Source: a virus. Taken from it: a DNA stretch of 64,000 nucleotides. The notes below the pieces were generated by a model, which was not told where the DNA came from, searched no databases, and saw only the letters and a list, made by a program, of their open reading frames with translations. The translations under genes were made by a program, and so were the position numbers. How positions within the stretch are numbered: the first letter of the stretch is position 1; each line of letters starts with the position of its first letter. The stretch covers positions 1 through 64,000 of the IMG/VR virus record IMGVR_UViG_3300013233_000195, one strand, 5' to 3'. Shown one piece after another: positions 1-64,000 of this stretch.

Positions 1-39
1 CTATTGTAGTAAGAAGATAAGAGTATTGTATAACATTAT

Positions 40-72
40 ATTACACCTCCCCCCTTCGGGGGGAGGTGTAAT
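40..72. repeat. 15-bp perfect inverted repeat in an AT-rich tract
   Basis: ATTACACCTCCCCCC-TTC-GGGGGGAGGTGTAAT, flanked by AT-rich sequence; (CG)6 run at 144-155. Confidence 0.85.
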
Positions 73-222
73 TCTTATAAGAAATTACTATATTAGAGTA
101 TAGATAGTAGTTGTATATAGAGTATATATATTAACATATATAACGCGCGCGCGCGATCTAAGGTGGGAGAACTCTCCGAATGTAAAATCTCTGTAAAACG
201 GGCCGATCTGGGAAAAAATCCC

Positions 223-251
223 TTGACATGCCCAGTGAGGTGTGGTATGAT
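223..251 (+). promoter_or_regulatory. sigma70 promoter with extended -10
   Basis: TTGACA(223-228)-17 bp-TATGAT(246-251), with TGTGG just before the -10. Confidence 0.8.
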
Positions 252-307
252 TGCGGTGCCTGGAGAGAACCACCCCCGGCTCTCAGCAGGCTACCAAGAT
301 TTTCCCC

Positions 308-336
308 TTGACACCAGCGCCGATCTGTGGTAAGAT
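308..336 (+). promoter_or_regulatory. sigma70 promoter with extended -10
   Basis: TTGACA(308-313)-17 bp-TAAGAT(331-336), with TGTGG just before the -10. Confidence 0.75.
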
Positions 337-376
337 CGGGGCGTCAGTGAAAACTACCCAAAACCAGGAGGGACCA

Positions 377-736
377 ATGCCACGAGGTCGCAGACGACTG
401 CACCCACATGCACAAAATCTAGTGGATCAGCTACTGAGTGCAAATGAGAATTATGGGGTTTCCCGAGAATCATTCACCCGACAGAGAAATTGGCTAAGAA
501 ATAACCTTTCCGTAGCTTCCCGACTTCTGCGGATTGCTCCTCTTGCTGAGTGGGAGCAGGTTATCAATTACGCTTTTCGAGATCGGTTTTACCGGCAGGC
601 ATACACAAACCATCTGCTGGGGATTGAGCGGGTTCGGCTTGCTTGGCTGAAGAGATCTCCTCAGCCACGACCCTCTCGGAATCGGCCTAGCACAAGTCGT
701 CAACATGCTCTTCTTCATGTGCAAGGAGATCAATAA
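377..736 (+). CDS. hypothetical protein, possibly replication-initiation related
   Basis: In-frame ATG at 377 after AGGAGG; directly precedes the helicase loader. Confidence 0.55.
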   Translation: MPRGRRRLHPHAQNLVDQLLSANENYGVSRESFTRQRNWLRNNLSVASRLLRIAPLAEWEQVINYAFRDRFYRQAYTNHLLGIERVRLAWLKRSPQPRPSRNRPSTSRQHALLHVQGDQ

Positions 737-1370
737 CTTGTCCCGCAAAACAACAAACCAATACTTAGAACAGTGGGGCTTTCCTAAGAAGTTTATCAAA
801 AAACATTGGAGTGATGTTATTCCCGCTTTTCAGGAAGTTCGGAAACTTCTTGAAGACTATGCAACAAAATATCCAGAAACGAATCGAGGGCTTTTTCTTG
901 TCAGCAACACAAAGGGGCGGGGAAAGACCTTTTTTCTAACTTTACTTTGCCATGAACTTTTACAACAAAAGAAAATTAAAACCAAAATCACATTTGTAAA
1001 CGCTCTAGCTTTAGAAACAGAATTTCGGCGATGCTACGATCCAGATAGTTCTTTGCGAGAAAGTGAAATCCTAGAAAGTCTCCGAAGATCAGAAATTGTC
1101 GTTATTGATGATCTAGCTGCAAGAAATCCAAAAGAATGGATTGTTGTAAAGTTCTATGAGATCATCAATCAAATCTATGAGGATGAGAGAACTCTTTTTC
1201 TTGCATCCAATCATGATTTAGAAGAATTAGAAACTCAATGGAACTCTGTTGGTGATGAAAATATGGGCAGTCGTATTGTTGATCGCTTGTATGAGATGGT
1301 GGACATACTAGATTTGGGTGAAGGACGAAGCTACCGCCGGGAGGTTCCATGGGAGAAGAACAAGGACTAA
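705..1370 (+). CDS. DnaC/IstB-like AAA+ helicase loader
   Basis: Walker A-like TKGRGKT, Walker B IVVIDDL, ASN sensor, RIVDRLYEM; next to DnaB. Confidence 0.85.
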   Translation: MLFFMCKEINNLSRKTTNQYLEQWGFPKKFIKKHWSDVIPAFQEVRKLLEDYATKYPETNRGLFLVSNTKGRGKTFFLTLLCHELLQQKKIKTKITFVNALALETEFRRCYDPDSSLRESEILESLRRSEIVVIDDLAARNPKEWIVVKFYEIINQIYEDERTLFLASNHDLEELETQWNSVGDENMGSRIVDRLYEMVDILDLGEGRSYRREVPWEKNKD

Positions 1371-2710
1371 CTAACCGAGTCGCGGAGAGGGCTCTGTTAG
1401 GGGTTCTTCTCTCAAACTCACAATACTTTGACAGACTACTAATTTCTTTTGGAGATCAGGCCAGATTTCTTTTTGCGGAACCTGAGCATCAAGTTGTTTT
1501 TGAAGCGGCTCTAAAAGTTCTCAAGGAGGAGCAAGAACCCAACATAGTCTCTATTGGTGACAAGCTCGACCAACTAGGAGTTCTGGATAGCATTGGTGGT
1601 CTCCAAGTACTAGAAGAGCTTGTTCAAAATGCTTCTTGTGAAGAGAAAATTGAGCAGCTTCTATCCACATTGTCGGATGCAATGCAGAGGCGAGAAATTG
1701 TTGCCCATCTTCAGCAAGTTATCTCTCAAGCCGGTGCTGGTGGACTAGATGCAACTGCCTTAGTGAATCAAACAATTGACTCCCTGTGGTCCTTGAACTC
1801 ATTAGAGTCTGCTAATGGACCCACAATTATCTCTCCTGGAGAGATTTGGGAAGCTCGTAAAGAAGGGATTCGAGAACTCAGAAAGCAAAAGGTCTTCTCT
1901 TCCGGGTATGGACTTCTAGATCAGAAGCTACATCGACTGTTCTTTCCAGGAGGAATTACAATTCTTTGTGGAAGACCTGGAGTTGGAAAGTCTGCTTTCA
2001 AGGGACAGCTCTTGGAGAATCTGTGTTCATCGGGAGCCGGTGTAGTTTCATTTTGTTTGGAGCAAGATTTTCAAGCTGAGATGGATCGCAACGAAGCAAG
2101 ACTCTCAAATATACCCTTGAGTAACATTCCTCAGATTTGGATGAATGGTCAAACCGATCCCCGTTTTCAGCGGCTTAAGGAAGTTGCAAAGAGCCTAGAT
2201 GCTAAGTGGAACATTCACTATGTGGATAGTCGAGCGGTAAAAGTAGCAGACGTGAAAAGGCTAGTGTCTCTTGTGCAAAAAAAGTCTCAGGTTGATGTAG
2301 TTGCTCTTGATCTATTTGATCGCCTTCAGGATGTTCGAGAGGGAAGAAATCTAGCAGAGCGAATCACTCAGAAGCTACATGAGATTGCTCGCATAGCTCA
2401 AGAGTTAAAGGTCCATATGCTTCTTGTGGTTCAAGTGAATCGAGAAGCAGCTAAGAGAAAAGAGCACCGACCTACAATTGATACTCTCAAGTCCTCTGGG
2501 GGATATGAAGAAGCCGCCGATTTAATTCTTGCTCTCTATCGACCCTCATTTGACGATCCACACCTTGTGGAAGATATTACAGAAGTTCTTTGCCTGAAGC
2601 AAAGACATGGCCCTGACCACTGGAAAGTAAAGTTTGAAATGGATGACCAAACACTGAGATTTGTAGAGCTTGATCAGAAAGATGAAGAGGATGAAGATGG
2701 AGACGACTAA
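1349..2710 (+). CDS. dnaB: replicative DNA helicase, DnaB family
   Basis: N-terminal AERALLGVLL, GRPGVGKS, VVQVNRE, LKSSGGYEEAADLILALYR, KQRHG. Confidence 0.92.
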   Translation: MGEEQGLTNRVAERALLGVLLSNSQYFDRLLISFGDQARFLFAEPEHQVVFEAALKVLKEEQEPNIVSIGDKLDQLGVLDSIGGLQVLEELVQNASCEEKIEQLLSTLSDAMQRREIVAHLQQVISQAGAGGLDATALVNQTIDSLWSLNSLESANGPTIISPGEIWEARKEGIRELRKQKVFSSGYGLLDQKLHRLFFPGGITILCGRPGVGKSAFKGQLLENLCSSGAGVVSFCLEQDFQAEMDRNEARLSNIPLSNIPQIWMNGQTDPRFQRLKEVAKSLDAKWNIHYVDSRAVKVADVKRLVSLVQKKSQVDVVALDLFDRLQDVREGRNLAERITQKLHEIARIAQELKVHMLLVVQVNREAAKRKEHRPTIDTLKSSGGYEEAADLILALYRPSFDDPHLVEDITEVLCLKQRHGPDHWKVKFEMDDQTLRFVELDQKDEEDEDGDD

Positions 2711-3290
2711 GCTGACCAAGAGAGAAATCATTCGCATCTTTCGAAATACAGATGTTCAAGCCCTGTGGGAAAGAAAGAAGCGGGGGCAAGCACTTGGGTT
2801 TGATGCTTGTACTTTGGCAGCGTCATCTCAAGAGTCCCTTCACTATGACTGTCCGTTCCTGCTTGAGACTAAAGTATCTTGGACGACCTTTCCCTTCTGT
2901 CTCTTTCCCCCAAATGTAAAACAATGTCACCCAAAAGATCCAGCCCACTCCTACCCAGTTCTAACTGGTTGTGGTTCATGTATAGTTTCAATGAAGAGGG
3001 TAACTTATGAAGATGTTAAAATGGAGCGCCCGCTCCCAACCATCACACTCAGGCGAACTAGAAGAGCCCACCCAACAAGGGAAGCAGAAGAGGTCGAGAA
3101 GCCTTCTCAGCCTACAGGAAAGCCCCGGCGAAGTAGGTCTTCTTCAGACAATGCCCCAGCGAAGAAAAGAACGCGAAGAAAAAAGGCTGCGAAAGAAGCT
3201 AAAGCACCTACTAAGACTAAGGGGAAGCGCCGGTCTTCGAGAGTACGCCAAGACGCGACTCTCTCTGGATTTCTCAAGCTCCTTAGATGA
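2670..3290 (+). CDS. hypothetical protein with Cys-rich N-half and basic low-complexity tail
   Basis: ORF track; probable start at 2697 overlapping the dnaB end. Confidence 0.6.
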   Translation: MIRKMKRMKMETTKLTKREIIRIFRNTDVQALWERKKRGQALGFDACTLAASSQESLHYDCPFLLETKVSWTTFPFCLFPPNVKQCHPKDPAHSYPVLTGCGSCIVSMKRVTYEDVKMERPLPTITLRRTRRAHPTREAEEVEKPSQPTGKPRRSRSSSDNAPAKKRTRRKKAAKEAKAPTKTKGKRRSSRVRQDATLSGFLKLLR

Positions 3291-4071
3291 TGATACAATC
3301 ATTGAAAGTATTATCGTGGAGTATCTCACAAGTGAGGAAACTCGTACCTTTGAAAAGATCTTACTTACTGAGAGACAAAAGGAACTCAAAGAAGATCTTG
3401 ATAAGATTCGATTCACACTAACTGGAGCTTTTGGAAGACAAACTCTAGCAGGGGTTGTAAACTCTCGGCGCTACCAAGAGTTTTTAGAAGAGGACTGTAC
3501 TCGATTTGTCCAAGATGTTGTTAGCGCACATTGGCATCTGGGACTTAGAATCCAGCAGTTGTTTGAGCAGATACCTTATCGTCTCTATCCAGACCTACTC
3601 AAAAAAATTGCTGAGTTCACACACGTTCCAGCAACGCGAGTAAAATATATGCGGATCTTCTATCGAGCAGATCCAGAAGGAAAGCTCCTCACATCGAATC
3701 TTACATGGGATCGTATTGCAAACATTCTTTCATTGCTGTATAATCCAGTAGTTCGTGCCTGGATATTCCAACACTCTAAGAAACTTGCAAAGATGGATAA
3801 AGAGACTTGGGCAAGGTGGCTAGACAATCAGTATGGAGCGAAGAGATCACACAGGAATAGAGTGCCCAATAGATATGCTGTTGATCTCTTTCCAGAGGAG
3901 AGAGCAACTCTAGCAAGACTTGTTCAAGCTAGAAGAAAGGCCAAGGAGTTAAGACAGATTCTTGAAGACTTGGGAAAGAAGAACGAGATTGAGTATTTGA
4001 GCGATGTTGAAGAGTTTACAACCTTAAGGAGACTTCTAGGTGCTGAAGAAACAGATACTACCACTTCTTAA
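3007..4071 (+). CDS. hypothetical protein
   Basis: Long ORF between helicase and polymerase; probable start ATG 3151. Confidence 0.7.
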   Translation: MKMLKWSARSQPSHSGELEEPTQQGKQKRSRSLLSLQESPGEVGLLQTMPQRRKEREEKRLRKKLKHLLRLRGSAGLREYAKTRLSLDFSSSLDDDTIIESIIVEYLTSEETRTFEKILLTERQKELKEDLDKIRFTLTGAFGRQTLAGVVNSRRYQEFLEEDCTRFVQDVVSAHWHLGLRIQQLFEQIPYRLYPDLLKKIAEFTHVPATRVKYMRIFYRADPEGKLLTSNLTWDRIANILSLLYNPVVRAWIFQHSKKLAKMDKETWARWLDNQYGAKRSHRNRVPNRYAVDLFPEERATLARLVQARRKAKELRQILEDLGKKNEIEYLSDVEEFTTLRRLLGAEETDTTTS

Positions 4072-6709
4072 ACTGGTTAAAGAGCGCAAGATTCCAGCAA
4101 CGCGATTAGTTTATGCACTAGATAGAACTCCTCCAGAAGAGGTCTTTGCTTATGAGCAAAATTCCTGGGAAAAGCGAGTAGTTACTGGAAAGCTGACCGT
4201 CGAGGAGTTGACGCATCGCCCCCTGTGTGAACTCTGTCCTTTAGAGCGCTTCCACCGTGCCCGAGTTCGACCTGTGGGCTCACCCGAGGCATCCGTGCTC
4301 CTGGTGGGAGAAGCTCCTGGCTATGAGGAGAATAAGCAGGGGGTTCCTTTTGTTGGTAAGAGTGGGAAGGTGTTAAGACAACTTCTCAAGAAGGTGGGAT
4401 ATACAAAGAAGACTAGCCGAATTGCCAATACTGTCCTGTGTCGTCCTCCCGAGAACCGAGAGCCCACAAAGCAAGAACGGTTGTGCTGCTTGCCCTACTT
4501 CATTAGAACCATCAGTGAGATGCCAAATCTTACTTGTATTGTGCCCCTTGGAAATACAGCCCTACAAACTATTTCGGGAAGTACGGGGATTTCATCAAAG
4601 CGTGGACAGATTCTCAAGAGCAAGTGGGGACCGGCATGCCTTCCTACATATCACCCCGCTTATGCACTACGAAATCCCTCAGCCTTGCAAGATATTGAGG
4701 CAGACATTAGCTATGTCAAAAACAATCTACAGGTCCAGCAGTCTTTGGACTACAGAGTTGTTACAACAGAAGAAGACCTTCGGACTGTCTTTGAGGAAAT
4801 CAAGCAGGCAAAACTTCTAGCTTTCGATGTTGAGACTACAGGGGTCTCTTTCTTTAGAGACACTGTAATTGGCATCTCATTCTCCTGGGCTAGAGAGCAG
4901 GGAATATACATCCCACTCTTTAAGTCTAAGCAAAATGAGTTAGATCCACTAGTGCCCTTTTGGGGGCCAATCCTTGATGACTTTGTTAGAACTAACTTAC
5001 GACACATCCTAGAGAGCCCTGTGCCGAAAGCTGCTCACAATGGGAAGTTCGATGTTCTCTTTTGTAAGCACAGTCTCGGTATTGAGGTGCAGAACTTTGT
5101 GTTTGATACGATGCTTGCTGACCATCTTCTTAGTGAGAACACAAGGCATAGCTTAGATGCTCTATCTCTCCGGTATCCTATTCGGGGGTATAAGAGAAAG
5201 ATTCAAGAGGCCCTTGGAATTGGAAAGACGGACAATCAAATAGGTTATGAGGGGTTACCCCTAGAGTCTATTGGTCCCTATGGCTGTGCTGACGCAGACC
5301 TAACTTTCCGTCTTGCTCAAGATGAGCAGATTGCTCTTGAGAAAGAGGGATTGCTTGACATCTTTAATAACTTTGTTATGCCCTTCCAACAGTTCTTAAT
5401 GCATATTGAGGAGAGAGGAATCCTTACCAATGCTGACGCTATAGAGGTTGCCCGAGAGCAACTAACAGTAGAAGTTGCAGACCATTTACAGAAAGTACGA
5501 GAGGTTGCTGGAGACATCAATCTTAGATCACCTAAGCAGCTTCGTGCCCTCCTTTATGACCAACTTCATCTACAGAAGTATTTAGATCCCACAGTAAATG
5601 TGACTAAGAAAACACAGCAATGGAGCACTGATAGAGCTACATTAACAGTATTGGAGCCCCATCATCCAGTTATCAGTAGCATCTTGGCTTATAGTAAAGT
5701 TAATAAGCTACTAACAACGTACATTAATCCTCTGGAGAAGCTCCGAGATGAGGAGGGACGTATTCATCCAAACTTCCTTGTTCATGGGACAGTCTCAGGA
5801 AGGATCTCCTGTAAGAACCCCAATCTTATGAACATTCCAAAGAGTGCTCTCATTCGGGACATCTACATACCTTCACCTGGATACAAGTTTATTGAAGTAG
5901 ACTACCACCAAATGGAGTTTCGGATCTTAGCTTGGCTAAGTCAAGATCCTGGCCTTGCTGAAGTGATTGCTCAGGATGAGGACATCCACTCTAGCATGGC
6001 TTCCATGCTATTTTATGGAAAGCCGGGACACGAAGTGACGAAGGAGCAGAGGTTTACGGGTAAGAGCCTTGTGTTTGCTTTCTGCTACAATGGTACTCCA
6101 GAGGGTCTAGCTCATGGAGTGTTCCGAGAGCACGATGTGGGTAGGCTCAAAACTTGCCACCGTTGGTTCTTTAAGCGCTTTAGCACATTGAAGAGTTGGG
6201 TTGGAAAGACTGTTAATGAGATTGAGAGAAATCTTGGTTACACTAATCCCTTTGGAAGGAGAAGACATCTGCCTCAGATTGCCTATCTTAAGAGCAGTGG
6301 TGAGGACGAATACCAGGTACAGGCAGAGTTGGCTGCTCAGGTGAGAGTCGCTCTCAATAATCTTGTGCAGGGAACGTCTGCTGACTTTGTCCACCGGGCT
6401 CTTATGCGGGGCACAGAGCATGTGAAGAAGAAGTTTGGTGATGATAGCTTCTTTGCTCTGGACACAGTGCATGATTCGGGTTTGTTTGAAGTTCAAGAAA
6501 AGTTGATTGATGATGTCTTTGATTTTCTTACAGAGGACTTGGTAGTTCCCATCGACCCTATTGATATACCAGTAGCAATTGATGCAAAGATTCTCAATAA
6601 GTGGGGAGACCCATATAGGGAGGAAGAAAATGGCACAGGTGGGAGTACAGGATCTGACGCAGAAGAGGCAACTAATTCCCAAACCTCTATGTCTGGAGAA
6701 GGAAATTGA
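4040..6709 (+). CDS. family A DNA polymerase with N-terminal family-4-type uracil-DNA glycosylase domain and 3'-5' exonuclease
   Basis: CELCPL, VGEAPGYEE, PFVGKSG, LCRPPENR, TYHPAY (UDG); FDVETTG, HNGKFD (exo); DYHQME, KSLVFAFCY, VHDS (pol motifs A/B/C). Confidence 0.93.
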   Translation: MLKKQILPLLKLVKERKIPATRLVYALDRTPPEEVFAYEQNSWEKRVVTGKLTVEELTHRPLCELCPLERFHRARVRPVGSPEASVLLVGEAPGYEENKQGVPFVGKSGKVLRQLLKKVGYTKKTSRIANTVLCRPPENREPTKQERLCCLPYFIRTISEMPNLTCIVPLGNTALQTISGSTGISSKRGQILKSKWGPACLPTYHPAYALRNPSALQDIEADISYVKNNLQVQQSLDYRVVTTEEDLRTVFEEIKQAKLLAFDVETTGVSFFRDTVIGISFSWAREQGIYIPLFKSKQNELDPLVPFWGPILDDFVRTNLRHILESPVPKAAHNGKFDVLFCKHSLGIEVQNFVFDTMLADHLLSENTRHSLDALSLRYPIRGYKRKIQEALGIGKTDNQIGYEGLPLESIGPYGCADADLTFRLAQDEQIALEKEGLLDIFNNFVMPFQQFLMHIEERGILTNADAIEVAREQLTVEVADHLQKVREVAGDINLRSPKQLRALLYDQLHLQKYLDPTVNVTKKTQQWSTDRATLTVLEPHHPVISSILAYSKVNKLLTTYINPLEKLRDEEGRIHPNFLVHGTVSGRISCKNPNLMNIPKSALIRDIYIPSPGYKFIEVDYHQMEFRILAWLSQDPGLAEVIAQDEDIHSSMASMLFYGKPGHEVTKEQRFTGKSLVFAFCYNGTPEGLAHGVFREHDVGRLKTCHRWFFKRFSTLKSWVGKTVNEIERNLGYTNPFGRRRHLPQIAYLKSSGEDEYQVQAELAAQVRVALNNLVQGTSADFVHRALMRGTEHVKKKFGDDSFFALDTVHDSGLFEVQEKLIDDVFDFLTEDLVVPIDPIDIPVAIDAKILNKWGDPYREEENGTGGSTGSDAEEATNSQTSMSGEGN

Positions 6710-7226
6710 TGAATCCTTTTGTCAGGTTGATGTTGAAATTGACGGGAAAAGATTATTTATCAATGCTCAGGATCTATTACGACTTGATCCAGATGGTATG
6801 GGTGATGATGAGATTACTGCCCAGCTAGAGGCAATCGACGCACTCAAGTTCTCTGTGGGGAGTGCGTACCTCCGTGTTCAGCGGCTGAGAAAAGAACTTG
6901 ACAAATCCAACGAGCTGTGGTATGATACTAGAATGAGAGAGGCCAAGGAGCTTTTGCTCTCGGGGGCTCTGAGGATGGTTGAGGAAAAAAAGATTACGAA
7001 GAGTAGTCTGAGCACCTTTGTCACGAAGCAAGATGTGATTAGCTTTGTGGCTCTTCACAGCAGAGAAGAACTCCTAGATCGGCAACGTAAGTTGTGGGAT
7101 CTAGAGGAAGATGAGAAGCTGTTAGCTATGCTACGGGAGGATCTCCATAGCCGAGGGATCAACCTACATGGGATTATCAAGATGCGGCTGGAGCGAGACC
7201 CCTTCCGCATCAGAAATAGTGCTTGA
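6579..7226 (+). CDS. hypothetical helical protein (UvsY-like mediator possible)
   Basis: Coiled-coil-like sequence; in the replication/recombination block; function is a guess. Confidence 0.55.
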   Translation: MMQRFSISGETHIGRKKMAQVGVQDLTQKRQLIPKPLCLEKEIDESFCQVDVEIDGKRLFINAQDLLRLDPDGMGDDEITAQLEAIDALKFSVGSAYLRVQRLRKELDKSNELWYDTRMREAKELLLSGALRMVEEKKITKSSLSTFVTKQDVISFVALHSREELLDRQRKLWDLEEDEKLLAMLREDLHSRGINLHGIIKMRLERDPFRIRNSA

Positions 7227-7251
7227 CAAAGCCCGCTCGATGTGGTAGAAT
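7223..7251 (+). promoter_or_regulatory. sigma70 promoter with extended -10
   Basis: TTGACA-17 bp-TAGAAT preceded by TGTGG. Confidence 0.8.
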
Positions 7252-7263
7252 ACTGGAGGACGG

Positions 7264-8601
7264 ATGAAGATACCTGGTGTAGTAATCTCAAAAAAGCAAG
7301 AAAGGCCCATTCTTGCACTAAATATGATAGTAAGAAATGAGGCGGAGAATCTTCAAGACATTCTTCCTCCCATTGCTCACTTCTTTGATGAGGTTGTCAT
7401 AGTTGATACCGGCTGCACAGACAACTCCAAGGAAGTTGTAGAAAGCTGTATTAAGCAGGCAGATAGGCTGCGTAAGGAGGAAGGGGAACCACCAATCCAG
7501 CTTGTGTGGGTTGAAGATCCTTGGCACAAGGACTTTTCTAGGCCAAGAAATGTTGCCATTCAGAACACAACAGCATACTTAATCTTCGTACTGGATGCAG
7601 ACCATCGAATCTTACGCCAGGATATGAAGAGAGTTAGAAAACGAGCACTTGATGCTGTCACAAATAATACTTGGGAAAAGGGTACATATATATTTCCAAT
7701 GGTAGATATGGATGTTACTCCATTTCCACGAGATATTAAACCCCTTCTACTTATGTTTCCTAACCGACCTTCTATAAAGTGGGAGTCACGAATTCACGAA
7801 ACACTATCAGCCAGCGTCTCCCGCCTGGGAGATGTTGTGCTCTACAAGGTCAATGACATTCCCATCAGACATCTTGGGTACACAACTCCGCAAGCAGTGG
7901 TTCAGAAGTCTCTTCGGAACAGAGAGTTGGTTCAAGCAGAGTATGAGGAAAATCCCAATAAGATAACCCTTCTATACTATCTCATCCGTGGTTACTTGAA
8001 TGAGGGGGATCTTGAGGGGGTCCAACGGTGGACTAATGAACTATTTGAAGTTCTTAAGAAGGATGAATATGAGGACACTTCTACAGGTTCTCTGATGTAC
8101 TCCAGGGACCAAAATGCTCTGGATTTAGAGAAGTATGCGTATGAAGCACTGATAACAACGCTAACAAAGGGGGAGGAGGGAAAATGCTATGAGGCTCTAG
8201 CACTTGCAAATGAGGGCCTATCTAAGTGGCCCGATGATACTCGCTTCTGCTTCTTCCGTGGAGTTGTCTACTTGAATCTACGGAAGCTGAAGGAAGCAGA
8301 ACAGGATCTTCTCATTTGCCTTGAACAAGGCTTCAAACCTCAACGATATGATGTATCAACAGCATCTCGTATGTTTGATACCTTACGGTTCTTAGGGGAC
8401 ATTGCTGCCCTTCAGGGTGATGATGAAAAGAGGGATCGTTGCCGAGAGGAAGCTCTCAAACAGCTTCCAAAGCCTGCTCGAAGATTTATCCATTTTGAAG
8501 ATAATCTCCCAGCAAAGGGAACCAATCGGATTAATCAACGAGAGTTTCTAAAGGGTGTAGAGAACACACCTAATCAAGCCAAATCAATATCCACACAGTA
8601 A
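7264..8601 (+). CDS. GT2-family glycosyltransferase with C-terminal TPR-like repeats
   Basis: MIVRNEAENL, VIVDTGCTDNS, DFSRPRN, LDAD, IHE, HLGY; helical TPR-like C-half. Confidence 0.88.
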   Translation: MKIPGVVISKKQERPILALNMIVRNEAENLQDILPPIAHFFDEVVIVDTGCTDNSKEVVESCIKQADRLRKEEGEPPIQLVWVEDPWHKDFSRPRNVAIQNTTAYLIFVLDADHRILRQDMKRVRKRALDAVTNNTWEKGTYIFPMVDMDVTPFPRDIKPLLLMFPNRPSIKWESRIHETLSASVSRLGDVVLYKVNDIPIRHLGYTTPQAVVQKSLRNRELVQAEYEENPNKITLLYYLIRGYLNEGDLEGVQRWTNELFEVLKKDEYEDTSTGSLMYSRDQNALDLEKYAYEALITTLTKGEEGKCYEALALANEGLSKWPDDTRFCFFRGVVYLNLRKLKEAEQDLLICLEQGFKPQRYDVSTASRMFDTLRFLGDIAALQGDDEKRDRCREEALKQLPKPARRFIHFEDNLPAKGTNRINQREFLKGVENTPNQAKSISTQ

Positions 8602-8614
8602 AAGGAGAATAAAA

Positions 8615-9688
8615 ATGGCACAAGTTTGTGGTACGACCGTATCGACTCCACCCAAGGAGAACTCTAACTTTCCTAGTAAGGAGGACTTTCTAACATTTTC
8701 TGAAGAGGATACGACCTATCGCTTTCGGGTTTTCAACGGGGGACTCTTGCAGGGTTCTCTGTTCTACCCCACTCTAGTAAGTGGCGACGATGGCGAGCCT
8801 CGACAGACTACTAGAGTTTGTAAGGTTCCTGTAGACCTTTATGGGAATTGCACAAACTTTCTTGATTCCCTCATCAGTCTGGACATGGATATTGCGTCAT
8901 CCGCAGGAGAGAATCTAACATCTCAGCTAAAACCATCTAGAAAGTGGCTGTATCTTGCTCTTGATAAGCAGTATGCCGGGCGTAAGGGCTATGCCCCCCG
9001 AGTTGTGGTCATTCAAGCAACTTGGACGCTTCAAGACTTCATTGAAAAGCGAACTACGGAAGTAGACCCAGAGAATCCAGAGATGCTTGCTAATGGTCCC
9101 GCTTTCTCTTTTGACATTCTAATGACCAAGACAGTTCGGAAGGATCTTGGCAAGAGGTTTGGTACTAGTTATAGCCCACGACTCTATCAGAAGGCCACAG
9201 ACAGTCCCGGACAGTATCCGATTATGTATGACCTTGATAGTGTGGACCTAACCCAGCACTTTACAGAGGCTGAATTGCGGGCTATTGAGGAGTGCCCCTG
9301 GGATCTTGAGAAGATGGCACAGGCTCTCTCAGAGGATGAGACCCGAGAAGTCTTCCAGAAGTATCCACTCTTTCTGGGGGCTGTAAACTTCTCTTCCTCA
9401 AAGAGACTACCGATTTTCCGAGATCCCAAGTCTCTCGTTGAAACCCTTGATGCTCTAGACATTACATACGTCATGTCTAAGGAGGACTTTGTGCCTACTA
9501 GTGATGAGGATAAGCAAAAGGTGACTCAGGCTCGTACTGTGTCCCTTCCAATCTCTCGTCGTCGAGCTAAGAAGGTAGTCAACGATGACCTAGAAGACGC
9601 GGAGGAGACACCTTCGTCGTCCGCAGAGCCCACCCCGCAAGGTGAACCAAAGGCTGCTGCAAACGCTGATGATGACGAATGGAGCTAA
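8615..9688 (+). CDS. putative single-stranded DNA-binding protein
   Basis: Acidic tail ending DDDEWS, strong RBS, directly upstream of RecA. Confidence 0.65.
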   Translation: MAQVCGTTVSTPPKENSNFPSKEDFLTFSEEDTTYRFRVFNGGLLQGSLFYPTLVSGDDGEPRQTTRVCKVPVDLYGNCTNFLDSLISLDMDIASSAGENLTSQLKPSRKWLYLALDKQYAGRKGYAPRVVVIQATWTLQDFIEKRTTEVDPENPEMLANGPAFSFDILMTKTVRKDLGKRFGTSYSPRLYQKATDSPGQYPIMYDLDSVDLTQHFTEAELRAIEECPWDLEKMAQALSEDETREVFQKYPLFLGAVNFSSSKRLPIFRDPKSLVETLDALDITYVMSKEDFVPTSDEDKQKVTQARTVSLPISRRRAKKVVNDDLEDAEETPSSSAEPTPQGEPKAAANADDDEWS

Positions 9689-9704
9689 GTTAGTCCTCTG
9701 CTCT

Positions 9705-9728
9705 GGAGGGGGGCAAGTGCCCCCCTCC
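9705..9728 (+). terminator. GC-rich stem-loop after SSB gene
   Basis: GGAGGGGGGC-AAGT-GCCCCCCTCC; short T tract. Confidence 0.6.
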
Positions 9729-9743
9729 TTCTAGGAGACTTAG

Positions 9744-10781
9744 ATGAAAAAAACAGATCCGATTGAGATTCTGGAGGCAATGAATCTTAAGAATGCGGGT
9801 AGATTTCTTCGTGCGAAAGACCATGATAGAATTGAGGCCCTGCCGACCCCCCTACCAGAATTCAATAGTTATGTTAGTGGGATTGGGGGGCTTCCCATTG
9901 GACAGCTAACAGAGATTGCTGGTGGGGAGTTCTCTGGAAAGACTACATTTCTTCTCAATGTAATTGCACACGCTCAACAGAGTGAAAAGGTTGCAGTTTA
10001 CTTTGATACAGAGCAGAACTTCGATCCACAGTGGGCGGAGAAGATCGGTATAGATCTCTCTTCTCTTGTGATTGTTCACCCCTCTAGTGGGGATGTGGGT
10101 TTTGAGCAGATTTGCTCCCTAGTTGGAAATGTAGATTTGATTATTATTGATTCTCTATCTGCTCTAACGCCAGAAGTTCACCTAGACAAAGAATATGGGA
10201 AGAACAAAAAGCTAGGAGCGCATGCAGCCCTTGTAGCAGAGTATGTAAATCGACTAATTGCGGGGAGTAAAAAGCACGCTCAGCCTGCTCTTAGAGATTC
10301 TGGAACCTGTCTTGTGGCATCTAATCAGGTTCGAGAGAAGCCCAATGTAATGTATGGCTCTCCACTAGACGTAACTGGTGGACGTGCTTGGAAGCACCAT
10401 GTTCGACTCCGCCTATGGTTTTCTAACTTGGGCGTTGACCAGAAAACAAAGGACAGACGTGGAGTTCCTACACGACAGAAAATTAGAATTAAGGCAAAGT
10501 ATAGTCAGATAGGTGTACCTCTCCGTGAAACGGAGTTTTGGCTTCCTTATGACACAGGTAGAATTGAACAGATTAGCAACATTACTCTCTTGGACGTAGC
10601 CAGAGACCGGGGTATTGTCTCTGTTGGGCCTACGGGCTGGATCTCTTGGAACCAAGAGTTCTTTAATAGTCGGAATGTAAAAACACCAGAAAAAATAAGG
10701 GGGCTTAGGAAGTTTGAGCAGTTCTTGGAAGATAATCCTACAATCAAATCTCTAATTGAGGAGGAAACAAATGGTGACTAA
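9744..10781 (+). CDS. recA: RecA/UvsX-like recombinase
   Basis: GGEFSGKTT, FDTEQ, IIIDSLSAL, NQVREK, TGGRAWKH. Confidence 0.92.
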   Translation: MKKTDPIEILEAMNLKNAGRFLRAKDHDRIEALPTPLPEFNSYVSGIGGLPIGQLTEIAGGEFSGKTTFLLNVIAHAQQSEKVAVYFDTEQNFDPQWAEKIGIDLSSLVIVHPSSGDVGFEQICSLVGNVDLIIIDSLSALTPEVHLDKEYGKNKKLGAHAALVAEYVNRLIAGSKKHAQPALRDSGTCLVASNQVREKPNVMYGSPLDVTGGRAWKHHVRLRLWFSNLGVDQKTKDRRGVPTRQKIRIKAKYSQIGVPLRETEFWLPYDTGRIEQISNITLLDVARDRGIVSVGPTGWISWNQEFFNSRNVKTPEKIRGLRKFEQFLEDNPTIKSLIEEETNGD

Positions 10782-11196
10782 GAAGCAGAGTCAGAAGAGG
10801 TCTGTAAATCCTATTCTTGATGAAGGAACAGGAGCAATTTCTGAGAGCAACACCGAGCTAGACAAAATGATTACTGAGGAACTTGGTGGAGATATTCTGG
10901 AGAGCAATGAGGAATCTACACTAGACACCCTCTTCACTGCCCAGCTCTCACTGTTCTATGCTATGCTCTCTGGTTTTCTTGGGCTACTCCAGGCCCTGCT
11001 ACAACATGGTAAGCTCTCAAGACCTGTTGTTGAGGGAGCAGCCACAAAAATCTGGGTTGGGCTGCACAATGCTGGTCCAGAGTTAGAAAAGCTGGGTATT
11101 CGTCCAGATGTTGAAGATATTGTGAGTAATATGATTACAGATATGCTTGGAGAGACTACTTGGAGAAATCGAGCAGAAAGGATTTTTGTAAAGTAA
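10756..11196 (+). CDS. hypothetical protein
   Basis: ORF track; probable start 10771 after GAGGAGG. Confidence 0.7.
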   Translation: MRRKQMVTKKQSQKRSVNPILDEGTGAISESNTELDKMITEELGGDILESNEESTLDTLFTAQLSLFYAMLSGFLGLLQALLQHGKLSRPVVEGAATKIWVGLHNAGPELEKLGIRPDVEDIVSNMITDMLGETTWRNRAERIFVK

Positions 11197-11197
11197 G

Positions 11198-12295
11198 ATG
11201 ACACAATTTCTACTAATAGGAGATCTTCACTTCTCAAACCGGAGTCCTTATGGAAAGCTCAATCCTAATACGGGATTGAATACTCATGTTGAGGAGCAAT
11301 TTGAGCTACTGGACTCAATCCTAGAAGAGAATGCTGGAGTCAACTATATTGTCTTTGGGGGTGATGTGTTTGACTACTATCTTCCTGGCAACACTCTTCG
11401 CACTAGGCTAGCTTCCTCCCTACAAAGGGCTATTGATCGGGGAAGTCACATCATTATCATGACGGGAAATCACGATCAGGGGAAGTTTCAGTCTCCATAC
11501 GCTGATCTCCAGCTCCTTGTGCCCAACATTCGAGTGCTTTCCAGCCCGGCTATGCTCACAAAGTACCGGATTGCCTTTGTGCCTTGGATCAGGGATCATA
11601 TGAAAGTCACCACAGTGTTGCAACAACATAAGGAAAAGGGGGCTGAGATTCTTGTAGGGCACTTTGCAGTTCATGGCAGCCTTGCTCATGGTGGACACCA
11701 TTTCAAGGCCAAGACCGGACATCAGGGAGTCTCTGCGGAGAGTCTCTCTGGCTTCAAGTATGTATGTCTATCGCACTTCCACCAACCTAGTGAGTTCTAC
11801 ATTGGCGCTCTGTGGAAGAATAACTTTGGAGAAGAGGAGCAAGGTAACAACCGATATGCCCGTCTTACATTTGACACCCCAGATAGTGAGGGCGCTTTAG
11901 AATATATCACCGTTCCAGATCTTCACAAGTTTCAGACAATAGTTATCAAAGAGGATGAGGAGGAAGATGTCCTCTCAAGAGTAAAGCAAGACAGCTTTGA
12001 GGGCAGCATTGTTCGTCTACGCCCCACTGGTAAAAAGTCTTGGCTAGCCAATAGCTCCACTTTGAAGTTTATTGAAGGGCATGTCCGCTCTACAGCGTAT
12101 CACGTTGTCATTGATCCCATTACTGAGGGAGAAGAGAGTGTTCAGAGAAAGGAAGCAAAGGCGCTCATGGAAGAGACTTCTTCCTTTGATGAAGCTGTGG
12201 TAGTAAAGGCAGAACGGTTCTTCAAAGATGATCCAAACTCTGAAGCTATTTTACTTTATGGGAAGATGCTGTTAGGAGATACCTATGGCTCTTAA
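11198..12295 (+). CDS. sbcD: SbcD/Mre11-like nuclease subunit
   Basis: GDLH, GGDVFD, GNHD, GH, SHFH metallophosphoesterase motifs; adjacent to SbcC-like gene. Confidence 0.88.
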   Translation: MTQFLLIGDLHFSNRSPYGKLNPNTGLNTHVEEQFELLDSILEENAGVNYIVFGGDVFDYYLPGNTLRTRLASSLQRAIDRGSHIIIMTGNHDQGKFQSPYADLQLLVPNIRVLSSPAMLTKYRIAFVPWIRDHMKVTTVLQQHKEKGAEILVGHFAVHGSLAHGGHHFKAKTGHQGVSAESLSGFKYVCLSHFHQPSEFYIGALWKNNFGEEEQGNNRYARLTFDTPDSEGALEYITVPDLHKFQTIVIKEDEEEDVLSRVKQDSFEGSIVRLRPTGKKSWLANSSTLKFIEGHVRSTAYHVVIDPITEGEESVQRKEAKALMEETSSFDEAVVVKAERFFKDDPNSEAILLYGKMLLGDTYGS

Positions 12296-14339
12296 AAGGG
12301 TAGAAATTGATGGTCTAATGGCTGTAGATCAAGAGCTTCTTGATAACATCCCAGCGGACTTGATCTTTGTGTATGGTACCAATGGTAGTGGAAAGAGTAC
12401 ATTTGCCCACGCCGTGTCTTGGGCACTCTTTGGGAAGGTGGACCTCATTACGGGTGTGGATGGTATCATCAACACAAGTCGATCTGATTTTACAAAGGTT
12501 GAGGTACTGTGGGAGAATCCACAGACAGGAGATCAGGTCCAGATTACTCGTAGGAGGCCCTGTCGAGGATCAACTACTTTAACTGTTGCAGTCAATGGGA
12601 CGGATGTATCAAAGAACACAACAACACAAACACAAGAAGTCCTATTTGAGATCTTAGGCATCCAGGACAAGAAGCGGGGTTGGTTGGACTTCCTTAACCA
12701 AAACCTACTCAGTTCCCCCGAAAACCGAGTATTTGTAACAGATGGTGGGGGAAATGTTGCCTCTCGTCGAGACATGATTCTCCGGTTTATGTATGCTGAG
12801 GAGTATGAAGATCTCTATAAGAGATCTGTAAGTGCAAGAAAGAAGCTACAGGAAGTTGTAGACACAACGGAGTATAATGTTGAGCAACTAACTCATCAGC
12901 AGTCTCAATTTCTCTCTGTAAAAGAGTATGAGAGTGCTGTCCTCCAAGAGAAGAGTAAGATAATGGCCTGTAAGAAGGAGATCGAAAGGCTCAATGCCCT
13001 TAAAGAAGCTAGTGATCTAAAACAACGACTAGAATATTGTGACCAGGAGATTCTTTGTCTCACAGAGAAGCAGCAAAGTCTCCAAGTTAAACTGGATGCT
13101 CTAGAGAAGGCAGAGCCAACACCGCAACCTACTCAGCATCTAGCTGACGAGATGGCAAAAATAGAGGTAGAAATAGACGAGTATCGTAACACTAAGCATG
13201 AAGTTCAACAGACTGGAAGAGAGCTTCAACAAGAAATTGCTGGCTTTTCAGATCCCTTAAGGTGCCCTTCCTGCCAGGAACGTCTAAGCTATCACGACAA
13301 CACACTTGTTCTCTATAGTGGGCTAACTTCTGAGCAACAAAACTCTTTGGTTCAGCAGCTCTCAGCCAATAAGAAGGACAGACAAAGCCTGGATCAGAAG
13401 GTAGAGCAAGCTACCAAGAGACTTGCAGAGCTAAGAGCCCGGCTTTTACAAGCTCAACTACCAAAGCGCAGTCGGGATATGGAAGTGCTGCAAACAGAGA
13501 TAAACAACGCTCGTCTGCTGTGCGAAGACCGGGTTAGCAAGCGACAGCAGCTTGCTCTGGAGCTAAGTTCTTGTGAGGATAACGACGAGACACCGGATGA
13601 GATCGACAAGAAGCTGCTAGCCCAAAAGAGACAGGTAGAACTGGCTAACCAGAATCTAGGACGCTTGCGAGCGGAAAAGGAAAGCAGGGCACTGCTGGAC
13701 ATCAAAGTCAATCAGGAGCAGCTTGCTCTTGTCCAGGAGCAAAATGAGGTTCAGATTGCTCAACAGTGGGAGGCTTTCCTATGGGTCTTCCGAGATACTA
13801 TGATTGAGAGCTTTCTCCCTCTTCTTGAAGAGAAGACCAATTTCTTCCTTCGGAAACTAGGAACATTTCTGAGAATTGAGTTCTCAACCCAAAAGAAGAA
13901 AAAGGGAGCTAGAAAGGGAGAGAATGAGTTCAAGATGGACTTCCTCCTCCGTATCTTCGGAGATAACGGAGTAGCTCGGGAGGATCTGGAGACTTTCAGC
14001 AAGGGGGAGCGAGAACGGATCGGGCTTGCGACGAGTCTAGCGTTGAGAAACCTTTCTCAAAGAATGGGAAAGTCTCAGTTAGATTTTCTTATCATTGATG
14101 AAGCAGCCGACGCTCTGGATCAAGAAGGAATGTCTCGGCTACTTAATCTTCTCAAGAATGAGGAAATCCAAGCATTTGTGATCAGCCACAGAAGAGAATT
14201 CTCCGGCTGGTTCCCTAATCAGATAGAGGTGATAAAGTCTAATGAGTTCACAGAATACTTCCCATCCTGGGAAGAAGAAACCACCCAAGACATGGAAGCA
14301 GGACGAGCGCAATGTGGCGGCAATGTTTGGAACAACTAG
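12285..14339 (+). CDS. sbcC: SbcC/Rad50-like SMC ATPase
   Basis: GTNGSGKST, coiled coils, CPSC zinc hook, FSKGE signature, IIDE, ISH. Confidence 0.9.
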   Translation: MALKRVEIDGLMAVDQELLDNIPADLIFVYGTNGSGKSTFAHAVSWALFGKVDLITGVDGIINTSRSDFTKVEVLWENPQTGDQVQITRRRPCRGSTTLTVAVNGTDVSKNTTTQTQEVLFEILGIQDKKRGWLDFLNQNLLSSPENRVFVTDGGGNVASRRDMILRFMYAEEYEDLYKRSVSARKKLQEVVDTTEYNVEQLTHQQSQFLSVKEYESAVLQEKSKIMACKKEIERLNALKEASDLKQRLEYCDQEILCLTEKQQSLQVKLDALEKAEPTPQPTQHLADEMAKIEVEIDEYRNTKHEVQQTGRELQQEIAGFSDPLRCPSCQERLSYHDNTLVLYSGLTSEQQNSLVQQLSANKKDRQSLDQKVEQATKRLAELRARLLQAQLPKRSRDMEVLQTEINNARLLCEDRVSKRQQLALELSSCEDNDETPDEIDKKLLAQKRQVELANQNLGRLRAEKESRALLDIKVNQEQLALVQEQNEVQIAQQWEAFLWVFRDTMIESFLPLLEEKTNFFLRKLGTFLRIEFSTQKKKKGARKGENEFKMDFLLRIFGDNGVAREDLETFSKGERERIGLATSLALRNLSQRMGKSQLDFLIIDEAADALDQEGMSRLLNLLKNEEIQAFVISHRREFSGWFPNQIEVIKSNEFTEYFPSWEEETTQDMEAGRAQCGGNVWNN

Positions 14340-14604
14340 GACTCCTTTATCGGGTTCTAACTCTAGACATGAGACTGAAAGTGATTCGCTTTCAGAGGTT
14401 ATGTACATTGAGTGTAAAAGGCGCAAGAGAATGGCTATCTGGACTCTATTTCAGGATACGGAGAATAAAGCTAAATCTGAGGGAAAGATTCCTCTTGTGG
14501 CTCTTAAAGAGACAGGTAGACGCGGCTATCTCTTCGTTATTAGACCAGAAGACCTTGAAAAGATAGCTTTAGTTTATGAGGGGGGAGAGATGAATGTAAA
14601 ATGA
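14242..14604 (+). CDS. putative Holliday junction resolvase (PD-(D/E)xK)
   Basis: ERNVA...PLSGS...SD...YIECK pattern; follows SbcCD. Confidence 0.7.
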   Translation: MSSQNTSHPGKKKPPKTWKQDERNVAAMFGTTRTPLSGSNSRHETESDSLSEVMYIECKRRKRMAIWTLFQDTENKAKSEGKIPLVALKETGRRGYLFVIRPEDLEKIALVYEGGEMNVK

Positions 14605-14906
14605 CGGTAAAAGAGAAATATCCCTACAACTTTAGCCTAAGAATTAGGGGCAATGAGTTTCTTGCAGAGAATCAGCTTAAGAGGATCATCAAAGAGGCTG
14701 TAGAAGACACCGCATTAGGTGTTCAAGATGTGACGTTTCCTAGCCCAGAAACGGGCTTTGGGAACAATAAGAATCTCCATTACTGGGCCGTCGCAGAGCA
14801 ATATCAGAATAATCTTTCAATTGCTAGAACATGTGGTACTTGCAGACACTCCTTTTTCAATGGAAATCCCGATGGCTGCCCCTACACCACCTGTCGCCAA
14901 AATTAG
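14601..14906 (+). CDS. hypothetical protein with C-terminal Cys cluster
   Basis: CGTCRH...CPYTTC. Confidence 0.6.
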   Translation: MTVKEKYPYNFSLRIRGNEFLAENQLKRIIKEAVEDTALGVQDVTFPSPETGFGNNKNLHYWAVAEQYQNNLSIARTCGTCRHSFFNGNPDGCPYTTCRQN

Positions 14907-14908
14907 AC

Positions 14909-14937
14909 TTGACATGAGAGCAATTTTGTGGTATACT
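14909..14937 (+). promoter_or_regulatory. sigma70 promoter with extended -10
   Basis: TTGACA-17 bp-TATACT preceded by TGTGG; upstream of the packaging genes. Confidence 0.8.
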
Positions 14938-14968
14938 TATAGGGAGTTGAGGACATAATGAAGAGGAG

Positions 14969-15190
14969 GTGACTACCGTGGATGATGTAAGTAAAAAGGA
15001 ACTTTTAGCAAAAATCGACTTTTTTAAGACACAGATGATGGAACTGCCCATGGCTATTGAGGACGCAATTTCTCCGCCGCTGTGGTACTTCCTAGAGGAT
15101 CTAAGGCAAGCCTGCTTATGTATGCTGGAGATTGAAGAAGACCGAATTGAGGAGGAATCTCATGGCTCAGAGGCCGGAAACACCACCTAA
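14969..15190 (+). CDS. hypothetical protein
   Basis: ORF track, downstream of promoter. Confidence 0.6.
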   Translation: MTTVDDVSKKELLAKIDFFKTQMMELPMAIEDAISPPLWYFLEDLRQACLCMLEIEEDRIEEESHGSEAGNTT

Positions 15191-16004
15191 GAAGAGAGAA
15201 ATTGACCTAGAGCTATTGGACCTCCAATTAACGCCAGCAGAGCAGTTTGATGATGACGACATCTACTCAGACAAAAATGGGCACCTGTTTCTTCCTACGG
15301 GAGCTATCCGAGAGGGGAAGCCTCGATATGCCCGAATATGCGGTTTTCGGATGACTTATGCTGGCCCCGCTACAGTATGTCGAAACTGGGCTGGTAGCGG
15401 TACAGATCATGGTGGGATTGGCTTTTGTCGGATACATGATAAAGCATATAGAAACCGAAATCTCATTAGATCCGGAGGGAAGCTAGATGCTCTAGCTCAA
15501 AGTAGGATGCACAGTAAGGTCATGGAGCGGTATCTAGCTTCCTCGGGGGATGCCCAATTCGCAAATGTTATGCGAGAGACCTCTGAGATCGTTGAGAGTG
15601 GGGAATTACGAGACCTTCACAACGTTCTTGTGGTGTTGCACACAGCATTGCAGGCGGTAATGGCAAAGATTCGGGTTAACGACGACCCCGAGAGCGTGGA
15701 TATCTCAGGACTCAAACTGGGGCCACTTATCACCCTGCTTTCGGAGATCAGGAAGACAGCGGAAGCGGTAAATCGCATTGAGCAGAGTCTAATCTTTAAT
15801 CCTAGAGATATGAGAATGTTTATCACTAGTCTCCTGGAGGCCGCTCGTGCCTTAATGACACCAACAGACTACATTGTCTTTTTGGAGAGAATTGCCAACA
15901 ATGAAATCGTTTTGGGGAATGAGAGGAGTAAGAAAAATATCCTCAAAACAATGGACTTTTACCCTGTCGATGCAACAGTTATAGACGAGGAGAATGATGT
16001 GTAG
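15132..16004 (+). CDS. putative terminase small subunit
   Basis: C...C...HGG...CRIH motif then helical region; directly upstream of TerL ATPase; probable start 15162. Confidence 0.6.
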   Translation: MKKTELRRNLMAQRPETPPKKREIDLELLDLQLTPAEQFDDDDIYSDKNGHLFLPTGAIREGKPRYARICGFRMTYAGPATVCRNWAGSGTDHGGIGFCRIHDKAYRNRNLIRSGGKLDALAQSRMHSKVMERYLASSGDAQFANVMRETSEIVESGELRDLHNVLVVLHTALQAVMAKIRVNDDPESVDISGLKLGPLITLLSEIRKTAEAVNRIEQSLIFNPRDMRMFITSLLEAARALMTPTDYIVFLERIANNEIVLGNERSKKNILKTMDFYPVDATVIDEENDV

Positions 16005-17089
16005 TGTCAAAACTTTTGGAGGAACTGCTTAGTGAAACAAAGAAGCAGGCCACAACCACTCTAACTCAAAAGAACAGAATTATTCAGTCCGAGTGGAATC
16101 GGTCGAAAGCTGAGGATTTTGCAAAGAGATCTGTTCGAGATCTTCTAAATGATTCCTACTTCCTTAACTTCAAAAACAGTCCAAATGATGTAGATGGTTG
16201 GGCAGATCGTCTCTATCCTGCCGTCAAGCAAGATGTCATTGACCTTTTTGAAGAGAAGGATCGCAGAGAGATTAACTTTGCCTTGTTCATTGAAGGCATT
16301 GGTAGTGGAAAGTCCACAAAGGCAGGAATTATTACTTGGATTCAGTGGTACTACCTAACTTGCTGGTATGACTTCCCAACAGGACAGATATTTCTTCCCA
16401 ATGGGAAGGTTATCAAGATCACTCCTGGCAGCGTGATTGCCTTCATTTTCCTAAACCGTGGTAAGGAGCAGGCAAGGAGAGTATCCTTTGAGAAGGTGCT
16501 ACCGCTTTTCAAGTGTCCCTTCAACATGGACTTCTTTCCACCGGATCAGCGAAAAGTTGAGATTCGGATTCCTAGAAATAAGACAGTTATCTTTCCAGGA
16601 ACCGGAGAAGCTCTTTCAATTCTAGGGTATGACCTGTGGGGCGGAGTTATTGATGAGGCAAACTTCCTGAATGTAATCGAAGATAGTGCTTCTTCATTAG
16701 ACCCCAATGGGCGCTTTGATGCAGCTCAACACATGTTCAACGCGGTTCAGGCAAGAATGAAGAGCCGATTTGGTTTCCGAGGAGAGGCTCCTCCTGGTCT
16801 GTTGACCATGATCTCCTCTCCAAGCTACCCAGACGCCTTCCTAGAGCGTAAGGCGGCGGAGTATGAGATGAATCCTGAAAAGAGTCTCATGTTCTACCGA
16901 AGACGCGCTACCTGGGAGGCAGCACCATACAAGTACGCTCAGGACTGCTTTGTGTTTGACATTAACACAATGGAAGTGGTTGCAACTCCTCCCGGCAAGG
17001 AGGAGTACATCACAAACAGACGTGATAGAGAGCAAGCAATGAGAGAAAGGGATAGGCGAGAAAAAGATGGGGCAATCACTCAACTTTGA
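16004..17089 (+). CDS. terminase large subunit, ATPase half
   Basis: GIGSGKS Walker A, GGVIDEAN Walker B, ISSP coupling motif, RATWE. Confidence 0.82.
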   Translation: MSKLLEELLSETKKQATTTLTQKNRIIQSEWNRSKAEDFAKRSVRDLLNDSYFLNFKNSPNDVDGWADRLYPAVKQDVIDLFEEKDRREINFALFIEGIGSGKSTKAGIITWIQWYYLTCWYDFPTGQIFLPNGKVIKITPGSVIAFIFLNRGKEQARRVSFEKVLPLFKCPFNMDFFPPDQRKVEIRIPRNKTVIFPGTGEALSILGYDLWGGVIDEANFLNVIEDSASSLDPNGRFDAAQHMFNAVQARMKSRFGFRGEAPPGLLTMISSPSYPDAFLERKAAEYEMNPEKSLMFYRRRATWEAAPYKYAQDCFVFDINTMEVVATPPGKEEYITNRRDREQAMRERDRREKDGAITQL

Positions 17090-17324
17090 TAATCTCATAA
17101 AAAGATGTCCAGTTCATGGGGACCGAATGATCCCTCTAGTTATTAAGGGTGAAATCCAAGTCTTTATGACAAAGGACGCGCAGGGATATCCGGTTCCTGT
17201 TCCCCGACTTGTCTGCCCAGCATGTGAGGAGATGAGGCGAAAGAGAGCCCACATTCAGGAAGAAATGAGAAAAGACCTGAAAAGCAACAAAATTATCTTA
17301 CCTCCGGGGGTGTATGTTGAATGA
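17067..17324 (+). CDS. small zinc-ribbon protein between the terminase halves
   Basis: CPVH...CPAC; overlaps both neighbours (ATGA coupling with the downstream gene). Confidence 0.7.
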   Translation: MGQSLNFDNLIKRCPVHGDRMIPLVIKGEIQVFMTKDAQGYPVPVPRLVCPACEEMRRKRAHIQEEMRKDLKSNKIILPPGVYVE

Positions 17325-18421
17325 TTGATGTCTCAAAGCTAAAGTCTGGTAGAGTTGGAAATAGTTCACTGTTGGCAGCGCCAATAGACTTCCTTCCCGA
17401 AGCTGTAGCAGATCCAGGACGGTTTCTGCGGGATTTTGCCTGCATTCCTACAGCTTCTCTATCTCCCTGGTTTCGCAGAAAAGCTAAAGTTATGGAATGC
17501 GTTGATGTAGTTGATCCCGGTGATCCAGAGCAAGGACTGGAGCCTGAGTATCGAAAGAATCCTTTCGATGACACTAACTTGTCCTTTGATCCTGAGTTCA
17601 CTCCAATTGGTGGGATGCACTATTACATTCATGTAGACCTTTCAAGAACTAGCGACCCCTGTGGTATTGGAATGTCCCATGTCGAGAAGTTTGTAGAAGT
17701 CAGTCGTCAAGATGCTGGCTCTGCCAAAGTTGAAAAGGTGCCTATTGTTGTTGTGGACTTTATGGGTAGGATTGATCCAAGGTTACAACCCAATCAAGAG
17801 ATCAGTTTTGGAGCCATTAGAAATCTAATAGTAGAACTCAAGCAGCGGGGCTTCTCAATTCGTCTTGTGACCTTTGATGGTTTTCAAAGTGTAGACTCTA
17901 TTCAGATACTAATGGAAACACACAGAATTCTTGCAGCAAAGCTGTCTGTTGACTACACAATGAAGTATGCAAAGGTGAATATGAAGAAAAGAAAGGTTGA
18001 ATATCTTCCTACAAATGGCAGATATTTGGCCGTCTGGACTGCTCTACGAGAGTTGATGTATGAAGACCGAATTCATGTGCCATATCATCCCTATTGGGAA
18101 TTTGAGTGTTTGGGAACAGAGCATACTGCTCTACGCACTACAGGCGCAAGGAAGAAGGAAAAGGTAGATCATGGACCGAAGACCACCATTGACATGCTCC
18201 AGGGAGTGGGAGGATCTGTCTTTGAAGCGGTGATGAACGAAAAGCAACGATTTGTTTTTGACTATGAGAGCGAACTTCGGCAGATTCCACCGGATAGGTA
18301 TTATAGTCGCCTACCACAACACAACGCAAGAATAGGCTCCCAGGGAGAGGGAGCTGATCCCTATTACCAAGATCCAGAAATTGGATTACAACGAAGATGG
18401 GAAGAGGATTTAGATGGCTAA
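17321..18421 (+). CDS. terminase large subunit, RNase H-like nuclease half
   Basis: DPGRFLRDFA, IHVDLSRTSD, TFDGFQS, KVDH...IDML. Confidence 0.82.
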   Translation: MIDVSKLKSGRVGNSSLLAAPIDFLPEAVADPGRFLRDFACIPTASLSPWFRRKAKVMECVDVVDPGDPEQGLEPEYRKNPFDDTNLSFDPEFTPIGGMHYYIHVDLSRTSDPCGIGMSHVEKFVEVSRQDAGSAKVEKVPIVVVDFMGRIDPRLQPNQEISFGAIRNLIVELKQRGFSIRLVTFDGFQSVDSIQILMETHRILAAKLSVDYTMKYAKVNMKKRKVEYLPTNGRYLAVWTALRELMYEDRIHVPYHPYWEFECLGTEHTALRTTGARKKEKVDHGPKTTIDMLQGVGGSVFEAVMNEKQRFVFDYESELRQIPPDRYYSRLPQHNARIGSQGEGADPYYQDPEIGLQRRWEEDLDG

Positions 18422-20303
18422 AAAGATTAAGATTGCAGCAACTACGGCTGACCCCTCTGTTTTCAAGTTTGGAGAGGAAGAGCTAAACATCTACAACCAA
18501 GAGCAAATGAGAGAAGTCAACGAGACTGTCCGACTTGCTGTAGCTCAGGCAGTTAATGAGAGGGGTGAGTATCAAACCGTAGAAGACATGGAAAAGGGGA
18601 TGCTAGGAGAGCTAAGGGACTTTCAGCACGATCCTGCTCTGTGCTATCGCTTGGGACGATATGCTGGAGTTCTTGAGGGAATGACAGCCCACTCGGTAGC
18701 AACTAATGAAGATTCTAGTGCCCGATCTCTTCAAGAAGCTGCAAAGTGGATGATCCTTGGGGGGGGTGGTGGCATTGCTTCTGTTACCTCCCAAGACGAC
18801 CAGACTAGAATTATGCTCCAAGATGCAGCCTTTACAAAGACACAGACCTCTCCCCATGCCCGCTCCATTGTGGATAACTTCCAGCGATATACCATTGGAA
18901 GAGGCATTAAAATCAAAATTCCTTCTGAGAAGGTACAGAGTAAGATCAACAGGTTTTGGGCAAAGAATCACATGAACTCTAGACAAAAGCTGTTCGTGTG
19001 GGATGCCTATGTTCGGGGAGAGCTGCCTCTTGCCTATTTCATCTCCCCTTCTGGGGGCGTGCGTGTACGAAGCACACCACCAAAGGAGATTGTCCAGATT
19101 GAAACCGATCCCGATGATGTGGCTATGCCCCTGTCTTATCTGAGACAGTGGAGAGACCCAAGAACTCACGAGGATCATCAGCAAATCTTCGCAGATGTCA
19201 ACTACTTCCAGAACATTGAAGATGAGGATTTCTTAGTTCCTTATAGTCAATTTCACTCTTCATTGTCTCCGACTCGTTTGATGCAGTTTATCAAGTATAG
19301 CTGTGGAGAAGGAGAAACGCGAGGACGAGTCCCAATGGCTCCCGTTCTGCGGTGGATTCGTCTACATGAAGAGTTTGGTATAGATCGAGCTGTTCTAAAT
19401 CACGAGCGCTCTAAGGTACTATTCAAGAAAATTATCTCAGGGAATACCTCTGAGGCAACAACAAGGTACCTGCCTTCTCCACCAGCTAGCGTGACTCTTG
19501 TAGAGACAGAAGATGTTCAGTGGGAGATTATGAGCGCAAAGATTGAGGCAGCATCTGCAAAGGATGATGGTCTACTGCTTCTCTACTTCATTGGAGCGGG
19601 TGTAACGGTTCCTCTTCACATTCTAGATCAGAATACAAGTCAGGCTGTCTATGCTTCAATCCGTAAGAGCGACTCTCCCTTTGCACAGGCGATTCTAGAC
19701 AATCAAGACTTTTGGGACAATAACTTCAAGGTTATGGAACGAATAGTTATTCGGGCAGCAATGGATGCTGGAACGTTGCCCCCAAAGGTTAAGATTCGTA
19801 GATTTCTTCAGGAAGGAGAGAAGGGGTACCAGCCTTGGATGGACGAAGAAACCTTCTCTTTCCGAATCTATGAAGCGGTGCGAAATGGAAAGACTCCTGA
19901 TGAAGTTCTAGATGAACTCTCTACGGACATTCAAAAAGCACAAACCCCTAAGATGGTCGCTACTGATGAGATCCCAATTAATAATATCTTTCCAGATATG
20001 ATTATTCAAGATCCTCTGGAGCAGGCTCAGGTTGCACTGGTACATCAAGAGTTGGGAGTTGCAAGTACCCGGAGCTTGGCTGCGAAGGCCGGTTACAACT
20101 TTGACATGGAGATGTTCCTAAAGCATGTTGAGGATCAAGAAGCAAAAGCACTAGGAATTGATATTATTCCACCTACGAAGAGTGGTAGACCAGTAGATGG
20201 AAACCCTAACAGTCCAAAGGACCAAGGAGCACTGGCAAAAAGTGGAACGACAAAGAAGGATAGATCCCCTGGCACTACAAGACCAAGAAAGCCTTCAAGA
20301 TAA
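18414..20303 (+). CDS. portal protein
   Basis: 629 aa directly after TerL; IGRG...FW...YVRGE...RGRVPM portal-like pattern. Confidence 0.75.
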   Translation: MAKKIKIAATTADPSVFKFGEEELNIYNQEQMREVNETVRLAVAQAVNERGEYQTVEDMEKGMLGELRDFQHDPALCYRLGRYAGVLEGMTAHSVATNEDSSARSLQEAAKWMILGGGGGIASVTSQDDQTRIMLQDAAFTKTQTSPHARSIVDNFQRYTIGRGIKIKIPSEKVQSKINRFWAKNHMNSRQKLFVWDAYVRGELPLAYFISPSGGVRVRSTPPKEIVQIETDPDDVAMPLSYLRQWRDPRTHEDHQQIFADVNYFQNIEDEDFLVPYSQFHSSLSPTRLMQFIKYSCGEGETRGRVPMAPVLRWIRLHEEFGIDRAVLNHERSKVLFKKIISGNTSEATTRYLPSPPASVTLVETEDVQWEIMSAKIEAASAKDDGLLLLYFIGAGVTVPLHILDQNTSQAVYASIRKSDSPFAQAILDNQDFWDNNFKVMERIVIRAAMDAGTLPPKVKIRRFLQEGEKGYQPWMDEETFSFRIYEAVRNGKTPDEVLDELSTDIQKAQTPKMVATDEIPINNIFPDMIIQDPLEQAQVALVHQELGVASTRSLAAKAGYNFDMEMFLKHVEDQEAKALGIDIIPPTKSGRPVDGNPNSPKDQGALAKSGTTKKDRSPGTTRPRKPSR

Positions 20304-20553
20304 CTCAGAAGTGGGAGAGGAAAGCAAGCCCAAGTATGTTCTTGGGCTTGTCTTACTAGAAGGAGGTTCTGTAGAAATACTTCCTCAAATAGAAGTAGGA
20401 GACAGTAAGTTTACATTTAATGTTGAAGATACAGAAGACATTTACAGAGCAAAGGCTCTGATCGCCGCCGTCCAGGAGGCCCTACAGCTCAACACTGTGG
20501 CCGGGCTTGTCGTCGAGGCACTGGGGGGGTTGACAGACGAAATTAGTCCTTGA
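20197..20553 (+). CDS. hypothetical protein
   Basis: ORF track. Confidence 0.55.
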   Translation: METLTVQRTKEHWQKVERQRRIDPLALQDQESLQDNSEVGEESKPKYVLGLVLLEGGSVEILPQIEVGDSKFTFNVEDTEDIYRAKALIAAVQEALQLNTVAGLVVEALGGLTDEISP

Positions 20554-20578
20554 CAGGTGAACGCTGGCGTGGTATAAT
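20550..20578 (+). promoter_or_regulatory. consensus sigma70 promoter
   Basis: TTGACA-17 bp-TATAAT with TG extension; extra GGGGTTGACA 20 bp upstream. Confidence 0.88.
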
Positions 20579-20616
20579 GACGAAGCACGATTGAAGAAAA
20601 CTGAAAGGAGAACATC

Positions 20617-21720
20617 TTGGCAATTGAATGGAGTCCTCAAGAGTATCAACTATTGCTCGACTGTATTGCAAAAAGTGGAAATCTCAGAGAAGCGGCCCAA
20701 CTTCTGGCCGCAGAGGGGTACAATCGAAGTCCTGAAAGTATTCGGGGGGTTTTACGTCGAAGGGCGCTGAATTACTCCCAGTTAAAGAAGTGGTCCTCAG
20801 AGGAAACCACAACCCCCTGTGCCCCCCAATTTGAGCCCAAAACATCGGGGATAGAAACTTGGGAGGACTTTCTTGACACCGCTTCAGAGGTTCAGGTAGA
20901 TCGGAAGTTAGATGAATATGGCACGTTAATTGCCTCAGTTCATATTCCTGCTGAGGCTGCGGCAGTCGTATGGTTGGCCGATCTTCAAGTTGGCTCTCAA
21001 CATACTGATTATGATGCTCTTAGAAAGCATCTTGACTTTATCTTGAAAACACCCGACATCTACGTTGGGCTTACAGGAGACGAATTGGATAACTATGCCA
21101 GATTTCCAAATCCTGAGCCCATTGTAAACCAAGTTTTGCCTCCAAGAGATCAGTATAGGTTCCTGCGCTCTTTGATTAAACACCTATCTGATGAAAAAAA
21201 GCTCATTGCGACCTGCTGGGGTAATCATTTGGATGAGCGGAGCGAGAAGGTTCTCGGGACTTCTCTCCGCGAGTTCCTTACAGAGTCTCAGGAGGCTCCA
21301 CACTTCCGGGGGCAGGGGGTCTTAAGGCTCACTGTAGGAGAAGTAGAATACCTGGGTCTAATCACCCACCGCCCCCGCTACAGTTCTGCTCTGAACCCTA
21401 TTCATGGAGCTATTCGCTTGCGAGATATGATTTTCCCTTATGCAGACTTTGTAGTAACCGCACATAAGCATGTACCCGCAACCATGCAGTTGCCTAAGTC
21501 CAAGATGGCTCTAATGACTGGAGAAACTGATGGGTCGATGTGTACACTAGTCCAGTGTGGAACTTTCCAAGTTGATGATACCTGGTCTGCACGGGGTTTT
21601 GATGTTTCTCATGCTATCATGCCAACAACTGTCTTTAGTGGAAGAGAAAAGAGGGTCTTTGCCCTCTGTGACCACCCACAGTATGCTATTAACTTACTAC
21701 AGAGCATAAAGGAAAGGTAG
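20617..21720 (+). CDS. calcineurin-like metallophosphoesterase with N-terminal HTH-like domain
   Basis: ADLQ, GDELD, GNH, TH, AHKH. Confidence 0.8.
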   Translation: MAIEWSPQEYQLLLDCIAKSGNLREAAQLLAAEGYNRSPESIRGVLRRRALNYSQLKKWSSEETTTPCAPQFEPKTSGIETWEDFLDTASEVQVDRKLDEYGTLIASVHIPAEAAAVVWLADLQVGSQHTDYDALRKHLDFILKTPDIYVGLTGDELDNYARFPNPEPIVNQVLPPRDQYRFLRSLIKHLSDEKKLIATCWGNHLDERSEKVLGTSLREFLTESQEAPHFRGQGVLRLTVGEVEYLGLITHRPRYSSALNPIHGAIRLRDMIFPYADFVVTAHKHVPATMQLPKSKMALMTGETDGSMCTLVQCGTFQVDDTWSARGFDVSHAIMPTTVFSGREKRVFALCDHPQYAINLLQSIKER

Positions 21721-21726
21721 ACAACC

Positions 21727-24700
21727 ATGACCCAGCCATTGTCTCTGGTGTCCTCCCATTTTTGTGAAGAGGGGGGAGTCCTAGACCAACTAACTATAGA
21801 GGAAAAGACTGTCTCGGACGCCATTTTGAAAAACAGTAATGGAGAAGTAATCTTCAGGAAGGATTCAGTCACACACCCGAAGAGTTGGAGTTCTACAGCA
21901 GTCACAACTGCTGCCCACAAGTATTTTTACGATGGGGAGAACTCTGTCTATGACTTGATAGCACGAGTTGTAGACACTATTACTAGGTGGGGTATTGAAG
22001 AGAATTACTTCACTGAAAAAGAAGGCCAGGTATTCCATGATGAGCTAACATACATTCTCTTAACGCAAAGAGCTTCATTCAACTCTCCCGTGTGGTTTAA
22101 TCTAGGCACACCGGAATCACAAGCAATTTCCGCATGCTACATTGAGAATGTGGAAGACAAAATGGAGTCCATTATAGACCTCCAGGCCACAGAGACCAAA
22201 ATCTTCCGAACTGGTGCGGGGGTTGGTGTAAACCTCTCTTCTCTACGAAGCTCCTATGAGCCCATTTCGGGCAGAGGAACCACTTCCAGTGGTCCAGTAG
22301 CATTTATGCGTGGACTGGACGCTTGGGGGGGTGTGATGAAGAGTGGTGGAAAGACTCGTCGGGCGGCTATGATCTTTCTGTTGAATGCAACCCACCCAGA
22401 CATTCTAGAGCTTGAAGACGGTTCAACGGGCTTTGTTGGATTAAAGGGCGAGGAAGAGCGAAAGGCCAAAGCCCTTGCTGAAAGCGGTTGGTCTGCACAA
22501 CTTCATGGAGATATGAAGCGGAAGCTGTTCTTCCAGAATGCAAACAACTCCGTTCGTGTGACGGATGACTTTATGAGTAAGGCATGTGGAGAAGATCCCG
22601 ATCCCAATTACAGTACCCATGATGTTGTTAGTGGGGAGCCTAGACACCTTCTTAATGCTAAGGATGTTCTGATGGCAATTGCCAAGGCTGCCCATGAGTG
22701 TGGTGATCCAGGACTTCAGTTTAACGACACCATTAACATGTGGCACACATGTCCAAATTCTGGTCAAATTGAGGCTACAAATCCTTGCCAACCTGCTTCT
22801 GCTCTTCTACTCACTCCAGATGGATTACGCTCTCTTGGAGACCTTCGCACAGGAGATACTGTTTGGTCGGGCAGTGACTGGACGAAGATTGTTAACAAGG
22901 TAAGCAGGGGAATCAAGCCAGTTTACAAGTATATTACAGATTCTGGTTCCTTTTTGGGAACAAAAGAGCATCATATTGTTTCTAATGGCAAAAAAGTTGA
23001 AGTCCAGAAAGCAGACACTATTGATGTCTGTTGTGGCCCAAATCCCAACGTACCCAAAACATATCTATGGGCACTTCTTAATGGACACCGATTTTCTCGG
23101 CTGGGAGGAGACATCACACCAGCCCTCATTCAGCCCCCCCAAATTCTCTGTTCCTTCTTAAGAGGAATATTCTCTGGTCGGGGCAAGATCAATGAAGGGA
23201 ATGCACAAGTCACTCTTAGACTTAAGGATACAAGTTCCCTAGAGGCAGTTCAGATAGCTTTGTCTTCTGTAGGAATTAGAAGTCAGATACTAGACCAGAA
23301 AAAGGGAGCATCCTTGGTAATTAACGAGGACTTAGAAAAGTTTCAACATTCGGTAGGATTCTTGCTAAGACAATCCGACCTAAATAAGGTGGTAGAAGCC
23401 GCCTCTCATAGGGAGCCTACTTCCTTTGAAACACAGTCTAGAAAGATCATTACTAGTGAATCCTGTGGGGACCAAGAAGTCTTCGATATTGCAGTAGATG
23501 CTCCTGAGCACACTTACTGGACTCAGGGGCTGTTGGTTTCTAATTGCGCGGAATATGTTTTTCTTCCTCATACTTCCTGTAACTTGGCCTCAATTAACTT
23601 GGATAAGTTCTGGGAGCCAAACAATCCCTCTTTCTTGATTGATGACTACACTCATACAATCAGAGTCATGGCAACCGCAATGGATATTCTTATTTCTCGG
23701 GCAGATTATCCAACACCAGAGATTGCTAAGGAAACACGGGAGTATCGAACAATTGGTCTTGGTTTTACAAACTTGGGCACAACTCTACTGGGGCATGGAA
23801 TCCCTTATGACAGCCCCACTGGGAGGCACTTTGCCACAGCTATTGCATCCCTTCTAACTGCGACTGCTTACCGGCAATCTTCCAAAATTGCTGAGAGACT
23901 CTCACCCTTCCCAGCTTTTGAGAAGAATAGAGATACAATGCTAGAGATTATAAAAAGACATGGAGAGTGTGTTTTTGTCTCCGAAACCCCTGTGTGCAAT
24001 GAGATCATGGGCGAAGCGGAGCTATGCTGGCACGCTGTTCTAGCGGAAGGAGCCCAGCATGGTTTTAGAAATGCTCAAGTTAGTGTCGTCGCTCCAACAG
24101 GCACAATCAGTATTCTAATGGATTGTGACTCTACAGGCATTGAGCCCATGTTCCAGATCAACCCAGTAAAAACAATGATTGACGGGGGACAGCTTACCTA
24201 TCAGATGAAGGCGGTACAAAGGGCTCTGGAAACTCTGGGGTATGATAACACAGAAGAGATCATGCAAGAGATCCAAGCCGGGAAGATGGATAAGCTACAC
24301 CATGAAGACCTAGCCGTCTTCGACTGTGCTCTTCCAGCAACGCCAGGGGGTCGTTGCCTGACTCCTGACGCCCATCTCAAGATGATGGAGGCTGTTCAGC
24401 CCTTTATCAGTGGTGCTATTTCAAAGACAGTAAACGTCCCCGCAGAAGCTACTGTAGAAGATGTCTTTCAACTCTATATTTCTGCCTGGAGGATGGAGTT
24501 GAAGAGCGTTGCCATCTATCGAGATGGGAGTAAAGATGATCAGCCCCTCCGCTCAGGTCAGCAACTCGGAAAGACAAAGAGTGGGAGACGAAGGTTGCCC
24601 AGTGAACGGAGTTCTATCACCCATAAGTTCTCCGTGGGAGGCTTGAAGGGATATGTTGTCGTGGGTCTTTTTGAAGATGGAACTCCTGGAGAACTATTTG

Positions 24701-25065
24701 TAACGGCCTCAGAACAAGGCTCCGTTATTCAGGGCCTGATGGACGCTTTTGCAACTTCGTTCTCTTTGAACCTCCAATATGGTGTTCCTTTGGATGCTCT
24801 CATTCGGAAGTTCCGAAATGCTGCTTTTGAGCCTTCTGGATTCACTGGAAATCCAGATATTCCAACAGCGCGCTCTCTTGTGGCATACATTGTCCGATGG
24901 CTGGATCACAAGTTTGCTCAAAAGGATGCGGAGGGCAACAACCAGAAAATCGAAGAAGTTCCCTTCAAAACCTGCTTGGAGTGTGGTAGTATGATGAAGC
25001 CATCTGGAGGCTTCAACTGTTATGTTTGCCCCAACTGTGCATCAAGCGAAGGAGTTTGTGGATGA
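21727..25065 (+). CDS. nrdJ: class II (adenosylcobalamin-dependent) ribonucleotide reductase containing an intein
   Basis: FNSPVWFN, SACY, GGKTRRAA, NPC..(intein)..CAEY, SCNLASIN, APTGTIS, AISKTVN, YRDGSK; C-terminal zinc ribbon. Confidence 0.93.
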   Translation: MTQPLSLVSSHFCEEGGVLDQLTIEEKTVSDAILKNSNGEVIFRKDSVTHPKSWSSTAVTTAAHKYFYDGENSVYDLIARVVDTITRWGIEENYFTEKEGQVFHDELTYILLTQRASFNSPVWFNLGTPESQAISACYIENVEDKMESIIDLQATETKIFRTGAGVGVNLSSLRSSYEPISGRGTTSSGPVAFMRGLDAWGGVMKSGGKTRRAAMIFLLNATHPDILELEDGSTGFVGLKGEEERKAKALAESGWSAQLHGDMKRKLFFQNANNSVRVTDDFMSKACGEDPDPNYSTHDVVSGEPRHLLNAKDVLMAIAKAAHECGDPGLQFNDTINMWHTCPNSGQIEATNPCQPASALLLTPDGLRSLGDLRTGDTVWSGSDWTKIVNKVSRGIKPVYKYITDSGSFLGTKEHHIVSNGKKVEVQKADTIDVCCGPNPNVPKTYLWALLNGHRFSRLGGDITPALIQPPQILCSFLRGIFSGRGKINEGNAQVTLRLKDTSSLEAVQIALSSVGIRSQILDQKKGASLVINEDLEKFQHSVGFLLRQSDLNKVVEAASHREPTSFETQSRKIITSESCGDQEVFDIAVDAPEHTYWTQGLLVSNCAEYVFLPHTSCNLASINLDKFWEPNNPSFLIDDYTHTIRVMATAMDILISRADYPTPEIAKETREYRTIGLGFTNLGTTLLGHGIPYDSPTGRHFATAIASLLTATAYRQSSKIAERLSPFPAFEKNRDTMLEIIKRHGECVFVSETPVCNEIMGEAELCWHAVLAEGAQHGFRNAQVSVVAPTGTISILMDCDSTGIEPMFQINPVKTMIDGGQLTYQMKAVQRALETLGYDNTEEIMQEIQAGKMDKLHHEDLAVFDCALPATPGGRCLTPDAHLKMMEAVQPFISGAISKTVNVPAEATVEDVFQLYISAWRMELKSVAIYRDGSKDDQPLRSGQQLGKTKSGRRRLPSERSSITHKFSVGGLKGYVVVGLFEDGTPGELFVTASEQGSVIQGLMDAFATSFSLNLQYGVPLDALIRKFRNAAFEPSGFTGNPDIPTARSLVAYIVRWLDHKFAQKDAEGNNQKIEEVPFKTCLECGSMMKPSGGFNCYVCPNCASSEGVCG
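22786..23544 (+). mobile_element. intein (253 aa) with degenerate LAGLIDADG-like domain
   Basis: Begins with C after NP, has TKEH block B and FLRGIFSGRG, ends VFDIAV...LLVSN followed by C. Confidence 0.9.
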
Positions 25066-25220
25066 TGGGCAAAACCTATCGTGTTAGACGGCCCAAGAGG
25101 CACTACAAAGAAGTTCATTCTGAAGACCCCAAACTTGCGCGTAGAAAGAGAGCATACAAGCGACGGAAAGACTGGAAGAAATTTGACAATGAGGAGGAGC
25201 TAGATGATTCAACATATTGA
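25026..25220 (+). CDS. small basic hypothetical protein
   Basis: Probable start near 25063; K/R rich. Confidence 0.5.
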   Translation: MPQLCIKRRSLWMMGKTYRVRRPKRHYKEVHSEDPKLARRKRAYKRRKDWKKFDNEEELDDSTY

Positions 25221-26013
25221 GGGTAACGGGGAGATGGAACCTCTTTCTAGTAGTGTTCCTGGGGTTCGATTCCCCAACAACCCCTTGGAGAGACAAATTA
25301 TTCTCCTCGGGCCTATTACAGACCGAGAAGTAGCGGTTGTGCTAGAGGGGCTGTTCACTTATGAAGCACAAGATCCTATGGCAGATGTAAGCCTGTACAT
25401 CAGCTCTCCTGGTGGAGACCTCTATGGAGCTGTAGCAATTATTGATGCTATGGAGGGCCTGATCTGTGACGTAAGAACTTATGGGTTGGGTATGGTGGGC
25501 TCTGCCGCAGCAGTCATCTTCTCCTGTGGTTGTCTAGGTAAACGAACCCTCTTTCAAAATTGTCAGATGATGCTTCATCAATCACAGGCGGGTGTAGTTG
25601 GTGATCCTTCAAATGTGATGAACGCTGCTAAACAGATTCAGCATATACAAGATCGTATGTTTGAGATGCTAGGAGCACACTCAAATTATGATGCCTCTTG
25701 GTGGAAACAGCGATTAGAGACAGAGGGGCAAGATCTATATTTGTCATCAGAACAAGCGCTAGAACATGGAGTAGCTGATGAAGTACGGTCTCATAGGAAT
25801 CTATTGGATTTGCAACCGAGAAAGATTCTAACTTCGTACCCAACAAAGACTCTTGGACTTCCAAAGACACCTCTGCTCGGTAGATACCGAATGGAAGCTG
25901 AAGAAGGATCGAAACTACTAGAGCCTCTCAGAGAGAAGATTCGCAAGGATCTGCTCGGACCTGAGAAGGGGGTGAAGGAAGGAGAATTAGAGGAAGAAGA
26001 TAAGGAGGAGTAG
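25204..26013 (+). CDS. clpP: ClpP-like serine protease
   Basis: YISSPGG, GSAAA, MLHQ, DLYLS..A...G. Confidence 0.88.
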   Translation: MIQHIEGNGEMEPLSSSVPGVRFPNNPLERQIILLGPITDREVAVVLEGLFTYEAQDPMADVSLYISSPGGDLYGAVAIIDAMEGLICDVRTYGLGMVGSAAAVIFSCGCLGKRTLFQNCQMMLHQSQAGVVGDPSNVMNAAKQIQHIQDRMFEMLGAHSNYDASWWKQRLETEGQDLYLSSEQALEHGVADEVRSHRNLLDLQPRKILTSYPTKTLGLPKTPLLGRYRMEAEEGSKLLEPLREKIRKDLLGPEKGVKEGELEEEDKEE

Positions 26014-26014
26014 G

Positions 26015-26299
26015 ATGCCACAGTACAACTATCAGTGTCAACAAGAGCACTTGACAACTCGAATATACCCAATGAGTAAAATCCGTCAATGGATTAAATG
26101 TCCCCAATGTGGAAAGCGGGCTAACAAGATTATCAGCATCCCTTCGGGAATCATCTTCAAGGGGGTAGGCTTCCCTGGCAATGATATGAAAAAGGAAAAG
26201 ATTAGCAAAAAAGAAGACCTAGAGGAGCATGTTCAGAAGATCAAGGAAGAGGAACGGAAAACAAGAAAAGAAGGTTGGATGAAAGCTGCTGACGAGTAA
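26015..26299 (+). CDS. FmdB-like zinc-ribbon protein
   Basis: MPQYNYQC...CPQCG...FKGVGF. Confidence 0.8.
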   Translation: MPQYNYQCQQEHLTTRIYPMSKIRQWIKCPQCGKRANKIISIPSGIIFKGVGFPGNDMKKEKISKKEDLEEHVQKIKEEERKTRKEGWMKAADE

Positions 26300-26317
26300 A
26301 CTACCCGGAGAGGAAAG

Positions 26318-27205
26318 ATGAATCAAAATCTAAAAAGTTTCTATGATTATCCCCAACCAGTTCTAGACGATGGTTGGGTAAAGCTCATTGACATTATGGG
26401 AGATGATAAGGCAATAGAAGATTCGGCCAGAATTAGCTATGGTGGTAAAAAAGGAAATCACCTCCGAACCGAGCTTGACAGAGAGCGCCTTATCCGATAC
26501 ATGATGAGACACCACCACGGAACTCCCTTTGAAATGTGTGAGATCAAGTTAGCTATTCGGGTTCCCTTGTATGTTTGGCAACAGTGGCTTAGGCATAGGA
26601 CGGCAAGCATCAACCAACGGAGTACACGATACTCTGAGTCTTTTTCGACTTGCCACAGGTATACATCTTCTGAGTGGAGAGGCCGAAGTGACTCCAACAA
26701 ACAGGGTAGCGGAGAGTTTCTTCCAGAGACAGTCGGAAGGGATCTCAGCAAGGAACAAGACGAAATTCAGACTCTTGCTCAAGAGGTCTATAATCGTCGG
26801 CTTCTGCGAGGAGTTTCAAAGGAGCAGGCTAGGGTTGATTTGCCACACTCAACCTACACAGAAGCATTTTGGAAGATTGACTTGCGAAACCTACTCCACT
26901 TCCTTGAGTTGCGATTAGATGAACATGCACAATGGGAAATTCGAGAGTATGCACATGCTATTGCGGAGATTGTGAAGATGTGGGTGCCCATGACCTGGCG
27001 AGCTTTCCAAGATTACCGTCTAAACTCCCTGACTCTCAGTGGTCCTGAGATTGAACTCCTAGCCGATCTTCTTGCAAACCCATTAATTAGCGATGGATAC
27101 TTTTATGATCGGGAAGAGATTCTCAGGAGAGTAGGACAGGGATTGGTCTTCTCAAGTGAAGGCAAAGAGTTTCAGAGAAAGCTAGAAAGGTTACGACTCC
27201 TATGA
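26318..27205 (+). CDS. thyX: flavin-dependent thymidylate synthase
   Basis: HGTPFE, RHRTASINQRSTRY, EQAR, LRLDEHAQWEIR. Confidence 0.95.
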   Translation: MNQNLKSFYDYPQPVLDDGWVKLIDIMGDDKAIEDSARISYGGKKGNHLRTELDRERLIRYMMRHHHGTPFEMCEIKLAIRVPLYVWQQWLRHRTASINQRSTRYSESFSTCHRYTSSEWRGRSDSNKQGSGEFLPETVGRDLSKEQDEIQTLAQEVYNRRLLRGVSKEQARVDLPHSTYTEAFWKIDLRNLLHFLELRLDEHAQWEIREYAHAIAEIVKMWVPMTWRAFQDYRLNSLTLSGPEIELLADLLANPLISDGYFYDREEILRRVGQGLVFSSEGKEFQRKLERLRLL

Positions 27206-28353
27206 GAATCTTACATGTTCAGGCCAATCCTGAGATTCGCCTCTCCCGAGAAGCCTGGTGTCTTCGTCAGAAGGGGCACACTGTAGACTTGTTGCATACT
27301 AGTGGGGAGGACTTACATCTTAACTACCCTCCTGCGGAGCCGCTTGAGCAATGTTACAATGAAATCTATGGGCTCACAACCTTTCAAGACTTTTGGGAGC
27401 TAGCAAGTGGCTATGATGTTGTTCACAGTCATAGCCCGCCCGAGGCCACAACTTTTATGTGCCTTCCTCTCAAGGTTCCTGTAGTCCATGACATCCACGA
27501 CTCATGCTCAGAGATCGGATGGGGAAGTCCAAACATTGAAAAGATTGACCTCAACCTATGCGATGGGGTTGTTTATGTAAGTAGTGGGCAAATTCAACAG
27601 ATTTGGAATAAGCATAGGTTTTGGCCCACAAATAGTTGTATACTTCCAAACTATCCCCATCAGCTTGATGAGGAGTGGAAATTAGAGCCTCCTGTAAAAT
27701 ACTCCAGTCTTGATGGACAGACTCACTTGGTATTTCAAGGTATGATTGCTTCTCCCGGTGTGGGAAGCCACCGAGACGTGACAGCATACCTAATTGGATT
27801 AGCTAGCCGAGGTATCCATGTTCATATCTACCCCATTTTAATGACTACTTTTTGGCTAGAACTAGGACAGTATATATCAACAATACACATACATGACAAG
27901 GTAGATCCAACAAAGCTAACTTGGGAACTCGCGCAGTATGATGCGGGCTTGGTTCTTTTCCGTATTGATGACCTGAAAGAGTTGCCTGTGCTGGATTCGA
28001 TGTTGCCAAATAAACTCTTTGAATATGAGATGGCTGGCTTGCCAGTTCTTTATCCAAATTGTAGGGCGATGAGATTCTACATTCGAGAAAGAGCAGTAGG
28101 ACTTTCTTATGATGACTATGATGATATTGCATTCTTGGCTAGAGAAGTGCCGAAGATCAAAGTAACATCTAAGCCACCACAGATGATAGATTGGATATTC
28201 AAAGTTGAGGAACTGTATGAAAGAGCAATAGAAAGATTCAAGGTTACAAAGCGTCAGCGAAGTTCTCCTTCGGGAGATTATATCAAGGGATGGCTTATGG
28301 GCCATGAAAAGGAGTTTCTCGAAAATGACCAAGTTTCAGGTTTCGCTGGCTGA
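27202..28353 (+). CDS. GT-B (GT4-like) glycosyltransferase
   Basis: GHTVD, DVVHSH, VHDIHD, PNKLFEYEMAGLPV. Confidence 0.8.
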   Translation: MRILHVQANPEIRLSREAWCLRQKGHTVDLLHTSGEDLHLNYPPAEPLEQCYNEIYGLTTFQDFWELASGYDVVHSHSPPEATTFMCLPLKVPVVHDIHDSCSEIGWGSPNIEKIDLNLCDGVVYVSSGQIQQIWNKHRFWPTNSCILPNYPHQLDEEWKLEPPVKYSSLDGQTHLVFQGMIASPGVGSHRDVTAYLIGLASRGIHVHIYPILMTTFWLELGQYISTIHIHDKVDPTKLTWELAQYDAGLVLFRIDDLKELPVLDSMLPNKLFEYEMAGLPVLYPNCRAMRFYIRERAVGLSYDDYDDIAFLAREVPKIKVTSKPPQMIDWIFKVEELYERAIERFKVTKRQRSSPSGDYIKGWLMGHEKEFLENDQVSGFAG

Positions 28354-29389
28354 GGAGGAAGCGCTCACATTCGATGACGTGTCCTTGGTGCCAAAGTATT
28401 CTACTCTGAACTCTCGATCAGATGCAGATTGTAGTTCTTTTCTGTTCAATAGACGCTCAGAGGACCGATCACATGCTTGGGACAACCCACAGGTTTTCCT
28501 ACCTACTCCCCTGATTCCAGCAAACATGACTACAATCACTGGGAGGGAGATGGTTAAGGAGATTCAGCAGAAGGGATCTGTTGCGATTCTTCCTCGACAG
28601 AGAGAGGACTTCCAATGGAAAACTGCCTTAGAGGGGTTGCCCTTTGCTTATGTAGGAGCAACCTTTGGAATCCACACGCCTCTTGAAGACTTGCCGCGAC
28701 TTCCTCAGATCATCTTCTATGTTTTGGAGCTTGCTCATGCGGATCTTGCTCTAGCAGAGAAGAAAATCCGAGAGTTTAAGGCTCAATCTGAGTATCTATT
28801 AATGGTCGGAAACATTGTTACTGATGATGCTGCAAACCGTTTGATCTCAGCAGGAGCAGACGCTGTGAAAGTGGGCATTGGTGGCGGTAGTGTGTGTACA
28901 ACACGACTAGTAAGTGGTGTTGGCGTACCACAGTTCACCGCTCTTAAGAATGTCTGTGAGTTTGTTCGTAGCTGCTATCCCAATGTAACCGTCATTTCAG
29001 ATGGTGGGATAAGGCACCTCGGCGACATCGTAAAAGCCCTAGCTTGTGGAGCAGATGCTGTAATGAGTGGCTATCTGTTTGCTGGAACGAAGGAAGCCGC
29101 AGCACCAACAGTCTCCCTACCAGATGGAAGTCTAGTAAAGAACTATGCAGGTGAAGCCTCAGCTCAAATCAAGCGAAACAATGGAGACTCTACGCTACCC
29201 GAAGGAGTCTCGCAGGGAGTCCCCTACAGTGGCGAGGGGGTCGGGGACGTTCTGTGGCGAGTACACAGAGCTATCCAAACAGGCATGGCCTACTGTGGAG
29301 CAAAGTCCTTGACAGAACTGCGAAAGTGTGCTACATTTGTACGAGTGAGCCGGGCGGCTCAGAGGGAGGCCAGGCCCCATGTCTTTTGA
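28304..29389 (+). CDS. IMP dehydrogenase / GMP reductase family protein lacking CBS domains
   Basis: LTFDDV, KVGIGGGSVCTTR, DGGIRHLGD, GADAVM, PEGV. Confidence 0.9.
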   Translation: MKRSFSKMTKFQVSLAEEEALTFDDVSLVPKYSTLNSRSDADCSSFLFNRRSEDRSHAWDNPQVFLPTPLIPANMTTITGREMVKEIQQKGSVAILPRQREDFQWKTALEGLPFAYVGATFGIHTPLEDLPRLPQIIFYVLELAHADLALAEKKIREFKAQSEYLLMVGNIVTDDAANRLISAGADAVKVGIGGGSVCTTRLVSGVGVPQFTALKNVCEFVRSCYPNVTVISDGGIRHLGDIVKALACGADAVMSGYLFAGTKEAAAPTVSLPDGSLVKNYAGEASAQIKRNNGDSTLPEGVSQGVPYSGEGVGDVLWRVHRAIQTGMAYCGAKSLTELRKCATFVRVSRAAQREARPHVF

Positions 29390-29789
29390 TCTTCAACTAG
29401 CAGCTAATTCAGATCATCAGAAAACAGAGATAAACCACCAAACAGATGCTCTATTACCTAACTACCTGAAAATAGGAGATTCAACAAATGAAGAAGAGAT
29501 AAAAAAGATCCTCCAAGTGTGGGTTCTTTCCTCTGGTATGGGAAAGAGAACTATTAGACTAGCTAGAAAGACAGCTAAAAGAAAGAAGTCAAAGAGAGTA
29601 TCAACAAGACATGCTGTTTCAGAACTAGTAGACTTTATTCTACTTGCTCTGCAAAAGGGAAGATTTCAGCTTTCAATTGTCACTGCTGGAGAGGATTCCT
29701 ATGTACGCATTGTCCCCAGCAAAAAAGAGAAGGTTAGAACCCCTCTAGGTCCTATTAACGAATATGAGGAGAAATCAAATGAAAGTTAG
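29379..29789 (+). CDS. hypothetical protein
   Basis: ORF track, operon-like packing. Confidence 0.6.
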   Translation: MSFDLQLAANSDHQKTEINHQTDALLPNYLKIGDSTNEEEIKKILQVWVLSSGMGKRTIRLARKTAKRKKSKRVSTRHAVSELVDFILLALQKGRFQLSIVTAGEDSYVRIVPSKKEKVRTPLGPINEYEEKSNES

Positions 29790-30141
29790 AAACATTGACA
29801 AGAAAGATGTACTAACGCTTGGATGGGCAATGAATCACATGCTGCCCGAAGAAACAAATGAGCTAATTAATATCGCCATTCTACCGGAGATTATGAAGTC
29901 TTGGACGCTAAAGCGCGTAGAGGAAACATTTGGGGTAGACTTCTTTCTTGTAAAGAAGAACAGCAGTCCAACCCATACCGTTTCCTCCCCACAAGGTGAC
30001 AAGCTCATCCCTCAGACGAGAGTTAACTGGCAACTATCTGGTACAACGGCAGAGGAAGAGGAGCAATTAAAGGTTAAGTCCAGGAGTGTGTATGATGAAA
30101 AGGGAAACGCTGTACAAGAGTCTTCTAAAGAAGAGAAGTAA
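29764..30141 (+). CDS. hypothetical protein
   Basis: ORF track. Confidence 0.6.
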   Translation: MRRNQMKVRNIDKKDVLTLGWAMNHMLPEETNELINIAILPEIMKSWTLKRVEETFGVDFFLVKKNSSPTHTVSSPQGDKLIPQTRVNWQLSGTTAEEEEQLKVKSRSVYDEKGNAVQESSKEEK

Positions 30142-30412
30142 TCGCTTTCTTCTACGGGAGTATGCCCGCATGTTTCGACAGGAGGAAAATACTGTATTCT
30201 CTGAAGCAAAAAGGGCAAAGGCAAAGGTGCGCCGTCAACTCTTGTGGGCAGAACTGCGAGATCGGCGCATCAATAGAACGGGGAGAACACTTGTGCAGCT
30301 TTCAAGGCGGGTGCTCTCTCCCGAAGGACAAAAGAATGTAGCAGGTAGCAGACCAAATCCCGCTTACCTGCTCGAAGTTTGGAACTCTTACTGTAGCCCG
30401 GAGGATTTCTAA
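30086..30412 (+). CDS. hypothetical protein
   Basis: ORF track. Confidence 0.5.
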   Translation: MCMMKRETLYKSLLKKRSNRFLLREYARMFRQEENTVFSEAKRAKAKVRRQLLWAELRDRRINRTGRTLVQLSRRVLSPEGQKNVAGSRPNPAYLLEVWNSYCSPEDF

Positions 30413-30684
30413 TGAGTGAACAAGTTACACTAATCATCCCAAATCATCCTAGTGACACCTACATTACCGTTCATCGAAAGAGAACAATTCAGCCAAAACC
30501 TTTCTTTTCTGAAACCTTTGGTTTAGACGTTCTAAAGCCGGTTGTTTGTCAAGAGGATGAAGATGCTCGGACAGCCACAATTCGCACTGTGAAAGAGGCT
30601 ACGGAGTTGGTGGAGAGTTATCTAGACCACACAGAGAAGGAAATCAAAGAGCTTTATGGAGAGCCAAACTATGATTCTGAATGA
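30412..30684 (+). CDS. hypothetical protein
   Basis: ORF track, GGAGG RBS. Confidence 0.65.
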   Translation: MSEQVTLIIPNHPSDTYITVHRKRTIQPKPFFSETFGLDVLKPVVCQEDEDARTATIRTVKEATELVESYLDHTEKEIKELYGEPNYDSE

Positions 30685-31261
30685 TCATGAGTTACAGGAA
30701 CTGTATGAGAAGACAAACACAAAAACTCCATTTATCCGACCTTTTATCCAGCAAAAGGTAAGTAGACGTGGACGGAATAATATCCTGTCATATGGGTTGG
30801 GCTCCTTTGGCTATGATATTCGTCTTGGACATCTTGTAAAGGAACTACACAGCGATGGTACGGGTGGAGTTCTAGATCCACTTAATCCAGCTATGCCAGA
30901 GCAGTCTCTACACTGGACAGAAGAGTATCATTCGGAGCCATTTGAGCTTGCTCCTCATGGCTTTATCTTAGGAACTTCACATGAGATTTTCTGTATGCCC
31001 AGAGACGTTGTAGGTCTTTGTATTGGAAAGTCTACCTATGCTCGTGCTGGAATTCTTATCAATGCAACTCCTCTTGAACCGGGGTGGGAAGGACAACTAA
31101 CTCTGGAGATCTCTAACATGACCGATGTTCCTGTTCGGCTGTACCCGCAACAAGGGATTGCTCAAATTCTCTTCTTTCGTGGGGATACACAGCCTCTTAG
31201 GGATTATAGACTCTTAGGGGCAAGGTATCAAAATCAGCAAGGACCAACTCTAGGGAGATAA
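30656..31261 (+). CDS. dcd: dCTP deaminase
   Basis: SYGLGSFGYDIRL, GKSTYARAG, PLEPGWEGQLTLE, YQNQQG. Confidence 0.93.
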   Translation: MESQTMILNDHELQELYEKTNTKTPFIRPFIQQKVSRRGRNNILSYGLGSFGYDIRLGHLVKELHSDGTGGVLDPLNPAMPEQSLHWTEEYHSEPFELAPHGFILGTSHEIFCMPRDVVGLCIGKSTYARAGILINATPLEPGWEGQLTLEISNMTDVPVRLYPQQGIAQILFFRGDTQPLRDYRLLGARYQNQQGPTLGR

Positions 31262-31262
31262 A

Positions 31263-32417
31263 ATGAATATCCTAGTTTACCGGGGCTATCCCGAGATTCG
31301 AACGGCTAAAATCTGTAGAGCCTTGCGAGTAGCTGGGCACACGGTGGACTTTGTGGGGCTAACAGAGGCTCCCATCGCCTATCCTACTCATGTAGACCAC
31401 ACAGAGTGCTTTGACCACACCTATCGTCTCGTGAATCCTCGGGATCTGTGGATTGCAATGCCTAAATATGATATCGTTCTAATGATGAATCCGTCAGATG
31501 GAATGGCTGTTTATGCTATGGCTGGAGAAGCACAGATTCCTGTGATCTTCGGAGTCAATGACATGCTCTCCTCTCTTGTAGGTGGAGAACACTTATGGGA
31601 GAAAGCTGCTTGCCAATGGGCAGACGGCCTGATCTTTGTTAGTAAGACCCAGTATCAGCAAGCTGCTGAAAAGTATGGAATTCCAGAAGATCGAATTTTC
31701 GTTCTTCCAAACTATACTTCTGAGGTCTCAGTGCCTACCGAGAAGAAAGAAAAACTCTCCTCAAAGGATGGAAAAGTGCATCTAGTGTATGTGGGTACAC
31801 TAACCCCCACAGTCCATCATAGATACCTACTGGATTGGTTCGTAGATCTATTAGACCAGGGAGCTTGTGTCCATGTTTACCCATCTAGCGAGGTAACTGC
31901 CTATGAAAATCTTGGTGATGGATACTTTTACAATAAGCCCATTTCTCCGGCAGAACTAAGTTGTGAGTTAGGAAAGTATGATGCTGGTCTTATCAGCTTT
32001 CGAGGATACTGTGATGGAAAGGCAGATGGAAAGGAGCAAACATACAAAGATCAGGTCTTGTGTAACCTGCCCCACAAGCTATTTGATTACTGGACTGCTG
32101 AATTGCCTATCTTGGCTCCAGATGTTCCTGGAGCAGAGTACGCTAGACTCATTGAGCATCAACATGGTGGCCTTCTCTACTCTTCACCAGAAGACTGTGT
32201 TCTGAAGGCTAAGAAGATTCAGGAAGATCCTGAGCAGTTCATAAACGACCGAGCTATTACAATGGAGGAGGCCATCTCTGGACTAGTAGACTTTATTGGT
32301 CACATCAAGAGTAAAGCTCTCTTACATGCAAACATGACCATTCCAAGAGAGTTGGTTGAAACCTATGTAATGGGCGCTTGGGCTCTGTGGTCTCGGGGCC
32401 AGATTTTTGTGTCGTAG
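31263..32417 (+). CDS. GT-B (GT4-like) glycosyltransferase, paralog of 27202-28353
   Basis: PEIR, GHTVD, LPNY, DGKVHLVY, YDAGL, PHKLFDY. Confidence 0.8.
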   Translation: MNILVYRGYPEIRTAKICRALRVAGHTVDFVGLTEAPIAYPTHVDHTECFDHTYRLVNPRDLWIAMPKYDIVLMMNPSDGMAVYAMAGEAQIPVIFGVNDMLSSLVGGEHLWEKAACQWADGLIFVSKTQYQQAAEKYGIPEDRIFVLPNYTSEVSVPTEKKEKLSSKDGKVHLVYVGTLTPTVHHRYLLDWFVDLLDQGACVHVYPSSEVTAYENLGDGYFYNKPISPAELSCELGKYDAGLISFRGYCDGKADGKEQTYKDQVLCNLPHKLFDYWTAELPILAPDVPGAEYARLIEHQHGGLLYSSPEDCVLKAKKIQEDPEQFINDRAITMEEAISGLVDFIGHIKSKALLHANMTIPRELVETYVMGAWALWSRGQIFVS

Positions 32418-32424
32418 ATTTTAC

Positions 32425-32453
32425 TTGACACCGGCTCGCCGCCGTGGTATAAT
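32425..32453 (+). promoter_or_regulatory. consensus sigma70 promoter
   Basis: TTGACA-17 bp-TATAAT with TG extension. Confidence 0.88.
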
Positions 32454-32476
32454 GGGCGCACAAGGAGGAGACAGTA

Positions 32477-33262
32477 GTGAAGCGATTCATCCTGTATGGT
32501 CGAGGCCGGTGTGGGTCAACCCCCGTAGCAGACGAGATCGACCGAGGGGTACATAGTGCTTGTGTGCTAGAGCCCTTTATTGACAAGGAAAGCATGGGAC
32601 CAGGAATTCATATTCCCCTTAAGTTTGATCTGTGGTTAGAGCATCATGGGATTCCATCAAGTATGGCTTCGGTAGTGTATAGCCCCTATCTGGAGTACAT
32701 GGAAACAACAGTAAGTCAGCGAAGAGATATTTCTGCTTTTGGATTCAAGATTATTGCTAATCAGATGACAGAACGAAGAGGGTTGTTAAAGACACTAAGG
32801 AGAAACAACTTTGAGATCCTCTTCCTCATTAGAAAAAATGTGATTAGACAAGCAATCTCTTCAATGATAGCTGAACAGCGAGGAGTCTACAATGCAAAGG
32901 GCTATACCCCTCCTGAGTCAGAATCTTTTGTATTAGATACTTCTACTCTTGCCGAGGCAGCAGCAAGATTTGAAAGAAGCAATGAGGAGACTCAGCAACT
33001 CTTTGAGGAGATGGGATTTCCTGTTCATACATTTTATTATGAAGACTACTGTAGTAACAGAAGAGCATTTCTGATCCGAGTTCAGAGAACTCTTCAACTC
33101 TCTCAGTTAAATCCAACGGAGACACGGTATTCAATAATGACTCCAAGAGATTTGACTACAATCATAAGCAACTTAAGTCAGGTACGAGAACAGCTCAAGA
33201 GACATAATTCTGAATATGTGGAGATGCTGGATAACCCGGAGTACGGACATGAAACCACTTAA
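32477..33262 (+). CDS. sulfotransferase, Stf0-like
   Basis: 5'-PSB loop RCGST, EPF, GFK, LIRKN..RQAIS (3'-PB), YED. Confidence 0.82.
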   Translation: MKRFILYGRGRCGSTPVADEIDRGVHSACVLEPFIDKESMGPGIHIPLKFDLWLEHHGIPSSMASVVYSPYLEYMETTVSQRRDISAFGFKIIANQMTERRGLLKTLRRNNFEILFLIRKNVIRQAISSMIAEQRGVYNAKGYTPPESESFVLDTSTLAEAAARFERSNEETQQLFEEMGFPVHTFYYEDYCSNRRAFLIRVQRTLQLSQLNPTETRYSIMTPRDLTTIISNLSQVREQLKRHNSEYVEMLDNPEYGHETT

Positions 33263-34472
33263 TATATGGGGAAAAGAGTTCATTGATGACCCCACAATGA
33301 AGCAGATGCAGCGGTGTATGTCCTTGCCAATCACTGTGGCTGGGGCACTTATGCCTGATGCTCATTTGGGCTATGGACTTCCCATTGGTGGTGTTCTAGC
33401 TACGAAAGATGCTGTGATCCCTTATGCTGTTGGTGTGGACATTGCTTGTAGGGTGATGCTCTCCGTCCTACCTATTACTCAGGTTGGAAGTCAAGATCCA
33501 TTGAACATTCTGGGCAACGATCTAAAGGAAGCTATTGATGAATCTACTTGCTTTGGGGTTGGTAGCTCCTTTGAGACGGAAGATCGCAGACAGCATAAGG
33601 TTCTAGATGATCCCCGCTGGGGAACGTTAGAAAGGCATATTCCAGACATCGTGGATCTTGCATGGAGACAACTTGGTACTTCAGGAGCAGGCAACCACTT
33701 CATTGATATTGGCATGTTAGAGTTACAAGAGCCCTACCAGACAGGAGATAATGGTGGTACACATCGGCTAGATGCTGGAACCTATCTTGCCATCCTAACT
33801 CACAGTGGCTCAAGGGGACCTGGGTATAAAGTATGTAATCACTACTCTCAAATAGCACAGTGGATGAATGTCAGCCTTAGTGACGAGCAGAAGCATCTGG
33901 CTTGGCTTCCGCTAGACACAGAGGAAGGTCAGGAGTATTGGAACGCAATGGAACTGATGGGAGAATATGCTTCGGCAAACCACCATTTAATACATCAAGG
34001 AATCTATAATCATCTCAATGTCTCCCCTTCTTTAGTGATTGAGAACCACCATAACTTTGCCTGGAAGGTGAATCCTACAGGACTTCCTGAAGATGAGATC
34101 ATTCTCCATCGAAAGGGGGCTACCCCGGCAGAAGAGGGAGATGTGGGAGCCATTCCAGGTACATTTGCTTCGCCCACTTTTGTTGTGCGGGGACTTGGCA
34201 ACGAGCAAGCTCTGTGGTCCTCCGCACATGGAGCGGGGAGGGCCTTGAGTCGGAAGAAAGCTAAGATGTCTCTCTCCTGGGATATGATCGAGCCTACGCT
34301 AAAGAAGGAGAAGATTGAGGTTATGTCCTCCTCACTAGATGAGCTACCATTTGCCTATAAGTGCATAGAACGAATTATGAAGGCCCAAAAGGATCTAGTA
34401 GAGATCTTTGGTGTTTTCCATCCAAGACTTGTTAAGATGGCTACGGGTAAGAAACTACACAGAACTTCCTAA
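33216..34472 (+). CDS. rtcB: RtcB RNA ligase
   Basis: MPDAHLGYGLPIGG, GVDIAC, GNHF, HSGSRG, HHN, HRKGA, HGAGR, YK; probable start 33249. Confidence 0.95.
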   Translation: MWRCWITRSTDMKPLNIWGKEFIDDPTMKQMQRCMSLPITVAGALMPDAHLGYGLPIGGVLATKDAVIPYAVGVDIACRVMLSVLPITQVGSQDPLNILGNDLKEAIDESTCFGVGSSFETEDRRQHKVLDDPRWGTLERHIPDIVDLAWRQLGTSGAGNHFIDIGMLELQEPYQTGDNGGTHRLDAGTYLAILTHSGSRGPGYKVCNHYSQIAQWMNVSLSDEQKHLAWLPLDTEEGQEYWNAMELMGEYASANHHLIHQGIYNHLNVSPSLVIENHHNFAWKVNPTGLPEDEIILHRKGATPAEEGDVGAIPGTFASPTFVVRGLGNEQALWSSAHGAGRALSRKKAKMSLSWDMIEPTLKKEKIEVMSSSLDELPFAYKCIERIMKAQKDLVEIFGVFHPRLVKMATGKKLHRTS

Positions 34473-34484
34473 CTGGGGTGAAAA

Positions 34485-34748
34485 ATGAGTAAGATTCAAG
34501 ACTACATCTTCACAGAAACAGAGATTCAAGAAGGCAAAGTACCCCCAAATCTTCGTCTTGTTGGTCCACCTGAATTAGATATAACAGACCTTGATGCTGA
34601 GGGCTTTGTTGGTACAATGGGAGATAAGCCCAAAGGAAAACTGTTTTCACTGCGACAGGTGAAAATTCATGGTATGCTTATGCCTTGGTTCATTTATGTT
34701 CCTGTAGATGTCAAGTTTGATAATGATGAAAATGATAAGAGTAGCTAG
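34485..34748 (+). CDS. hypothetical protein
   Basis: ORF track. Confidence 0.6.
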   Translation: MSKIQDYIFTETEIQEGKVPPNLRLVGPPELDITDLDAEGFVGTMGDKPKGKLFSLRQVKIHGMLMPWFIYVPVDVKFDNDENDKSS

Positions 34749-34756
34749 GGGGCGCT

Positions 34757-35140
34757 GTGCTTGACTTACCTCATACACAAAAGAAGTTTACTTCTGCTTC
34801 AGAGATGGCAGCTTACTATCACCAGCGGAGAGAACGAAGAAGAAAGATAAGAGCCAATCGACGCAGGAAGCTCAAGGCAGCCCATAGCAAGGTTCGTAAG
34901 GCAGTTAGAAGGGGGGATTTGATTCGGCCTGACGTTTGTCCAGTTTGTAAGAGACATAGGAATGAAGTTGGAACCATCCAAGCCCACCACGAAGACTATG
35001 ATTGCCCGCTTGTGATTCTGTGGGTTTGTGATGACTGCCACAAAGAGATTCATAGGAAGAAAAGGAGACGACATGGGAAAAGGTATCGACAGCAACAGAA
35101 TCTTTCTGCCCAAGAACGAACAGACGAACCGAATCATTGA
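34757..35140 (+). CDS. HNH-like zinc-binding protein
   Basis: CPVC...AHHEDY..P....WVC..CH...H. Confidence 0.75.
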   Translation: MLDLPHTQKKFTSASEMAAYYHQRRERRRKIRANRRRKLKAAHSKVRKAVRRGDLIRPDVCPVCKRHRNEVGTIQAHHEDYDCPLVILWVCDDCHKEIHRKKRRRHGKRYRQQQNLSAQERTDEPNH

Positions 35141-35504
35141 GCTGCTTCTGGAGTATAGCAGGATCTTTGATAAGAAGCACTCTGATTATGGTCCCAACAA
35201 CATTGCAAAGTTTGGTGAGATTGGTTGTTTGGTTCGTCTGAATGACAAGCTAGAAAGGTTGATTACTTTGCTTATGGGTAAGAAGGAACCATCTGTAGAT
35301 AATGAGAGTGTTGAGGACACTTGGTTTGATGTGATTGGTTATGCGGTGATTGCTCTTGCATGTCGTCGTGGTCTGTGGCTTGAAGGAGAGCACTTACTGA
35401 ACACTACCCCACAAGCGGAGCAATACTATAACAGTGACGCAACAGCAACCACCCCCTTTGAGAATCACACCTCAGTAACTCATGGAGATGTGAGAAATGG
35501 CTAG
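35028..35504 (+). CDS. nucleotide-modification-associated (DUF1599/Nmad1-like) all-alpha protein
   Basis: KKHSDYG...RLNDKLERL...ESVEDT..D..GYA; probable start 35073. Confidence 0.8.
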   Translation: MMTATKRFIGRKGDDMGKGIDSNRIFLPKNEQTNRIIELLLEYSRIFDKKHSDYGPNNIAKFGEIGCLVRLNDKLERLITLLMGKKEPSVDNESVEDTWFDVIGYAVIALACRRGLWLEGEHLLNTTPQAEQYYNSDATATTPFENHTSVTHGDVRNG

Positions 35505-36045
35505 GAGACCAACGGAACAAGTTGTCTATGCGATCGTGTGTAGCAACTATACGCCGCCAGAGGTCTATGCTCTGTATGAGAAGGAAGAGGATGCGGAGAA
35601 GGCCCTTGCGAAAGCCTCAAAAGAAATTGAGTCTCTTCGAATTATGCCAATGGTATTGCATCTTCACACCCCATCAGCTACAATCAAGTTTTCAAAGCGA
35701 AAGCTGAATACTCTTAAGGAAGTTGCGGAGATTGCAAAGCACGACGACGTATACGTTGTAGGGCCACATCGAGATGGCTCTTACAACGAACTAATACAGC
35801 TTCATTTGGACTATCTTCCCGATTGGGAGAGAGTCACTAAGAGTCGTTTGCAAGATCCCTTTAACCACCATGCAGTAATTGCGATCCCCCTTTCAGAGCA
35901 AGCTATCATGGGCAGAGACATTCACTATTACTATGTGTGGGGAGATCCTCTCTACTTCTCAACACAGGCGCTGAACGCTTTAGAAACTCTGAATACTCTT
36001 GTAACTCTACTTGACGTTGATCTTGATAAGGAGAAGGAAGAATGA
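35497..36045 (+). CDS. hypothetical protein
   Basis: ORF track. Confidence 0.6.
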   Translation: MARRPTEQVVYAIVCSNYTPPEVYALYEKEEDAEKALAKASKEIESLRIMPMVLHLHTPSATIKFSKRKLNTLKEVAEIAKHDDVYVVGPHRDGSYNELIQLHLDYLPDWERVTKSRLQDPFNHHAVIAIPLSEQAIMGRDIHYYYVWGDPLYFSTQALNALETLNTLVTLLDVDLDKEKEE

Positions 36046-36446
36046 ATAGCAATCAAGACAAAAGCATCTCTTCGGTTAAGAGAGTCTGCTACTCCTGTGG
36101 TACTGACCTGTCCTCTTGGTGGATGACAACTTGGTGGTCTGATGAAACGGGAGAGCCCGTTGGTCCTTATTGCCAGGATTGTCTGAACAAAGCTAGACAG
36201 ACCTATAGGGAGAGAATGGCGACAATGTTCCTTACACCGGAGAAGATGCTAAAGCGTTGGGCTGAGCGAAATGTTCCGGATGACCCCTTTGCAGTTGCTT
36301 CTCGTGAGATTCGGATAGCGCGGAAAATTATCCGCGCTACTTGGAAAGAGGATATGGGCTCCATACGTCCACGTCGCGCAATTACTCTGCTCAATAAGAT
36401 GTTCGCATACATTCGTACTGTTCTGGAAATAGGAGAAGAAGAATGA
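36042..36446 (+). CDS. hypothetical protein with CxxC pairs
   Basis: CYSC...CQDC; ATGA coupling. Confidence 0.65.
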   Translation: MNSNQDKSISSVKRVCYSCGTDLSSWWMTTWWSDETGEPVGPYCQDCLNKARQTYRERMATMFLTPEKMLKRWAERNVPDDPFAVASREIRIARKIIRATWKEDMGSIRPRRAITLLNKMFAYIRTVLEIGEEE

Positions 36447-36820
36447 AGAAGAACAAAGTGAAGCTGACGAAGCAAAAGACATTAAGATATTGGGCAAACT
36501 ACGCTGTTACAGAGTCAGAGAGAACTGTTGCTCACGAGGTACTGATGCTGCGGGAGATTGTGCGAGCATTCTGGTTGGAAGATAACTCACAGGGAGATAG
36601 CCGGGGACTTGTTTTTCGACACTATCACATTCCTTCCGAGGAACAAGCTGCCTGGATTCACGCTGTGCTCAATGACGCTGGGCCAGATGGTGTAACAGTA
36701 AAACTCAAGAAAGAGGACGCCGAGTGGCTGGCGAGACCGTGCTCCCGACATGGAAGGTACGCCTGCATGTTCCGCATCAAAGAAGCGGTGAAGCGAGCGC
36801 TGGACGCGAGTGATGAGTAG
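36443..36820 (+). CDS. hypothetical protein
   Basis: ORF track; ATGA coupling. Confidence 0.65.
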   Translation: MKKNKVKLTKQKTLRYWANYAVTESERTVAHEVLMLREIVRAFWLEDNSQGDSRGLVFRHYHIPSEEQAAWIHAVLNDAGPDGVTVKLKKEDAEWLARPCSRHGRYACMFRIKEAVKRALDASDE

Positions 36821-36904
36821 CGGCGGGCGGAAGAAGCCGCCCTTCGTGCCGGACCAGGCCCTATTTACAGGGAGGAGCCTAATGAAAATAAGGAGGATTG
36901 GCAT

Positions 36905-37057
36905 TTGGATGCACTAGACCATCTAGCTATTGTGCTATATGGAAGGCCAGCTACTGCGAGAGAGTATTTGGGGGGATCTAATGCAAAGATTCTTGAAGAC
37001 GCGGCGAAGATACTGGAAAGACTTTTGTGTGAGCTAAAGGAGAAAGACAATGAGTAG
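36905..37057 (+). CDS. small hypothetical protein (50 aa, below the track cut-off)
   Basis: TTG start after AAGGAGG, open to TAG at 37055-37057. Confidence 0.45.
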   Translation: MDALDHLAIVLYGRPATAREYLGGSNAKILEDAAKILERLLCELKEKDNE

Positions 37058-37259
37058 TGGTGGAAGAAAGAAGCCGGTATTCCTCCCGAACCCAAGGCTG
37101 ACGGTGGGCGAAGCAAGAGCCCTTCGTAGTTCGAAGGTTATTATGGGGTGGGGGGATGTAATGAGGGTCCATGCCCCAAACTGTAGGTGCCCTGCGTGCC
37201 GTGGCATCCGCAAGCTCCGCGCCGCGCTCAAGCGGATGGAAGAGGAGGAGAAGCCGTGA
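37050..37259 (+). CDS. hypothetical protein
   Basis: AAGGAG RBS; CRCPAC motif. Confidence 0.6.
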   Translation: MSSGGRKKPVFLPNPRLTVGEARALRSSKVIMGWGDVMRVHAPNCRCPACRGIRKLRAALKRMEEEEKP

Positions 37260-37639
37260 AGATCGACCACCGCGAGCTGGAGCGCGACCTGGCCCGCAAC
37301 CCGGCGGACTACGACGATGACAAGGTGCAGACGCGAACCTGCCACTTAGCCAACCAGTACGGGCACGTCTTTGGAAAGGTGGTACTGGCTCCTGAATGCG
37401 GGAGCGACTTCTGTGATAGCTGCGGCGATTGTTTGGGCTGTTCGCAAGCAGACGGTCCCTGCCTCGTGGACGAAGACGGGAACCACTTCTGGGTCCATTA
37501 CAGCGACGACGTGGAGGCGTTGAAAAAGTGGCTCGAAGAAAGGGAGGTGGACGAGGCGCACAGGGAAAAGCTGGTCGCCACCTGGAGTGATTTCGACCCA
37601 CTCAAGCAGGCAGAGAAGGAGGAAAAAAACAATGAGTGA
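37187..37639 (+). CDS. Cys-rich hypothetical protein
   Basis: CGSDFCDSCGDCLGC; probable GTG start 37256. Confidence 0.6.
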   Translation: MPCVPWHPQAPRRAQADGRGGEAVKIDHRELERDLARNPADYDDDKVQTRTCHLANQYGHVFGKVVLAPECGSDFCDSCGDCLGCSQADGPCLVDEDGNHFWVHYSDDVEALKKWLEEREVDEAHREKLVATWSDFDPLKQAEKEEKNNE

Positions 37640-38037
37640 TCACAAGGGAGAAGTGGGAAGCCGACGTGTTCTACGAGGTCTGGAGGCTAGTGATGATTAA
37701 CCTAGACGACAACCGCCGGACGGGGCGTACATCACGGATGCTCGCTGAGGCAGAACGCTTGGTTCGCGAGGAGGGCAAGCCTGTTCTAATTGTTGCGGCG
37801 AACTATGCTCAGTCCGAGGCCCTTCTCAAGCAGATTCCAAAGGATATTTCTGGTTCGATAGAAGTGCTTACTCTCCGAGAAGCGGCAACGCGGATCGACT
37901 TCGGCGAGGGCGATTGGCCCCGGATGTGGGGTTTTTGTGTCTGCCTGGCAGATCACTACGCGACCGAGTTGTTTCTGGAGGAATGTGCTGGGTGGCTGAT
38001 TGATCAGAGGAATCAGTGGGAAGCTGGAGGTGAGTGA
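37636..38037 (+). CDS. hypothetical protein with P-loop-like remnant
   Basis: RRTGRTS motif followed by VLIVAAN. Confidence 0.55.
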   Translation: MITREKWEADVFYEVWRLVMINLDDNRRTGRTSRMLAEAERLVREEGKPVLIVAANYAQSEALLKQIPKDISGSIEVLTLREAATRIDFGEGDWPRMWGFCVCLADHYATELFLEECAGWLIDQRNQWEAGGE

Positions 38038-39116
38038 TGCGAATTGAAGAGTTGCAGCTACACAACTTCCGCCGCTATGAAGCCGCTTTGTTCCGTTTCC
38101 ACCCACAGTTCACAGTCCTCGTCGGTGACAACGGGAAGGGCAAGACAACGGTGCTTGATGCACTGGCGGTGCTGTTTGGCACCTACTTTCAGGGTTCGGG
38201 GATTGAGATAGGGCGACGAACAATCCAGAAGTCAGACGCACGCTTCGTCGTACACGAAGTCGAGGGGCAGGTCTCGTTCGAGCCGCAACGCACGGTCTAC
38301 CTCAAGGCGACGGTGGAAACCGGTGGCCGGTTGCTCACCTGGAGGCGAGATCTTGGAGATCGGGGCTCCAAGGCCCGAGAGCTTATTGAGTTGGGAGCGC
38401 AGCATCGCGATAGGGTCGCGGCGGGAGACTTCACCGACCTCCCGCTGATGCTCTACTATGGCTCGGGTCGGCTGTGGTGCCCTCACAAGGATGTGCAGCC
38501 CGACCGCCCAGGCTCTCGCCTGGATGCATATCGCTTCAGCCTTGACCCCAAGTCCGACCACAAGGGCTTCGAGAGGTGGTTCAAGCGCCTCACATACGCC
38601 GCGCTTCAGAAGGGCACGGAAAGCCCGGCAATTGAGGCGGTCGCGCACGTCGTGAAGTCTTGCATCCCGGATGCACAATCTTTTTTCTTCGACACTGGTG
38701 GGGACCACATGGTCCTCTCCTTGGATGATGGGGAGTCGGTCCCTTTCGACAACCTCTCGGATGGCTTTCGGAACATGGTCGCGATGGTTGCGGACATCGC
38801 CCATCGTGCGAGCCGCCTCAACCCCCACCTCGGAGCGGACGCCCCCGCTCTCACGCGGGGGATTGTGCTCATCGACGAGATCGACCTCCATCTCCATCCG
38901 CGCTGGCAACGACGTGTCGTCCACGACCTGAAGACCGCCTTCCCGGCACTCCAGTTCATCGCCACCACCCATTCGCCGTTCATCCTTCAATCTCTCAGTC
39001 CCGGCGAGGTCATCGACCTTGATCTCGACACGAGCGCAGCCATCGTCAAGGCGACCCTGCCAGGAGCCGCGGCGCTGGCGAAGAAGGAGGCTATAAAAGA
39101 TGAAAAGCGATCTTGA
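38034..39116 (+). CDS. ABC-type (AAA_21-like) ATPase resembling Septu/retron PtuA
   Basis: LHNFR, GDNGKGKTT, YYGSGR, LSDG, LIDEIDLHLHP.WQ, QFIATTHSP; GC-rich DNA. Confidence 0.85.
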   Translation: MMRIEELQLHNFRRYEAALFRFHPQFTVLVGDNGKGKTTVLDALAVLFGTYFQGSGIEIGRRTIQKSDARFVVHEVEGQVSFEPQRTVYLKATVETGGRLLTWRRDLGDRGSKARELIELGAQHRDRVAAGDFTDLPLMLYYGSGRLWCPHKDVQPDRPGSRLDAYRFSLDPKSDHKGFERWFKRLTYAALQKGTESPAIEAVAHVVKSCIPDAQSFFFDTGGDHMVLSLDDGESVPFDNLSDGFRNMVAMVADIAHRASRLNPHLGADAPALTRGIVLIDEIDLHLHPRWQRRVVHDLKTAFPALQFIATTHSPFILQSLSPGEVIDLDLDTSAAIVKATLPGAAALAKKEAIKDEKRS

Positions 39117-39399
39117 AATCCACGAAGAATGTGCTAGAATTCAGGAACAACTAGAAAATCAGCGCGATGAGGCCATCGCTCGTGCAGACAGACTTGAACG
39201 GGAGCGAGCGGATGAGCGCGACCATCCGTGGGCCGACTTTCTGGCCGCTAGGGTCCGGGCCATCAGATGGCTGCGCTCACAGAGGAAAACGAGCGGGGAA
39301 ATCGCACAAGCGGTGTCACTGGATGCTTCGCAGGTGTTTTCGATCCTGCTCAAGAGTGATATTCTGCCGGAGGAGACTCACATGGAGGAGAAGTCATGA
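39100..39399 (+). CDS. hypothetical protein with C-terminal HTH-like segment
   Basis: TSGEIAQAVSL...QVFSIL. Confidence 0.6.
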   Translation: MKSDLEIHEECARIQEQLENQRDEAIARADRLERERADERDHPWADFLAARVRAIRWLRSQRKTSGEIAQAVSLDASQVFSILLKSDILPEETHMEEKS

Positions 39400-39734
39400 A
39401 AGGACGTAGACCGTGGCGGCCTCACCCAAAAGCTGATTCCTTGATTCTCGACGTTGACGGGCATGTTGTGTGCAAGGTCTCTCTGCCCACCGGACAACCA
39501 GCGAAGCCAATCCGGGACATGGTGGTGCGTGCGGTGAACCTTTATGAAAGAGTGCAAGGGACCCGAGAAGAGAGGCCAAGTGTTATACTTGCCGATGACA
39601 AGCCAAGGAAGGTTAACGTAGATTGTCGGAAGTCTCGTACTCGTCATTCCCGGCAAGTCAGGAGACTTCCAAGATTTGTGCCGGATCGGTTTGCTAGCTC
39701 AAAGGGCCTCTGGACAAAAGGAGATGCAAAATGA
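39396..39734 (+). CDS. hypothetical protein
   Basis: ORF track; ATGA coupling. Confidence 0.6.
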   Translation: MKGRRPWRPHPKADSLILDVDGHVVCKVSLPTGQPAKPIRDMVVRAVNLYERVQGTREERPSVILADDKPRKVNVDCRKSRTRHSRQVRRLPRFVPDRFASSKGLWTKGDAK

Positions 39735-39928
39735 AGTTCAAACCACTTACAAGACAGCAGTTAGAAACACTTAGAGATGATGATGGCATTGCAGTCTTTG
39801 AACCCGACACATGGCAAGTTGCTTGTACCGCTCTCTATTACCTGGACCTACTTTGCGATGCCACTATCCGGGCTGAGAGACTTGAACGGGAAATACAAGA
39901 TTCCAATTCAGAAGAAGAAAATAAATGA
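39731..39928 (+). CDS. hypothetical protein
   Basis: ORF track; ATGA coupling. Confidence 0.6.
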   Translation: MKFKPLTRQQLETLRDDDGIAVFEPDTWQVACTALYYLDLLCDATIRAERLEREIQDSNSEEENK

Positions 39929-40098
39929 GAAAATCAACAAAAGGTGTCTTTACAAAAGTCTTCTTTGCTGCCCTCTTTGCAATGGCAGGTGCTCAAGTCC
40001 TTGGAGTTCCTGCACAGTTGATTGCTGGAGGTGGACTAATTATTGCTGCCGCACTCTTCCTTGTGGTGGCTCTTGTAGACTTTCTTATTCCCCTTTAA
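39925..40098 (+). CDS. small membrane protein (57 aa)
   Basis: Manual translation MRKSTKGVFTKVFFAALFAM...; two hydrophobic segments. Confidence 0.55.
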   Translation: MRKSTKGVFTKVFFAALFAMAGAQVLGVPAQLIAGGGLIIAAALFLVVALVDFLIPL

Positions 40099-40108
40099 GG
40101 AGAACACA

Positions 40109-40744
40109 ATGCAGTATCCAAAGATTCAATCTGTTTGGAAAAGAGATCCAAAAACGCCCAAGTATCTTTTGGAAGGCCAGTGGACCACACCAGAATTCGA
40201 GTACCTTAAGGATCTCTTCTGGGAGTGGACGGAGAAGGTTGATGGAATGAATATCCGAGTCATCTGGGACAAGGATAGCCCCCAGCCACTTCGGTTCGCT
40301 GGTAGGACGGACAGAGCACAGATCCCAACATTTCTACTAGACAAACTTTTTGAGTTGTTCCCACCAACTAAGTTTGCAGACTTTCCAGATCAGATTACTC
40401 TGTTTGGAGAAGGTTACGGTGAAAAGATTCAGAAGGGTGGGGGCAATTACGGCGAGCCTTCCTTTGTGCTTTTCGATGTTTTCTGTGGCATGTGGCTCAA
40501 AAGAGACAATGTTAATGACATCGCCGCAGTGCTAGGTATTCGATCTGTGCCAGTCGTAGGTTTTGGGACTCTTCCAGAACTGGTTAAGTATGCTGAAGCT
40601 GGTCCCGACTCATGCTGGGGAGATTTCACTGCTGAAGGATTTGTTGCCCGCCCAACATTTGAGTTGCTTGACAGAAGAGGAAACAGAATCATCACAAAGA
40701 TAAAGTACAAGGACTTTAATCATGGAGATTCAAATGTCGTTTGA
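40109..40744 (+). CDS. ATP-dependent RNA ligase, Rnl2-like nucleotidyltransferase domain
   Basis: YPKI, EKVDGMN (KxDG), FGEGYG, FDV, EGFV, KIK. Confidence 0.85.
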   Translation: MQYPKIQSVWKRDPKTPKYLLEGQWTTPEFEYLKDLFWEWTEKVDGMNIRVIWDKDSPQPLRFAGRTDRAQIPTFLLDKLFELFPPTKFADFPDQITLFGEGYGEKIQKGGGNYGEPSFVLFDVFCGMWLKRDNVNDIAAVLGIRSVPVVGFGTLPELVKYAEAGPDSCWGDFTAEGFVARPTFELLDRRGNRIITKIKYKDFNHGDSNVV

Positions 40745-40892
40745 TAGCGCTGTAAAGGTCTCTAGAATCATTATAACGGTTGCATCTGGTTTCACAGGCA
40801 TCTTCCTCCTTGGAGCGGCCCCAAAAACCATTCTAGGTATCTTCCTGCTTGCTTATGCGTTTATCCGCATCATAGGAGATCTCTACTTATGA
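40734..40892 (+). CDS. small membrane protein (52 aa)
   Basis: Manual translation MSFDSAVKVSRIIITVASG...; two hydrophobic segments. Confidence 0.5.
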   Translation: MSFDSAVKVSRIIITVASGFTGIFLLGAAPKTILGIFLLAYAFIRIIGDLYL

Positions 40893-40995
40893 AGACCAAA
40901 AAACCAACAATTCTAGACAATAACAACCTTACTAGAAAAGAGCGTAAGGCGGTTATACGAGCACTTTATCAACTCATCCAAAACTTAGAGGATCA

Positions 40996-41325
40996 ATGGC
41001 AATTATGGAAAAGATGACAAGTACACAAGAACAACCGACCACACTAAGACTTTGTCACCGCTCCGAAGCCCCCAAAACATCTTTGACTTTTGAGACCGCA
41101 TTACCAGTCTACAACAAGCTCAAGCCATTTCTAGCCCTTCGTAAAAACCTTCTATTCCCAGGGCAGTTTAGATCAGCCGGAAAACATCGTTGTTTGGCAA
41201 CCTCCGCAAGAATGTTTACCGAAGTCGTGTGGGCACCAAATCCAGCGCAAAAATACAGAAGGCTCAGATACGACGAGTTCTGCGCATACTACAACATTTA
41301 CCCTTTCAATGGTCGTGAATTTTAA
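40996..41325 (+). CDS. hypothetical protein
   Basis: ORF track, GAGG RBS. Confidence 0.55.
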   Translation: MAIMEKMTSTQEQPTTLRLCHRSEAPKTSLTFETALPVYNKLKPFLALRKNLLFPGQFRSAGKHRCLATSARMFTEVVWAPNPAQKYRRLRYDEFCAYYNIYPFNGREF

Positions 41326-42017
41326 TGCTTACCGTAGGTTCCTGCTTTACTGGCATCGGTGGTATTGATATTGGGCTCTCACTAGCAGGGCTCAAAGTCC
41401 TTTGGCAGATTGAAATAGATCCCCAATGCCAAAGAATCCTAAAATCCCATTGGCCCATCACAACACTTTACAAGGATATTTGCAATGTTCCAAAGACAAT
41501 CAAGCACGTTGACGTTATCACTGGAGGTATCCCCTGCCAACCCACAAGCCAAGCAGCCGCCAGAACCCACAGGGGGAAACATTGGATGTGGCCTCCCTTC
41601 TTCAACCTTATCAAAACTCTCAAACCCAAATACGTTATCATTGAAAATCCCCAAAGTCTTCGCTTCCGTCAAAGAGGACTTGGCGAAATACTCCAAGACT
41701 TGGCCCAAATCGGGTATGATGCGGAATGGTCTGTGTTACGAGCTTCCGACATTGGAGCACCACACAGAAGAGCCCGAATATGGGTGGTTGCCCACCCCCA
41801 CAGCAAAAGCAAACCAGACAGCACCATCCATGCAGAAGCACCGCTCCTGTCGCAATTTACAAAGACTGTTCCCTGGCCCGATCCACCCAAACATATTCGA
41901 ATGGCTTCTTGGGTTCCCCATAGATATGACAGACTTAGAATGCTTGGAAACGCGGCCATGCCCGCCATGGCCCACACAATAGGAGAATACATTCTCAATC
42001 ATAATGGAGAATCATGA
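41325..42017 (+). CDS. DNA (cytosine-5) methyltransferase, main (alpha-like) polypeptide
   Basis: FTGIGG (I), GIPCQ (IV), ENP (VI), HRRARIW (VIII), LGNA (X); no motif IX in this frame. Confidence 0.9.
   Translation: MLTVGSCFTGIGGIDIGLSLAGLKVLWQIEIDPQCQRILKSHWPITTLYKDICNVPKTIKHVDVITGGIPCQPTSQAAARTHRGKHWMWPPFFNLIKTLKPKYVIIENPQSLRFRQRGLGEILQDLAQIGYDAEWSVLRASDIGAPHRRARIWVVAHPHSKSKPDSTIHAEAPLLSQFTKTVPWPDPPKHIRMASWVPHRYDRLRMLGNAAMPAMAHTIGEYILNHNGES
41716..41982 (+). CDS. nested alternative-frame beta-like subunit of the C5 methyltransferase
   Basis: WLPTP and PNIFEWLLGFP (motif IX-like) in the +1 frame; frame is open from 41485, so the start is uncertain. Confidence 0.7.
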   Translation: MMRNGLCYELPTLEHHTEEPEYGWLPTPTAKANQTAPSMQKHRSCRNLQRLFPGPIHPNIFEWLLGFPIDMTDLECLETRPCPPWPTQ

Positions 42018-42238
42018 AACCTTTTAGAATTGTCCACACAAAGGAAACCAATCATTATGAAATCCGTGAAATCGTCTATGACACAAACAAGAACATTGTA
42101 AACTCTTTTCCCACAATCCTTGTAGAAGCAACACAAGAAGAACTCTTACAAAAGGTTAAAGATATAATGGAAGCGTTCTCCTCCCCAGTTTTACACTCTT
42201 CACCACTACATAGACGTAGTAGGCTAAAAGAACACTAA
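42014..42238 (+). CDS. hypothetical protein
   Basis: YEIREIVYD; ATGA coupling. Confidence 0.6.
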   Translation: MKPFRIVHTKETNHYEIREIVYDTNKNIVNSFPTILVEATQEELLQKVKDIMEAFSSPVLHSSPLHRRSRLKEH

Positions 42239-42280
42239 AGATACTGAGATAACCATTATCATCACACAAAGGATAATAAA

Positions 42281-42499
42281 ATGAGAACAAAACAAGATCA
42301 ACTATGCCCGCGCTGTATGGGCACAGGAACCTACATATTTCCAGGCGACTCGACCCCAACCTCCTGTGAGTGGTGCCATACCACTGGCAAGGTAGACCGG
42401 TACACAAAAGATAGGTGTATAGAGTTCTACAGACAACAGAAACAAAAGAAGCACATCTCCACCCTCCCAATCCATTTGAGGCCAGCACAGGGCAAATGA
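42281..42499 (+). CDS. small DnaJ-type zinc-finger-like protein
   Basis: CPRCMGTG...CEWCHTTG. Confidence 0.6.
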   Translation: MRTKQDQLCPRCMGTGTYIFPGDSTPTSCEWCHTTGKVDRYTKDRCIEFYRQQKQKKHISTLPIHLRPAQGK

Positions 42500-42554
42500 G
42501 GGGGACTACAAGCGATTCTCACACAAGAGTTGAGCACAGGGAGTGGCCCCCGCT

Positions 42555-42700
42555 TGTGCTCGTTAGTATAACATACCATTTTTTTGAGCTAAATTTACAT
42601 TGGCTAATTTTTTTTGAGCTTCTGTGCTCTCACCTGTGCTCTTTAGTGTAACATACCATTTTTTTGAGTCATTTTTATGGTGGCTATTTTTTAGCTTAGT
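42555..42700. repeat. two imperfect direct repeats, 80-bp period
   Basis: TGTGCTCnTTAGTrTAACATACCATTTTTTTGAG at 42555 and 42635, each followed by TGGCTA and a T run. Confidence 0.85.
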
Positions 42701-42813
42701 TCATGCCACCTTGAGATTTCCGATTTTGGAGTAAAAGATATCTATATCTTTTTATCCGGAGTTGGACTGGCGGAATGCCCCACGCGCGCGTTGCGCGTGG
42801 GGCCCGCCCCTAC

Positions 42814-43491
42814 CTACTCCGCGTCGTCGTCCGCGTCGTCGTCCGCGTCGTCGTCCGCGTCGTCGTCCGCGTCGTCGTCCGCGTCGATCAACGCGCGGAC
42901 GGCCGATTCGGACGCATCCCGCTCCAGCGTATCAAGCTGGCGGGCCAGCGTTTCGTGATCGGCGATCACGCGTCCCAAAAGCGTGTCGTCGTCCCCAGTA
43001 GGACGTTCCAAGAGAGAACGAACCCCGCGCAATGCCGACAGATAGAGTTTGTCATGATTCAGAACCGGATACCAGATAGACTTTTGAACCCCCTCCATCG
43101 CAAGCCGGGCCTCAGGCTTGTGGGCAAGGTGCGCAGGGAGTCCGGAAACAATCGCGGCTTGCGCCGTCCATCGGGCGGTTTTTCCCGCCGCGTGATAGGC
43201 GACTAGCCGACATTCTCGAAGTACTGTATCGGCCTCTTTTCCACCTACCTTGTAGGCGTGAATCTCCACCTCCTGCCCCTTGGGTTTGCGTCCACGCCGC
43301 GTAGCTTTGCCTGATACTCCCTCCGCGATCTTTCGGATTGCGTCAAGGGGATCATCATCGGCCACCATTCCGAGAATCCCGACACCGGCCAAGCCAATCA
43401 TGCCGACCAAGGTGCCAGCGTTGACGACTTGCGCCACAAGCTCCAACGCGAGCAACGCAAGAGCAAAAACGAGGAGCCAAGAACTACGCAT
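42814..43491 (-). CDS. membrane-anchored hypothetical protein with (DDAD)n acidic tail
   Basis: GGAGG RBS, hydrophobic N-terminus, GC-rich DNA. Confidence 0.65.
   Translation of the reverse strand: MRSSWLLVFALALLALELVAQVVNAGTLVGMIGLAGVGILGMVADDDPLDAIRKIAEGVSGKATRRGRKPKGQEVEIHAYKVGGKEADTVLRECRLVAYHAAGKTARWTAQAAIVSGLPAHLAHKPEARLAMEGVQKSIWYPVLNHDKLYLSALRGVRSLLERPTGDDDTLLGRVIADHETLARQLDTLERDASESAVRALIDADDDADDDADDDADDDADDDAE
42818..42886. repeat. 12-bp tandem repeat, 5.75 copies
   Basis: (TCCGCGTCGTCG)x5 plus 9 bp. Confidence 0.95.
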
Positions 43492-43494
43492 AAC

Positions 43495-43683
43495 CTACCT
43501 TCCTTCCATGCGCCGACAATCGGCGCGCTTGCGGGCCCTCACGGTCCCTACGATAGGGACCATGAACAACCCGATCAATCCTAGCAGGCTACAACCCACT
43601 AGTGCCACGACTACGCCGCCCCTTGCGCCGTCGCCGTGGACTAGTGCATAGTCCATGCCAGACTCTATCCCGTTGATTTTCAA
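43495..43683 (-). CDS. small membrane protein
   Basis: One hydrophobic segment and basic tail; probable start 43656. Confidence 0.5.
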   Translation of the reverse strand: MKINGIESGMDYALVHGDGARGGVVVALVGCSLLGLIGLFMVPIVGTVRARKRADCRRMEGR

Positions 43684-43943
43684 CGACTTAGGTTTTCGCC
43701 GATCCGTCGATCCGTCAAGCCCACCGACACCATCCCGACGGCCAAAACGGCGTAACTCGTTGTCACGTAAGGAGTTAGGCCATTTTCGACCAGCGTAAAG
43801 AATTCCGTCAACGGTAAAATCGACCGAAACTCGGAAACGCCGAATTCAGCCCCTACAGGCCGAATACGCCCATTCTGCGGTAGGTCCAGAATTATCGAAA
43901 GATTCCGTCGATCTGGCCTAACTTGAGAAAAATCAACGGGTTA
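43666..43943. promoter_or_regulatory. three 25-bp IHF-like dyad sites
   Basis: 43666-43690, 43753-43777, 43919-43943, each TA...TTA; AATCAACGGGTTA (43931-43943) matches WATCAANNNNTTR exactly. Confidence 0.65.
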
Positions 43944-43979
43944 CGAGGTTCCAGGTTTCGGCTGGCGGATCGGACGGTT

Positions 43980-44064
43980 TGGCACGATTCTTGCTCAAAT
44001 CTCGAGGGTTTTTTTTGGCACGATTCTTGCTCTGGCACGATTCTTGCTCTGGCACGATTCTTGC
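43980..44064 (+). promoter_or_regulatory. cluster of four identical sigma54 (-24/-12) boxes
   Basis: TGGCACGATTCTTGC at 43980, 44016, 44033, 44050 (TGGCAC-N5-TTGC; last three on a 17-bp period). Confidence 0.8.
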
Positions 44065-44542
44065 TCAACGGCCAAATGATAATAGATTCCCATTCTCAAC
44101 CCCCCCCATGCTAAACATATCTATAGTGTATTCTATACTGTATATTGCTTATCTTATTTCTAATCTTATATTCCAATCCAGTCTTCTAATATTCCAGCCA
44201 GTTATTAGTATTCTATTCCGATCTCCCCAATTTCTTGTTAGAATGGGGCCAAAATCGACTAGAATTTCTTATATTGATAGTATGAGCCCAATACAGTCAA
44301 TATAGCGTTTTTCACCTCCCCAAAATGCGTATATTGATAGATAGCTGGGATTATTCCTAAAGGAAACGCACTTTAGCCTTTTCAGAACCGCTATAATCTT
44401 TGTATTTCACAGGGGATAATATCAGGCTAATAACAGTATTATTTATCGCCACAATCAACCGATTTCGGTTGCCATCGCCAGTAAGGCGTCTAGCTTGCGC
44501 TCTAAGCGATTTTCATCTTTGGGGATGCCTGGAGTACCCTAT

Positions 44543-44644
44543 TCGACGATCGTCGATCCTGACGCAATTCAGGGCCGTTCCCGTCGATTCTCCGCCCGTG
44601 ATCGGGACGCAATTCCCGATTCCGGGAATCTGGACGCGATACCA
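44543..44644. other. cluster of palindromes and hairpins sharing a loop sequence
   Basis: TCGACGATCGTCGA; CCTGA-CGCAAT-TCAGG; ATCGGGA-CGCAAT-TCCCGAT; GATTCC-G-GGAATC; TGGA-CGCGAT-ACCA. Confidence 0.7.
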
Positions 44645-44658
44645 CAATATGAATATAC

Positions 44659-44698
44659 AAAAAAAATAGGCGCTAGGAGGAATCCCCTAGCACCTATT
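44659..44698 (-). terminator. intrinsic terminator
   Basis: Minus strand AATAGGTGCTAGGGGATTCCTCCTAGCGCCTATT followed by a T tract. Confidence 0.8.
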
Positions 44699-44717
44699 AC
44701 TATAGAAGACTAGATTA

Positions 44718-44939
44718 CTAGTCTTCTATCCTCCTGTAGGAAAAGCACGCGCAAAGCTCCTCAGGATCATACGACTCTCTGTATCTCTTTGCAAGAGCCA
44801 GAGCTTCCCTGTGCGTGTCCACAATCCCGATCCGGATTTCCCCATCTGGGACTTCCATATAGACTTCAATCATCTTCTTCCTCCTCCAGAAGATCATGAA
44901 CCGCCCCACAGTCTTCACAAATGGCACAAGTAATGCCAT
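44718..44939 (-). CDS. hypothetical protein
   Basis: ORF track; true start probably MIEVYM. Confidence 0.55.
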   Translation of the reverse strand: MALLVPFVKTVGRFMIFWRRKKMIEVYMEVPDGEIRIGIVDTHREALALAKRYRESYDPEELCACFSYRRIED

Positions 44940-45219
44940 CTACGAGCCTTCCGCCGCACATACAATACCGGATGGTATTGCTATTCTCTTCGTCCAGTGC
45001 ATTCCGAATTGAATGATTCAATTCGGAGAGCTTTTCTAGCCCCACAATATGGGCAGGAAGAATATACTCCTCTTCCTGCCCATAGGGGATTCCGGTTCCT
45101 TCAGCCATTGTTATTCTCCAAATCGTGAAGGAACGAGTCAACAACGTTTGCGGCCTTTTCTTCCACACCATATCTTTGCAGATACTCGTGGAGAATATGG
45201 TTGATAGAATCATCATCAT
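44866..45219 (-). CDS. hypothetical zinc-ribbon protein
   Basis: CMCGG...CEDCG; true start probably MAEGTG. Confidence 0.55.
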   Translation of the reverse strand: MMMILSTIFSTSICKDMVWKKRPQTLLTRSFTIWRITMAEGTGIPYGQEEEYILPAHIVGLEKLSELNHSIRNALDEENSNTIRYCMCGGRLVDGITCAICEDCGAVHDLLEEEEDD

Positions 45220-45568
45220 CCATATCCATAAGCATGAAGAGGCTGTTTTCCAAATCGTCCTTCAATTCCGATTCTTCCAATTCTCCATGCTTATACGCTT
45301 CCCCGAGAAGATCCGCAAGGAAATGGAAAGAACTAACGATGAGAGTCCGAAAAGTCTTATCGTCAATTCCACTATCTAGGCCAGCCTCATGCCCATTGTG
45401 AAGAAAACTCACAAAAGGCATGAGAGAACTTGTCAATTGGAGCCACAATCTTAGTGACTCCAAAGAATGATCTTTGTTCATTCTAAGCCTCCTTCCTTTC
45501 CTCCTGGAGAGCCACAATGATATTCTGAGTGATAAGATCACACTCCTTATCACTAAGGACATCCTCAT
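45101..45568 (-). CDS. acidic hypothetical protein
   Basis: ORF track; probable start MNKDH after GGAGG. Confidence 0.6.
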   Translation of the reverse strand: MRMSLVIRSVILSLRISLWLSRRKGRRLRMNKDHSLESLRLWLQLTSSLMPFVSFLHNGHEAGLDSGIDDKTFRTLIVSSFHFLADLLGEAYKHGELEESELKDDLENSLFMLMDMDDDDSINHILHEYLQRYGVEEKAANVVDSFLHDLENNNG

Positions 45569-45634
45569 ACGAATACAGCAGACTTTGCAAATCGCCCATA
45601 AACTGGGCGATTCTGAGAGACAGATCCTGTTCCA

Positions 45635-45839
45635 TTACATATCCTCCCTGCGGCCATAAAGGCCCAAAAGAGTAAGAATGAGACTATCCACAACGTATCT
45701 AACGTCAGTGTTATCATGCTTGGCACACAGGTCCAGAAGACTAAGCACAATTTGAACAAGTCTTCCAGTAACAGGTTCACTATCAATGCTAATAGGAAGA
45801 GTCAGAGTATAGACTTCAGTCTTGGTGCGAAGCTCCATA
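45635..45839 (-). CDS. hypothetical protein
   Basis: Start MELRTK after AGGAGG within the 45635-46012 frame. Confidence 0.5.
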
Positions 45840-45940
45840 TCTAACCTCCTATGGAAAGAGAAAAGAGAAAAAGTAATATCTAATAGGCTTTGCAAGCCTA
45901 CGCTCCAAGTATCGACCCGGACCCGGGGGCCGGTCAAGCT

Positions 45941-45958
45941 TGTAAAAACTTTTTTACA
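45941..45958. promoter_or_regulatory. palindromic operator TGTAAA-N6-TTTACA
   Basis: Exact match to the TyrR/PhhR-box pattern; 11 bp before a sigma54 box. Confidence 0.55.
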
Positions 45959-45969
45959 ATCGGCCCGGC

Positions 45970-45984
45970 TGGCACGATTCTTGC
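45970..45984 (+). promoter_or_regulatory. sigma54 box
   Basis: TGGCACGATTCTTGC. Confidence 0.75.
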
Positions 45985-46073
45985 GGGGCCGGCCAGATGG
46001 CCTACTGAACAAACGTATAGTAAAATTTGAAAATCCTTTTTATTGATTGATTTTTTCCCCTTCCGCTGTTTAT

Positions 46074-46247
46074 CTTATAATCTCTTTTATATCGCCTAGC
46101 TTATCTTATGGGGGATTTCTTATCGGGTGTCTTATCTCTAATGAGGCTTCATATCGGCTATCTTATTCTATCATGCTTGACTCTTATCTTATCGGGGCTC
46201 TTATAGTGGTTTATATCTTATAATGGAATTCTTATCGGGTGTCTTAT
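46074..46247. repeat. CTTAT-rich non-coding tract
   Basis: About 12 CTTAT pentamers; TTCTTATCGGGTGTCTTAT twice (46117, 46229) and a variant near 46187. Confidence 0.8.
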
Positions 46248-46250
46248 AAT

Positions 46251-46285
46251 AAAAAAGGGGATAAGAGCTTTCGCTCTTATCCCCT
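46251..46285 (-). terminator. intrinsic terminator
   Basis: Perfect stem GGGGATAAGAGC-GAAA-GCTCTTATCCCC followed by T6 on the minus strand. Confidence 0.9.
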
Positions 46286-46306
46286 GTGAGAGAAGAAAGG
46301 CTTATA

Positions 46307-46738
46307 TTAGGAAAGCCTCTCCGCAAGATTGTTGAGATCCTCAAGCATTCCCTTCCCTTGCGTATTCGCAAGAATGGTGTTCATTTCCTGAGCATCGAAG
46401 TTTCCTTCACTATCAGTGAAGAGAAACATCGTAAGAGCAGTAGCAAAGGAAAGCTGAACGTTGAGAGGATTTCCTTCTTCATCCGGAAGAGTCTTTTGAA
46501 TGACAGGAAAACGCTGTACGTTTCCCCTACCCTTGCCAGGAAACTTGATAGTAAGCTGCAAGGAAGGAATCTCTTCTCCTGTTTCCGTATCAGGCTTGGA
46601 AACAAGCTGAGCGGAAAGATACTTATGGGGCGATGGGTATTCCTTATGGACAGTGATATTGCTCTGTGATTCTGCCTTATGATTCTCGGGGACTTCAGGA
46701 ATGAATCCCAGCATTGTAATTCCTTTCATTGTGTTCAT
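46307..46738 (-). CDS. hypothetical protein
   Basis: Followed by a strong terminator; probable start MLGF after AAGGA. Confidence 0.7.
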   Translation of the reverse strand: MNTMKGITMLGFIPEVPENHKAESQSNITVHKEYPSPHKYLSAQLVSKPDTETGEEIPSLQLTIKFPGKGRGNVQRFPVIQKTLPDEEGNPLNVQLSFATALTMFLFTDSEGNFDAQEMNTILANTQGKGMLEDLNNLAERLS

Positions 46739-47217
46739 TGTGTTGTGCTATGACCCTAATAGCTTGTGAAACCGTTTTACCATGCTTCACAAGGTATAAG
46801 AACATTGGACGCTTCTGGAGAATGCTTTGTTTCTCTTTCATATCTTCCTTATGAGAAGAAGGGAAGAGACTGTATTTCTATAGAATTCCTCCTATTTTGA
46901 ATTGATTAGATATTCCTTGGATGCTGGGCGATCCAGCGTATGAATTCCGGAAGATTCTTATTCTTTGTTTTCCTTTTTGTTCCCTTTCGGAAACACTTAG
47001 CGGATTTGTGCGATGCGTGGGTGTATTTCAGGTTTCTATCTCTTTTGGACTTTTGCTGTCTTCTTTTCATGATGTTCCTTCTGTCGTTGGAAATGACTCG
47101 AACAAAGGAAAATCCTTTCACCAAACTTATAGATGTGGTGTGTTGCGATGTTATCACAGCGGGAACAGTAGTATGTTCCATTGATCTTTGTGACTGGAGC
47201 TTGCCTTGTGTTGTATC

Positions 47218-47814
47218 TCATTTCTCCTCCGCAGTAAGTATAAGTCTGATTGCCGCATTCCAATCTATTGCGTTTGATTCACACATTTTTCGGACAACTG
47301 GATTGAGCTTGAGAAACCCCTCAATAAAGTGATATTGATCCTTTGTCTTGGTAAAGACCTCATCCCTGCAAAAGTGAAGGTGCAGGAAACTTCCAAAGAA
47401 ATGAATTGAAATGGTCTCAAACAGAGAACTGTTATCTTCTTTCTCAGAGGGAAAGCAGACATTCTTTTTCAACCCCTTTCTAAGGTCAATTCTAAGGCCC
47501 TCTTCCATACCCTTTTCTTTGGGAAGCCTTACAAAGACCGTCCACTCACAAGCAATTGTTGGAAAGAACCTACTCTTTCCACCGAGAAAACACTCACAAT
47601 CATAGAAGTCCAGAAGATCCCTGACCACATTTAGCACCCATGCACCGCTGATAAGCATTATTCTTCTCCCTTTCTTGTGTCCACTGATTCGACTTGAAGC
47701 AGAGTTGGTGGCACAACCCAAATCCCTTTTGTTTTGTCTTCCCTTACTTTGACGTTCTTGACACAAACCTTTATAACTGTCCCATGATAAACTTCCCTTC
47801 TCTTGTGAAGCCAA
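47218..47814 (-). CDS. hypothetical protein
   Basis: ORF track; probable start MLISG. Confidence 0.55.
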   Translation of the reverse strand: MASQEKGSLSWDSYKGLCQERQSKGRQNKRDLGCATNSASSRISGHKKGRRIMLISGAWVLNVVRDLLDFYDCECFLGGKSRFFPTIACEWTVFVRLPKEKGMEEGLRIDLRKGLKKNVCFPSEKEDNSSLFETISIHFFGSFLHLHFCRDEVFTKTKDQYHFIEGFLKLNPVVRKMCESNAIDWNAAIRLILTAEEK

Positions 47815-47963
47815 GAGACTCTTGAACCGACATGAATGGTCTCTCTTACTTTCTGAAGAGCCCTATCCTGGAGCAATTGATTGATTACAATTCTCTCGGA
47901 TGGCAAGAGATTCTTTCCATGTTGCAGAATAATGGAATAAACCTCTGTGAAAGCGGTACTCAT
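47658..47963 (-). CDS. hypothetical protein with SH3/KOW-like C-half
   Basis: VGSRVSW...GTVIKV..KNVKV...W.VPPTLL; GGGGAGG RBS. Confidence 0.65.
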   Translation of the reverse strand: MSTAFTEVYSIILQHGKNLLPSERIVINQLLQDRALQKVRETIHVGSRVSWLHKRREVYHGTVIKVCVKNVKVREDKTKGIWVVPPTLLQVESVDTRKGEE

Positions 47964-48066
47964 TACTTTCCTCCCCTACTGTGAAGGTTTGAAAAGAAGT
48001 TACTCCAGCCTCTTATGAGGAGAAGTATGACAAAAATGTAGATGGCAATGCCAAAAAGGAAGCGCA

Positions 48067-48411
48067 TTATACTTCTGCCTCCCTTGTGTTTTCGATATAC
48101 TCTCTTGCCTCCTCAAGAGAGTAGAAGCAGTGAGAACGTGGATTTGTGGAACGGGATGGAAGAACTTCCCAAGTATTTCCGAAACACTCTAGGAAAGTTA
48201 CTCCATAGAGCTGCTTTTTGGAGATAGGACCAATTCCCGTTGAAATTTCATAAATAAGACGATAGGAAGCCTGCCCATACTCCACGATGTTTGGAGTCAT
48301 CCAGTTTGTTTTTGGAAGTACATGATTGAAGATTGCGCGAATTTCGCTGTTTGTCATCATTTCTTGCCTCCAAAGGTAGCCTGAAATTCTTCCAAAAAGC
48401 ACTCCAAGCAC
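48067..48411 (-). CDS. hypothetical protein, paralog of 49581-49943
   Basis: MTPNIVEY...IYEISTGIGPI...LYGVTFL. Confidence 0.7.
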   Translation of the reverse strand: MLGVLFGRISGYLWRQEMMTNSEIRAIFNHVLPKTNWMTPNIVEYGQASYRLIYEISTGIGPISKKQLYGVTFLECFGNTWEVLPSRSTNPRSHCFYSLEEAREYIENTREAEV

Positions 48412-48668
48412 TCAATTGCATCATCAATCTCTGGAATCCGCAATCTTGAGGAATACTGCTTTTCGAAAATTACTGGGAGACATAGGCTGTACCGATAAAC
48501 AGCCTCATTTCCCAAAAGGATCATTGGAGGAGTTAGAAAACTCTCAATCTCTGGAGAGTACCAAGACTGTCCATTCTCTGTTCTCTTACGGATGTTCCGC
48601 AAGAGAACAAGCATCATTTCTACCCTAAAACCAATTACTGCTCCCATCTCTGCCTTGAAGCTAATCAT
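48357..48668 (-). CDS. hypothetical protein
   Basis: ORF track, GGAGGT RBS. Confidence 0.6.
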   Translation of the reverse strand: MISFKAEMGAVIGFRVEMMLVLLRNIRKRTENGQSWYSPEIESFLTPPMILLGNEAVYRYSLCLPVIFEKQYSSRLRIPEIDDAIECLECFLEEFQATFGGKK

Positions 48669-48988
48669 TATTCACCTCCCTTGATTATTCCTAGACTCTT
48701 GAGAAGTTGAATGTTCTCTGCGGAGAGTTGAGACATAATATCAATCTTTTCTCCGCGCTTCCTTGCTCTTTTCATGGGAATAACTGTCTTTCGTTCTTCC
48801 CTCCAAACAGTCTTTCCACTCTTGAGATAATAGATTCTCTGGCAGGAACTACAATACTTTGTATCACTCCCCTTTCTTACGGTTAGGCGTGAATGACAGG
48901 AAGGACAAAAGGTTTCTTTTGGCCTATTGTCCTTCAATCTTTCTGCTCTGCATTCTGGACACATGCAATTCGGACAATACATTTTCAC
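48668..48988 (-). CDS. Cys-rich zinc-finger-like protein
   Basis: CPNCMCPEC...CPSC...CSSC; first gene after promoter. Confidence 0.65.
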   Translation of the reverse strand: MKMYCPNCMCPECRAERLKDNRPKETFCPSCHSRLTVRKGSDTKYCSSCQRIYYLKSGKTVWREERKTVIPMKRARKRGEKIDIMSQLSAENIQLLKSLGIIKGGE

Positions 48989-49024
48989 TCTCCTTTCTCT
49001 TGGGGACTTTCCCCTAGCGCTTGC

Positions 49025-49053
49025 ATTATACCATGGCGAGACGTGGCTGTCAA
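49025..49053 (-). promoter_or_regulatory. consensus sigma70 promoter
   Basis: Minus strand TTGACA-17 bp-TATAAT with TG extension. Confidence 0.9.
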
Positions 49054-49073
49054 GCCCGAAATTCGCCGGGTTT

Positions 49074-49088
49074 TGGCACGATTCTTGC
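49074..49088 (+). promoter_or_regulatory. sigma54 box
   Basis: TGGCACGATTCTTGC, 20 bp from the opposite-strand -35. Confidence 0.75.
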
Positions 49089-49187
49089 GGGGCCGGACAA
49101 CCGTCGGTTTTCGCCTTTTCTTCAAACTTTCGGGATAAATTGAAACAAATGTTTTCACTTTTTTATATTTCCGCCATTATTGAGTTA

Positions 49188-49400
49188 CTATTTTGAAGAT
49201 GATTCCTCATCCTCTACTTCAATAACTACAGTAAAGAGGCTGCAACTATCGAAAGCAGACATATGAGCATCACCTTGTATTTGTGAGATTGAAATGATCT
49301 TTCCCTGTAGTCGGAGTGCATTGAGCATATCCTCAATTAATTTAGCCCGATCTTCAAAACCAAATCCAATCGTAAACTCTTCTACTTTCAGCTTACTCAT
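49188..49400 (-). CDS. hypothetical protein
   Basis: ORF track. Confidence 0.6.
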   Translation of the reverse strand: MSKLKVEEFTIGFGFEDRAKLIEDMLNALRLQGKIISISQIQGDAHMSAFDSCSLFTVVIEVEDEESSSK

Positions 49401-49581
49401 TTTTCCCCTCCTTTTCCACCTTCCTAGCTAATCTCCTCCGCCTTGACATTTCATTAGCCTTATTTCGGCAAGTAAAGCAGTATTTTGTGGTTACTAAGGG
49501 TGATTGTCCACACTGAATACAACGCTTTTCTTTCTTACGCTTCAATTGCCAACGTCTTTGCCGAGAAACTTGCTTATCCAT
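49393..49581 (-). CDS. small basic zinc-finger protein
   Basis: CIQCG...YCFTC. Confidence 0.65.
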   Translation of the reverse strand: MDKQVSRQRRWQLKRKKEKRCIQCGQSPLVTTKYCFTCRNKANEMSRRRRLARKVEKEGKNE

Positions 49582-49943
49582 TATTCCTCCTTAGCGCTAG
49601 TGTGATTATTCTTGACTTCCTCAAGGTATTCTTTGGCCTCCTTTAGTGTAAGGAAGACTTGATCTTTTGAGAGGTCTCTATCATCCCATTCTCCCAATTC
49701 CCCCAAATGCAAGAAAGTTACCCCATAAAGAGTCTTATGGGTGATTGGTCCTTCGCCATAAGACAATTCATAGATGGTATCTGGAGTCAATTGTGCGTAT
49801 TCGACTACTCCCGGTGTCATTATGTTTCTTTGTCCATTGAATACCTCTGAGAAGATTTCCTCTATCTCTTGGCTTGACAGAGTCTTTGATAACATATTAT
49901 CTCTCCTCTGGAAGAGCACTAGTAAGGACTTTGATCTCTTCAA
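49581..49943 (-). CDS. hypothetical protein, paralog of 48067-48411
   Basis: MTPGVVEY...IYELSYGEGPI...LYGVTFL. Confidence 0.7.
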   Translation of the reverse strand: MKRSKSLLVLFQRRDNMLSKTLSSQEIEEIFSEVFNGQRNIMTPGVVEYAQLTPDTIYELSYGEGPITHKTLYGVTFLHLGELGEWDDRDLSKDQVFLTLKEAKEYLEEVKNNHTSAKEE

Positions 49944-50181
49944 CGGACATATGCTGTTCCATCGCCATTTTCAAAACACTGCAAGTCTCCTTATGTTTGT
50001 AACAGTTACCAGCAAAGTAACCGCCCATGAAAAGCAGAGTGAAAGCCAGAAAAGAGATCCAGCCCCAAAGATATAGCTTATTATCACTGAGCTGTGGGTT
50101 TACTGCTCTTCTCATTATTATTCCTCCTTTACATGCCCAGGTCATAGATGACTGGCGCTCTAGTATTACAAGAGATTCCAC
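49897..50181 (-). CDS. small membrane protein
   Basis: One hydrophobic segment; probable start MRRAV. Confidence 0.55.
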   Translation of the reverse strand: MESLVILERQSSMTWACKGGIIMRRAVNPQLSDNKLYLWGWISFLAFTLLFMGGYFAGNCYKHKETCSVLKMAMEQHMSVEEIKVLTSALPEER

Positions 50182-50668
50182 AATTTGTCACAGAACCCCA
50201 TGAGAAGAAGACATCGTTGATACCGTACTTCTCAGTGAGGCCCTTGACCAATTCCTTATCTTCATCCTCAAGACAAGCGTCATGATCAAGGGGGATGTAT
50301 TCGCAAATTACAACGGGTTCAACGAATTGTCGAGTGAATGAGCAACGCTTTGAAGGCGAAAAAGCGTAGAAAGTGGGAAAGTATGGTCTATCCTCATTAT
50401 CAATATCATGCCATGCAGACCACTCATTCTCCCCTTGAACCCCTATCTTGATTACAAAGCCAAACTCTGGAAAAGATAGGACATCTCGACTAGCATTGAT
50501 CTCTCTGTGGTCTTTGAACGAGTATTCCTGCCCATCAATGAAGATTCGAGGAGTCCTATAATCTACTTCATCCATCAACTCCTTTGACGTGGAAGCAGTC
50601 AATTCTCCCAATTGAAGCCGTTGAATAATAATAACCCGATGTCCGAGAACTTCAAAGGACTGAATCAT
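50129..50668 (-). CDS. minimal protein-kinase-like fold protein
   Basis: VIKIG, ENE, ICEYI, DV....N.G, PVIYDLG. Confidence 0.55.
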   Translation of the reverse strand: MIQSFEVLGHRVIIIQRLQLGELTASTSKELMDEVDYRTPRIFIDGQEYSFKDHREINASRDVLSFPEFGFVIKIGVQGENEWSAWHDIDNEDRPYFPTFYAFSPSKRCSFTRQFVEPVVICEYIPLDHDACLEDEDKELVKGLTEKYGINDVFFSWGSVTNCGISCNTRAPVIYDLGM

Positions 50669-51126
50669 TATCTTCCTCCCTCCATTTCTTCCAACCAATC
50701 CAAGAAGGCTTCAAGATACTCGATCTTCCTATCGTAGTCGGTATCTCTAGCAGTAGCGTACTCATCAAGAGCACCGTAGCAAACCTCAAAGCAATGATGG
50801 TAATTAGGAGGAGTATACTTATCGCACTTGTGAAAAACACAATCACTGCAATAATTCCGGGCAAGCTTACAGTATGGGCAGGTAGACATTAGAAGGGTCA
50901 GAATTTGGTCAATATAGACTTCCTCCCCCCCGTCGTTAGGATCAATCTCTTTATCTCGGAGACTTTCGAGAAGATCCACGAGAATGTTCAATTTCTCCAT
51001 CGTAAGAGTAAAGGCAATTCTCGCTCCTTCAATAGAAGTAGAAGAATAGCCTTCTGCTACAAAGTCACTTAGTTTGTCCAAATACGTACTCCACCGTTCC
51101 ACAATCTCCGCATAAGATTGAATCAT
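50668..51126 (-). CDS. Cys-rich hypothetical protein, tandem paralog
   Basis: TMEKLNIL.DLL, MSTCPYCKL...YC.DC.F. Confidence 0.75.
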   Translation of the reverse strand: MIQSYAEIVERWSTYLDKLSDFVAEGYSSTSIEGARIAFTLTMEKLNILVDLLESLRDKEIDPNDGGEEVYIDQILTLLMSTCPYCKLARNYCSDCVFHKCDKYTPPNYHHCFEVCYGALDEYATARDTDYDRKIEYLEAFLDWLEEMEGGR

Positions 51127-51611
51127 TCCTCTTCTCCTTCCTTTCCAAAGTGTTCTTCAAACCAATCCATGAAGGCTTCAAGATACTTGATTTTCCCTTG
51201 GAAGAAGTCATCATCCTTCAGGTTAGTATACTTATCAAGGGCACGACGGGATACTCGCAAACAGGGAGGAGGAAAGCCAGGCTCGTTTTTATGAAACCTG
51301 GAGAAGAGACAATCTTCACAGTAGCTGCCTGAGAGTTTACAGTAGGGGCAAGTTGACATTGAAAGACAAAGGATATTCTCAATATCCTCCCAAAGCTCAA
51401 ACCCATTCTCATCTAGGGAATGAGGATCAACCTTGTAATCCCTAAGATCCTTGAGAAGATCCATGAGAATGTTCAATTTTTCCATTGTCAAACCGTAGGC
51501 AATATGCGCTCCACGAGAAGAATTAGGTGGATAACCTTCACCACCAAAACTCTTCAATTCTTCTAAGAAAAGAGTCCAACGTTCTTCAATTGCCTCAAAA
51601 GAATCCATCAT
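51123..51611 (-). CDS. Cys-rich hypothetical protein, tandem paralog
   Basis: Same motifs as 50668-51126; first gene after promoter. Confidence 0.75.
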   Translation of the reverse strand: MMDSFEAIEERWTLFLEELKSFGGEGYPPNSSRGAHIAYGLTMEKLNILMDLLKDLRDYKVDPHSLDENGFELWEDIENILCLSMSTCPYCKLSGSYCEDCLFSRFHKNEPGFPPPCLRVSRRALDKYTNLKDDDFFQGKIKYLEAFMDWFEEHFGKEGEEE

Positions 51612-51665
51612 ATCCTCCTAGATGGAAGTTTTGGAGTGCTTGGGGACTTTCCCCTAGCGCCTATA

Positions 51666-51694
51666 ATTATACCACGGCGGAGATCGGGTGTCAA
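51666..51694 (-). promoter_or_regulatory. consensus sigma70 promoter
   Basis: Minus strand TTGACA-17 bp-TATAAT with TG extension. Confidence 0.9.
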
Positions 51695-51714
51695 GCCCGA
51701 ATTTCGCCGGGTTT

Positions 51715-51729
51715 TGGCACGATTCTTGC
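51715..51729 (+). promoter_or_regulatory. sigma54 box
   Basis: TGGCACGATTCTTGC, 20 bp from the opposite-strand -35. Confidence 0.75.
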
Positions 51730-51749
51730 GAGGAGCCACAAGCGGAGAC

Positions 51750-51790
51750 AAAAAAATAGCCTAAAGGATATGGAAATCCTTTAGGCTATT
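51750..51790 (-). terminator. intrinsic terminator
   Basis: 15-bp stem AATAGCCTAAAGGAT/ATCCTTTAGGCTATT, T tract on the minus strand. Confidence 0.88.
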
Positions 51791-51854
51791 ATAAAACGAA
51801 TATGTCAACCCCTTGCTGTTATATTTCAGCGAAAGTTTCGACAACTTTGTAATG

Positions 51855-52301
51855 TTACTCTTTCTTCTTTTTCTCCTTCTTATCAGGAGGCTTGATACTA
51901 GCAACACCAATGGGAAGAGTCTTCAGAAGGCCATCTTGAAGATAGCGCTTTAGAATGTCATTAAGATCCTGGATAATCTTACTAAAGTAGGCATACTGTG
52001 CATCTCTGGAGTCTATTCCAGAGATAACACAGTGTAAGAAGGTAAGGAAACCAAGAGAAGCTGAGAGGGTTACGTTTGATTGTGCAATAAGACTCGTAAT
52101 CCAAGGTTCTCGTAACTCGGGATTAGGAGTATCGGGACTTGGAGTAGTAGTCTCAACAAAATGGATAATGGCTTTCACTGTTTGAAGACACTCTTCAAGT
52201 GATTCTAAACGAATCTCTTGCTTCTGTGTCTCCTCATCCCTTAGCAGACGCATTATCATTAGTCTCCTTCTGTTCTTCCTTCCACAGGTAGAAGATTGCA
52301 A
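51855..52301 (-). CDS. hypothetical protein
   Basis: ORF track; probable start MIMRLL. Confidence 0.6.
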   Translation of the reverse strand: MQSSTCGRKNRRRLMIMRLLRDEETQKQEIRLESLEECLQTVKAIIHFVETTTPSPDTPNPELREPWITSLIAQSNVTLSASLGFLTFLHCVISGIDSRDAQYAYFSKIIQDLNDILKRYLQDGLLKTLPIGVASIKPPDKKEKKKKE

Positions 52302-52566
52302 GAGTTAGAGCCCAAAGAGAGCCCCAATCCTTATCCCCTACCAGAGTCCTAATATCGGAGACATTCGTACCTGTTTTACAATATCCTACGGAAGCGTATT
52401 CGTGAACCTCATCTCCAAATCTAGCTAGAACAGAAATGTTAGGACTCTCTGGGCCAGCATCGCAAAGGTAAAAGTCATGCAGTTTATTCTTTGGTGAAGC
52501 AGAACCAAGGAACCTGCAACAACCACAATGATGTACGAAAGTAGGCTTCCCTTGAACTTGTAGCAT
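52234..52566 (-). CDS. hypothetical protein
   Basis: HHCGCCRFLG...DFYLC...ARFGD...EYAS. Confidence 0.65.
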   Translation of the reverse strand: MLQVQGKPTFVHHCGCCRFLGSASPKNKLHDFYLCDAGPESPNISVLARFGDEVHEYASVGYCKTGTNVSDIRTLVGDKDWGSLWALTLAIFYLWKEEQKETNDNASAKG

Positions 52567-52604
52567 GTCAACCCCCTACTGTTATATTTCAGGGAAAAAT
52601 TGAG

Positions 52605-53252
52605 TTATTGGTGGATGTCGCAAGCTATGATGAGAGCATCGGAATGCTTTTCAAGGTAGCTAAAGTATTCCTCGCTCCAACCTTCCTGTGTTAAGAATAG
52701 GTCTCTGGAATGCCAAGTTCCCTTAAGATCAAGAAAAGCATAAGGTACTTGGAACTCCTTCTCCCTTGGAGAAAAGGCTAGAAGCTCTTGGATACTGCAA
52801 GTATTCCCCTTGAAAGCCCGATACTTCTCTTTGAGGACTTCCCGCTTATCCTGCGGGAACAGATCATAAATGATGTCTTGCCATCTACCTCCAAAACCCC
52901 ACCACTCCCACTTTCCATTGGGATTAGCTGTGGTAGTATGAACCCCAGTACCATCACAATCAGCGCAGTTAGGATCGGGAAAACCCTTTTTAGGATCGTT
53001 TGCTACCGTAGTATCAATGAAATCCCTACGCTCAATTGGATCATCAATGCCGGCTTCATTGCATTGAACAATCGCTTCACGAGTAGCCTCCCAGCCAACA
53101 CAATAACACTTCGTATCATGCGGGGAGGAGAGATTTGCCTCATCAAAGGGATGAAGCCGATTCTCTACTTCCTCTTCAATCTGTGGGATTTCGATGTCTG
53201 ATGGCAGAATGACATGAAGATAGTAGTGCATTATGCTTCCCCCTTTCCGCAA
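52605..53252 (-). CDS. phage hypothetical protein
   Basis: CADCDGTG...NPNGKWEWW.FGGRW...GTWH...DIH. Confidence 0.75.
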   Translation of the reverse strand: MRKGGSIMHYYLHVILPSDIEIPQIEEEVENRLHPFDEANLSSPHDTKCYCVGWEATREAIVQCNEAGIDDPIERRDFIDTTVANDPKKGFPDPNCADCDGTGVHTTTANPNGKWEWWGFGGRWQDIIYDLFPQDKREVLKEKYRAFKGNTCSIQELLAFSPREKEFQVPYAFLDLKGTWHSRDLFLTQEGWSEEYFSYLEKHSDALIIACDIHQ

Positions 53253-53419
53253 AGATCACAGATTCCAGGATGTTGGCCCATATAGATACTACAGTATTCC
53301 TCGCCCTTTTTGTTCTTAGGCCAGGGCTCTTTCCATTCTTGAATCTCTCGTTCGCAGGCTTCACAAACTTGAATGGTGTCGCCTGATGGAGTCTGGTAAG
53401 TAATCACTGAGATTGTCAT
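53231..53419 (-). CDS. small zinc-binding hypothetical protein
   Basis: CEAC...WPKN...H.GICDLC. Confidence 0.65.
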   Translation of the reverse strand: MTISVITYQTPSGDTIQVCEACEREIQEWKEPWPKNKKGEEYCSIYMGQHPGICDLCGKGEA

Positions 53420-53946
53420 TACTTGTGCCCCTTCTTACTGTTCTTCTTAGCGGAGTTTGCCCTCATGGGAGCAAGACAAACGACCTTGACAGAACCATTA
53501 CGCTTTCTTTCCTTCCTGGACAGTTCCCCAAAACGTGACATAGCCTCGTCAATATCCTCCTCGTCCATTCCAGACACCATAGTAGCAAGATAAAGACGAA
53601 AGGCTTCCTGCCACTGAATGGGCCTATCAACACCAGGCTTCACAAACGTAGGAGAGAAGACTCCTTGGGGAAAACGCTGTGTTTCATCTACTTCCGCATC
53701 GAGAGCATAGTGCATGTTCAGGATCTCATCCTGGAGTCTGCGATAACCCTTTGCAGCGTCATCTCTCTCAATCTTAGTATAAAAGAGATCCCTGAGCATC
53801 TTCTGCGTGATCTTCCGCATTTTCCTTCTCCTAGTGAAGAGGGTAATCAACCCATGAAACCGAACGATCCCAGCAAGCGCGACAAGAGCCACAATTGTTG
53901 CCCTGTAGCCTTGCAGGGCACCTATAAGTGTCCTTTGGCGCTTCAC
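53419..53946 (-). CDS. hypothetical protein
   Basis: Probable start MRKITQ (53820). Confidence 0.55.
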   Translation of the reverse strand: MKRQRTLIGALQGYRATIVALVALAGIVRFHGLITLFTRRRKMRKITQKMLRDLFYTKIERDDAAKGYRRLQDEILNMHYALDAEVDETQRFPQGVFSPTFVKPGVDRPIQWQEAFRLYLATMVSGMDEEDIDEAMSRFGELSRKERKRNGSVKVVCLAPMRANSAKKNSKKGHK

Positions 53947-54469
53947 CCTTTGTAACGGTCGAAAAAGGGAGCTTGCGAAACCTCTTAGGCTTTTTATTGA
54001 TAAAAGGCCCGCTTACTCTCACTACTAGGTTCTTTGGCAGTCTTCCTCCTTCTTCATAGAATCTACGAAGAATGTCTGTTTGCCTTGTTGGCAGCCAATG
54101 CTTTACATTGGGAGTTCTCTTGCAGACTTCCACAATTCTACGAAAGTGTTGGAGACTCTGAAGATCTCCTGAATCATGCCAACGGAAGTAAGGATGCTTT
54201 TTGGCTCTCTTTCCAATAAGAGTTACCATTGCTTCAATCCACTTAGGACTTCCTAGCTTTGCATATCTACGGAAGTAAGCGCTTTTGGCTGAGGGATAGG
54301 TATAGTTCCCTCTATTGTTCGCATAGCAGTGACCACAAACAGAGTTTGGAACACCCATCATCTTCTTGCCGAGCTTACAAGTGCTTACTGGAAGCCCAAA
54401 AGCGTATCCTGGCATCTTAGAGGGTTCGGAAAGCCCTCCAACGATTTCGTTTGCCATTTTGATATTCAT
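53831..54469 (-). CDS. Gp88-like Cys-rich phage protein (possible Fe-S, radical-SAM-like)
   Basis: SKMPG..FGLP...C...VCGHCYA, YFRWHDSGD, HWLPTR, CPA....CGSCRACWD. Confidence 0.75.
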   Translation of the reverse strand: MNIKMANEIVGGLSEPSKMPGYAFGLPVSTCKLGKKMMGVPNSVCGHCYANNRGNYTYPSAKSAYFRRYAKLGSPKWIEAMVTLIGKRAKKHPYFRWHDSGDLQSLQHFRRIVEVCKRTPNVKHWLPTRQTDILRRFYEEGGRLPKNLVVRVSGPFINKKPKRFRKLPFSTVTKGEAPKDTYRCPARLQGNNCGSCRACWDRSVSWVDYPLH

Positions 54470-54613
54470 ACATTATGCTCCGTAGAATGAATGATTACCC
54501 ATAGAAAGGCACCCATACAAAGAGCTGTGCAAAGATTAGACACTACCCCCAGCGAAAAAAGGTAAATAATGAAACCCGGAGCAATTGCAAATGTAGCGAC
54601 TTTTTTGGTTCTA

Positions 54614-55180
54614 TTATCCATTGTGTTCCCTCCGAATTCGGAAGGTATGGTCATTCTGGTCAAATGAGTCAAACTTGAGGAAAAACTGACTTTCAGAATC
54701 CTCTGTTAGTGCCTTGAGAATCTCCAAAGAAAGCGGATCTGGAGTCTCGTAAACAGGCTGTGCTAATGGAAAACCAAAGGGTCGAGAGAATCTCTCAATG
54801 GTAGCCCAGTTATGCCAATAAGAGTGCCCAGTTGACCAAAGATCCGTTATAAAGAATTCATTTACGGCCTCTGGAACAATACCCTGGACTGCAAAGAGAG
54901 GGAACATTGCCACCATCTCTGTGGGTTGGAGAACATGTCCTGGGAAGATCTCATTTCCAACAGAAATTGTCCTTACAATCTCTATAGTTTCCCCCTTGAT
55001 TACAAGGTGTGACCCAGAGTCATTATCATACAGCAAAGTTGGAAAACCCACAGGAGTCTTGAGAAGAATCTTAGGTCCAAAGTCTCTCAAAAACTCCGGT
55101 GGATTATCAAAATCCAGGAGAGGATGAATTTGTGGACTAGTTAGCTTCATGCTCTTCTCCAAAGGAATAGGAGGGGGCAT
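54614..55180 (-). CDS. hypothetical protein
   Basis: Probable start MKLTS (55150). Confidence 0.6.
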   Translation of the reverse strand: MPPPIPLEKSMKLTSPQIHPLLDFDNPPEFLRDFGPKILLKTPVGFPTLLYDNDSGSHLVIKGETIEIVRTISVGNEIFPGHVLQPTEMVAMFPLFAVQGIVPEAVNEFFITDLWSTGHSYWHNWATIERFSRPFGFPLAQPVYETPDPLSLEILKALTEDSESQFFLKFDSFDQNDHTFRIRREHNG

Positions 55181-55196
55181 TAGCCCCCTCCTATTC
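55165..55196 (-). terminator. 14-bp stem-loop after DUF932 gene
   Basis: GAATAGGAGGGGGC-4 nt-GCCCCCTCCTATTC; weak T tract. Confidence 0.65.
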
Positions 55197-55204
55197 TCAC
55201 TTGT

Positions 55205-56269
55205 TTAGACCAATGCCAAGATTGCGGAAGCCTTACGATCTAGGTCCGCTCGACTTCCAGCAAACTTGCTATTCTGAGAAAGTCGAGTCATAGCATCCAC
55301 AACGGAGAAAGCACTGAATCGGTTAGAAGTCTCTTCAATAAGGTCTGTGACCATTTCCGAAGCCTTCTTCGAATACCCCTGCTTCTGGAGAAGCGTAAGA
55401 ACCTCTTCCTTATAGCCCAGGTCAGTATTCTCAGCAGCCCGCATCTTTGTTACAAAAGCATCCTTGCGAAGGTCTGAGATCCTGATAAGATCCTCGACCA
55501 TATAGCTGATATCGCTAAGGATTCTCTGTGAGTTTCCAACATGCCGACGGACAACCTGCTGAACCTCCGTAGCATCCCAAACAATATGGTTTGCACAGAT
55601 GTACTGGTACCAGAAGGTCTCAATACCAACAGAGCGAGAACCAACCTCTGAATTCCAAACAAAGAATCCAGGTGAGAACTCCTGGTTTTGTCCGCCAACA
55701 TCAAGCTCTACACGAGTATCAGGATCAACGAGAAACATGAACATATCCTGCTCACCCGTATAAAGCCCAGTAGCTCCATTAAACCCCTTCTTAGGAGGAG
55801 CATAATGAGGAGCGGCCTTTGAGATTGCGTCCACAACCTGAGAATCCCAAATTCGGGAATACTTATTGCTTGTTACTGCTCGAAGCTGTGCGTCAGGCTT
55901 TCCCTCTTTCAGAGTTACAAGAGAACGAACTGAACCAGCAGCAGAAGCTCTCTGTGAAAACAGTTCATTCAAAGCCACTGCTGCCGTGTGAGAAGACAGC
56001 CGATTGATCGTTCTCTTCTCTGCTCCGGCCATTCTACAAAGCTGAGAGAATGCCCAGGAGTTGATTGAGTAGGTATTACTGGAAGTACAAAGATTCACAG
56101 TGAGAGTATTGGGATCTGACTCAAAAGAGAGCTGATTAGCAGGCACGGAGAACTCTCCACTATCGCTCATTCGTTCCAGACAAGCCCTGTGAAGACTGGG
56201 AATGTCTTCAAAAGTCTCATCTGCCTTACGACTGAAAAGCTGATGACTGGCCTTCAAAAGATTTGCCAT
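55205..56269 (-). CDS. DUF932-family protein
   Basis: WAFSQLC, LRAVTSNKYSRIWD, GFFVWNSEVG, ICANH.VW, RHVG. Confidence 0.8.
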   Translation of the reverse strand: MANLLKASHQLFSRKADETFEDIPSLHRACLERMSDSGEFSVPANQLSFESDPNTLTVNLCTSSNTYSINSWAFSQLCRMAGAEKRTINRLSSHTAAVALNELFSQRASAAGSVRSLVTLKEGKPDAQLRAVTSNKYSRIWDSQVVDAISKAAPHYAPPKKGFNGATGLYTGEQDMFMFLVDPDTRVELDVGGQNQEFSPGFFVWNSEVGSRSVGIETFWYQYICANHIVWDATEVQQVVRRHVGNSQRILSDISYMVEDLIRISDLRKDAFVTKMRAAENTDLGYKEEVLTLLQKQGYSKKASEMVTDLIEETSNRFSAFSVVDAMTRLSQNSKFAGSRADLDRKASAILALV

Positions 56270-56655
56270 TTTCTTGGCTCCTGATTAAGAGTAGCCCTAG
56301 CCCGCCTAACTTGAGCGTGCAACCAATCAATGAACTGGAGACAGTCATCTCGGTTTACATTAGCTCTTCCTCCTATATGCCATTCATAAGGCTCTAGGGA
56401 CGCTTTCATACGAAACTGCTCCGGTGTTGGAAGCCCCGCAGCATACTTGCTTGTCTCCTTGTAATCGTAGAGAGTCCAAAGAGTCCCATCATCCCCACGA
56501 AGTACCCATTCTGTTGATACTTTGCCCCCATCTCCAGCACCATTTGGAGAACCTAATGCCACCACAAGCTCAGGATAGGTAGCTGAAAAGTAACCCTTTA
56601 GACAAGTGCCTTCAGGGCTATCACTGATTACTGCATACATAAGCAATCCTCCCAT
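56254..56655 (-). CDS. phage hypothetical protein
   Basis: ATY.ELV..LG.P...KVSTEW...TLYDYK...EWHIGG; probable start 56640. Confidence 0.7.
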   Translation of the reverse strand: MGGLLMYAVISDSPEGTCLKGYFSATYPELVVALGSPNGAGDGGKVSTEWVLRGDDGTLWTLYDYKETSKYAAGLPTPEQFRMKASLEPYEWHIGGRANVNRDDCLQFIDWLHAQVRRARATLNQEPRKWQIF

Positions 56656-56667
56656 GCCAACGTCGTG

Positions 56668-56776
56668 TCATGACGGGATTGACCCACCAAGGGAAAAGGT
56701 CGGATTGTTCCCGACAATCTACCCTGTATCATGACGGGATTGACCCACCAAGGGATAAGGCCGGATTGTTCCCGAC
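56668..56776 (-). repeat. two 48-nt direct repeats (61-nt period) in a 5' leader; candidate structured RNA
   Basis: 56668-56715 and 56729-56776, 2 mismatches; each copy folds into two hairpins. Confidence 0.85.
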
Positions 56777-56783
56777 GGCCAAC

Positions 56784-56812
56784 ATTATAGCACGGCGGAG
56801 CGGGGCCGTCAA
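56784..56812 (-). promoter_or_regulatory. sigma70 promoter
   Basis: Minus strand TTGACG-17 bp-TATAAT with TG extension; two more GGGGTTGACG upstream. Confidence 0.85.
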
Positions 56813-56842
56813 GGAAAAAATCGTCAACCCCCCGTCAACCCC

Positions 56843-57070
56843 TCACTCGCAGGAGTCTGGTCTTGTAAAATAGTAGTAAAAATCATGTTGATTGGTATAA
56901 ACGTCGCAAGTGCAAGGTACTGCATGCGTTCTATTATATCTCTCAAAAAATTGCTCGTTGAAATCCTGATTGTAGAGACTATGATCGGGGAAAATACACT
57001 TTACTACATCACTGCAAGCAGAGAGGAGAAGAACAGCACAAAGAATAACCGCAGACCAAAGGTAACGCAT
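56843..57070 (-). CDS. small putative lipoprotein
   Basis: Signal peptide with lipobox LSAC; GGAGG RBS. Confidence 0.65.
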   Translation of the reverse strand: MRYLWSAVILCAVLLLSACSDVVKCIFPDHSLYNQDFNEQFFERYNRTHAVPCTCDVYTNQHDFYYYFTRPDSCE

Positions 57071-57080
57071 GGTAAACCTC

Positions 57081-58166
57081 CTAGAATGGGGGACGAACTG
57101 CCATAGCCTTCCGAATAGTCAATCCCAGGTAGTAGTCGCTATCATGGTGTGTCCTAGCCTTTCCGTGTGAGTAATTCCACAGGATTGTGGCTATCTCAGC
57201 TACAGTGAAGCGATTTTTAGCTAGGAAGGCAGCTAAAGCGTAGTCAAGACCTGAACGAGAGTGATCTGCTTTCTGCGTTGTATTCCCAAGCCACAGTTGG
57301 CGCACTCTTTCATTACGAAGTAGCTCTAAAGAGAACCTAGCAGGAAGCTGTGCTTCCTTATAATCTCCCAGAGTAAAGTCAACTCCCTCAATAGTACGAA
57401 AGTTACTACTCTGTATATTTTCAACAGAGATTTTGGTAACTTCATCCATCATGAGAGAAAGTCTACCATCCCAAGGTTGAAGGATCTTAGCCATTCTGTG
57501 GGGGCGCTCTGGAGTATTCTCTCCTTTGATGCAGAGAGTCCCAGGAATCTTTACAATTCGGGCAAGATCGTAGACATTATCAATATTAATCCTAAACTTA
57601 TGTTCCCACTTACTTCTTAGCTGATCCTCCCACACCATTAACTGTTTGGTAATCTCTTCTCTCTTATTGGGTTCAATCTTGTAATGATGCACAGGGAACC
57701 AGGGATAGGCTCCATTTCCAGAGCTAATAATGGGATTGTTCTCATCCTTGGCAATCTCTTGAGCAGCTCTAATTGCCTGTAGGTGCTCTGCTTCTGTTGC
57801 CGCACAATTTCCACAGTTGGGCCTTTTGGCATCTATGTCAAGAGACAGGTTAGAAATCCACTCAATGTCAGTAGAACGTCCTCCCCGGCAAATGTCTTCC
57901 TTATGGAAGGAAATCCTATTTCTTAGATTGGGAGTGACAATAGCCTTTGGTCTTGCATTTCTTCCTGCGTAGAGATTATACTTTCCAGCAAGCTCTGCTA
58001 GAGCATCTACAAAAGCATCTTCGGACACAAAGAAACCCAACCCAATGTGTGGGCCAAAGCGCTCCTTTGGATTGATTGCTCGGACCTCTGTACATGACTG
58101 TGGGAGTTCATGGTGTCCCAAGAGCTTCCAAAAGGCTCTGACATCCTTTTCATTAAACTTTTCCAT
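57081..58166 (-). CDS. archaeo-eukaryotic primase / RepB'-like primase-polymerase
   Basis: TEVRA, Y.G.N, LDID, SSGNG, DLARIVKIPGT, C-terminal DHSRSGLDYALA helical bundle. Confidence 0.75.
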   Translation of the reverse strand: MEKFNEKDVRAFWKLLGHHELPQSCTEVRAINPKERFGPHIGLGFFVSEDAFVDALAELAGKYNLYAGRNARPKAIVTPNLRNRISFHKEDICRGGRSTDIEWISNLSLDIDAKRPNCGNCAATEAEHLQAIRAAQEIAKDENNPIISSGNGAYPWFPVHHYKIEPNKREEITKQLMVWEDQLRSKWEHKFRINIDNVYDLARIVKIPGTLCIKGENTPERPHRMAKILQPWDGRLSLMMDEVTKISVENIQSSNFRTIEGVDFTLGDYKEAQLPARFSLELLRNERVRQLWLGNTTQKADHSRSGLDYALAAFLAKNRFTVAEIATILWNYSHGKARTHHDSDYYLGLTIRKAMAVRPPF

Positions 58167-58650
58167 GTTTAGCCCTTGTTATATCCTTCCCACGAAACTC
58201 AACCCCATACGTTTGATAGGCTTCTTTCAGCTCTTTTGCTTTTTCGGTTCCCATAAAGTATCTAACTAGCTTGAGATAGGTTGCCGCAAACTCTCGACCA
58301 TGCCAGCTAGCTTTAGCTGGTCTAATAGTATGCGCTATCTCCTCCAAAAGCACGCCAATACGCCGAAACTCTCTAGGAGCCTTTATATAGAACCCTGTAA
58401 TGGGATTCCAACCACCTTCTGCACTCTGCCTCCCCCTACCATCATGTACCTTAATTTTCAGACTTTTGTAGGGGCAGAGGTTTTTGAGAAACCAGGGACT
58501 CGTTGTCACAAGGTCTACGAAGTCTTGACATACTTGAACAGAGACAAATTCGGGGAGATCTCTAAAAAGATGAAAAGTAACATTCTGTGCCTCATAAAAC
58601 TTATCTCTCTGGTAATCCCTGTAAGTGTTCGAAAATGGACTCTTTCTCAT
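58153..58650 (-). CDS. zincin-like metallohydrolase homolog with altered HExxH
   Basis: RDYQRDKFYEA...LLEEIAH...HGREFAATYLKLV. Confidence 0.65.
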   Translation of the reverse strand: MRKSPFSNTYRDYQRDKFYEAQNVTFHLFRDLPEFVSVQVCQDFVDLVTTSPWFLKNLCPYKSLKIKVHDGRGRQSAEGGWNPITGFYIKAPREFRRIGVLLEEIAHTIRPAKASWHGREFAATYLKLVRYFMGTEKAKELKEAYQTYGVEFRGKDITRAKHGKV

Positions 58651-58668
58651 AGCCTCCCCTATTTATTT

Positions 58669-58743
58669 TGGTGTCCTGCATGGGAATCGAACCCATTTCT
58701 GGGGGTTGAAGGCCCCCGATCCTAACCAATAGACGAGCAGGAC
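58669..58743 (-). tRNA. tRNA-Glu(UUC) with C33
   Basis: Cloverleaf; GGGGG-CCTTCAA-CCCCC arm, TTCGATT loop, encoded CCA. Confidence 0.85.
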
Positions 58744-58967
58744 TATACACCTTTGCTATTTTCTTCTTTATCAATCCAATTTCCAATGTCTTGCAAAAGG
58801 GACGCACCGACAACAACGCAACCCCAGTAGAAGAAAAAGAAGGAGAAGAAAACTCCCAGAAAAGCTAAGACACCAACTTTTGATAAAATCAGTGGTAGAG
58901 AATACTTCACCAGGCAGAAAGCACTCACAAGAAATGTGAGTATCTTTGCAACAATCTTTCTGGTCAT
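58743..58967 (-). CDS. small membrane protein
   Basis: Two hydrophobic segments, GGAG RBS. Confidence 0.55.
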   Translation of the reverse strand: MTRKIVAKILTFLVSAFCLVKYSLPLILSKVGVLAFLGVFFSFFFFYWGCVVVGASLLQDIGNWIDKEENSKGV

Positions 58968-59018
58968 CTCCGCCCCCCTTTACTATGTTGGGGGAACTGG
59001 ATTCTCTCCAGTCCCCCC

Positions 59019-59047
59019 ATTCTACCACATCCAGAGCAGGATGTCAA
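59019..59047 (-). promoter_or_regulatory. sigma70 promoter followed by a leader hairpin
   Basis: Minus strand TTGACA-17 bp-TAGAAT with TGTGG; hairpin at 58990-59018. Confidence 0.82.
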
Positions 59048-59054
59048 GGAAAAA

Positions 59055-59870
59055 TTACCAACCCAGGTCGATCCCCGCCGTTAGGAGAGTCAAAGCCTGT
59101 ACCTGCTCAGTCTCCAGCCGGTCATACCTTACTCTCAGATCTAGATCAAGAGAAAGATACTTCACTAGAGCATACTCAAAGTCCATCTCTCCCTCAACCA
59201 CGGAGTCGGCGAAATCTTCGTCCACAGGGTAGAAGAGTTCAAGAGAACGGTTAAGAGTTAAGTTCTCCCACCAAGTAGGCAGAACACTTGTGGAAGACAG
59301 AAGAATCCCATAATCATTCCTTGGAGAGCTTTCTCCTGTGAAAACGGGATAATCTGAAACCGTTCGACGGTAGCGGAAGCCTAGCTCGTTGAACCCATTG
59401 TCATTCTGGACCTGATAAGCAAAATCTGAGTCCAGGGTGTAAGGGTCAAAAGGCTCCACTACTTGCGTTCCATCGGCCTTGAAAACATTATCAATGCCTG
59501 TGGTGCCCCGAACGCGGGCAAGAACGAAAGAGTTGCTTGTGGAGTCTCCTAGCGCCCTTCCAAGCGAAACAGCAAGCCTACCTCGGTTTAGAAATGGGTT
59601 CCGGTCCTCATTCTTACCATCGTGAGCACCATACTCCACGTCAATGGAGTAAAGGGTCTGTAGACCAATAAAGGTGAGAAAATCAACCTGATTCTGAAGT
59701 TGAAGTTCTCCGCGATAGGTGTACTGCTCCTGGCCACCGCGTGCCCAGTTGTCATTGAAACTAGCCATACCCTGAAGTTCTACATCTCCTGCCGCGAAGG
59801 CACCTGTTGCCCAGCATACAATAGCTGAGGTCAAGGCACCTAGAATGAACCACTTGATCTTATTCTTCAT
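59055..59870 (-). CDS. putative outer-membrane beta-barrel protein
   Basis: Signal peptide ending AFA, alternating amphipathic strands, C-terminal AGIDLGW. Confidence 0.7.
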   Translation of the reverse strand: MKNKIKWFILGALTSAIVCWATGAFAAGDVELQGMASFNDNWARGGQEQYTYRGELQLQNQVDFLTFIGLQTLYSIDVEYGAHDGKNEDRNPFLNRGRLAVSLGRALGDSTSNSFVLARVRGTTGIDNVFKADGTQVVEPFDPYTLDSDFAYQVQNDNGFNELGFRYRRTVSDYPVFTGESSPRNDYGILLSSTSVLPTWWENLTLNRSLELFYPVDEDFADSVVEGEMDFEYALVKYLSLDLDLRVRYDRLETEQVQALTLLTAGIDLGW

Positions 59871-60431
59871 TTATTCCCTCCATAAAAGTCGGGGATTGAT
59901 TGCTACGTTGTTGTCCAAAACCTCGTAATGCAAATGGTAGCCCCTGGCGTTGCCGGTATTTCCAACAGTTCCAAGTATATCCCCTTGAACTACTTCTTTG
60001 CCCTTATAGACATTTGTTCTGTCTAGATGGGCGTATACTGTCGCAAGACCATTCTGGTGATCTACACAGACAGTATTTCCATATCCAGGGTAATAGCCTA
60101 CCTCAGTCACAACTCCTGTTGCGGTGACTTTGATGGGAGTTCCCCATGGAGAAGCAAGATCAATCCCGGTATGATCTCTGGTTCTTAGTTTCCCAAACCC
60201 CGCACTTACTGGACCGGGAACAGGCGGAGAAAGGGGAAGATGAGAAATAGACTTTTCTATGTCATATTCCACCCCCTGCATTGACTCAGTATTTTCTTTG
60301 AGTTGGAAGACCTCCTGCTCTAGGATAGTTACCCTCTGTGAGAGATCCTCTATATGGGACATGAAAAACCCAGCCCCAACAAAAAGTCCCCATGCAATAG
60401 CACAGAGGATGATAGCAAAGGTGTATCGCAT
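59871..60431 (-). CDS. M23 metallopeptidase with N-terminal membrane anchor
   Basis: HTGID, GYGN, YAHL, VGNTG, HLHYEV. Confidence 0.92.
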   Translation of the reverse strand: MRYTFAIILCAIAWGLFVGAGFFMSHIEDLSQRVTILEQEVFQLKENTESMQGVEYDIEKSISHLPLSPPVPGPVSAGFGKLRTRDHTGIDLASPWGTPIKVTATGVVTEVGYYPGYGNTVCVDHQNGLATVYAHLDRTNVYKGKEVVQGDILGTVGNTGNARGYHLHYEVLDNNVAINPRLLWRE

Positions 60432-60452
60432 TGCTTTGCCCCCAATAAAAAG

Positions 60453-60528
60453 TGGAAGCCCCGGTGGGATTCGAACCCACGGCTTGCTCATTAGAAGTGA
60501 GCCACTCTGTCCACTGAGTTACGGGGCC
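60453..60528 (-). tRNA. tRNA-Arg(UCU)
   Basis: GCTCA-CTTCTAA-TGAGC arm, TTCGAAT, encoded CCA. Confidence 0.92.
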
Positions 60529-60533
60529 TCTTA

Positions 60534-60902
60534 TTATTCTGACTCTTCTGCCCAGAAGTGAAGGATTCCGCCACCATCGAGCAAGAAGAAGGCGTCTTGT
60601 CCTTGTTTGTATACCGCTGTAACCTTTCGCACGGGATTAAACTCATAGGGCTCAAGTCCATCCATATCCGAAGCATTCAGAGACCAGTGAACTAGCTCAT
60701 CGTCAACTTCTTCCCCACCAAACACTCGAAAAGTGTCTTGTGAGGCAAAGGACATCATAAGGGTCTTCTGAGAAACCCTGGAGATCATCTGGATTTCTTG
60801 ATTGACAAAGTAACCCAGTCCCTGGGCATTGGAACTCTCCGGCCAATCTACAAGAGTTGATCCAGTATCCATCTGAAAGCCAATGTGAGCTAGCATTGTC
60901 AT
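60534..60902 (-). CDS. hypothetical protein
   Basis: AAGGAG RBS; lies between tRNAs. Confidence 0.65.
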   Translation of the reverse strand: MTMLAHIGFQMDTGSTLVDWPESSNAQGLGYFVNQEIQMISRVSQKTLMMSFASQDTFRVFGGEEVDDELVHWSLNASDMDGLEPYEFNPVRKVTAVYKQGQDAFFLLDGGGILHFWAEESE

Positions 60903-60915
60903 CTCCTTTTAGTAG

Positions 60916-60991
60916 TGGCACCCCCGGCAGGAATCAAACCCGCATCTTCACGGTTCGTAGCCGTGTGCCTTGTTCATTAGACCACAGGGGC
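60916..60991 (-). tRNA. tRNA-Arg(ACG)
   Basis: CACGG-CTACGAA-CCGTG arm, encoded CCA; A19/U56 variant. Confidence 0.88.
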
Positions 60992-60992
60992 A

Positions 60993-61355
60993 TTATAGCT
61001 TTTTGTACTCTTCCAGCGTTAGGGCATTGCTGGCTCCACTAGGGAAATGCCCCTCCATCATACGCAAGAACTCGGGGAGAGTAGGAACCGGAATCTCTTT
61101 CCACAGTTCAACTCCTTGATGGAATCCTAGCCTCCAAAACCGAACCTTGTTGCCTCTCCGTTGCCACCGATAGCAAGGTCTGCCAAAATAACGGACATCT
61201 TCAAACTCTCTGATAGCAACCCTCTCAGTAGGGTATTGGGGGTCTCTTCCCCCCCACCTTACAGAAGGCTTTTTTTGCTTCGCTTTTCTATCCGCTACCT
61301 TCTTTTGCTGTCTACCTCTTTTTTTAGCAGCTTCATAGGGAAGGCTAGAATTCAT
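60993..61355 (-). CDS. basic hypothetical protein
   Basis: AAGGAG RBS. Confidence 0.6.
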   Translation of the reverse strand: MNSSLPYEAAKKRGRQQKKVADRKAKQKKPSVRWGGRDPQYPTERVAIREFEDVRYFGRPCYRWQRRGNKVRFWRLGFHQGVELWKEIPVPTLPEFLRMMEGHFPSGASNALTLEEYKKL

Positions 61356-61370
61356 CTTCTTCTCCTTATG

Positions 61371-61449
61371 TGGCGCACGGTATGGGATTTGAACCCACGA
61401 TCACTGGATTGACAGTCCAGGGCCTTAGACCAGACTAGACTAACCGTGC
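61371..61449 (-). tRNA. tRNA-Asp(GUC)
   Basis: CTGGA-CTGTCAA-TCCAG arm, G73, encoded CCA. Confidence 0.92.
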
Positions 61450-62027
61450 ATATTCTTTTTCAATAGTCTGCGTGTACAGTTTACTTGCCACTTTGCCTCT
61501 GCCCACCTTACTGACTCTCTCCGCGCATAAGAGAGGATGTTTTCAGCAAGGTCATAACAGGCTTTCGTTGTGTTTATTGCAGTAATAAGAGTAATCTGCT
61601 CTACTGCATTGGGGAGCAAGCGAAATAGTAAGTTCCTGTAGTTTTTAAGTTCTTTATCTGTGATCTCCCCAGCAATCCACCGTCGCTTTACCTTTATGGC
61701 CTCTTTGATCCCTCTGGCCTCGTCTATTACAAGCTCAAAAGATCTAGCCCAAACAGCGCGTTCCATAAAACGACAGCCAAGCTCATGCAGCAGAGGAGCC
61801 GGAATCAGTTTTGGGCGTAGTACCACCCAAAGCAGGTCTGCATACCATTCCTCATCTCGTCTATTTGTAGGAACTACCAAGATTCTCGGATTCAGTAGAT
61901 CTTGTGCTGTCCAGAACTTTTTACTCTTAAGCAGTTCCCGTACCCGCCTCCGTGGATATCTGTAACACGGTCTCCAAGAAATGATATCTTCAGCCGTTAC
62001 ACGAAAAGACTTTTCATCAAAAGACAT
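61440..62027 (-). CDS. hypothetical protein
   Basis: WRPC...DLLWVVLR...AI.VKRRWIAGEITDKEL. Confidence 0.7.
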   Translation of the reverse strand: MSFDEKSFRVTAEDIISWRPCYRYPRRRVRELLKSKKFWTAQDLLNPRILVVPTNRRDEEWYADLLWVVLRPKLIPAPLLHELGCRFMERAVWARSFELVIDEARGIKEAIKVKRRWIAGEITDKELKNYRNLLFRLLPNAVEQITLITAINTTKACYDLAENILSYARRESVRWAEAKWQVNCTRRLLKKNMHG

Positions 62028-62028
62028 T

Positions 62029-62841
62029 TTAGGCTCCTGAATCTTCTTGTTGGGGCCAGTTAAGATATGCTACATGAGTAGTTCTTCGTCTTACGCCTCC
62101 AGTTCTGATCCCCTTTGCCATTGTGGGCGCAAGGGAAATCCAATCTAGATTCCAGAGGCTGTCTGCATTATCTCCATAAGTGAAGATTACTGGAATACCT
62201 TTCTCCCCACAGGTTGAAATGAGTTTGTCAACTTGACTCTTAATATGACTATACTTATTGCCTCTGTTCTTACTTGAGTAGCCCCTAGTTCCATGATAAG
62301 GAGGATCTAGAAATACAAGATCTCCTGGTTGTGGATCATAGGTGCCAGCCGAGCCACGAACGACAATAAGATCCTTTAACCGTGGAAGTGCTCGAATGGT
62401 TTTCTCAACTGGAAGATTGTGCTGTGGGTAAATCTTCCAAGAGGAAAGCTGACCAACTACGAAACTTGTAACATTAACACGGATATAAGCCTGCTCCCCA
62501 GGAGAGAGATTTGGAATCTCTCGAACATCGGTCTTGGGTTTGGCCTGTTTAACTATTTTATCCAATTCCCAAAGTCTCTTGGGAGTTATATGAGCTAAGG
62601 CCAGCCACAGTTGAACAACTGGTATGGATGTATCTAACCCAAAGCCCGGTAAACCAGAGTTCAACCAATATGCTCCAGAGCCAAGAAAAGGCTCTACTAC
62701 TATTCTAGTGCCTGATGGCGGATCTCGGAGAAGTTTAAGAACTCTCGTTTTCGATCCTTGATATCTGAACAGTTTGAGAGGCTTCCCATCAGGTAGCTTC
62801 ATTACTTGGCCTCTGAAGTTACAGCAGACTCCTTCGCCCAC
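62029..62841 (-). CDS. DNA adenine methyltransferase (Dam/D12-like)
   Basis: YQGSK, EPFLGSGA, FLDPPY; probable start 62802. Confidence 0.85.
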   Translation of the reverse strand: MGEGVCCNFRGQVMKLPDGKPLKLFRYQGSKTRVLKLLRDPPSGTRIVVEPFLGSGAYWLNSGLPGFGLDTSIPVVQLWLALAHITPKRLWELDKIVKQAKPKTDVREIPNLSPGEQAYIRVNVTSFVVGQLSSWKIYPQHNLPVEKTIRALPRLKDLIVVRGSAGTYDPQPGDLVFLDPPYHGTRGYSSKNRGNKYSHIKSQVDKLISTCGEKGIPVIFTYGDNADSLWNLDWISLAPTMAKGIRTGGVRRRTTHVAYLNWPQQEDSGA

Positions 62842-63005
62842 TCACTTTCTAGGATCTCTTCAATGTTGTCAATTGCTAGAGCAAACGTATCTATCATGGC
62901 AGCGTCCTCAAGAGAGTATTGGGCATGATCCTCAAAAAAGCCATACACTTCTTGCAAATTCCCTAAAGCCCTGGACAGACGAAAACGGATGTTTGAAGGC
63001 ATCAT
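62802..63005 (-). CDS. hypothetical protein
   Basis: ORF track. Confidence 0.55.
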   Translation of the reverse strand: MMPSNIRFRLSRALGNLQEVYGFFEDHAQYSLEDAAMIDTFALAIDNIEEILESEWAKESAVTSEAK

Positions 63006-63014
63006 AGCTTTCCC

Positions 63015-63206
63015 CTACTTTGTTAGAGTACGAGCAGGCATTACTCGGTTACGACGGCGAGTAGCCCTCCACAACTCTCTAGCAGCCCTCTCAGTCATTC
63101 CATTGAACTTCATCAAATGATGGACCTTATGCTTCTCAAGAACGCCCTCAGTCTTGTACTTCTCCCGAGAAGGCTTCTTGTTACTCCCTCTTCCCTTCTT
63201 AGCCAT
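63015..63206 (-). CDS. small basic hypothetical protein
   Basis: AGGAG RBS. Confidence 0.6.
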   Translation of the reverse strand: MAKKGRGSNKKPSREKYKTEGVLEKHKVHHLMKFNGMTERAARELWRATRRRNRVMPARTLTK

Positions 63207-63225
63207 TGGCTTTCTCCTAAAAGGT

Positions 63226-63304
63226 TGGTGGAGGCGGTGGGATTCGAACCCACATCTTCAACGGCTTAAAAGGCCGGTACTCTGCGCAATTGAGTTACGC
63301 CTCC
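63226..63304 (-). tRNA. tRNA-Lys(UUU)
   Basis: CGGC-CTTTTAA-GCCG arm, TTCGAAT, encoded CCA. Confidence 0.88.
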
Positions 63305-63310
63305 AATTTT

Positions 63311-63386
63311 TGGAACCCCCAACAGGATTTGAACCTGTATCCTCTGCTTAGGAGGCAGGAGCACTATCCCCTTGTGCTATGGGGGC
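63311..63386 (-). tRNA. tRNA-Arg(CCU)
   Basis: CTGC-CTCCTAA-GCAG arm, encoded CCA. Confidence 0.88.
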
Positions 63387-63414
63387 TTGAGCCTATTGAG
63401 CCGTTCGTGCGCCC

Positions 63415-63443
63415 ATTATACCACGACGGGAGGGGGGAGTCAA
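63415..63443 (-). promoter_or_regulatory. sigma70 promoter within the tRNA cluster
   Basis: Minus strand TTGACT-17 bp-TATAAT; extra GGGGTTGACG 15 bp upstream. Confidence 0.85.
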
Positions 63444-63478
63444 GCAAAAAAGCGTCAACCCCCCTCCCGGTTGTGACT

Positions 63479-63555
63479 TGGTGGCCTCCCTCGGACTCGA
63501 ACCGAGATCTTTTCGGTTAAGGGCCGAAATCTTTGCGCAATTAAGTTAGAAGGCC
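63479..63555 (-). tRNA. tRNA-Lys(CUU) with C33
   Basis: TTCGG-CCCTTAA-CCGAA arm, TTCGAGT, encoded CCA. Confidence 0.82.
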
Positions 63556-63561
63556 AAAATA

Positions 63562-63649
63562 TGGCGGAAGGTGAGAGGTTCGAACTCTCGCTGGTGTTAC
63601 CCAGGCTACAGTTTAGCAAACTGACGCCTTTCCACTCGGCCAACCTTCC
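63562..63649 (-). tRNA. tRNA-Ser(GCU)
   Basis: Long variable arm, TTGCTAA loop, G73, CCA. Confidence 0.9.
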
Positions 63650-63653
63650 AAGA

Positions 63654-63741
63654 TGGCGGAAGAGGAGGGATTCGAACCCCCACAGGTGTTACCCCGACTA
63701 CTGGGTTCAAGCCAGCTACATTACCGTTCTGTCACTCTTCC
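63654..63741 (-). tRNA. tRNA-Ser(UGA)
   Basis: Long variable arm, CTTGAAC loop, G73, CCA. Confidence 0.9.
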
Positions 63742-63829
63742 TGGCGGTAGAGGTAGGATTCGAACCTACGGAGCTATTACACTCACCTATTTTCGAGATA
63801 GGCGCATTAATCCTCTCTGCCACTCTACC
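63742..63829 (-). tRNA. tRNA-Ser(CGA)
   Basis: Long variable arm, CTCGAAA loop, G73, CCA; abuts the next tRNA with no spacer. Confidence 0.9.
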
Positions 63830-64000
63830 TAATACTTTCCATCCAAGTTTCTAAATCTACTTCCCAGTCTTCCTTTTGACTAAACAAAAGATTAGCATTT
63901 GGAGCCTGATTCTTGAGAAAGGGTGTATTCTTCCAAAGAATTAAGCCTTTCTTCTTTAATGCCGCCGCCGCATGATACAGGCCAGAGTCATTTGCTATGA

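Follow-up and report, generated by a model that had tools for sequence, protein, structure and literature searches.

To our knowledge, sigma-54 is unique among bacterial sigma factors in that its holoenzyme stays silent on DNA until an ATPase fires it. A sigma-54-dependent promoter has a cognate AAA+ activator (bEBP) and an enhancer 80–150 bp upstream, and transcription starts about 12 nt after the GC of its −12 element. Host programmes under its control include phage shock, RNA repair, flagella and pili, as well as certain regulators of defence. The holoenzyme has a footprint of roughly −34 to −5, so that neighbours 17 bp apart are not co-occupied. Tandem direct repeats of about 17–19 bp are also generally known from iteron origins such as lambda ori and P1 oriR, where they lie beside an A+T-rich stretch. 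On DNA, the sigma-54 holoenzyme forms a stable, silent closed complex (PMC3844500, PMC4591121). The bacterial promoters glnAp2, nifH and Pu come with activator sites and IHF (PMC3844500). High-affinity sites that are silent or intragenic, with no obvious regulated gene and many of them antisense, have been described in E. coli and Salmonella; they are single, scattered, mostly intragenic and often sub-consensus, and decoy function, transcriptional interference and sigma competition have been proposed for them (PMC4591121, PMC3844500). Repeated high-affinity sites able to titrate a scarce factor are known as transcription-factor decoy arrays (PMC3322331, PMC8599769). In the literature that we searched, the phage cases comprised a sigma-54-like promoter of Pseudomonas phage YuA (Ceyssens et al. 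2008, as cited in PMC10914365) and a putative sigma-54-like protein of a Pectobacterium phage, and we found no description of sigma-54 box arrays, or of boxes set back-to-back with sigma-70 promoters, in phages. The YuA element, which likewise has a phage using the host sigma-54 recognition sequence, is a single promoter with a mapped start that lies before genes; no array or back-to-back design is described for it.

The locus analysed here belongs to an uncultured, large phage represented by IMG/VR record IMGVR_UViG_3300013233_000195 (100,623 bp; 37% complete according to CheckV). The window, that is, the whole stretch of DNA under analysis, is the first 64 kb of this record. The genome has a G+C content of 42–46%. 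Rightward genes extend from position 1 to about 42.65 kb and encode a DnaC-like loader, DnaB, a UDG–PolA fusion, RecA, SbcCD, the portal, a class II ribonucleotide reductase and RtcB. From 42.8 kb on the genes are leftward, and consist of small orphans behind near-consensus sigma-70 promoters together with ten tRNA genes. Searches of the entire 100-kb record returned no match to PF00158, the sigma-54 activator domain, which extends an earlier remark that no activator gene is visible in the window; they also found no rpoN (sigma-54) gene, no IHF or HU gene and no gene of the sigma-70 family.

A first-pass annotation, made from the letters of the DNA, had reported four identical sigma-54-like boxes near 44 kb, the last three on a 17-bp period. 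An exact search confirmed this. The sequence TGGCACGATTCTTGCT occurs at 43980, 44016, 44033 and 44050, with start-to-start spacings of 36, 17 and 17, and boxes 2–4 are exact head-to-tail 17-mers. The 15-mer TGGCACGATTCTTGC contained in them has exactly seven copies in the record, all on the + strand: these four and three single boxes at 45970, 49074 and 51715, in which the 15-mer is followed by G where the array boxes have T. The three single boxes are absent from the earlier annotation. The array had also been placed in a possible nucleoprotein hub at the genome end; it lies mid-record, near the convergence of the two gene arms, and the genome end found no support. The predicted sites are as follows.

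43980..43995, + strand: predicted sigma-54 box 1, predicted +1 near 44006
44016..44031, + strand: predicted sigma-54 box 2
44033..44048, + strand: predicted sigma-54 box 3
44050..44065, + strand: predicted sigma-54 box 4, predicted +1 near 44076
45970..45985, + strand: predicted sigma-54 box 5
49074..49089, + strand: predicted sigma-54 box 6, within a duplicated ~110-bp cassette
51715..51730, + strand: predicted sigma-54 box 7, within the duplicated cassette and ~10 bp from the T-run of the upstream leftward terminator

All seven boxes have GG at −24 and GC at −12 with 10 nt between them. They read TGGCACG-N4-TTGC(T/G) and fit every conserved −24/−12 position; the final W of TGGCACG-N4-TTGCW is T in the array boxes and G in the single boxes. 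TGGCACG-N4-TTGC is the conserved core of ChIP-defined Salmonella sites, and comparison with those sites bore out the earlier identification of TGGCAC-N5-TTGC as the RpoN −24/−12 consensus, since every conserved position was matched (PMC3844500). When up to three mismatches were allowed, the 64-kb window contained 9 matches against 0.64 expected, a number reached by none of 100 shuffled controls. The spacer is identical in all seven boxes, and descent, through tandem duplication and duplication of the cassette, accounts for only part of this identity.

Taken singly, the site is a sigma-54 element of textbook form; known promoters lack its combination of arraying, orientation against all genes, phased pairing with sigma-70 promoters (described below) and absence of a product. 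Compared with bacterial sigma-54 promoters (PMC3844500), the boxes share the fit to TGGCACG-N4-TTGC and the intergenic location, and the array has repeats and an IHF-like match in the enhancer range upstream. They differ in that four copies stand at 36, 17 and 17 bp, no gene or defined RNA follows, the boxes run against all local genes, the record holds no activator gene and the spacers are identical. The phage boxes likewise depart from the silent E. coli and Salmonella sites in being perfect, intergenic, arrayed and phased with sigma-70 promoters, and from described decoy arrays in that they would target a sigma factor or holoenzyme and are carried on a phage genome that replicates. Like a decoy, the set combines multiple predicted high-affinity sites, seven perfect ones, with no regulated product, since none of them precedes a co-directional gene.

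We found that each of boxes 5–7 is intergenic and lies upstream of, and divergent from, a leftward sigma-70 promoter 20 or 32 bp away.

45908..45937, − strand: leftward sigma-70 promoter TTGACC-18-GATACT, 32 bp from box 5
49025..49053, − strand: leftward consensus sigma-70 promoter TTGACA-17-TATAAT, 20 bp from box 6
51666..51694, − strand: leftward consensus sigma-70 promoter TTGACA-17-TATAAT, 20 bp from box 7
45986..46255, + strand: A+T-rich zone after box 5, 36% G+C, with 11 of the 12 TCTTAT(C) repeats, ending at the leftward terminator 46285..46256

These three boxes, back-to-back with sigma-70 promoters, change the picture drawn by the earlier annotation. Each points to the leftward operon before it, at that operon's 3′ end or terminator, and upstream of each of four consecutive leftward transcription units there is either one box or the array. 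Unlike the single boxes, the array has a leftward partner, a pair of cargo genes, with only a weak sigma-70-like site. The cluster of 12 TCTTAT(C) repeats spans 46073–46275. At the single boxes, −11 is G and the stretch from −11 to +1 is G+C-rich in a genome of lower G+C content, which makes this stretch poorly suited to melting. A dyad, GGGGACTTTCCCC, was considered as an enhancer at −93 and set aside; many early leaders of this phage begin with GGGG...CCCC hairpins, and the dyad more probably forms the 5′ stem of an mRNA.

To the right of the array, the earlier statement that about 600 bp of non-coding DNA follows, with no gene downstream, was largely upheld: 44066–44664 holds no convincing ORF and one doubtful candidate of 62 aa.

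44067..44440, + strand: A+T-rich non-coding zone, 374 bp, 35% G+C, with TATATTGATAG twice and TCTWAT five times
44441..44664, + strand: G+C-richer non-coding zone, 224 bp, with GACGCRAT three times and CGTCGAT twice, containing part of the 62-aa ORF
44665..44698, − strand: intrinsic terminator of the leftward operon 45895..44718, which the array faces

The 62-aa ORF (44525–44713, + strand) has a hexamer score within the range of small genes. We rejected it as a regulated gene: it has no homologue, is not called as a gene in the protein collection, and its repeated DxDAI motif mirrors the DNA repeats. A search against Rfam gave no family at E values up to 1 save one spurious microRNA match, and no + strand terminator was found after any of the seven boxes. 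RNA structure z-scores downstream were −3.6 and −2.0, values that came largely from the hairpins of the leftward terminators.

The DNA to the left of the array, at 53% G+C, contains several repeats.

43666..43692, + strand: dyad element A, core TATCCCGTTG, with an inner CGTTGA/TCAACG palindrome
43753..43783, + strand: dyad element B, core TAACTCGTTG, overlapping the −10 of the weak leftward sigma-70-like site 43811..43782
43917..43943, − strand: dyad element C, an inverted copy with core TAACCCGTTG, containing the IHF-like match 43931–43943
43703..43912, + strand: TCCGTC/CCGTCGAT motifs, starting at 43703, 43711, 43804 and 43904, in ~100-bp steps

The three dyads described earlier as 25 bp long are present, but proved to be copies of a region-specific element of ~27 bp with the core TAWCYCGTTG (43666 and 43753 on the + strand, 43943 on the − strand), the third being inverted; this core has three copies in the 100-kb record, all in this zone. 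The (A/T)TCCGTC motifs that had been placed near 43701, 43801 and 43901 also exist, although the actual TCCGTC starts number four, as listed; CCGTCGAT has three copies in the record, all inside 43704–44581. As reported, an exact IHF-like match, WATCAANNNNTTR, lies at 43931–43943, 36 nt ahead of box 1, but its reading as an IHF site is weakened by the number of such matches in the window (3 against 3.1 expected, the chance level), by its position inside a repeated dyad and by the lack of an IHF or HU gene in the record. The two leftward cargo genes at 42814–43683 adjoin the dyad zone, have 60% G+C and possess no sigma-70-like site other than the weak one at 43811..43782. Since both the zone and the genes are high in G+C, the dyad zone may be the control region of the cargo genes and not an enhancer for the boxes.

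The 15-mer could be an operator or iteron of a phage-encoded DNA-binding protein that merely resembles a sigma-54 site. In that case the array and its A+T-rich zone would form a regulatory sink or an origin of the iteron type, while the single copies would serve early promoters as upstream operators. The identity of the N5 spacer in all seven copies, which sigma-54 does not require, fits this proposal. So does the layout: four direct repeats, three of them contiguous at 17 bp, are followed by 374 bp at 35% G+C, as in iteron origins, and the single copies, at about −63 and −76 relative to the sigma-70 starts, occupy positions typical of activator binding. One chance look-alike is also conceivable among the ~250,000 windows scanned. 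The motif nevertheless matches sigma-54 at all 11–12 conserved positions, for which the chance is ~1e-6 to 1e-7 per motif, and the box is no dyad. No initiator gene is adjacent: the replication module (DnaC-like loader, DnaB and PolA, at 0.7–6.7 kb) is 37 kb away, and the neighbours of the array are orphan genes in which no DNA-binding domain was found. Nor is the repeat private to one replicon, as arrays of TGGCACGATTCTTGC occur in at least four contig groups that have no proteins in common with this phage, a finding that disfavours a phage-specific protein.

We took a census of same-strand TGGCAC-N5-TTGC pairs, 2–32 bp apart, in viral stretches, with the reversed pattern as control. At least 120 stretches carried such pairs, against 9 for the control. 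The first-pass annotation had reasoned that, under sigma-54, the GG and GC positions should be invariant and N5 variable, and the check was passed at the level of the class: N5 differed between adjacent boxes in 152 of 190 pairs from unrelated viral arrays, the comparison being across independent occurrences and not homologous sites, as the collections hold no close relatives. A distant portal relative (32% identity) gave the same outcome: its 1.4-kb non-coding control region has four + strand boxes, each with a different spacer. Outside the search pattern, positions −11 and −10 were A/T in 84% and 74% of array boxes, in agreement with the prediction from the sigma-54 consensus. A host-conserved reader such as sigma-54 would explain the recurrence, the enrichment and the variable spacers, and a phage-private operator would not; we consider the latter unlikely. 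A proposal that arrays are confined to phages was dropped, because same-strand pairs occur in 5 of the 401 genomes examined from a single bacterial phylum (reversed control, 0); the viral count of at least 120 is a lower bound, and its density is not comparable with the bacterial figure.

The 17-bp spacing admits a second alternative, that only one box per locus matters and that the three contiguous copies are a neutral expansion by slippage. Exact head-to-tail 17-mers are a signature of replication slippage, holoenzymes cannot occupy neighbours at this distance, and a spacing of 17 was absent among the 190 adjacent viral pairs, in which the peaks lay at 26, 36, 41 and 46–47. Given the footprint, the earlier judgement that a 17-bp period is too tight for independent promoters is physically reasonable. 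Yet doublets at 17 bp were found in 40 metagenome stretches falling into 24 unrelated clusters, against ~1–5 expected by an arithmetic estimate; two thirds had different N5 spacers, and some formed doublet-of-doublet arrays. This recurrence, mostly with different N5, indicates that recent slippage does not fully account for the tight spacing. A separate copy, box 1, lies 36 bp away in a different flank. We regard purely neutral expansion as quite improbable. Because two holoenzymes cannot share this spacing, the doublets would offer alternative registers or sites for a smaller ligand, for example free sigma-54. Boxes 1 and 2 stand 36 bp apart and boxes 2 and 4 stand 34 bp apart, in keeping with the common 35–37 class.

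The pairing of single boxes with sigma-70 promoters recurs as well. Defining a back-to-back module as a perfect TATAAT-16..18-TTGACA promoter divergent from a box across a gap of 12–40 bp, we found such modules in 52 viral stretches, or 29 sequence clusters, against ~1 expected (arithmetic estimate). The gaps from −35 to box cluster at 19–23, 29–35 and 38–40, with a period of 9.5–10.5 (Rayleigh p 0.0003–0.004; 0.006 after correction for the period scan), and the gaps of 20, 20 and 32 in the window fall on these peaks. In many modules the DNA between promoter and box is rich in A/T tracts and resembles an UP element. A small unbiased sample of sigma-70/box arrangements contained 7 divergent cases and 2–4 of each other arrangement. 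The gene beyond the box was on the opposite strand in 14 modules and co-directional in 13, from which it follows that the box is not mainly a gene promoter there. The pattern points to a physical coupling of two polymerase sites.

The boxes might still be conventional enhancer-dependent sigma-54 promoters, with the array as a tandem promoter cluster. An activator, host-encoded or located in the missing part of the genome, would then fire the array rightward across the 0.6-kb non-coding zone into the antisense strand of 45895..44718, and boxes 5–7 would do likewise to the operons that they face, as a shut-off of early genes or a set of non-coding RNAs. The consensus is perfect, with T at −11 in the array boxes; the region from −60 to −330, where enhancers usually lie (PMC3844500), holds repeat elements and the IHF-like match; the layout is systematically convergent, with each of the four loci pointing at the 3′ end of a leftward operon; and behind two loci come non-coding zones rich in repeats, 270 and 600 bp long. 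Precedents exist in the mapped sigma-54-like promoter of YuA (PMC10914365), in silent Salmonella sites that fire when given a promiscuous activator, and in the sigma-54-dependent small-RNA genes glmY and glmZ of the Salmonella site table (PMC3844500). Arrays in other phages are also co-directional with the next gene at 2:1 (32 versus 16 on a crude ORF map), and their upstream flank is slightly more A+T-rich than the downstream flank, so that phage arrays as a class look somewhat promoter-like. The same flank comparison led us to discard A+T-rich downstream DNA as a feature of the class. Against a promoter function stand the absence of an activator gene in the 100 kb and of a shared upstream motif, with direct reading of the regions upstream of the four loci revealing none. 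Nothing coding lies downstream, the missing + strand terminators leave no discrete RNA defined, the Rfam search was blank, the stretch from −11 to +1 is G+C-rich at the single boxes, and starts 17 bp apart add nothing. We consider this explanation less likely than not, but a close second to the reading favoured below.

The reading that we favour, with a probability of roughly 0.4, is that the boxes are genuine docking sites, of high affinity, for the host's sigma-54 holoenzyme, selected for occupancy rather than for a product. The sequence of the sites, their departure from chance and the recurrence of the design are observed; from these we infer binding and all of the effects proposed here. 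Docking is favoured by the perfect, identical sites, by seven exact copies against chance, by the helical phasing with sigma-70 promoters and by the indifference to downstream content. It is further favoured by the lack of an activator gene in the record, of a shared enhancer and of a readily melted region at the single boxes, and by the 17-bp packing, which makes more sense for docking than for separate starts.

Under this model, the four boxes would be the multi-copy member of a seven-site set in the early region of the phage. Each of the seven lies upstream of a leftward transcription unit and is directed away from it, either at the 3′ end of the leftward operon before it or into gene-free DNA. 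A closed complex back-to-back and in helical register with a strong sigma-70 promoter could act as a boundary or partner, and as the genome multiplies, a scarce sigma-54 pool might be drawn onto phage DNA. The effect may be local, on the early promoters; global, as a drain on the sigma factor; or both. Within the array, simultaneous occupancy would be possible at box 1 and at the first and last of the three 17-bp boxes, which gives distances of 36 and 34 bp, the middle one providing an alternative register. If an activator did reach the sites, their sole output would be non-coding RNA antisense to the early operons. A roadblock or insulator against read-through fits the geometry and is disfavoured by data from E. 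coli, where no roadblock arose from holoenzyme bound within genes (PMC4591121); we keep it only as a sub-variant.

Several points weigh against docking. The identity of all seven spacers is equally what a protein reading the full 15 bases would produce, no additional holoenzyme can be accommodated by overlapping 17-bp sites, phage arrays have the promoter-like cast noted above, and an activator could be encoded in the remainder of the genome, of which the record covers 37%. Whether many phage lineages park silent sigma-54 polymerase, or free sigma-54, through phased sigma-70-adjacent modules and close-packed arrays that include 17-bp doublets is a broader and tentative idea; it would amount to a non-transcriptional use of a sigma factor, as boundary or partner, as sponge, or as both, and we rate it as rather doubtful. 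If true, phages would wire their programme to stress-sensing activators of the host, use parked polymerase structurally or titrate a host regulator, and any of the three outcomes would be a new layer of phage–host interplay. The sponge version would remove a host sigma factor that governs stress and defence regulons.

Relatives of this phage are remote. At blastn sensitivity the array region matched nothing in the phage collection, neither the flanking proteins nor the portal had a close relative among viral contigs, and one early protein was a singleton among 5.8 billion proteins. The best portal relatives showed 30–44% identity, and a box cluster was present in 1 of the 10 long contigs that carry them. 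In a host look-up, to which a protein atlas added no resolution, the nearest bacterial homologues of RtcB were ~50% identical and scattered over many phyla.

Several motifs flank the four-box sigma-54 array (43980-44065), and a perfect dyad recurs further along the window.

43645-43660, minus strand: sigma-54-like box TGGCATGGACTATGCA, agreeing with the consensus at 9 of 11 positions
44555-44640: GA(T/A)C-NN-GACGC(A/G)AT, three copies in steps of 45 and 30 bp
49002-49014 and 51642-51654: perfect dyad GGGGACTTTCCCC, at the leader starts of two consensus sigma-70 early promoters

The opposite-strand box shares bases with the probable start codon (ATG, 43656) of a 53-amino-acid, membrane-like open reading frame. 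Close to the GA(T/A)C-NN-GACGC(A/G)AT copies lie two CGTCGAT motifs. Because the motifs at 44555-44640 mirror the CCGTCGAT motifs across the array, on its opposite side, one and the same putative factor may bind both flanks. A different kind of repeat follows sigma-54 box 5, a single box outside the array: immediately 3′ of it, approximately 200 bp at 36% G+C (46073-46275) hold 12 direct TCTTAT(C) repeats (of 42 on the same strand of the 100-kb record) and extend as far as a leftward terminator, entering its hairpin. This cluster could be a protein-binding array or, alternatively, an RNA in which the motif UCUUAUC recurs. As for the dyad GGGGACTTTCCCC, several further early leaders of the same record open with GGGG...CCCC hairpins, so it is probably a 5′ mRNA stabilizer.

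Clusters of sigma-54 boxes were also found in other contigs. A distant portal relative (record G009) carries four plus-strand boxes with differing spacers (locus L205, 4208-4437); two of these boxes are each followed by an identical 19-mer, AGATAGGAAAAACTTGCCT. This cluster occupies a gap of 1.4 kb, flanked on one side by A+T-rich repeats of 60 bp and on the other by 500 bp of repeat-rich DNA, which runs as far as a sigma-70 promoter and small zinc-ribbon genes. Among the matches listed, box-to-box spacing in phage arrays (loci L286-L389) peaked at 26, 36, 41 and 46-47 bp. Doublets exactly 17 bp apart were recurrent, appearing in 24 unrelated metagenome clusters (L456-L495), and some of these doublets are themselves repeated every 44 bp.

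The window also has the following gene features.

21727-25065: class II ribonucleotide reductase, carrying a TSCPD domain as well as a LAGLIDADG domain, the latter an intein-like insertion
33216-34472: RtcB RNA ligase gene
38034-39116: AAA_15/AAA_21 (PtuA-like) ATPase, in the G+C-rich stretches of 36000-43683
58669-63829: ten tRNA genes

Stretches within 36000-43683 have 54% G+C (36-40 kb) and 60% G+C (42814-43683), compared with 46% for the phage, and also encode a 225-amino-acid membrane protein whose tail is acidic. These stretches resemble acquired cargo, at the point where the two gene arms join. Since the host rtcBA operon is sigma-54/RtcR-dependent in some bacteria (PMC9879122), the phage RtcB and tRNA genes might be thematically linked to the sigma-54 boxes; the phage rtcB gene itself has no sigma-54 box in front of it.

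Follow-up and report, generated by a model that had tools for sequence, protein, structure and literature searches.

The element described here is a regulatory cassette in which a perfect sigma-54-type site and a sigma-70-type promoter stand back to back, and this pairing is its new piece. It appears to be a duplicated intergenic element of a large uncultured phage that would use the RNA polymerase of its host. The DNA analysed, called the window below, is a stretch of 64,000 nucleotides from a viral record of 100,623 bp, which is estimated to be 37% complete. Read along the - strand, the cassette begins where the upstream operon finishes, at its one-directional terminator or its 3' end, followed by a perfect -24/-12 site for sigma-54 (RpoN) that faces this operon. 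Next come a consensus extended -10 promoter of the sigma-70 type, a GCGC start with a 5' stem-loop, and lastly a ribosome-binding site with the first small gene. Three things are direct observations: the anatomy of the cassette, the fact that it is duplicated and conserved in these elements alone, and the reappearance of the same module in unrelated phages.

The preliminary description of this DNA placed two copies of about 90 bp at 48999-49089 and 51639-51730, and both are indeed found there. In cassette 1, the sigma-54-type box TGGCACGATTCTTGC (49074-49088, + strand) has G at -11 and then a GC-rich stretch. On its other side, a strandless linker of 20 nt (49054-49073) leads to the -35 element of a sigma-70/sigma-A promoter on the - strand (49025-49053). 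A weak CCCG/CGGG hairpin lies within the linker, together with a T-run on the + strand. The leader GCGCTAGGGGAAAGTCCCCAAG (48999-49020, - strand) consists of GCGC and a GGGGA/TCCCC stem-loop of -8.6 kcal/mol at the predicted 5' end of the mRNA. The first gene (48668-48982, - strand) encodes a small protein, with its ATG at 48982 after a ribosome-binding site; its match to a double zinc ribbon is weak and below the cut-off.

Cassette 2 has the same layout, with a sigma-54-type box at 51715-51729 (+ strand), a consensus sigma-70/sigma-A promoter with TG extension at 51666-51694 (- strand), and a leader stem-loop at 51639-51660 (- strand). Its first gene (51123-51611, - strand) encodes 162 amino acids and is a paralogue of 50668-51126; a family search with it gave no match. 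The two cassettes lie 2641 bp apart and bracket seven small ORFs.

Only the functional elements are conserved between the two copies: hairpin, -10, -35, linker and box. As had been claimed, the linkers are nearly identical (19/20 positions match), the 17-bp promoter spacer has diverged, and the 22-nt leader GCGCTAGGGGAAAGTCCCCAAG is the same in both. This leader occurs exactly twice, on the - strand, and has no match in shuffled sequences. Both promoters read TTGACA-17-TATAAT with a TG extension, score 12/12, and precede a gene with a ribosome-binding site. They had been called early promoters, but this label is an assumption: about 16 promoters across the whole record, the replication/structural arm included, share the form TTGACA-N14-TGGTATAAT, and these two are members of that family.

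A looser third copy, proposed at 45908-45984, is real. Its promoter (45908-45937, - strand) is weaker, with the form TTGACC-18-GATACT and a score of 9/12, and lies 32 nt from the sigma-54-type box (45970-45984, + strand). The leader hairpin (45883-45901, - strand) is unlike that of cassettes 1 and 2, while the GGGGCCGG-CA downstream of the box is common to cassette 1. The boxes of the three cassettes (45970, 49074 and 51715) are therefore found 20-32 nt behind leftward sigma-70-type promoters. Iteron-like repeats of 31 nt are also present near these boxes, at 46071-46247.

Four more boxes, all identical and with T at -11, form an array on the + strand (43980-44064). They start at 43980, 44016, 44033 and 44050, so that the last three have a period of 17 bp. 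With the cassette boxes, this makes seven exact matches to TGGCACGATTCTTGC against 0.38 expected, all on the + strand, and the 100,623-bp record has no others.

The box is a sigma-54-type -24/-12 element by every available sequence test. The 15-mer TGGCACGATTCTTGC matches the consensus perfectly, with GG at -24 and GC at -12 within TGGCACG-N4-TTGC, and this core is exact in 7/7 copies. It equals the centre of a list of validated Salmonella sigma-54 sites (PMC3844500). All 15 positions, including the spacer GATTC, are invariant across the seven copies, and the flanks differ. Another test is provided by 266 neighbouring boxes from 120 viral loci in other phage contigs. Here variation is found at positions 1, 7 and 9-12, and TGGCA, G and TTGC are kept; judged against the sigma-54 pattern, the variation is confined to tolerated positions. 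Generic viral copies carry A or T at -11 in 82% of cases, and their melting region is 65% AT. The opposite-facing boxes of the preliminary description thus hold up as putative sigma-54 elements on consensus fit, neighbour variation and the generic -11 base alike.

The base at -11 sets the cassette boxes apart. The sigma-54 consensus has A or T here, as do the four array copies (T), but the three cassette copies have G, and the region to be melted is GC-rich (AT 0.09-0.45). When cassette-type boxes of this phage and of another family are counted together, 27/43 have G at -11, again with a GC-rich melting region. The three cassette boxes of this phage would be poor substrates for open-complex formation.

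The array is preceded by what looks like textbook enhancer anatomy, that is, a repeated upstream motif and an IHF consensus. The motif TCCGTC(G/A)A is a candidate activator (enhancer) site and occurs four times on the + strand at 43703-43911 (43703, 43711, 43804 and 43904). The whole record has seven copies, four of which lie upstream of the array at roughly 100-bp steps. The IHF consensus WATCAANNNNTTR (43931-43943, + strand) lies 37 nt before the first array box and is one of only three matches in the 64-kb window. In this record, about 37% complete, the array alone is preceded by candidate activator repeats and an IHF consensus, and neither kind of site accompanies the cassette boxes.

Downstream of the array, about 600 nt on the + strand (44065-44664) are AT-rich, repeat-rich and free of credible ORFs. 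This region starts with a Fur-box-like element common to other phage contigs. When the non-coding DNA of the window is compared with other loci, homology outside the box is limited to about 25 nt that follow the array. Further on, a + strand hairpin with a T-run (45002-45028) could halt array transcripts early.

None of the seven boxes faces a sense gene. As the preliminary description had it, they point at 3' ends or terminators of - strand operons or at non-coding DNA, and no credible ORF was found on the + strand downstream of any of them, so the sense gene expected of a sigma-54 promoter is missing. A search of Rfam found nothing in 42-53 kb or in six related loci. Any product of the boxes could only be non-coding or antisense RNA. 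Boxes 49074 and 51715 face only a spacer of about 100 nt and then antisense genes, while gene-free, repeat-rich DNA lies ahead of the array for 600 nt and of box 45970 for 300 nt.

The terminators in this part of the window serve the - strand. One ends the leftward gene cluster (44665-44698, one-directional), one separates the operon 46307-48982 from cassette 3 (46256-46285, one-directional), and one ends the - strand operon upstream of cassette 2 (51755-51790). These terminators lack a T-run on the + strand; in the last of them it is present on the - strand only, and + strand RNA from the box could therefore read through it. One option raised earlier, that the boxes drive antisense shut-off RNA, fits such one-directional terminators.

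The pairing of box and sigma-70 promoter is no local accident, since it recurs in about 30-35 viral contigs (29 loci tabulated) which have no proteins in common with this phage near the boxes. In these contigs the module consists of the box, TTGACA, 17-18 nt, TATAAT, GCGC and a hairpin. The box by itself is more widespread. Well over 100 viral contigs, very different in sequence and GC content, contain the exact 15-mer, and the exact 16-mer is found in at least 120 viral stretches compared with 29 for the reversed control, an enrichment of at least four-fold. Tandem exact copies were found in another 35 viral contigs, and a search of 185,579 prokaryotic genomes (596 Gb) found none. Where boxes of other phages are intergenic, sense and convergent genes downstream stand at 24:10.

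Close relatives of this phage were not found by megablast or protein-seeded searches. Neither the region nor a related locus gave a megablast match among phage isolates, the cassette-2 gene and a DUF932-like gene gave none as protein seeds, and a tandem-array query against phage isolates returned chance matches only.

Recurrence also bears on how the two promoters might affect each other. Bound sigma-54 polymerase had been proposed to act on the sigma-70 promoter as a repressor, activator or roadblock. A direct steric effect of this kind is weakened by the distance from box to -35, which in module loci is 20, 32-34, 41 or 44-45 nt with no fixed phase. It is weakened likewise by another phage family, where the box is co-directional with the genes and the sigma-70 partner is antisense.

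The model we favour is held tentatively, at a little below even confidence. In it, the boxes would be sites for the host sigma-54 holoenzyme and act as activator-gated rightward promoters, making non-coding RNA and antisense RNA against the leftward operons. The holoenzyme would dock on all seven boxes as a stable closed complex, and until activation this parked polymerase would do no more than delimit the operons. The boxes would then be fired by an activator, either a host protein or an unrecognised one of the phage, bound most plausibly at the repeat cluster which, with its IHF site, precedes the four-box array. Rightward transcription would follow, both into the 600-nt non-coding region and back across the leftward operons, so that a convergent promoter would oppose each operon at its 3' end, leading to transcriptional interference or antisense RNA.

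Several observations speak against this activator-gated model. In the 100-kb record, no gene was found for sigma-54 (Sigma54_DBD), a bEBP (PF00158), HTH_8, AAA/AAA+ or a sigma-70-family protein (region 2). None was found either in 20 further viral records with boxes, of which four are at least 96% complete. The activator would therefore have to be supplied by the host or by a gene outside the recovered part of the genome. The cassette boxes have the unfavourable G and GC-rich stretch described above, and no enhancer-like repeat or IHF site accompanies them. At a period of 17 bp there is no room for several holoenzymes together, and the hairpin at 45002-45028 could end the array transcripts.

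Another model is passive docking, which we consider unlikely, with a real chance of being correct. Here the boxes would bind sigma-54 or its holoenzyme without firing and serve as a sponge or as a parked-polymerase boundary or insulator. As a sponge, they would withdraw host sigma-54 from its regulon as phage DNA replicates. We know of no sigma-54 sponge described so far. A comparable case is E. coli datA, a chromosomal locus that titrates DnaA. Both would be clusters of high-affinity sites for one host factor that control no gene; they differ in that datA is chromosomal and acts on DnaA, and phage box copy numbers are low. Every copy is an ideal consensus, tandem exact copies are found in viruses and not in the prokaryotic genomes searched, no activator gene was found in this record or the 20 others, cassette-type boxes appear ill suited to melting, and no sense gene lies downstream, all of which passive docking would explain. 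However, complete genomes of related phages of about 100 kb contain no more than 1-2 boxes each, which would not suffice for titration. The sigma-54 holoenzyme has a footprint longer than the array periods of 17-28 bp, so not all copies could be filled. Likewise, the enhancer-plus-IHF anatomy of the array is typical of a promoter that fires, and generic viral copies resemble working promoters.

A bolder proposal, also unlikely and with a limited chance, is that many uncultured phages, this one among them, possess in their perfect sigma-54 sites either a transcription channel of their own, under phage control, or a trap for the host holoenzyme. The sites would be opened or locked by a non-classical factor rather than an AAA+ enhancer-binding protein, and the cassette would be a portable off-switch for operons, working through convergent transcription as soon as this factor is present.

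Alternately, and improbably, the boxes may be origin-associated promoters that send regulated transcripts into AT-rich repeats to open or prime a replication origin, with the back-to-back sigma-70 promoter supplying divergent transcription and supercoiling. The gene-free, repeat-rich DNA ahead of the array and box 45970 would suit this role, and arrays in other phages are commonly followed by 400-1000 nt without ORFs. Iterons, and in some contigs DnaA boxes, lie ahead of the box in a related module family, where the sigma-70 partner is predicted to fire only into a terminator. Boxes 49074 and 51715 do not fit, since antisense genes follow within about 100 nt. The GC skew only follows the switch in gene strand, and several origins within 8 kb are unlikely.

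It is quite improbable that the box merely resembles a sigma-54 site and is an operator or iteron of a phage DNA-binding protein for repression, partition or replication. Invariance of 15 positions between differing flanks would be expected of such a site, as would the partial dyad in the core (GCAcGA-T-TCtTGC). Abutting 17-bp direct repeats are typical of iterons or centromeres, and 31-nt iteron-like repeats lie nearby. An operator would co-vary with its protein, yet the same 15-mer is found in more than 100 very different viral contigs, and this phage and the other box-bearing loci have no protein family in common near the boxes. Moreover, variation in neighbouring copies follows the sigma-54 pattern and not a dyad.

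Three candidates were rejected. The box is not an attP or tRNA-derived core, as an attP site would not recur seven times and the reverse complement misfits a tRNA 3' end. That TerL lies near the box in 62 loci is explained by its conservation, unique among the proteins of these diverse phages, and a terminase/pac site would not be identical across lineages. The leader stem-loop is not a common activator site, as the cassette 3 hairpin differs and the array has none.

Sigma-54 transcription is usually regarded as a tightly gated system of bacterial stress and metabolism, and always needs an ATP-driven activator. To our knowledge, its use by phages is hardly known. Bacterial RpoN promoters such as glnAp2, pspA and hycA/hypA have the same TGGCACG-N4-TTGC core, and the array copies likewise have T at -11. 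The array also resembles them in its candidate upstream sites, with repeats near -100, -200 and -300 and an IHF consensus near -67. Unlike these promoters, the phage boxes are identical multi-copy sets with abutting 17-bp repeats and no sense gene; three have G at -11 and a GC-rich melting region, and no activator gene was found.

The PeSL elements, reportedly described by Arbiol et al. in 2010, are mobile early-promoter/stem-loop cassettes of T4-type phages. Cassettes 1 and 2, flanking their seven small ORFs, resemble them as a repeated strong host-type promoter with a stem-loop that brackets a module of small genes of unknown kind, conserved only in its functional elements. The phage type differs, and here the cassette adds an opposite-facing sigma-54 box.

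Intragenic and antisense sigma-54 sites have been mapped by ChIP in Salmonella (PMC3844500) and Yersinia (PMC7657599), and interference, antisense RNA or repression has been suggested for antisense or adjacent sites (PMC3844500). Such sites are likewise oriented against genes or beside sigma-70 promoters, and the same roles are proposed (interference, antisense RNA, repression, activation). They are degenerate, single and scattered, whereas the phage sites are perfect, repeated and part of a conserved module. A sigma-54-like promoter is known from Pseudomonas phage YuA (Ceyssens et al. 2008, cited in PMC10914365). In the account cited there, YuA also relies on host polymerase and has both sigma-70-like and sigma-54-like promoters, but the latter is a single sense promoter, and arrays or back-to-back cassettes are not mentioned. 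The regulatory system had been called undescribed. This stands for the back-to-back cassette in the literature searched, but not for sigma-54-like phage promoters as such, given the YuA report.

An ideal sigma-54 site is thus built into a conserved promoter cassette and into arrays, in phages that, where examined, have no recognisable activator. If the sites fire, phages would have a gated programme of antisense or non-coding RNA linked to a host signal; with binding alone, they would sequester or park one form of host polymerase. Either would add a new mode of phage-host transcriptional interplay, and would make the cassettes available as small, portable regulatory parts. A role of sigma-54 is directly testable with existing sigma-54 reagents, since the site is the universal consensus.

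Four genes of the phage were examined for signs of its host. The DNA polymerase and portal protein have distant matches only, and a GC-rich ATPase is a widely transferred gene. RtcB shares about 50% identity with proteins from many phyla.

The window record is 100,623 bp long and 37% complete (CheckV), and the window is its first 64 kb. A rightward arm (1-42.6 kb) encodes a DnaB-like helicase, a family A DNA polymerase, ribonucleotide reductase, RtcB and a portal protein. From 44.7 kb on, a leftward arm carries small genes, mostly without known family. The arms meet at 42.7-44.7 kb, where genes are sparse. No close relative of the phage was found among phage isolates.

The box, an exact 15-mer of the sigma-54 -24/-12 type, occurs seven times in the whole 100-kb record (0.38 expected), each time on the + strand. 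Four copies (43980, 44016, 44033, 44050) form an array, and three (45970, 49074, 51715) belong to cassettes, where each stands back-to-back with a leftward sigma-70-type promoter. Re-examination of cassettes 1 and 2 (boxes 49074 and 51715) confirmed two copies of ~90 bp, placed as in the preliminary description. On the - strand both start with the reverse complement of TGGCACGATTCTTGC, followed by a 20-nt linker with a single difference between the two. Next come TTGACA, a GC-rich 17-nt spacer that has diverged between the copies, and TGG-TATAAT, then 4-5 bases, GCGC, a GGGGA/TCCCC stem-loop, a ribosome-binding site and a start codon. The 22-nt leader, with a fold of -8.6 kcal/mol, has exactly two occurrences, and none in shuffles. 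The looser third copy is also present (TTGACC-18-GATACT, box 32 nt away, different hairpin). PeSL cassettes of T4-type phages are akin to this repeated unit of promoter and stem-loop. In the literature searched, neither the 15-mer nor such arrays or cassettes were found described.

Some 16 promoters, the sigma-70-type partners among them, make up a family of the form TTGACA-N14-TGGTATAAT. Examples of the form TTGACA-N14-TG(G)TATAAT stand at 7223, 14909, 20550 and 32425 (+) and at 56812, 59047, 63443, 69050, 73021 and 100484 (-). Since the family is dispersed over the whole record, the label "early" that had been given to the partners is not established. A box accompanies only three members, those closest to where the arms converge. 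The host primary sigma factor appears, from these sequences, to be used for both arms. Spacers in the family are often GC-rich, with a TGTG motif ahead of the -10 element.

Judged by sequence, the box belongs in the sigma-54 promoter class. It lies at the centre of published site lists when compared with the Salmonella sites, which include TGGCACGATTCGTG, TGGCATGATTTTTG and similar sequences (PMC3844500). A published precedent is the sigma-54-like promoter of Pseudomonas phage YuA (PMC10914365). The exact 16-mer (the box with a leading T) was found in at least 120 IMG/VR stretches; the reversed sequence, a control equal in composition, gave 29. Among the matches listed, another 266 boxes carrying 1-4 mismatches preserve TGGCA, G8 and TTGC at 81-92% and vary at positions 1, 7 and 9-12, a pattern that is that of sigma-54 and not of a dyad. 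Generic viral copies among these matches have A/T at -11 in 82%, and the stretch to be melted is 65% AT; intergenic copies have a sense ORF downstream versus a convergent one in 24 versus 10 cases.

All seven boxes point rightward, against leftward operons, and none faces a sense gene, as had been noted for the cassettes. One-directional terminators, with a T-run on the - strand only, lie at 44665-44698, 46256-46285 and 51755-51790 (-). Each leftward operon is flanked on the 5' side by its sigma-70 promoter and on the 3' side by a box; the tandem arrangement of the operons is what makes the two look back-to-back. In the model tentatively favoured here, at somewhat less than an even chance, parked host sigma-54 holoenzyme would occupy the boxes. 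An activator, probably bound at a candidate enhancer of the array, would then fire them, and the resulting non-coding and antisense transcription on the + strand would oppose the leftward operons. Antisense and adjacent-site roles proposed for bacterial sigma-54 ChIP sites mirror these (PMC3844500).

Upstream of the first array box are four TCCGTC(G/A)A motifs (43703, 43711, 43804, 43904) of seven in the record. The 64-kb window has only three IHF-consensus matches, and one of them (43931-43943) is 37 nt ahead of that box. In the textbook enhancer layout, activator sites lie at about -100 to -300 and IHF near -67. With the motifs as candidate activator sites, the array matches this layout of bacterial sigma-54 promoters and looks like a real enhancer-dependent promoter. 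Downstream follow ~600 nt without a credible ORF, in which Rfam found nothing. This stretch opens with GGCCAAATGATAAT..ATTC..CATT, and directly past the last box (44071-44095) stands GGCCAAATGATAATAGATTCCCATT. The latter resembles GGCCAAATGCGAATCATTATCATT, a Fur-box-like palindrome at equal offset past boxes in unrelated contigs (loci L188, L200, L207). Fur-box-like sequences also adjoin boxes in the array loci L291, L299 and L175.

Arrays are a phage feature. Exact boxes paired at most 30 nt apart occur in 35 other viral contigs and in 0 of 185,579 prokaryotic genomes (596 Gb). Viral arrays have up to five copies with periods of 19-53 bp, peaking at 25-28 and 41, and often precede 400-1000 nt without ORFs by a crude ORF call.

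The back-to-back pair also recurs. A search of viral contigs requiring TGTCAA 15-45 nt before the box matched 56 stretches, of which ~30-35 form one family (29 tabulated) with a constant order: box, 33-45 nt, TTGACA, 18 nt, TATAAT, four bases, GCGC, hairpin. Some of its contigs are complete, at ~100 kb with terminal repeats, and have one or two boxes each at a single locus. These loci have no protein in common with the window. Their genes run co-directionally with the box, opposite to the window, and the sigma-70 partner points back into a bidirectional terminator. What is conserved is the pairing of the two elements and not how they stand to the genes. Box-to-(-35) spacing is 20, 32-34, 41 or 44-45 nt across modules, a range that tells against the two polymerases being in fixed steric contact. 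The observation of the preliminary description is upheld, and its sigma-54 interpretation in part only: sequence class and module recurrence support it, and the variable spacing speaks against such contact.

Cassette-type boxes are, by sequence, a subclass. G stands at -11 in 27 of 43, and GC-rich sequence (AT 0.33-0.46) fills the 11 bases that follow; family members are related, so that these cases are not independent. In the window, all three cassette boxes have G at -11 and AT of 0.09-0.45 over the next bases. This GC-rich melting region counts against the favoured model, as does a + strand hairpin (45002-45028) whose T-run could end transcripts from the array prematurely. So does the lack of a detected activator: the PF00158 domain was found in none of 20 box-bearing records, of which four are 96% complete or more, and the window record (100 kb, 37% complete) had no match to sigma-54, bEBP, HTH_8, AAA or sigma-70 region 2. 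Passive docking, with the boxes as a sponge or boundary, needs no such firing; beside the enhancer-like layout of the array it is unlikely.

Members of the module family (L015, L188, L207 and relatives) have a long non-coding region 100-700 nt past the box, with repeated units GCGCCAGTGGAAAACCTTGTCAAGTGCAAAA, TGTGACTG iterons and ATGCTTATATAA repeats; that of L207 has four DnaA boxes as well. The region has the look of an origin or control hub. In the window, four iteron-like repeats of ~31-nt period, TATCTTAT...TCTTATCGGGTGTCTTAT, lie at 46071-46247. This places them past box 45970, with cassette 3 on one side and a - strand terminator on the other, and they may serve in replication or protein binding. 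Origin priming from the boxes is rather improbable. Least probable is that the box is the operator of a phage protein: such an operator would co-vary with its protein, and the box stays identical across contigs that differ widely in composition and have no nearby proteins in common with the window phage. A universal host factor, the sigma-54 holoenzyme, is the economical reader.

Several minor features were also observed. All boxes share the invariant spacer GATTC, a form of GANTC, the sequence that CcrM-type adenine methylases target. In 38 loci of the module family, several paralogues from one small protein family, whose GcrA-like match is weak, lie close to the box. Mirror-image box pairs, TTGGCACGATTCTTGC-(3 nt)-GCAA....CGTGCCAA, are frequent in viral loci (L072, L014, L044, L114, L118, L127); they are face-to-face sigma-54 sites with -12 ends in common and a period of 41-43 bp where repeated. 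An imperfect eighth match with C at -11, TGGCACGTTAATTGC (20919-20933, +), lies within a + strand ORF; a consensus promoter stands 370 nt before it, and the ribonucleotide reductase gene lies downstream.

Behind cassette 2, genes 50668-51126 and 51123-51611 are adjacent paralogues; 44 nt close to the 3' ends are 91% identical, which points to a local duplication inside the module bracketed by cassettes 1 and 2. A GC-rich island at 36000-44000 (53-56% GC versus ~45% elsewhere) contains a C-5 cytosine methylase fragment and a 360-aa ABC-type ATPase with 50-63% identity to very diverse bacterial and archaeal genes. The rightward arm ends with two 67-nt direct repeats, 80 nt apart (42546-42692). 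The - strand ORF 42814-43491 contains a 12-nt tandem repeat (42818-42898) of seven register-shifted TCCGCGTCGTCG units.

Follow-up and report, generated by a model that had tools for sequence, protein, structure and literature searches.

What is the role of two nearly identical 48-nt segments found in the leader of a phage operon, between a strong promoter and the ribosome binding site (RBS) of the first gene? An earlier note, made from the sequence alone, had described these segments as tandem structured repeats in the leader of a DUF932 operon and proposed that they function either as a cis-regulatory aptamer or protein-binding leader or as processed decoy RNAs. The stretch of DNA that was analyzed (the window) is 64,000 nucleotides in length and is the first part of the 100,623-bp IMG/VR virus record IMGVR_UViG_3300013233_000195. 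The completeness of this record was estimated by CheckV to be 37%, and thus it is taken to be a fragment of a large uncultured phage. The phage is rich in tRNA genes, which are grouped in long minus-strand arrays upstream of the repeat locus. No relative of this phage was identified by megablast of the phage and plasmid collections, and peptide scans based on its DUF932-like protein and its primase-polymerase-like protein did not yield a close relative.

Geometry and Conservation of the Repeat Units

The two units are direct repeats on the minus strand. Unit 1 is located at positions 56729–56776 and unit 2 at positions 56668–56715, with a period of 61 nt. The two sequences are identical at 46 of the 48 positions, and the differences (G/A at position 16 of the unit and A/T at position 21) are those given in the earlier note, the coordinates and period of which were confirmed. 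Each half-unit has exactly two matches in the window, compared with none in shuffled versions of the window. The pair was missed by Tandem Repeats Finder because it extends over less than two full periods. Each unit contains two related cores of the form GGG-N1-2-CAATCC, for a total of four in the block, and no other minus-strand occurrence of this core was found in the 100-kb record. Unit 2 terminates in a perfect 8-bp palindrome.

The units are separated by a 13-nt linker (56716–56728, minus strand) that is unlike the sequence before unit 1 or after unit 2. When the 13 nt preceding each unit were compared with one another, 7 of 13 positions were mismatched, relative to 2 of 48 within the units (Fisher p = 1.2e-4). 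The 13 nt following each unit differ at 8 of 13 positions (Fisher p = 1.6e-5 for the same comparison). A recent 61-nt tandem duplication is therefore excluded, since the linkers are unrelated while the units are nearly identical. The near-identity of the units would be explained by purifying selection, by homogenization through conversion, or by replacement of the linker. The units appear to matter, because they are conserved next to linkers that are unrelated, and by this comparison they look selectively maintained, through either constraint or homogenization.

The entire block is flanked by a 6-nt direct repeat, GTTGGC, with the upstream copy at 56778–56783 and the downstream copy at 56656–56661 on the minus strand. 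The two copies are exactly 122 nt apart, which is twice the 61-nt period, and excision of the block between them leaves a canonical leader of approximately 15 nt. The block is non-coding, since the period of 61 nt is not a multiple of three and each reading frame reads the two copies differently. A coding function was considered and rejected; neither an overlapping plus-strand ORF of 67 amino acids nor a minus-strand upstream ORF of 34 codons has support. A function as an origin of replication is also not favored, given that the units are richer in G+C than the genome and that an iteron-like array is found elsewhere, at 46.1 kb.

Other repeats were observed in the window. The iteron-like array (46071–46247) lies in a stretch with few ORFs. 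It consists of four 34-nt units bounded by TATCTTAT that are spaced at 31, 31, and 81 nt, and is a candidate for a replication origin or a protein-binding array. Further repeats occupy 42546–42692 and 42794–42910: two 67-nt direct repeats with A/T-rich ends, 79% identical and 80 nt apart, and, adjoining them, a GTCGTC-type repeat with a 12-nt period in a patch of high G+C content.

Promoter and Leader

The promoter of the operon is of the sigma70 type and is located at 56784–56812 on the minus strand. It has a −35 element TTGACG (56812–56807), a 17-nt spacer, a TG extension (56792–56791), and a −10 element TATAAT (56789–56784), with a score of 11/12. The promoter ends 7 nt before unit 1. Transcription would plausibly start at or next to the first base of the repeat, in agreement with the placement in the earlier note of the repeats at the predicted start of a strong promoter. 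The RBS (GGGAGGA, 56653–56647) and the ATG start codon (56640–56638) of the first gene lie together at 56638–56653 on the minus strand, and an alignment of homologues agrees with this start region. Unit 2 ends 14 nt from the GGGAGGA sequence, close to the approximate value of 15 nt given before, and 27 nt from the ATG at 56640. The block occupies the leader from the inferred +1 to 14 nt ahead of the RBS.

The leader is 137 nt in length, compared with 6–75 nt wherever in this record a promoter of the same family directly precedes the protein gene that it drives. The longer leaders elsewhere in the record are accounted for by promoters in tandem or by tRNA genes behind the promoter. The picture that emerges is that of a repeat module that joined an otherwise standard leader and has since been maintained as two copies.

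Approximately 17 near-consensus promoters of the sigma70 type are found in the record, and these share a common design, in which an A/T-rich upstream stretch precedes TTGACA, a 17-nt spacer, and a TG-extended TATAAT. Examples from the window are those at 223, 6898, 7223, 14909, 20550, 32425, 49053, 51694, 56812, 59047, and 63443. Some promoter-leader cassettes are duplicated, at 49053/51694 and at 100484/100370, the latter beyond the window. Many promoters of the family are immediately followed by a G+C-rich 5′ hairpin, and thus RNA structure at the 5′ terminus is a habit of this genome.

Two extra G-rich copies of TTGACG, with an 11-nt period, are located at 56822–56842 on the minus strand, immediately beyond the upstream gene's stop codon and ahead of both the A/T-rich stretch and the −35 element. 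The motif GGGGGGTTGAC, approximately 21 nt upstream of the −35 element, is also found at two other promoters of the record. The combination of a G-run with a second TTGAC(G/A) copy at this distance occurs at 56822–56842, near 63470 (minus strand), and near 20525 (plus strand). The extra TTGAC(G/A) copies may represent a site for an activator or, alternatively, a −35 element in tandem.

Just upstream of the promoter, a 75-residue ORF (56843–57070, minus strand) has a signal peptide and a lipobox-like LLSAC sequence. It is probably a small phage lipoprotein, judging from these motifs, and as such it suggests a Gram-negative host. Other genes are found further upstream. A 165-residue ORF (58153–58650, minus strand) matches the HEXXH metallohydrolase family TIGR04338 below the cut-off (E = 6e-12) and is adjoined by a 361-residue protein with a weak primase-polymerase PHROG match. 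An M23 peptidase is encoded at 59871–60491.

Predicted Folding of the Units

Each unit had been drawn in the earlier note as two hairpins, and the CAAT sequence is present in both of the drawn loops. The free energies of this two-hairpin form were calculated to be −12.5 and −13.2 kcal/mol for units 1 and 2, respectively. The mean minimum free energies of dinucleotide-shuffled sequences are −13.1 and −12.3 kcal/mol, and the drawn form accounts for 2% or less of the folding ensemble. The minimum-energy fold is a different one, a single elongated structure in which the 5′ CGGGA pairs with the 3′ UCCCG, with energies of −16.8 and −16.5 kcal/mol and z-scores of −1.4 and −1.9 for units 1 and 2, respectively. 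Folding of the whole leader gave a z-score of −0.5. No predicted fold is statistically distinguishable from shuffled sequence (z = −0.5 to −1.9), and the description of the units as structured is not upheld.

The complementary strand folds worse, with z-scores of +0.15 and −0.33 compared with −1.4 and −1.9 for the transcribed strand. The RNA-level reading is mildly supported by this difference and by the dependence of the drawn stems on G-U pairs. The substitution at position 16 had been presented as a change from a U-G to a U-A pair. It retains the pair with U2 in the two-hairpin fold and equally with U30 in the minimum-energy fold, and thus it cannot be counted as covariation for either one. 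With two copies and two substitutions only, there is no covariation evidence. Hairpin 1 forms first when the RNA is folded stepwise, and therefore the two-hairpin form is possibly transient. The RBS is not paired to the units in the predicted folds. Pairing of the CAAUCC loops with GGAUUG at the RBS, as an anti-Shine-Dalgarno interaction, was considered and rejected; the complementarity is equaled by 14% of the shuffled units (P = 0.14).

Genes Downstream of the Leader

The operon had been named after DUF932. A DUF932-like gene is present, but it is the second gene, and the first gene encodes a protein of another family. The first gene (56254–56640, minus strand) encodes a protein of 128 amino acids from a phage family in which the motifs KVSTEW, LYDYK, and EWHIG are invariant in the alignment. 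No match to this protein was found in Pfam, PHROG, NCBIfam, or PADLOC. The AlphaFold model (pLDDT of 85.5) has one clear match among solved chains, which is the mitoribosomal protein mL103 from Tetrahymena (Foldseek E = 7e-7, VIA Z = 12.7, profile E = 8e-5, with LYDYK in common). The next fold matches are weak (Z of 4–6), and KH and KA1 RNA-binding domains are found at Z of 4–5. The widespread phage family of the first gene is a clear relative, in both sequence and fold, of mL103, a ciliate-specific protein of the large ribosomal subunit in Tetrahymena mitochondria.

The second gene (55205–56269, minus strand) encodes a DUF932-like protein of 354 amino acids (phrog_1362). The Pfam match is below the cut-off, and full-length matches to annotated DUF932 proteins were obtained with tblastn. 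Directly after this gene, and before the next one, there is a perfect 15-bp G+C-rich hairpin (55164–55197, minus strand) with a weak U tail, which could be a partial terminator or a 3′ stabilizer inside a longer gene run. The genes past the hairpin, including one for a GP88-family protein, continue to the next strong promoter near 51.7 kb. No match was found when the proteins of the locus were compared with defence families.

Searches for Other Copies and Relatives

The earlier note did not recognize the repeats as a known riboswitch, and this was confirmed with Rfam. A cmscan search of both strands of 55500–58000, at E values up to 10, returned three weak matches elsewhere and none within 56640–56800. 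No third copy was found in the whole 100.6-kb record, using either BLAST-short or a covariance model built from the two units. The best extra match (E = 0.66) is the T-arm of a phage tRNA-Gln, which shares a common 5-bp stem. In this tRNA (L085, 6293–6369, record positions 70293–70369, minus strand) the T-stem is the same as the stem of hairpin 1 (GTCGG/CCGAC) and the T-loop is normal. The likeness to the repeat unit was judged to be a coincidence. Exact and gapped motif scans of the IMG/VR viral contigs did not identify a unit. The two-core pattern in JGI metagenomes and 185,579 species genomes gave chance matches inside genes only, in coding sequences from two assemblies, one of Gastranaerophilales and one of Tannerellaceae.

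In a set of 5.8 billion proteins, the best homologue of the first gene has 52% identity, and relatives are encoded at 102 IMG/VR viral loci. The analysis covered 80 of these loci, and at none of them is there an upstream tandem repeat or a DUF932 neighbor. The covariance model found nothing below an E value of 0.5 at the same 80 loci, and all of the matches were on the wrong strand. Several of the homologues are directly behind strong promoters with short leaders. In five large viral records with a first-gene homologue, no DUF932-like gene was found. The DUF932-like protein is at most 29% identical to its matches by tblastn in cultured phages, and no similar repeats were found in the regions upstream of distant DUF932 genes from Mesorhizobium and Synechococcus phages.

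Relatives with a single unconserved copy and no structural covariation had been named as evidence that would count against the proposal. The relatives that could be compared are distant ones (52% protein identity or less), and they show no copy at all. Formally this counts against the proposal, but the survival of a leader is not expected at such distances. The case that it makes against an ancient conserved element is weak, and it is silent on a lineage-specific element.

Comparison with Known Systems and Alternative Explanations

Stabilizing stem-loops and protein operators at the 5′ terminus of bacterial and phage mRNAs include the ompA 5′ UTR, the leader of T4 gene 32, and operators of the regA type. 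As in these leaders, a noncoding and potentially folded segment extends here from about +1 of a strong promoter to shortly before the RBS. The difference is that a 48-nt unit occurs twice around an unrelated linker, in a leader that is 2–20 times longer than others in the record. Small intergenic repeat modules that shape leaders include the pneumococcal BOX elements, REP/BIME sequences, and the promoter-early stem-loop cassettes of T4-type phages. The block resembles these in that a short module within a leader is flanked by a short direct repeat, and promoter-hairpin cassettes are repeated in this genome. Those families have many dispersed copies, whereas here the only copies in 100 kb are two neighboring ones, and the public collections searched contain no others. 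The repeat element belongs to no catalogued family; as a regulatory or stabilizing leader element it is of a familiar kind.

The reading that we prefer, tentatively and without regarding it as probable in absolute terms, is that the units are a lineage-specific leader RNA that acts in cis, a duplicated module for protein binding or for the stability of the operon mRNA. It is favored because the block fills the leader from the inferred +1 to just before the RBS, because this leader is unusually long, because the GTTGGC flanks are insertion-like, and because the repeated GGG-N1-2-CAATCC cores are specific to the locus on the minus strand. The 5′ hairpins behind many other promoters of this phage provide a local precedent, and the mL103-like product of the first gene a candidate binder. 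It is weakened because the folds are indistinguishable from those of shuffled sequences, with the two-hairpin form a minor one, because the element is absent from all of the relatives examined, and because gene conversion rather than selection could keep the units identical. The proposal of a cis-regulatory or protein-binding leader thus stands insofar as the block is noncoding, is within the transcribed leader, and has units conserved relative to the linkers; the structural argument for it is weak.

The main rival, which we consider rather unlikely but by no means negligible, is a neutral or nearly neutral remnant of insertion and duplication. A piece of approximately 60 nt would have entered at GTTGGC, been duplicated by unequal exchange between the 6-nt flanking repeats, and then been kept alike by gene conversion. 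The placement of GTTGGC on both sides of the block at exactly two periods is what such a history would leave, and the restriction to two copies in 100 kb, the lack of conservation in any collection searched, the lack of significant predicted structure, and the short leaders with which the first-gene homologues of other phages manage all agree with it. However, the middle linker has diverged to near-random sequence while the units are still identical at 46 of 48 positions. Close direct repeats of 48 nt are readily lost by slippage, and their persistence suggests a benefit. Extra leader sequence behind one of the strongest promoters is also unlikely to be invisible to selection. A different possibility is that the element acts as DNA. 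The four GGG-N-CAATCC cores and the GTCATGAC palindromes, within the first 110 bp transcribed, would form an operator at which a bound phage or host protein is a roadblock that blocks or times transcription. The locus-specific, four-fold repetition of the cores and the 8-bp palindrome at the end of unit 2 are compatible with such an operator, and the extra TTGACG copies near the promoter suggest a complex control region. We regard an operator as improbable, since a conserved block of 48 bp far exceeds the usual operator, the spacings between cores (26–27 and 34–35 bp) show no helical phasing, a palindrome in the second stem requires G-U pairs, which points to RNA, and the motif is absent from all of the other promoters in the record.

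The remaining alternatives retain a function for the RNA but assign it differently. The closest functional analogy among those left is antitermination of the put type. The HK022 put sites act in cis and cause terminator read-through without protein factors. They are double hairpins of approximately 65 nt that are made just after early promoters and require co-transcriptional folding (PMC8632103). By analogy, each unit would fold during transcription into a double hairpin that stays on the polymerase and permits read-through of terminators in the early run. Several features are in accord with such a mechanism: a candidate double hairpin can be drawn immediately after an early-type phage promoter, with unit 1 at +1, where it could act in cis on the polymerase; hairpin 1 is the first to form in stepwise folding; and the gene run contains a strong hairpin of 15 bp behind its second gene. 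Nevertheless, the unit is 48 rather than 65 nt, the put sites are single rather than tandem, and the double hairpin is a minor predicted conformer and not the stable fold of the completed unit. The U tail of the internal hairpin is poor, so that antitermination may not be needed, and we consider this mechanism to be unlikely. Processed trans-acting RNAs of approximately 48–61 nt, serving as decoys for a host nuclease, a defence system, or an RNA-binding protein (a pseudo-antitoxin, an RNA anti-CRISPR, or a sponge), are more doubtful still. Phages that carry pseudo-ToxI repeats are known, and this phage is unusually rich in small RNAs by virtue of its tRNA arrays. [quoted passage not shown] The layout here, with short direct repeats that begin at a promoter and lie upstream of a gene for a small protein, is superficially similar. 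However, there are only two units, they are not head-to-tail, and the 13-nt linker between them is not repeated. No hairpin or terminator-like site is present in the 27 nt that separate unit 2 from the ATG. The downstream protein has no signal for ToxN, CptN, or TenpN and no ToxN-like match in Pfam or PADLOC. The matches listed for its model include no ToxN or MazF-like chain, and the clear best one is mL103. No match to ToxI or to another Rfam family was obtained, and the two-core pattern in the 185,579 species genomes was restricted to chance matches within genes. An antitoxin-type decoy is accordingly disfavored, and nothing was found in support of a crRNA mimic. Tandem ligand-binding aptamers, the riboswitch form of the original proposal, are the least credible of these readings. 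The position in the 5′ leader, the two copies, as in some tandem riboswitches, and the mutually exclusive alternative folds could be expected of a riboswitch. Opposed to this are the lack of an Rfam match and of conservation outside this record, folds that are no better than those of shuffled sequences and leave the RBS unsequestered by the units, loop/RBS complementarity at the level of chance, and downstream genes with no metabolic link.

Two other types of leader signal were considered and rejected. No boxA-like match (similar to GCTCTTTAACAA) was found in the leader, as would be expected for a nut or rrn-type leader, and the few partial matches in the record are elsewhere. For the RfaH ops element (GGCGGTAGNNTG), the linker contains the 3′ part (GGTAGNNTG) but lacks the 5′ GC; the 17 short forms in the record are close to the number expected by chance.

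Proposed Function of the Leader

If the units are a cis-acting leader RNA, a noncoding module would have been added to an ordinary short phage leader and would act at the level of RNA. The transcript of a strong early promoter would include the module from its first base, and the mRNA would begin with a folded 5′-terminal domain that presents two identical binding platforms, with a total of four hairpin cores that contain CAAU. A protein that acts in trans on these platforms would set the stability and/or the translation of the operon mRNA. The candidate for this protein is the mL103-like 128-residue product of the first gene, which would close an autoregulatory loop; the binding of RNA by this protein is a conjecture. 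A more specific version of this proposal is that the repeats represent a new kind of leader RNA module, a four-hairpin CAAU platform that is either bound by an mL103-type product of the first gene or directly reprograms the polymerase or the ribosome. We think it improbable that this version is correct, but if it is, then the module would be a private early-operon switch of a tRNA-rich phage.

The reach of the element is limited by its confinement to one metagenomic contig. If the repeats are only the scar of an insertion, then they are an ordinary example of the plasticity of leaders. If the units are functional, they would show, in a compact form that lends itself to testing, how a large uncultured phage can adjust an early operon by means of its leader RNA, and they might give the first ligand for a widespread phage family that shares a common ancestry with a ciliate mitoribosomal protein.
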